Below are positions 1-20,000 of a DNA stretch of 20,000 nucleotides, in pieces. The stretch covers positions 49,917 through 69,916 of the forward strand of contig JAPEUG010000041.1 in the NCBI GenBank assembly GCA_026025795.1. The letters run 5' to 3'. A program made the translations under genes and the position numbers. Every line of letters starts with the position of its first letter. The first letter of the stretch is position 1. This DNA is from Thelocarpon superellum (Eukaryota). The notes beneath the pieces were generated by a model. The model did no database searches, was not told the DNA's origin, and was given only the letters and a program-made list of their open reading frames with translations.

Positions 1-295
1 CGTCTAACCGGCTGCGTCCCTGTCGTTCCACGGTAAATAGCCGGCAGGTGCCGTTAAATCCATATTCGGTGAGGAAGACGGCAATTAGGTTGAGGAGCTG
101 AGGAGGAGGTGAGGGCTTCTCAGGGACGCCGAGGGCACGGCGCTTGAGGAAGTTGAGGGCTTTCTCTCGCTCTTGTTTGGCGGTGCGGGCTTCTTTGGGA
201 TCGACGGTCTTGGGATTGAGAGCCGGGTTGTCCTCGTCTGGTGGAAACAGCCAGGCTGGCTGAGGTTTCAGCGGCGCGTTCTTCTTCTTCGGCAT
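1..295 (-). CDS. 5' part of a LisH-motif protein, probably an SRP40/Nopp140-like nucleolar protein (runs off the window edge)
   Basis: Not in the ORF track because it has no stop inside the window. ATG at 295-293 opens a frame that stays open to position 1: MPKKKNAPLKPQPAWLFPP...KPSPPPQLLNLIAVFLTEYGFNGTCRLFTVERQGRSRLD. LLNLIAVFLTEYGFNGTCRLFTVE fits the LisH pattern. An N-terminal LisH preceded by PPP is what I recall for filamentous-fungal SRP40-like proteins, but the diagnostic SRP40 C-terminal domain would lie outside the window. Confidence 0.65.
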   Translation of the reverse strand, partial: MPKKKNAPLKPQPAWLFPPDEDNPALNPKTVDPKEARTAKQEREKALNFLKRRALGVPEKPSPPPQLLNLIAVFLTEYGFNGTCRLFTVERQGRSRLD

Positions 296-330
296 CGTAA
301 ACGTGGCGATGAAGAGCGCCGGTGAGGAGT

Positions 331-369
331 GGAGGTGGAGGAGGTGGAGGAGGTGGAGGAGGTGGAGGT
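331..369. repeat. (GGAGGAGGT)n-type short tandem repeat upstream of the LisH gene
   Basis: Sequence reads ggaggtggaggaggtggaggaggtggaggaggtggaggt. Confidence 0.85.
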
Positions 370-572
370 GAGCGGTGGAGAAGTCGATTGTGGGCCACGA
401 GTGGAGCTCGAGGTGAGGATTTCCCACGGAATCGACAAAAAAGATCTTAGCGTCGTGTGCGCACGGAAGCGGTGGAGGAAGCCGTGGACGACTATGACCC
501 GAAGCGGGAAGGCGTGAAGGGGAAACTCTTTGGCGAGACAGCCGTCGACGGCTCGACAATGGGACGTGATAG

Positions 573-580
573 GTCACGTG
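573..580. promoter_or_regulatory. GTCACGTG E-box (Cbf1-type bHLH site) in the divergent LisH-gene/SEC3 promoter
   Basis: Exact GTCACGTG near the middle of the 296-851 intergenic region. Function is inferred from the motif only. Confidence 0.4.
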
Positions 581-851
581 CACCCCTGGCCAGCATCTTC
601 GCTGCTGCATTGCTGTCGCTGTCGCTGTCGCTGCCGCTGTCGAGTGATGGCGTCAACGCGGCATAAGAGAATGACGACGTGACGTGCACTTCCCCTGATC
701 CATTTGTCGCGCATCATGAGCATGGTCGCAGACGGAATGCATGTGGTCTGATCCCTCGTCGACGAGCTCACCCGACCGCTACATGTGCGACTCATGCCCG
801 AGCTCGGGCGCTCTCCCCTTCTGGCCTTGAGCGCGCGCCTCGTCTGGCACC

Positions 852-3090
852 ATGTCAGCCAAGACACGGGCCGAGAAGTTTGAGGATGAGAAACGACGGA
901 TCGTGGAGAGTTGCTTTGCCAAACAGGACGAAGATGGCTCATGTAAGGCCGAGGCCGCTCGACGCGGGTGAGAATCGTCTCATGTTGACCACCCTACAGT
1001 ACTGGAGTCGTACATCACCCACGTTCGCATCGTCGAGGACGCGGCATACCCATCGACCCCGGCACCTCCCGAGTCACCTCCCGAGAATAAGAAGCCTCGC
1101 ATCATCATCGTTGCGGTGCGCAAGTCGGGCCGGGTGCGGATGCACAAGGCGCGAGAGAACAACAATGGCAGCTTCTCCATCGGCAAGACATGGGTGCTCG
1201 ACGACCTGTCGGCCATCCAATCCTTCACCGGGCCCGCGTCGCTCAAGCGTGAGGAAGAGCAGCAACGGCAATGGGCGGGCGGGGCCGGGTTTGTGGTAAC
1301 GATCTCCAAGTCCTACTACTGGCAGGCGGGCACGTCGAAAGAGAAGGATTTCTTCATCGCGAGTCTGGTGAAGATCTACAAGAAATACACGGCGGGGAAG
1401 GCGCCGGAGTTGCTCGGGTTTGACGCGCGCGAGCGGGAGCAATTGCTCGGACCACAGGCCGCGCGAGGGCCCACACCCGACGCCGTGCCGCGGGAGGTGC
1501 CGCGGGATATCAACACAAGGGATGCGGCCATCTCGCCCGCAGCACCACCGCTCCGGTCACCATACCTGCCGGTGGAAGAGCCGCGTCCGAGCATCGACTC
1601 GCGAACGGGCAGTCTCACGGGGAGTGTCCCGTCCAGTCTCCCCAGCAATGGCATCTCGGCGGCGCGGGGGTATGGACGGGATTCGTCCGACGGACCCAAG
1701 GCGCCCAGCGATGGACGACCGTCACGCGACGAAACGTGGATGGCACCCCGCAAGCCGGAGTTTCCCAAGCCCGACTATGTCAAGTCGGAATACGCGAAGC
1801 CGGAGTATGCTAAGCCAGCCCTTCCCCCGCCCGACCATCCCAAGGCGGACTTGGCCAAGACGGAGGCCCCTAGCGAGAGCAAGGAGAGCGTCACGTCGCC
1901 ATCGTCGGTGGATTCTCGAGACCGAGAGGACGAAGACCACCGGCCAGGACTCGGGCCGATGATCAAGCAAAAGTCGAGGCGAGACATTGGCGCGGCATTC
2001 CGCAAGGCCGCCACGGCGTACACGGCCTTCCGACCACGACCGGGCGGGGCGGGGGAGAAGCTACGGGAGGAGGGACTCAAGGAGCCCGACGGCATGACGG
2101 CCGTGGTACCAGCGCCATCCCCGCTCTCGCGCGGCGTCAGCCAAGATGGCAGCGTTAGCGGGGCCAAGCGCATCAGCGACGCGACCGAGCCAGTCCCAGA
2201 AGTGATGGTGACGGGGGCCATGTCACCGCCGCCGCGGCCCGCACACCGACCCTATTCCTCGCGCGAGCGAAACGAGGCCAGTCGGCCGTCGACCCCACGC
2301 ACCAGCCTACCCAAGGCCGGGATCGTGGCCCGCACGCCGCCACCGGCTGCCGCCGCCGCGGCTGCGATCCAGCAACGAAAGAAGGCACAGGCGGAGGAAA
2401 CGGCACGCTACGTCGCGCACCTCGGCATCGACCCGCATCTACTCGGCGACAAAGCCACGGACATTGACTGGATCCTGAGTGATTTCGGATGTAGCGGGGG
2501 AGACGTGAAGAGCGGACGAGAAGGCACGGGCGGAAAAGAAGGAGAGATGCGCGGCTCGCCATCACGACGGCCCACTCCCCAGAGCGGGTCGACGGCCTTT
2601 CCGGCCCCGCTGGCCTCGCGGTTGAAGAAGCCCGAGGAGCTCGAGGCGGAGCTGAAGCGAGAGCTGGGACGAGTGGAGGCCGGGAGCTGGCTGGGCCTTG
2701 CGTCTGCGTCGGCGGCGTCGTCATCGTCTCCCTCGCGGCAATCCTCATCGCAGGCGCCGCAGCAATTCGAGGAAAAAGACGAGCGAGTGGCGGTGGTGGA
2801 GCGGCTGCTTGATCAGGCCATGGCGGAGTGTGACGAGTTGCAGGGACTACTGACGCTCTACAGCGTTGAGCTGAGCGTAAGTTCCTCCCCTCCAGCTGTG
2901 CAGGACGAGCAACGAGCGAGGAGAAGAGAAGAGTGAAGACGCTAAGATGAAACCCATATGGCAGACGCTCAACGACGACATCTCCTACATCGAAGCACAA
3001 TCCGGCGGGCTGCAGGTCCAAACGGCGAACCAGAAACTACTCCAGTTGGAACTGCAGACACGGTTGCATTCGCTCAATGTGCCGAGATGA
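852..3090 (+). CDS. SEC3: Exocyst component Sec3, apparently C-terminally truncated (~697 aa); exons 852-942, 1000-2876, 2965-3090
   Basis: Exon 1 encodes MSAKTRAEKFEDEKRRIVESCFAKQDEDGS. Intron 943-999 (GTAAGG...GTTGAC...CAG) joins it in frame to LLESYITHVRIVEDAAYPS...PRIIIVAVRKSGRVRMHKARENNNGSFSIGKTWVLDDL...YYWQAGTSKEKDFFIASLVKIYKKYT, the Sec3 PIP2-binding PH-like domain. Later comes ELGRVEAGSWLG...ECDELQGLLTLYSVELS. Intron 2877-2964 (GTAAGT...GCTAAG...CAG) leads to TLNDDISYIEAQSGGLQVQTANQKLLQLELQTRLHSLNVPR, followed by TGA TGA. Confidence 0.9.
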
Positions 3091-3325
3091 TGATCACTCC
3101 GCCATCTCTCCTCCTTCTCTTTCCCTGCTCTTTCTCTTTCCCGCTTTCCCCTGCCATGGATGGGCGGATGGTCAGATGGTCAGATGGGTGGAACTAGGGC
3201 TGGGCAGTTGCATGCAAGGGAAACGGACATGGGAAGGGAACCGGCGGGCAGGCGGGCGCTTCTGACTCATATACGCCTTGTGTATCAATACCTCTTCTAC
3301 CCAAGTCTTCCACTTCTTCCCCTGC

Positions 3326-3437
3326 TTCCTCTCCATCGTCTTCTTCTTCCTCTCCATCGTCTTCTTCTTCCTCTCCATCGTCTTCTTCTTCCTCTCCATC
3401 GTCTTCTTCTTCCTCTCCATCGTCTTCTTCTTCCTCT
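3326..3437. repeat. 21-bp minisatellite, 5 perfect copies plus a partial copy (TTCCTCTCCATCGTCTTCTTC)
   Basis: Units start at 3326, 3347, 3368, 3389 and 3410, with a partial unit at 3431. It lies between the convergent 3' ends of SEC3 and NDUFV1. Confidence 0.95.
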
Positions 3438-3631
3438 TCTTCATCACGTCAAGTCTCGGTCAAAGGTTCCATGGAATGACCCTTTCGGCGTATGGTAAGA
3501 TGCAGGCAGTAGTAGGATGGTACATGGCGCAGCGATTGATGAATCGGTAGAAAACGCCGCTTCTACCGCTCTTACTCCCCTCCCTTTCCCCCTCCTTGTT
3601 CTCCTCGTCGTCTCCATCCCTGCGTACTCGT

Positions 3632-5302
3632 CTACTGACCGGGTGATATCAGCAACCCCTTCTTCGACGCATCGTGCTCCCATCCGCCTGCGAGTGCGGT
3701 CCCCCCTTGCGCAGCTGCGTAACTCTTCATCCGCGCTTCGAGCTCGGGTCGGAAGTGGCGGATCAGGCCTTGGATTGGCCATGCGAAGGCTTCGCCCAGT
3801 GCTGTCATGTCCCCACCATCTCATCAGTATCGTGCAGGTTTCAGGATGCACCTAGGGATGGAGGGATGCGTGAGTGTGCAAAGGGGAATGTCCTCACCAC
3901 AAATCGTATGTCCCTCGACCTGCTTCGTCAATTCTTGCAGCATGTCAATCTCCCGTTCGCGCGCCTGACCCCGCTCGAAGCGCTTCATCACTTGCTCCGT
4001 CCACTTGCTGCCCTCGCGACACGGCGTGCATTGGCCGCAGCTCTCGTGGCGGTAGAAGGTCGACAGGCGACTGATGCAGCGGACCACGTCCGCGCTCTTG
4101 TCCATGACGATCACGGCCGCCGTGCCCAGACCAGACTGCGAGTCTTTGAGGGCGTCGAAATCCATCAGCTGCTCGTCGCAGATGCTCTTGGGCAGGATGG
4201 GCGTGGAGGAACCGCCGGGGATGATGGCCTGCAGGTTGTCCCACCCCCCTCGTACTCCGCCACAGTGTCGGTCGATGAGCTCGCGCAGGGGAATGCTCAT
4301 CTCTTCCTCCACCGTGCACGGGTGATTGACGTGGCCCGAGATGCAAAAGAGCTTCGTGCCCGAGTTGCGTTCGCGGCCGAACGAGGCAAACCAGCCCCCT
4401 CCCCGGCGACAGATGGTCGGTGCCACGGCGATCGTTTCCACGTTGGCCACCGTCGACGGACATCCAAAGAGACCGACGGCGGCGGGGAAGGGCGGCTTGA
4501 GGCGGGGCTTGCCGGGTTTGCCCTCGAGCGATTCGATCAGTGACGTTTCCTCGCCGCAGATATACGCCTGTCATGTCTGTCAGCGAGCCCTCCGTCATCA
4601 GATCAGCAGACCCACCCCCATGCCCCGGTGGATGAAGACATCAAAGTCGTAGCCGCTCCCGCACGCATTCTGCCCGATCAAGCCGTCTTGGTAGGCCTCT
4701 TGGATGGCGCGTTGCAGCACCGTGGTCTCGTGGTAGAACTCGCCCCGGATGTAGATGTAGGCCGCGCTACAGTTCATGGCCCGTCCCGCCACCAGACAGC
4801 CCTCGACCAGCTTGTGTGGGTCCTTGCGCATGATCTCGCGGTCCTTGCACGTGCCGGGCTCGCCCTCGTCGGCATTGACCACGAGGTAGCGGGGGGTGGT
4901 GCCCTGCTCCCAGCCCTTGGGGTTCATGAACGACCACTTCATCCCGGCGGGAAAGCCCGCGCCGCCTCGTCCGCGCAGGCCCGAGGCCTTGATCTCCGAG
5001 ATGATCCAATCATGTCCCTTGGCGAGGATCTCCTTGGTCTGGTGCCAATCGCCGTATTTCTTGGCGCTCTTCAGGTCGGTGCCGTGGTGACCGTACAGGT
5101 TCTGGAAGATGCGGTCTTGGTCCTTGAGGCCGCCAAAGTGGGTGCGTTTCGGCGGTCCATCTTGCACCGTGGCGAGGGATCGGGTGGCCGTCGGCGACCG
5201 GCGCGAGGAAGTGCCCGCGACCGAGGTGGAGGGGAGGACGCGAAGGGGACCGGCGGTCAGTGTCCGCGACGCAGTCGACACCGTCTGAGGACGGGCAATC
5301 AT
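3632..5302 (-). CDS. NDUFV1: Mitochondrial NADH:ubiquinone oxidoreductase 51 kDa FMN-binding subunit (nuo-51), ~508 aa; exons 5302-4616, 4567-3898, 3801-3632
   Basis: Arg/Ser/Thr-rich presequence, then [18 protein letters not shown] and [18 protein letters not shown]. Intron 4615-4568 (GTGGGT...GCTGAC...CAG, 48 nt) joins [18 protein letters not shown]. The Fe-S motif [12 protein letters not shown] follows. Intron 3897-3802 (GTGAGG...CAG, 96 nt) restores [28 protein letters not shown]...GLLISPGQ, ending at TAG 3634-3632. Confidence 0.97.
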
Positions 5303-5488
5303 CGTGATGAGGTGCCGCGGGACACGTCAGGTGTGATGCAATACACCTCGAATCGCCCGGGAGTCGAGCCGTCGATCTTCGATGGTGAGGACGAGCGTGG
5401 AGGTCGATCCTCATCATCGACTTTGTGGAACAGTTGATTGGTGGCGTCGTCGGCTAGCAATGCACTAGGCGTAGGACTGTGTTAGAAG

Positions 5489-5754
5489 TAGTAGCTGCAC
5501 GGCCCCGCCACGTGACCTAGCACAGTAGTGGAGCAGCTCAGGCCCCGGGGACTGAGACTGCACAGTCATTCGACAGGCCTATCGCTGCTGGCCTCCCTAT
5601 CCGACCACGCGAGCGTCGTGAGTGGAATAGTAGCTGCGCGGCCCCAGCACGTGACTTAGCATGGTAGTGGAGCAGCGCTGGCCCCGGGGACTACGACCCT
5701 ACAATCAATCAATGGGCCTATCGCTGCTGGTCCTCCTACCCGGTCGCGCGAGCG
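5489..5754. repeat. Diverged direct duplication, 127-bp copies at 5489-5615 and 5628-5754 (period 139 bp)
   Basis: Ungapped manual alignment gives about 25 mismatches in 127 bp (~80% identity). Each copy contains CACGTGAC (5509-5516 and 5648-5655) and the palindrome CCCCGGGG. Confidence 0.9.
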
Positions 5755-6031
5755 CGGTAACACGTCGCAACCGACTGCACACTACGGGAGACGAGGTGGA
5801 CCACGCTGACCTCCGTCAACAAATCTTCTCGAAGAGGCTGGCGACGAGTGGAGACTGAGCTAACGAACAATCAGGTACAACCAGCGCAAGCCGAGGTCCA
5901 TTGACTTGGTGGGCGACTATGCCGGACAAGAGCTCTTCTTAGTCCTTCTACCCGATCGCGCGAGCGCTGTGACACGTCACAACCGACTGCAGACTACGGG
6001 AGACGAGGTGGACCACGCTGACCTCCGTCAA
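5730..6031. repeat. Second direct duplication, 90-bp copies at 5730-5819 and 5942-6031
   Basis: Ungapped manual alignment gives 6 mismatches in 90 bp. Both copies end in ...ctacgggagacgaggtggaccacgctgacctccgtcaa. Confidence 0.92.
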
Positions 6032-6165
6032 GCTCCCTCCCCGCCGCGAAAGTCCCGGTGCTCGTCCTCCGAGAGTACTCGTACAGCCGAAGGCGTCCTC
6101 GCGTGACGGGAGAGCTCGTCGTAGTGTGAGAGCGGAAAGGACAGATGGAAAGAGAATGAGCAGCA

Positions 6166-6850
6166 ATGGCCGCGACCAAACGAGCCTCCACCATCCCCAC
6201 GGGCCCCAAACCACCGACGACCATCGCGGCCACTGCCATCATCGCCGAGCACGCCAACCTCACTGGCACGCACCGCATCACGGTGGGGGACAACACGGTG
6301 CTGCATCCGCGGGCCAAGATCAGCTCCGTCGTCGCACCTGTCACCATCGGCCAGGGATGCATCATCTGTGAGCGGACGGTGGTGGGGATGAGGGGGGACG
6401 CCGCTGAGGGTGCTGGCGCTGGTACTGGCACCGTCATCGAAGACGCCGTGCAGATCGAGGCCGGCGTCGTGGTGGAAGCGAGCCGCGTGGGCAAGGGCAG
6501 CGTGATTGAAGTCAAGGCGCGGATAGGCCGGGGGGCAGTCTTAGGCCAGGTGGGTTTGTGGGAAAGGATTCATCTTGAAAGACACCTGTTTCACTTCCAT
6601 TGCTACCATCTCCCGAGGAGGACAAATGACTGACGGTACCCCGCGATAGCACTGCAAGATTGGCCCCCTATGCGAGGTGGCCCCCCACGAGGTCCTGCCC
6701 GATCACACCATCCTCTACGGCACGGGCCAGCGACGGATCGACCGCTCGGGCACCGACGAGCGACGCGTGGCCGCGGCCGCACGACACGTGGAGGCGCTGC
6801 GGAAATTGATCCCGTCACATTTGGCCAAGTGGGCCTCGTCGGAGGCATGA
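6166..6850 (+). CDS. DCTN6: Dynactin subunit 6 (p27)-like left-handed beta-helix protein, ~194 aa; exons 6166-6549, 6650-6850
   Basis: Hexapeptide-repeat sequence IIAEHANLTGTHRITVGDNTVLHPRAKI...VTIGQGCIICERTVVG...VGKGSVIEVKARIGRGAVLGQ. Phase-0 intron 6550-6649 (GTGGGT...ACTGAC...TAG). Exon 2 encodes HCKIGPLCEVAPHEVLPDHTILYG...HVEALRKLIPSHLAKWASSEA*. Confidence 0.85.
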
Positions 6851-7090
6851 TACGGCTACGCACCGTTATGTCGGAGAGCCAGGGATCAGGCACGGAAGGG
6901 ATGGGTCCCTTTGTGGACGGCGCATGAGAGGACTGGAGGTGGAGACGGGAGATACCCCGAGTGTCAGGGGCAACATAGCAGCCGGCCTGCGCTCACGCAG
7001 CAACGGGCCAAGCAGCACCACATCATAGAATCCATGAACCAGTCCGGCCCAGTCCACCGTGCGCACGAGACCAGAAGAGCAACAGTGAGA

Positions 7091-7145
7091 GGAAAGGAAA
7101 GGAAAGGAAAGGAAAGGAAAGGAAAGGAAAGGAAAGGAAAGGAAA
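7091..7145. repeat. (GGAAA)11 pentanucleotide microsatellite just downstream of the MLP1 stop codon
   Basis: Eleven perfect GGAAA units, directly visible. Confidence 0.97.
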
Positions 7146-7187
7146 GAAAAGGGAAAAGAGAAGGAATGCCCTATCTACAAACATGCT

Positions 7188-10100
7188 TCATTTGCCACCT
7201 CCGCCGCGAACCCGCTTCCCCGTGTTCCCTGTATCACCGCTCTCCTCCTGGCCATCTTCACGCGGCCGTTTGTGACCGCCCGGGACGAACTGGCGGGCGC
7301 CGACGTTCAACCCGCCGCGTCCGGCTGGACTGTGTGGTCGGGATCCGGGTCCTGGTGGTGGCACGTTCGTCTGCACGTTGGGTGCGCTTCCTCCCCGTCC
7401 AGCGCCGCCTTGGCCGCGCCCGCGGCCGCCCGGGCCCCCTCGTGGAAGGTTGGAGCCGCCGCCTCGTGCGGTCTGGGTGGCGGGTGCGTTGGCCACGGGC
7501 GCTGGCGCTGCGGCACCGCCTCGACCACCGCGTCCACCGCGGCCGGCGGCACCGCCGCCACGCGGAATGGCCGATGGCGCCTGCCCCATGAGACTCCGGA
7601 GCGCGCCCGGCCCCGTGCCGGCGTTGGCAGCGTGCGAACCGGGGGCAGGCTTGGCCGGTAGCGTAGATGGCTTTGCGCTTGCTCCGCTTGCTCCGCTTGC
7701 CGACAGTGGAGGCACCGACGCTGGCTGGTGATTGGTCGACGGCGGCACGATCGCGTGGATTGGCGTCGGTTGGCCAAAGACACTGGCCACCGCGGCCGGG
7801 GCCGGCGCAAAGGTGGGCGTGGGCGCGGGCCCGTTCGTTGGCGGCGCAGGTACGGTGGCGGCCGGTGGCATACCCGCGGGACCGAACGGTGGCGCTGTGG
7901 CCGCCGCCGCAGGCGTGGGGACGGGCGCGGGTGCGGGTGCGGGTGCGGGCGCGGGCGCGGGCGCGGGCGGCGGCTTGGCCGCCTTGGCAATCTCCCACAC
8001 CTCACCCACCGGTCGTTGCGGCGTCTCCGAGGCGGCCCGTTGCACAATCTCCACCTTGACCACCAGCGTGCGCGCCTTGCCCTCGGCCATGCTGAGCTTC
8101 ACCTTCTGTCGCTGCTCCGCCATGGCAATGGCTTGCTCTTTCTCCTTCTCCGCCTTGCTCTGCGCCTCCTTGACCCTTTCCTGCGCCACCGAGTCCTGCT
8201 CCTCCCGTAGCTTCTTCGTTTGCGTCGCGATGTTGTTGCGGATGATGCTCTTCAGCGTCGCGTTGCTGCCCACCAGCTCCCGCGCCTGCGCATCCGAGAG
8301 CACCCACTGCGACACGGGAGTCTCCGACGGCTCGGCCTTGACCGCGGCCGCGGTGGCGGGAGCGGTCGTCGCCGGCTGGGAGGCGGACACGCGCGCCGTG
8401 ACCCGGCCGAGCTCTTCCGCGTGCGCCGCCTGCACGCGCTGCGCCTCGGCCTGGTGGGTGGCCGTCAGCGCGTCGAGTGCGGCCTGATGCTCGGCCTCCA
8501 GCTGTTGTCGGGTCTGCTCGCGCATCTGCTCCTTGGACTTCTTCAGTTGCTCGTTCAGCTGCGTGCGCATGCTGTCCGTCTTGCGCTTGTACTGCTCCTC
8601 TGCCAGCTTGACCCGCTCCGCGTGTCGGGCCTCGAGCGTCGCCTTGATGCCCTCCACCTGCTCGAGCACCGTCTGTCGCGTCTCGTCGTCCACCGGCGTC
8701 TGATCGAGGGCCGCGCTCACGTCGGCCGAGGTCTTGAGCGTCTCCACCTCCTGCTGTGCCTGGGCAAGATCCGCGCGGAGACGCTCCAGGTGCGCCGCCG
8801 CCTCGGCGTCGTGCGTCTCGGCGGCTTGGGTATGTGACATCTGGAGTTGCTGCACTTGCGCCTGAGCCTCGGTCAATCGTCGCGCCAGATCATCCTGCGT
8901 CTTCGTTAGCGGGCGTGATCTATTCATGGTGGCAGGAGCGCTCACCCGTTCCTCTTCGACCTCGGTCAACCGAGCCTGGAGCGTGGCCAACGCCGCTTCG
9001 GCCGTGTTGGCCCGGGCCTCGGCTGCGGCCTCGGCCGCCTTGGTGTCCATGGATGGATCCATCACGACCGCGCTGACGGCGGGCGCCGCCGCGGGAGTGA
9101 TTGCCGCTTCGGCCGACGGTGCGGCGGGGTCGGGCATGGCGACGTCCGCGTCGGCGGTCGGATCGCGCCCGGGGCCGGCGAGGGCCTGGTCGCGCTCGGC
9201 CTGGGCTGCGGCCAGGGCGGTGCGCAAGCTGACCAGCTCGGCCTCGAGCGAGGCCTTGTCGTTCGTCAGGGCCTGGCACTCGGCCGTCTTCTCGTTCTTG
9301 GCTTGCACCAGCGCGCGTGATCGCTCCTTGAACTGGTTCTTCATCTTCTCGCGCCCCTCGCTCCACTGGGCCGCTACCTCCTCCTGCGCCTGGCGGATCT
9401 GGTCCGGGATGGATGCGACCTGCGCCTGCAGTGGCGCCCAGGTGGCCTGCTCCGCCCGCAGCTCGTCCCGCGTCGTCTCTAATCCGGCGAGCTGCTCCTT
9501 GAGCGCCTCCATCTCGGCCGGGTCGACGCGGTCGTACTTCTGCAGGATGTGCTGGTTGCGCTGCTGGTACCGGTCGCGATCCTCCTTCAGCAGCCGCATC
9601 TCCCCCAGCTGCGTCTCCTTCTCGTTCTCCAGCGTGAGGATGGTGGCCCGCAGCGGCTCCATCTGCGCCACCAGCGCCTCCACCTCCCGGCTCTTCTCCG
9701 CCAGCGCCGCCTGCGCCTGGCGCGCCTCGTGACGCAGGGTGACGGTGCTCTCGCGGTAGAGGTTCAGCTCGTTGATCTTCTCCACCAGCTCGCTGTGCGT
9801 CATGTTCTGGCGCTGCTCATCGGCCTGCGCGTGGCGCGTCTGATCGAGCTTGAGCCGGGTGTCGTCGAGCTGCGACTGGGTGTAGTCGAGCTGCTGCTTG
9901 AGCCGCTTGGCCTCGCGCGTCGAGAGGTCCAGCTGCACGTCGACAATGTCCTTGCTCTCGCGGATGTAGCGCACCAGCTCCCGCAGCTCCTCCGCCGACC
10001 GATCCGTCGCCACGCCCGTCGTCGGGCCCGCGGCGTCGTCGCCTTGGCCGTCGCCGTCGCCGTCGCCATCGCCATCGCCCTCGGCGTCGGGAAAAGCGGC

Positions 10101-13100
10101 GCGGTGCTGCTGCAACGCGCTGACCTGGCCACTGAGGTGGTCGAGCTGTTGGTGCAGCAGCTTGTTCTGCGCGTCCACGTTGTCGCCTCGCACCCGCAGC
10201 TCGGCCATCTCGCGCTCGTACCGGTCCTTGCGTTCCTCCCAGCTGAGCTCGCCCTGGCGGAGGGCCGTCTGCGCCACCTCGACCTCGGTGCGCAGGCCGA
10301 CGACCTCGCTCTTCAGCTCGTGGTAGTCGGCGCGGGCGGTCTGCAGCGCCTTGGCCGCCTCGGCGTGCTTGAGCAGCTCGTTCTCGTAGTTCTGCTGCGC
10401 CTGTCGCGCGATCTCGGCCTGCGCCTTGACGTACTCTTGATTGAATTGCGCCGCCGTGGCATGACGCTCGTCTTCCGTCTTGAGCCGGACGATCTCGGCT
10501 TCCAGTGTGGCCTTGTGCTCGTCGACCTGTCGGAGCTGCTCGGCCTGCATGTCGCGCACGGCGGCGAGGTCGCGGTGGGCCGTGGCCAGCTCGGTCGTGA
10601 CATCCTCGACTCGGTGCTCGAGGTCGCGGATGCGGGCGTCGCGGCTCTCGACGACGCGATCCGTGTCCTCGCGATACTGCTCGTGCGTGTGCAGCTCCTC
10701 CTCAAGCGACTCCCCGATGGCCTTGAATTGCGCGATCTGGATCGTTTTGGTGTCGAGCTCGCGTCGGGCCACGTCGAGCTCTTCGCGCACGTCAGCGAGG
10801 TCTTGTGCGAGCTCGTCCTCCCGGCTCACGGCCGCCTCCTCGTCCTCCTCTGCCTCCTCGGTGGGCGGGGCCGGCGTGGCGTCGGATGTGGGGGCCGCGG
10901 GCGCGGGCGCGCGGGGGGTCGGCCGTGGCGCCAGCTGCTGGGCGCGTTCTTCGGCACTCTTGAGCGCGACGGAGAGCTCGTCGACGCGGGCCTGGAGCAG
11001 ATCCTTGGTCGTCTTGGCCGCGACCAGCTCCTCGCGTACCGCGCCGAGGTTGGCGCGCAGGTCGTCGATGGTCTTGCGCGCCTGCGTGGCGTCGTAGTCG
11101 TGGCGCAGCGTGGCCTTCTTGCCGTCGTCGACCTCGTCCGCCAGCTGGCGTCGCGTGGCCTGCAGCTCGGTCTCGAGAGCCTCCAGCTGGCCGTGCAGCT
11201 TGCGCCGGCTCTCGGCGTCGGCCAGCTCGCGCTCGTTCTGCAGATTCTGCATGCTGGCGATCATGCGGTTCAAGCGGGCGCGCTCGCTGGTCAGGTTCTC
11301 GTGGTCGTCGGTCAGACGCTGCTCGATGCGCTTCCAGAGTTCCTTCTCCGCCTTGAGGTTGGCCGTCTCGTTGCGCATGCCGTCGACGACGGCCTTGGCC
11401 TCGATCAGCTCCTCGGCCACCTGCTGGGTGCGCATGTCCTGCTTGGCCGCGCCCTCGGCCAGGGCGTGCGAGCGCTTCTGCAGCTCCGCGTTCTCCGTCT
11501 TGAGCATGTCGTAGTTGGCCTGCAGCATCTCGTAGCGCTCGCGCGCCAGCGTAACCTGGCTGTGGGTGCGTGCCACCTCGGCCTGCAGCTCGCCCTTATC
11601 GTGCGCCAGCCGCTCGCTCTGCTCCTTGAGGGCGCGGTGGTCGGTCATGGCCTCCTCCCGGTAGGCATCGAAGTGCTGCTGCATCTCCTTGAGTACACGG
11701 CCGAGATCGGCGGCGTCCTTGGCGCCGGGGGAGGCCTCGGTGGAGACGACGGAGCCGGCGCGGTGCGGCGTCACGGGGGTGCTGCCGTCGACCGACTGGC
11801 CGAAGAGGCTGGTGAGGTCGGCGTGGGGCGGCAGCGGGCCGCGATGCTGCAACATGCGTCGGAACATGTCGCGCTCCTTGACGTAGCTCTGCGACTTGAC
11901 GACCATGGTCTTCATCTCGTCCTTGTACCGCTCCACCTTGCCGCGCAGCGTCTGCAGCTCCGCGCGATCCTGCAAGTTCTGGTCCTGTTGCTTGCGGGCC
12001 TCGGCGCCCTCGAGGCTGTCGCCGAGCTCACGGGTGATCTTGAGCAGGCTCAGGTTCTGCTCCTGCAGCTCCTGGATGTTCTTGAACACGGTGAGTCGCT
12101 GGCTGATCAGCTGGCCGGTGGCGGTCAAGCCCTCGAGCGCGGCGGCGTCGAGGTCGCCGCGGGCCAGCTGCTCGAGCTGGCGCTGGGCGGCGGGGTCCAA
12201 GGGGTCAAGACCCTCGTCGCGCGCGTGCACCTCGCTCAGGAGCACCTTGACCTGGGCGCTGAGGTCGCGCAGCTGCTGGCGCAGCACTTCGCCCTCGCGC
12301 CGCTGGCCCTCGACCTGGCCACCCCACTTGCGCGCGTCCCTCTTGGCCTTGTCGCGCTCCCTGCCAATCTCCTCCAGCAGGGCGGTCATCTCGACGACCT
12401 CGGACTCGAGGCGCTCGTGCTCCTGGCGCATCTCCTGGATCTCGGGCTGTTTGGATTCGAGGTCGCGGATCATCTCGTCGATGGTGGCGCTGAGCTTCTC
12501 GTTGCGGCGTCGCTCGCGTTCCAGCTCGGCCTGGACGCTGCTGTAGTCGCTGTACATCTGCGTGAGACTGAGGCCGCCCTTGAGCCGGCCGGAGGCGGGG
12601 GACATGGCGGCGTCGCGGCCGGGGGTGCCGGGAGTACCGACGCCGTTAGTGTCGCGGCCGGGGGTGCCCGCGACCGAGGGCTGGCGGCGCAGGGTGTCGA
12701 GGTCGGCTTCGGCGCGCTCGAGTTGCACCTCGAGCTCGGTGAGGCGGCGCTCGGCATTGTCGCGCTCGGCGCGCTCCGTCTCGACTTGGGCGTGCGCGTG
12801 CGCGAGGTCGTCGGCCGCATCCTCCTTGGCCTGGTCGAGGCTGGCCTGGACCTCCTTCAGGCGCTCGCGCGCCGTCTGGGCGGAGCTTTCCAGCAGATGG
12901 GCCAGGCGCTGGGAGGCCTCGAGCTCCTTGCGGAAGGACTCCTGCTCCTTGGCCGCGTCTTCCTGCAGCCGCTGGACCTTGGCAAAGGCGTCGTCGGCCT
13001 TCTGTCCGACTTGCTCGAGGCGGGCGCGTAAGGTGGTCTCGGTGCGACGCAGGGCGTCGACGGTGGCGTTGGCCTCGTCATTCTGGCGTTGCAGCTCGGC

Positions 13101-13793
13101 GATGCGGGCGCCCTTCTCCTTGCGGTGCTTGACCAGCTCGGCGGTCTTGGCCTTGAGCTCGCTGTCGAGGTAGTCGTTGCTGCGCTGGACCAGCTCCATC
13201 TCCTGCTGCAGGCTGGCCTCGCGGAACTTGGTGGTGGTGGAGGCGGCGCTGGCTTGCTGGAGCGACTGCTCCACGGTGGACAGCTCCCTGCGCAGGTCGA
13301 CGCTCTTCTGGTGTTGGGCGGCGAGGTCCTCGGCGAGCTTGTCGTGGGCCGTGGTCTTGGCCTCCAACAGGGCGACGGTGTCGCGGCCGGACGACTCGAG
13401 CGAGGCGATGCGGGCGCGGAGCGATTGGACGTCGGCGTGCGAGGTGGCGGTGGAGGAGCGGACGGCCTGGAGCTCGGCCTCGAGGGTCGAGCGGGCGTTC
13501 TGGGCGTCGGTGAGCTGTCGCCGGAGCTCGGCCACGTCTTTCAGGGCCTTGTCGACGCTGGCCTTGAGCCCGCGGGTGCGGGCGTCGGCGGAACGCACGG
13601 CATTCTCCAGCTCGACGTCGACGCGGAGCTTGTCGGCCTTGGTCTCGTCATGCTCACGCGCCTTGGCGGCGACGGCCTGGAGGACGGCATGGACGAGGTC
13701 GATGGTAGGGGCGTCGACGATGGTGGTGAGAGTCGACGGAGGGAGGGCGAGGTAGGTCGAGAGGTAGGCGGTGTCGATGACGGCGGCCGCCAT
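7188..13793 (-). CDS. MLP1: Nuclear-basket coiled-coil nucleoporin Mlp1/Tpr homolog (~2184 aa spliced); probable intron 8945-8895
   Basis: Likely start MAAAVIDTAYLSTYL (ATG at 13793). Very long heptad coiled coil with Tpr/Mlp-like segments: QVLRQQLRDLSAQVKVLL-like, ISQRLTVFKNIQELQEQNLSLLKITREL, AQQNYENELLKHAEAAKAL, INELNLYRESTVTLRHE, ILQKYDRVDPAEMEALK. Ends in a Pro/Ala/RGG-rich tail with a bipartite NLS-like KRPRE...KRVR. Confidence 0.92.
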   Translation of the reverse strand: MAAAVIDTAYLSTYLALPPSTLTTIVDAPTIDLVHAVLQAVAAKAREHDETKADKLRVDVELENAVRSADARTRGLKASVDKALKDVAELRRQLTDAQNARSTLEAELQAVRSSTATSHADVQSLRARIASLESSGRDTVALLEAKTTAHDKLAEDLAAQHQKSVDLRRELSTVEQSLQQASAASTTTKFREASLQQEMELVQRSNDYLDSELKAKTAELVKHRKEKGARIAELQRQNDEANATVDALRRTETTLRARLEQVGQKADDAFAKVQRLQEDAAKEQESFRKELEASQRLAHLLESSAQTARERLKEVQASLDQAKEDAADDLAHAHAQVETERAERDNAERRLTELEVQLERAEADLDTLRRQPSVAGTPGRDTNGVGTPGTPGRDAAMSPASGRLKGGLSLTQMYSDYSSVQAELERERRRNEKLSATIDEMIRDLESKQPEIQEMRQEHERLESEVVEMTALLEEIGRERDKAKRDARKWGGQVEGQRREGEVLRQQLRDLSAQVKVLLSEVHARDEGLDPLDPAAQRQLEQLARGDLDAAALEGLTATGQLISQRLTVFKNIQELQEQNLSLLKITRELGDSLEGAEARKQQDQNLQDRAELQTLRGKVERYKDEMKTMVVKSQSYVKERDMFRRMLQHRGPLPPHADLTSLFGQSVDGSTPVTPHRAGSVVSTEASPGAKDAADLGRVLKEMQQHFDAYREEAMTDHRALKEQSERLAHDKGELQAEVARTHSQVTLARERYEMLQANYDMLKTENAELQKRSHALAEGAAKQDMRTQQVAEELIEAKAVVDGMRNETANLKAEKELWKRIEQRLTDDHENLTSERARLNRMIASMQNLQNERELADAESRRKLHGQLEALETELQATRRQLADEVDDGKKATLRHDYDATQARKTIDDLRANLGAVREELVAAKTTKDLLQARVDELSVALKSAEERAQQLAPRPTPRAPAPAAPTSDATPAPPTEEAEEDEEAAVSREDELAQDLADVREELDVARRELDTKTIQIAQFKAIGESLEEELHTHEQYREDTDRVVESRDARIRDLEHRVEDVTTELATAHRDLAAVRDMQAEQLRQVDEHKATLEAEIVRLKTEDERHATAAQFNQEYVKAQAEIARQAQQNYENELLKHAEAAKALQTARADYHELKSEVVGLRTEVEVAQTALRQGELSWEERKDRYEREMAELRVRGDNVDAQNKLLHQQLDHLSGQVSALQQHRAAFPDAEGDGDGDGDGDGQGDDAAGPTTGVATDRSAEELRELVRYIRESKDIVDVQLDLSTREAKRLKQQLDYTQSQLDDTRLKLDQTRHAQADEQRQNMTHSELVEKINELNLYRESTVTLRHEARQAQAALAEKSREVEALVAQMEPLRATILTLENEKETQLGEMRLLKEDRDRYQQRNQHILQKYDRVDPAEMEALKEQLAGLETTRDELRAEQATWAPLQAQVASIPDQIRQAQEEVAAQWSEGREKMKNQFKERSRALVQAKNEKTAECQALTNDKASLEAELVSLRTALAAAQAERDQALAGPGRDPTADADVAMPDPAAPSAEAAITPAAAPAVSAVVMDPSMDTKAAEAAAEARANTAEAALATLQARLTEVEEERVSAPATMNRSRPLTKTQDDLARRLTEAQAQVQQLQMSHTQAAETHDAEAAAHLERLRADLAQAQQEVETLKTSADVSAALDQTPVDDETRQTVLEQVEGIKATLEARHAERVKLAEEQYKRKTDSMRTQLNEQLKKSKEQMREQTRQQLEAEHQAALDALTATHQAEAQRVQAAHAEELGRVTARVSASQPATTAPATAAAVKAEPSETPVSQWVLSDAQARELVGSNATLKSIIRNNIATQTKKLREEQDSVAQERVKEAQSKAEKEKEQAIAMAEQRQKVKLSMAEGKARTLVVKVEIVQRAASETPQRPVGEVWEIAKAAKPPPAPAPAPAPAPAPAPVPTPAAAATAPPFGPAGMPPAATVPAPPTNGPAPTPTFAPAPAAVASVFGQPTPIHAIVPPSTNHQPASVPPLSASGASGASAKPSTLPAKPAPGSHAANAGTGPGALRSLMGQAPSAIPRGGGAAGRGGRGGRGGAAAPAPVANAPATQTARGGGSNLPRGGPGGRGRGQGGAGRGGSAPNVQTNVPPPGPGSRPHSPAGRGGLNVGARQFVPGGHKRPREDGQEESGDTGNTGKRVRGGGGK

Positions 13794-14621
13794 GATGACG
13801 GGCCCGCGACCGGTCACAGCACCCTTCTCTAGGGAGATGCCCGGAGATCGGTTGGAGTGAGAGCCCGCGACCCTACTCCATCACCTCACCACGGACGCGC
13901 TGGAGATCGACGGCATCCGCGAGGGTGATGCGGCTCTTTCGCTCCGCTTGGTGGGTTGGGGGTTGTGAAGCTTGTGAGCGTTGTGAGCGTCTTGATCGTC
14001 GGAAGTGTGTCGTGAGCGTCGTGAGTGTCGTGAGTTGGGCGTTCCCTCCGATGGATGGGGCGGAGATGGGCACCAGCCGAGGTATGCACGGGGCGCCTCT
14101 GATGTTCTCGGGCTCCGTCCGATGAAGGGAGGTCCCTCGGTGAGTGTCTTGGGAGTCAGTCCTCGGGGAGTTCCTGGAGTCACTGGAGTGTTTGGCGGTG
14201 TTTGGCGTGGCTGGTGTTCTTGATCCCATTGATACTTTTCTCTTGGCGCGGATGACATAAGCCAGGTACCGACCAGCGGCGGGTGGAGTAGCGGCGTCGC
14301 AGGTACCACGATACCGAGGATCTAGTACGGGAGGACTCCTGTCACTAAATAATGTTACCTTCGTTCCCATTCCTCCACTCGGCTCCCCGTCTCATCTCCC
14401 CCGCCAGGGAAGAGGGCCTTCCATCTTTCCTCTGTTGCCCTTTGCTCTCATCAACATCCCAACACGAGGGACTCGACTTCCCTTGGCTACCGTAACAATC
14501 GTGCGGATGGGCCCGGCGGAGGTATTGCAAGTGATGCTCTAGGACGCCTTGGCCGCCTGTCTGTCATCTCTCCTCCGGTGTCTCTCTCGGCCTCGCTCCT
14601 CACCCGGCCTCTCCGGCCGCC

Positions 14622-15506
14622 ATGTCGTACCTCCAGAAACAAGTGGATGCCTTCAGGACCGATCTCTCCTCCACCTCGGCCAAGATCTCCAACAAGCGGA
14701 CCGTCGGCCCGCCCTCCGCTCCGGCCACGTCGACGCCGTCCTCGACGCCGCCGACGCTCAACCCGGGCAAAAATGAGCTCAAACGGAAACGTCCCGAGGC
14801 CCCAGCCATCGTCTACTCGCAGCCGGCGGACACGGGCACGGGACGGTACATCATGACGCAGGTGACATATGCCGTGGAGCATCTCAAGAAGAAGGAGGCG
14901 CCCCGGACGCTGGCGCAGATCGTGGACCACCTGAGCCTGCAGAGTCAGAACCACGACAGCCGCAAGAACATCGCGCAGATCCTCAAGCGCCACGAGCGGG
15001 TCGAGTTCTCGCGCGACCCCAACTCGCCCGCCTGGGACGCGGGCACGTATCGCTTCCGGCCGATGCACAACATCCGCTCGGCCACGGAGCTGCTGGCCCA
15101 TCTCCAGAACCAGCGGTCGGCGCAGGGCCTCTCGGTGCGGGAGCTGAAGGAGGGCTGGTCGGGGGCGGAGGAAGCGATCGACCTGCTGGAGTCACGCAAC
15201 AACATCCTGGTGACGCGCAACAAGAAGGACAACCACGCGCGCATGGTCTGGGCCAACGACCCGTCGCTGGCGCAGCACGTCGACCCGGAGTTCCAGGCGC
15301 TATGGCACGCCATCAAGCTGCCCGGCAAGGACGAGCTCCCCGCCGAGCTGGTCAAGCTGGGCCACAAGCCGACCAGCTCCGACCCGAGCATCCCGTCGGC
15401 GCGCAACGTCAAGGAGAAGAAGGCCAAGAAGCCGAAACGGGGCGGCCGCACGACCAACACCCACATGCTGGGCATTCTCCGCGACTATTCCTCCTTTAAG
15501 AAGTAA
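14622..15506 (+). CDS. TFA2: Transcription initiation factor TFIIE beta subunit (294 aa, no intron evident)
   Basis: Motifs VYSQPADTGTG..IMTQVTYAVEHLK, YRFRPMHNIRSATELLAHLQ, GLSVRELKEGWSGAEEAIDLLE, ILVTRNKKD..ARMVWAND and VDPEFQALWH, plus the basic C-terminus KKPKRGGRTTNTHM. Confidence 0.95.
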   Translation: MSYLQKQVDAFRTDLSSTSAKISNKRTVGPPSAPATSTPSSTPPTLNPGKNELKRKRPEAPAIVYSQPADTGTGRYIMTQVTYAVEHLKKKEAPRTLAQIVDHLSLQSQNHDSRKNIAQILKRHERVEFSRDPNSPAWDAGTYRFRPMHNIRSATELLAHLQNQRSAQGLSVRELKEGWSGAEEAIDLLESRNNILVTRNKKDNHARMVWANDPSLAQHVDPEFQALWHAIKLPGKDELPAELVKLGHKPTSSDPSIPSARNVKEKKAKKPKRGGRTTNTHMLGILRDYSSFKK

Positions 15507-15674
15507 GCGTGCGGCGTGGTGTGCGGGCGTCGAGACAATGCATCTCTCGGCGTCAGCGGATCAATGGGGATGAACCGGGCCACATGGGACGGCATAGGTG
15601 GCGCGGCGTGGGTCTCAGGCGCGTCAAGACGTGTATTGCTCGACCAAGGCACAGGGAAATCTATAGAAATCCAA

Positions 15675-16461
15675 TCACGGCGTAGGCAGGCCATCTGCAC
15701 CCGTCGTTCCCTTCTCCTCCACACGGGCTCCACCATCGCGACGGTCAAGATAGAGCACCAGATCCTCGATCGTGCAGCAGCGCAGGCCCCATCGGCGCGC
15801 AAAGCGCAGACAGGCCTCCTTGCGCATCATGCCCGCCCCCGCGTACTCCGGCACGCCCGGCACCTCCTTGCCATCCTCCACCAACTCACCGATGACCGCC
15901 GTATCGCCCCGGCCCGCCAGCCGGCAAAACTCCACCGCCGCCTCCGTGTGGCCCTTGCGCTCGCGCACGCCCCCGTCCCGCGCCGTCAGCGGCAGGACGT
16001 GCCCCGGTCGCCGGAGCCGGTCGGCCGTCGCGTCATCACCCGCGAGCGTGCGGCAGGTCAGGGCCCGGTCGGCGGCGGAAATGCCCGTCGTGACGGCCGC
16101 GTCGTTCGCGTCCACGGAGATGGTGTAGGGCGTACCATTCGGGTCTTGGTTCTTCGTCACCATCGCCGGTAGGCCGAGGCGCGCGGCACGCCCCGCCGGC
16201 ATGGGCGCGCAGATGTAGCCGGACGTGTGTCGGATCATGAAGGCGCATTTGTCGGTGGTGAGGGCTTGCGCCGCGATGATCAGGTCGCCCTCGTTCTCGC
16301 GTGAGGGCGAGTCGAGCACGATGATGAAGGAGCCCTTTTCTACTCCGGGCTGTTAGCATGGCGGGTGAGAATGGAACGCGGGAAGGGCCGTCCGTACTGA
16401 AGGCCTCAACGGTCTCCTCGATCGTGTCGAAGTCCAATTCGGCATCCGTCGCGAATGCCAT
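15675..16461 (-). CDS. RIB3: 3,4-dihydroxy-2-butanone-4-phosphate synthase (riboflavin biosynthesis), ~242 aa; exons 16461-16398, 16339-15675
   Basis: Exon 1 encodes MAFATDAELDFDTIEETVEAF. Intron 16397-16340 (GTACGG...GCTAAC...TAG, 58 nt) joins in frame to KKGSFIIVLDSPSRENEGDLIIAA. Further motifs: TTGISAADRALT, RRPGHVLPL, RKGHTEAAVE. Confidence 0.96.
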
Positions 16462-16987
16462 GGTGTCGTGGGCCGAGGCCAATGCGGAGAGGCAAGGCAA
16501 GACCCCGCCGGGGGAATGAAGTGGACGATGGACGATGAACGATGGACGGGGACAGCTTCACGATCTATATGGAACTCGTGCGGCGAGCGTCCTGCACACG
16601 GACGTCCGTTTCAATGGCGAGCGCATCCTCGGCCGCTCAATGGCACAGACGATGCTGACATGGCGTCGAGAAGATGATTGTCTAATCATCGATCATCCTC
16701 AACTTTGAACTCGCCGACCGCATCTCCGCCGACGCCCTCGCCCCTCCGATTACGGCATCACTCAAGTACGAGCGGTTGGTGGACATTACGCACGGCGCTC
16801 TCCCGCCCCCGGCTCCCGGCCCCGGGCCCCCGGCGGTAGCCGTGAACGTGACGGGCCCCCGGGCACCCACGACAGCTTACCTAAGCCTTCAATGGCATCG
16901 TCGTTGACGGGTGGAAATGTCGACGATGGCACTTCATGTGGAACAGCGTCTGGAGTGCCTTGACACGACCATGATGCTCCCCCCTCG

Positions 16988-17848
16988 ATGATGGCCCGTC
17001 CGCGGCTGTCTCCACCAGCCATTCGATATGTCACTTCTGTCCTCCGTCCCTCGCGCGCTCCCGTTCGCCATCACACGACGTCTTCCGCCCCCCCCTCTTC
17101 CGCTGATCCCGCCGAGGTCTCCCACTTCAATGCCCTGGCCTCCACGTGGTGGGATGCTCATGGCTCCTCACGACTGCTCCATCTCATGAACCCCCTCCGC
17201 CACGACTTCATTACGAAATGCCTCACATCGGTCCCCTCAGGAGCACCGTCCGATGCACTGCGCTACCTTGATGTCGGATGTGGCGGCGGCATCTTCACCG
17301 AGAGCGCCGCCCGTCTGCCGCACACCGCAAGCGTGACAGGCATTGATCCCAGCGCCGACGTCCTCGCCGTCGCGCGCACCCACGCACGACGCGATCCATT
17401 TCTACAGGCGGATGGCCGCCTGACCTACTTGGAGAGGACGATCGAACAGCTCCCGAAGCCCTCAACACGGCAGGAACAATACGATGTCCTCACGCTCTTT
17501 GAAGTCATCGAGCACATCTCCGAGCCGGCGCCATTCCTCGAATCGTGTCTCCCCTTTGTCAGGCCCGGCGGGTGGATCGTCCTCAGCACGATCGCCCGTA
17601 CCTGGACGAGCTGGGTGACGACGAAGCTCGTGGCGGAAGACCTGGCGAGGATCGTCCCGCGCGGGACCCACGAGTGGACGAAATACATCAATGAAGATGA
17701 ATTGCGCACCTGGTTCGCGCGACAGGAGGGGTGGGGGGATGCTCGACGTATGGGGGTCGTCTATCTTCCTGGCTTGGGCTGGCGAGAGGTCGGCGGCAGC
17801 GAGAAATGGGGGAATTACTTCTTTGGCATACGGAGGGATCCCGCCTAG
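16988..17848 (+). CDS. COQ3: Ubiquinone biosynthesis O-methyltransferase (Coq3/UbiG), mitochondrial, 286 aa
   Basis: Arg/Ser-rich presequence, then EVSHFNALASTWWDAHGSSRLLHLMNPLRHDFI, SAM motif I YLDVGCGGGIF, LFEVIEH, GGWIVLSTIART and VPRGTHEWTKYINEDEL. Confidence 0.96.
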   Translation: MMARPRLSPPAIRYVTSVLRPSRAPVRHHTTSSAPPSSADPAEVSHFNALASTWWDAHGSSRLLHLMNPLRHDFITKCLTSVPSGAPSDALRYLDVGCGGGIFTESAARLPHTASVTGIDPSADVLAVARTHARRDPFLQADGRLTYLERTIEQLPKPSTRQEQYDVLTLFEVIEHISEPAPFLESCLPFVRPGGWIVLSTIARTWTSWVTTKLVAEDLARIVPRGTHEWTKYINEDELRTWFARQEGWGDARRMGVVYLPGLGWREVGGSEKWGNYFFGIRRDPA

Positions 17849-18170
17849 TCTCGGGAACATTGTGTAAGGAGCGACGATAAACCCTCGACCGAGTAGTGCT
17901 CAAAGGGAATGCTTGCCCATTGCTCGCAGGAGGGGAGAGAGCGCATAGGAGGAGGAAGATGGGATATCACATCAAGCTACGCAAGGCTGGGAGACGGTGT
18001 CATACTGTGACCGTTTGACTGATTCGGCCTTGAGACATGTCAGATTGCTTGACGGTCAAAGAATACCAGGCCTACCCTGAGGCGAGCGTACAACGGCTCA
18101 TGTCCACATTCGCTGCACAGATGTTGTGACAGATATCCTCCCAAAGGCAACGCAGTGAGGCATTTCCTCA

Positions 18171-19655
18171 TCAGAGACGGACCTGCAGGCGAAGCAGGCA
18201 ATTCCCAAGCCTCTCGCACCAGTCGGGAGGAAGAGGAGGAAGGTTTCCCAGGGCGGCATCGCATGCACGTAGAACACCGGTCACGGCGCCACCCACCACA
18301 CCGGAAGCGGACCCGATAGCGGAACCGATAGCCTGAGCGGCCATGGCCGTGAGCGGTGGGGGAGGTCCACTGTCAGCATTCATGACCATCATAAAGACCT
18401 CCTGTCCCGCCGCGTCAAGCACGTGTCCTACCAGCGCGGGAATCGGTGCATCTGATGCGACCGCACCTCGCTCGCGGCCGCCGCGCGCAATCGATCTTAC
18501 TGCCACATGGAGGGCATTGAGCACCTGCAACAAATGGTCGTCCGGAACGCGAAAGCGGTGTTGTCCAGTGAAGAGGTAGGCGAGGAGGTTCGCCTGCGTG
18601 GAAGTGACGTAGAAGGCAGATGACGCGCCCGGGTCGCTGGCAGCGAGGCTAATTTGATTTTGCGCTTGATGCAGCATCGTGCGGAAGGCATCGAAGGGGA
18701 TGAAGCCATGGATCTGCTTAATGACCAAGGTCCAGCCGATTGACGCGATGGAAAATACTTGCGCATTGGCTACAGAATGCCCAGTGGCTTGGAGTGTTCG
18801 GCCAGTCCCGGCGTCTGCACTGAAGTCGCCAGATGGGCAGGTCTCCGACGGAGACTGCGATGCTTGAGTGCCATCAGTATCCTGAGCGGACGGATACTCC
18901 TCTGTACGGAAGCGATGCATGAGGGCAACCAAGAACAGCTCTTCATGCTGCTCATTCAGGACGCTGCCGACAAAGGTGCAGTTGACCTGATCATTCATTC
19001 GCGTCACTCGTTCGAGGAAAGCGCGAGCCACGTTGGCGACATTATTCCACGTGACGTTGGTGCCGGAGCCAGTCACCTGCCCGTTGAGCACCAACGAGAG
19101 ATTGTTGCCATCCGCTCGAATGATACTCGACGAGTACGTCGGCGGTCCGGCCAGGGCATCCGTCAGGATTTGCTCAAGAGCGGCGCGCTGCTCGCTGGCG
19201 TTTACCGTGACACCACCCAGTGCGATGCCCTTGGTGGTAATGTATGTACCAGGCGTGAACTTCAGGGTCCGCTTCTCCTGCTCAAGCAGGAGACGGTGGG
19301 TGCTGGAATTGGTCACCGTGGATTCGGTTGAGGCCGGCGTGGTACCATTCCAGAACGCAACAGAGTCGGACAGCGGCACCGCCACAAAGCTGGTGTCTTC
19401 GTCGCCGTCGTCGCCCAGGTCGCCGTCTGTAGTCTGATTGGTCGTGGCCCCGGCATGGCCGCCAGAGCTGCTGCTATCGACGCTGATACCGGTTCGATTG
19501 TGAGTGCTGGTCGTACCTAGAGATTGGAAGTCGTCCCGACGCCATAGCCTGGACGGCAGTTCACGTTGATCCGGACCAATCGAGAGAGCATTGACCCAGG
19601 TATCGGAAAAGGTGTTGACCAGCAAGAAACAGAGAAAGACAGTGAGAGTGTACAT
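18171..19655 (-). CDS. Uncharacterised putative secreted glycoprotein (~494 aa from ATG 19655; 3' end uncertain)
   Basis: Long open frame. MYTLTVFLCFLLVNTFSDTWVNALS looks like a signal peptide. It is followed by an S/T/D-rich low-complexity region and many N-x-S/T sequons (NRT, NQT, NGT, NSS, NAS, NLS, NVT, NCT). No family recognised. A possible donor CAG|GTCCGT just before the stop could change the C-terminus. Confidence 0.7.
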   Translation of the reverse strand: MYTLTVFLCFLLVNTFSDTWVNALSIGPDQRELPSRLWRRDDFQSLGTTSTHNRTGISVDSSSSGGHAGATTNQTTDGDLGDDGDEDTSFVAVPLSDSVAFWNGTTPASTESTVTNSSTHRLLLEQEKRTLKFTPGTYITTKGIALGGVTVNASEQRAALEQILTDALAGPPTYSSSIIRADGNNLSLVLNGQVTGSGTNVTWNNVANVARAFLERVTRMNDQVNCTFVGSVLNEQHEELFLVALMHRFRTEEYPSAQDTDGTQASQSPSETCPSGDFSADAGTGRTLQATGHSVANAQVFSIASIGWTLVIKQIHGFIPFDAFRTMLHQAQNQISLAASDPGASSAFYVTSTQANLLAYLFTGQHRFRVPDDHLLQVLNALHVAVRSIARGGRERGAVASDAPIPALVGHVLDAAGQEVFMMVMNADSGPPPPLTAMAAQAIGSAIGSASGVVGGAVTGVLRACDAALGNLPPLPPDWCERLGNCLLRLQVRL

Positions 19656-20000
19656 CGTCGTAGCGTGAGAAAGGACCGCTGGCCGGGAGAAGATGGCGGT
19701 CGTGCAATAGAGAGCAGCTTGGAGCAGGCGGCCCCAACTGAAGAGGTAGCCTTGACTCAACGGGCGGTCCCAGGTCTAAGAGGCGTGGTACAGCGACCAA
19801 GAGTGGATCCTTACACGACAGCAGGAGAGCTTTATAAGGGCATGGCTCCCGCATCCTTCGATCCCACCAAGGACGCATAATGCCTCGTCCGGAAGTCGCC
19901 GAGCGATGTCTGCGCAATAGTTGACGCGTGTGAATCGCCGCGCGATTAGGCTGACGGAGAAAGTTCAGGGCTTTCAACAACGACTGGCTTAAGGTCAGAA

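Follow-up and report, generated by a model that had tools for sequence, protein, structure and literature searches.

A half-length SEC3 gene in Thelocarpon superellum ending at the boundary of a predicted CorEx-type helix

The SEC3 locus and its conserved domains

The 20-kb stretch of Thelocarpon superellum DNA analyzed here (hereafter, the window) carries on its forward strand a SEC3 gene whose spliced model comprises three exons (852-942, 1000-2876 and 2965-3093) and encodes a protein of 697 aa. Exon 1 (852..942) opens with the ATG at 852 and ends in phase 1. It is followed by a 57-nt intron (943..999, GTAAGG...CAG), by exon 2 (1000..2876) and by an 88-nt intron (2877..2964, GTAAGT...CAG) that precedes the coding part of exon 3 (2965..3087). 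The position of this second intron is common to other Pezizomycotina, as seen in 105 of 120 'near' matches that are ORFs running from the LYxxEL motif into the intron. The frame is intact from the ATG through a double stop, TGA TGA (3088..3093), and the spliced translation matches letter for letter a database protein, P0121, assigned by its source to Thelocarpon superellum. The sequence thus contains the two canonical introns, the unbroken frame, the double stop and the length of roughly 697 aa put forward in the original prediction.

Downstream of the double stop, a gap of 538 bp (3094..3631; originally estimated at about 540 bp) separates SEC3 from the stop codon, at 3632, of a convergent gene on the reverse strand (3632..5326, exon limits approximate). 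This gene is identified as NDUFV1, encoding the 51-kDa subunit of complex I, because it matches the Complex1_51K, SLBB and NADH_4Fe-4S families. The gap presumably corresponds to the two 3' UTRs and has a GC content of 0.533, compared to 0.658 in SEC3 exon 2. As described before, it holds CT-rich tracts and a minisatellite, a perfect 21-bp repeat present in 5.4 copies (3325..3437). Rfam and tRNA scans of the 20-kb window returned no matches.

The N-terminal region of the protein was expected to contain an intact PH-like domain, and the Pfam results bear this out: the Sec3-PIP2_bind family (PF15277) matches residues 28-128 of the exon-2 translation over its full model (1-87) with 101.3 bits (cut-off, 25.3). 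In the predicted structure, this PIP2/Rho/SNARE-binding module spans residues 1-180 (852..1448, including intron 1) with pLDDT block means of 82-96. Foldseek superposes it on the yeast Sec3 PH structures 3A58, 5LG4, 7Q83 and 3HIE with E-values of 4e-18 to 7e-15 and target TM-scores of 0.74-0.81. The PH-like domain of yeast Sec3 binds PI(4,5)P2, Rho GTPases and the SNARE Sso2.

Beyond the remainder of this module, exon 2 continues with a disordered linker of considerable length and a short helix. A low-complexity insert then leads into a long helix, whose first half is still encoded by exon 2. This arrangement is supported by Pfam matches and is collinear with a full-length ortholog, P0004. The Sec3_CC family (PF09763) is matched at the end of exon 2 (model positions 21-59 of 133, 24.8 bits) and again in exon 3 (positions 60-99, 45.4 bits), so that the match does not extend past model position 99, and the 697-aa protein has no match to Sec3_C-term (PF20654). 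Structure prediction, the Sec3_CC match and sequence conservation together delineate one continuous CorEx-type helix of 68 residues (residues 625-692; 2781..3072), which is split in the DNA by intron 2 and is predicted to end five residues short of the C-terminus.

Low-complexity insertions flanking the GRVEAGSWLG segment had been read as a hint of relaxed constraint. The insertions are real: the closest full-length ortholog among the matches listed has gaps in their place, and the species-specific insert at residues 599-624 (2703..2780) is gapped at 20 of its 26 positions in all six comparators, Thelocarpon impressellum among them, with pLDDT values below 50 at residues 604-617. The suggestion of relaxed constraint, however, is at odds with the conservation of the PH domain (69-79% identity to the six comparators) and of the long helix (63-78%). 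The linker alone shows poor conservation (32-39%), with similarly low identity to full-length orthologs.

The end of the protein and its support in the DNA

The original prediction held that fungal Sec3 proteins are about twice as long as the T. superellum protein, and this agrees with the best 120 of 630 long database matches, all of which measure 1112-1999 aa, score at least 304 bits and carry PF15277, PF09763 and PF20654. P0004 (Caeruleum heppii according to its source, 1292 aa) is canonical in this respect and is collinear with the T. superellum protein over its residues 1-622, with 42% identity overall. By comparison, the 697-aa protein is missing Sec3_CC positions 100-133 and all of the Sec3_C-term region, which together amount to about 670 aa in P0004. 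Within exon 3, 28 of 39 residues are identical to P0004 residues 584-622. According to tblastn, homology to all ten full-length orthologs ends at 3081/3084; ortholog alignments follow exon 3 up to 3081, after which the protein continues with Pro-Arg. The short tail that had been noted after the QKLL motif is confirmed, although it counts 15 codons rather than the 14 or so first given. The orthologs run on exactly past this cut, in the same exon, into a C-terminal region of about 650 aa.

Neither a tblastn search of the 20-kb window with the ten full-length orthologs nor a search of its six frames with a profile HMM of the C-half (--max) detected any Sec3 remnant, either in the gap, where none had been noticed before, or beyond. 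The C-half of Sec3 is absent from this locus. Reading in frame through the double stop yields SLRHLS, which faintly resembles the continuation of the orthologs (qlqsLr) and might be taken as the trace of a recent nonsense mutation or rearrangement in a dying gene. Over nine positions, however, the resemblance comes down to two leucines, too few to be significant.

To place the cut in structural terms, the T. superellum protein was compared with a model of P0252, an ortholog C-half ORF. In this model, the last residue of the equivalent helix is the I of DTISIS, the same alignment column at which homology of the 697-aa protein stops, indicating that the cut falls on a structural boundary. In the models the protein is thus cut where the long CorEx-type helix ends, which corresponds to about residue 738 of the 1336 residues of yeast Sec3 in a profile alignment, from which alone the limits of the yeast CorEx motif were taken.

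A misjoin or collapsed sequence near 3090 would also produce a shortened gene. Run X1 probably derives from the sample behind the assembly of the window, so its support is not independent. Two of its unitigs, 2962-3097 at depth 165 and 3068-3323 at depth 154, overlap across the stop at full and even depth, with flanks at about 160-180. Five SNPs in intron 2 mark two haplotypes in this run (depth 52 of 147.7 in total), which merge again upstream of exon 3, and the end of the gene is common to both. In favor of an artefact, the X1 unitigs break at 3068-3097 with a depth drop of about 11, where there may be a minor alternative path; no single record covers the stop with 31 letters on each side, and the minisatellite is left unresolved at 3324-3408, one contig omitting 63 nt (three units). 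A moss metagenome from another study (X3) provides independent evidence, in that its record 18, a 151-nt contig with a depth of only 2, spans 2969-3119 with the double stop unchanged and differs from the window only at 3063 and 3069, both changes being synonymous. Some parts of the stretch have no cover in X2-X4, to which no weight is attached. The X1 unitigs and the X3 contig agree with the window and speak against the misassembly that the original prediction had asked to be excluded. The truncation is genuine and involves no misjoin. With a congener ending within four residues of the same point and the PH domain and helix conserved, an explanation by artefact or recent pseudogenization is largely refuted, and we regard it as highly improbable.

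Half-length Sec3 proteins in a congener and in other lineages

T. impressellum encodes a half-length Sec3 of 613 aa (P0122; species name from the source) on a contig of 324,714 bp. Its end, as annotated, lies four residues earlier than that of T. superellum (...ELQARLNTR, compared to ...ELQTRLHSLNVPR), and its QKLL motif reads QKRL. The two proteins share 79% identity in the PH domain, 72% in the long helix and 39% in the linker. In a tree of N-halves, they are sisters (SH-aLRT 96) with end-branch lengths of 0.87 and 0.60, within a seven-row set (support 95) that includes full-length Sec3; the Thelocarpon N-halves sit with the Caeruleum group. Judging from these sequences, the truncation is old and the gene has been maintained since.

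T. impressellum is one of seven further annotated proteins ending within some 10-20 residues of the same point. According to their source names, the others belong to Geoglossum simile (P0123), Geoglossum umbratile (P0134), Trichoglossum hirsutum (P0128), Glutinoglossum americanum (P0135), Trizodia sp. (P0131) and Thermomyces dupontii (P0201). Like the T. superellum protein, all seven carry only PF15277 and PF09763 and end 9-22 residues after QKLL, and the four Geoglossomycetes proteins have an alike tail of 10 residues, equal in length. Together with T. superellum, the half-length proteins require at least three origins on the N-half tree. With T. impressellum and six more such proteins, the short form is a trait of the clade rather than an oddity of one assembly. 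The possibility that orthologs routinely end at this position, raised earlier as an objection, is partly borne out, by T. impressellum and the six annotations from other lineages.

The absence of an adjoining C-half is established at the DNA level for T. superellum alone, whereas the other seven are known from annotated proteins. For some of these annotations, the apparent end may be a lineage-specific intron at which the gene model was split. It is possible, though less likely than not, that within leotiomyceta the CATCHR half of Sec3 became separated or was lost in several independent events: in Thelocarpon, in the Geoglossomycetes together with Trizodia, and perhaps in Thermomyces dupontii. 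In every case the cut would then lie where the CorEx helix ends.

Half-length Sec3 is also mimicked by fragments of ordinary SEC3 genes. ORF-caller products of about 560-900 aa in metagenome protein sets carry PF15277 and PF09763, just as the T. superellum protein does. Among the 120 'near' matches, 105 end no more than 90 aa past LYxxEL and do not have the exon-3 motif; these are artefacts of the ORF caller, since the ORFs run into intron 2. Another eight are spliced models ending in exon 3. The T. superellum protein, unlike the ORF-caller fragments, comes from a correctly spliced model with its end in exon 3, and annotation efforts must distinguish intron-2 ORF artefacts from spliced models of this kind.

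Fate of the C-terminal half and implications for the exocyst

In T. superellum, the N-terminal part of Sec3 forms a gene by itself, closed by a stop codon of its own that the DNA evidence confirms. Taken together, these data make it very likely that this is a genuine, maintained and functional half-length SEC3 gene. Where the rod is encoded, if at all, was approached through its homologs. Among the best 120 of 1020 matches of P0001 residues 815-1537 to short proteins, none is named Thelocarpon, most being unnamed ena/lgn/jgi entries. The 16 short matches whose N-termini were inspected are mostly ORFs starting inside exon 3. P0385, at first a candidate stand-alone C-half, was discarded as an ORF fragment of this type. 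When P0004 residues 623-1292 were compared with 1.84 billion representatives, none of the best 150 of 581 matches, entries without species names, could be assigned to Thelocarpon. A FastTree phylogeny of C-halves groups three representatives that resemble stand-alone C-halves (P0370, P0385 and P0389) close to Vezdaea and the Leotiomycetes, away from the Caeruleum group.

SEC3 loci in metagenomes were also considered. Of 35 loci, 17 are cut by contig ends and 18 have enough downstream DNA to be informative; all 18 carry the C-half directly downstream, representing about 13 distinct sequences as judged by identical match coordinates. Thelocarpon, Geoglossum and Trizodia have no close relatives among the 35 loci. 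One locus that had appeared truncated, L023, proved to be full-length.

A first account of these results is that a full-length SEC3 lies elsewhere in the genome and that the gene at 852..3093 is a specialized or decaying N-terminal duplicate. The source labels the assembly a MAG, in which a gene might be missing or have escaped annotation; the long matches, moreover, are known from the best 120 of 630. No Thelocarpon protein is found among these 120, all scoring at least 304 bits, even though both Thelocarpon half-length proteins are present in the database searched. A full-length Sec3 from the same genus should outscore orthologs from other classes, and its absence from the best 120 thus counts against a paralog. 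A full-length copy would also need to be hiding in both Thelocarpon species, and the N-half occupies the tree position expected of a Thelocarpon ortholog, with its domains conserved like those of orthologs. The truncated duplicate that had been proposed is the less likely reading, and we consider it improbable.

We tentatively prefer the reading that the rod is encoded by a separate gene elsewhere in the genome, as the result of a gene fission. In every exocyst subunit, a helical rod follows a CorEx helix. The CorEx helix of the half-length protein would most likely still zip up with Sec5, Sec6 and Sec8 to form the four-helix core of subcomplex I, and the 697-aa protein would thereby act as a membrane-targeting head plugged into the exocyst, its assembly through the helix being suggested by the conservation of that helix. 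Under gene fission, the CATCHR rod of about 650 aa, produced from the putative separate gene, would join the complex by rod-to-rod contacts. PMC11555703 describes CorEx coils as helices of 67-115 aa holding each tetramer together, and PMC7041683 considers that Exo70 mutants with a mobile rod remain bound via the CorEx motif, so the helix could keep the 697-aa protein in the complex. On the other hand, it is not obvious what would anchor a rod strongly in the exocyst once its CorEx helix is gone. Furthermore, no C-half bearing a Thelocarpon name or assignment was found among the matches listed in the two protein searches, and P0370, P0385 and P0389 do not fall with the Caeruleum group, where the Thelocarpon N-halves sit.

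These same observations fit a different outcome, in which the rod was lost outright in Thelocarpon and the PH domain and CorEx helix are all that remains, the contacts of the rod being dispensable or covered by other subunits such as Exo70. The evidence for a real and conserved half-length gene applies equally here, and the absence of any decayed remnant downstream in the 20-kb window fits a clean deletion. Outright loss is rendered plausible by the report, in the review PMC11433146, that Sec3 is non-essential in Aspergillus niger, which also weighs against fission; the same source states that yeast needs a PIP2/Cdc42-binding domain from only one of Sec3 and Exo70. Missing matches are nonetheless weak evidence for loss, as they concern the best 120 and best 150 entries only, names lacking, and the assembly, being a MAG, may be incomplete. 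The rod is also strongly conserved elsewhere, as shown by the 18 informative metagenome loci and by the retention of PF20654 in all of the best 120 of 630 long orthologs. We regard outright loss as a realistic possibility, while retaining gene fission as the preferred reading.

According to PMC6784791 and PMC11555703, the set of eight exocyst subunits hardly varies among eukaryotes, and our literature search found no report of a naturally split or truncated Sec3. A half-length Sec3 bears on the purpose of the Sec3 rod and on whether CATCHR subunits can split at the junction of helix and rod, and its retention as a head plus CorEx helix in two diverged species bears on whether this helix suffices for holding a subunit in place. 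Should repeated detachment of the rod prove true, the PH domain plus CorEx helix would define a minimal functional Sec3, and these lineages would constitute a natural experiment in which the rod of one exocyst subunit is dispensable or supplied in trans. The family profile matches yeast Sec3 in the exocyst cryo-EM structure (5yfp_A; PDB 5YFP/6VKL) with an E-value of 1e-70, and yeast Sec3 has the CAT bundles of the rod, whereas the T. superellum protein does not have them.

Gene model and sequence context of the SEC3 stop

The SEC3 gene model of the original prediction proved correct: three exons on the forward strand (852-942, 1000-2876 and 2965-3093) are linked by two GT-AG introns into a 697-codon frame without breaks that ends in TGA TGA. 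The spliced translation is a 100% match to P0121, a database entry labeled by one source as a hypothetical protein from a metagenome-assembled genome of Thelocarpon superellum, encoded on a 69,916-bp contig. Pfam searches identify the Sec3 PH-like PIP2-binding domain (101 bits) and the Sec3 coiled-coil model, split by intron 2 into positions 21-59 and 60-99 of 133, with no match to the Sec3 C-terminal family in this product.

Public sequencing runs do not support a misassembly near the stop. In X1, the probable source sample, with 95% of sampled words, the stop is tiled at flank-level depth by unitigs 2962-3097 and 3068-3323 (depths 165 and 154, respectively), and no single record crosses it with 31 letters on either side. 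Depth falls by about 11 at the 30-nt overlap of these unitigs (3068-3097), where a minor assembly-graph branch, absent from the loose ends shown for X1, may leave. Five linked SNPs in intron 2 (2906-2961; bubble depth 52 of a total of 147.7) indicate two haplotypes, roughly 1:2, which merge again before exon 3 and therefore have the same SEC3 end. Independent support for the stop is provided by X3, a moss metagenome from a different study, in which a 151-nt contig (2969-3119; depth only 2) includes both TGAs and differs from the window at two positions only, 3063 and 3069, without altering the encoded Sec3 residues. Two more differences in metagenome contigs, at 2256 and 2578, alter residues of the disordered linker.

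The 538 bp between this stop and that of the convergent, reverse-strand NDUFV1 gene (3632) contain CT-rich tracts and a minisatellite with 5.4 perfect copies of a 21-bp unit (3325-3437), in line with the pyrimidine tracts and minisatellite described from the sequence alone. One X1 contig (depth 8.5) skips 63 nt of the latter, exactly three units, which suggests that copy number varies within the sample. The prediction that the gap harbors no Sec3-like remnant holds for the whole 20-kb window: tblastn with ten full-length orthologs yielded only chance matches outside SEC3 (E > 0.1), and an unfiltered C-half profile searched in six frames matched solely at 2965-3111.

The region separating NDUFV1 from the next gene contains two direct-repeat pairs, one within 5489-5754 (127 nt, 80% identity, 139 nt spacing) and one within 5730-6031 (90 nt, 93% identity, 212 nt spacing), with no Rfam or tRNA match. 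Ordinary-looking neighbors encode a hexapeptide-repeat dynactin-5-like protein (6160-6633), TFIIE beta (14535-15506), DHBP synthase (15675-16352) and a class I methyltransferase (16964-17848). A single 2230-codon open frame on the reverse strand (7188-13880), which carries TPR/MLP1/MLP2 nucleoporin domains and seems to lack introns, explains most long overlapping ORFs in other frames. Two further reverse-strand ORFs, one of 534 aa (18171-19775) and an open-ended one of 217 aa upstream of SEC3 (2-652), match no Pfam family (E <= 0.001 for the former).

Full-length and half-length Sec3 proteins

In a search limited to long proteins, all 120 listed matches have the three Sec3 families and lengths of 1112-1999 aa, compared to 697 aa here, in agreement with the expectation that fungal Sec3 is about twice as long. 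The best overall match, Caeruleum heppii P0004, is collinear with the SEC3 protein from P0004 residue 1 to P0004 residue 622, where the SEC3 protein ends and P0004 continues to 1292 aa. Homology ends at 3081 or 3084 for 10/10 full-length orthologs (tblastn). Judging from the N-termini of C-half ORFs, most Pezizomycotina read through the exon beginning TL(N/S)EDxxYIEAQS into the C-terminal region as one ORF, so the cut does not coincide with a widely conserved intron. Among 35 metagenome SEC3 loci, which include no close relative of Thelocarpon, the C-half is adjacent in 18/18 with enough downstream DNA.

We sorted 120 listed matches of similar length by where each ends. Most (105/120) stop within 90 residues of LYxxEL and lack the exon-3 motif, and are ORF-caller fragments reading into intron 2; seven extend well past that motif. 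Eight contain it and end 9-22 residues past QKLL: T. superellum, T. impressellum, Geoglossum simile, G. umbratile, Trichoglossum hirsutum, Glutinoglossum americanum, Trizodia sp. and Thermomyces dupontii. Half-length Sec3 thus appears not to be unique to T. superellum, with the end read from genomic DNA in this window and from annotation in the other seven. The notion that related orthologs routinely end here stands only in part: T. impressellum and six other annotations do so.

The T. impressellum protein (613 aa, encoded on a 324,714-bp contig) terminates in ...ELQARLNTR, versus ...ELQTRLHSLNVPR in T. superellum, and the four Geoglossomycetes proteins end in similar tails of equal length (10 residues). 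The ends of P0123, P0134, P0128 and P0135 (Geoglossomycetes), P0131 (Trizodia) and P0201 (T. dupontii) fall within about 10-20 residues of the T. superellum end. P0135 also carries PF09809 yet ends in the Sec3 coiled coil, placing PF09809 upstream; it may stem from a fused neighboring gene model.

A quick IQ-TREE phylogeny of the N-half (35 rows, 754 columns) recovers T. superellum and T. impressellum as sisters (SH-aLRT 96) within a seven-row set (95) that also holds the full-length proteins of Caeruleum, Sarcosagium, Piccolia, Sclerophora and Chaenotheca. The Geoglossomycetes form a group (100) that is united with Trizodia at 83, and T. dupontii falls among Eurotiales (97). These placements require at least three changes for the half-length state.

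Conservation of the retained half and fate of the C-half

T. superellum and T. impressellum Sec3 are 79% identical in the PH module, 72% in the long helix and 39% in the linker; the corresponding ranges for the remaining five comparators, of which four are full-length orthologs and one is the half-length G. simile protein, are 69-76%, 63-78% and 32-36%. With the PH module 69-79% and the helix 63-78% identical across all six, the earlier hint of relaxed constraint is not borne out, and the half-gene does not appear to be decaying. Low-complexity residues 599-624 form an insertion private to T. superellum, between helices.

Two large protein searches for the C-half returned none assignable to Thelocarpon among the matches listed, and no candidate adjoins the Caeruleum group in the C-half tree. 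A full-length SEC3 paralog elsewhere in the genome is less likely, given that 0/120 listed long matches come from Thelocarpon. Outright loss of the C-half from Thelocarpon is plausible, given that A. niger Sec3 is reportedly non-essential (PMC11433146). We lean slightly toward fission over loss, because clean removal without a remnant fits a rearrangement and because the rod is conserved everywhere else.

Structural position of the cut

AlphaFold2 predicts for T. superellum Sec3 a confident PH fold (residues 1-180), resembling yeast Sec3 PH crystal structures in a structure match, followed by a long stretch of disorder and one helix (625-692) that stops five residues short of the C-terminus. 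In P0252, an ortholog C-half ORF modeled with a mean pLDDT of 79.8, this helix runs up to the I of DTISIS and is followed by a break; its end coincides with the alignment column where T. superellum homology stops. In a family-profile alignment, the cut falls near residue 738 of yeast Sec3 (1336 aa; PDB 5YFP). The half-length SEC3 is real, old and functional-looking, and ends at the helix-rod junction. According to a review (PMC11555703), each exocyst tetramer is held together by CorEx coils, which are helices 67-115 aa in length; the helix retained in T. superellum Sec3 is 68 aa long.
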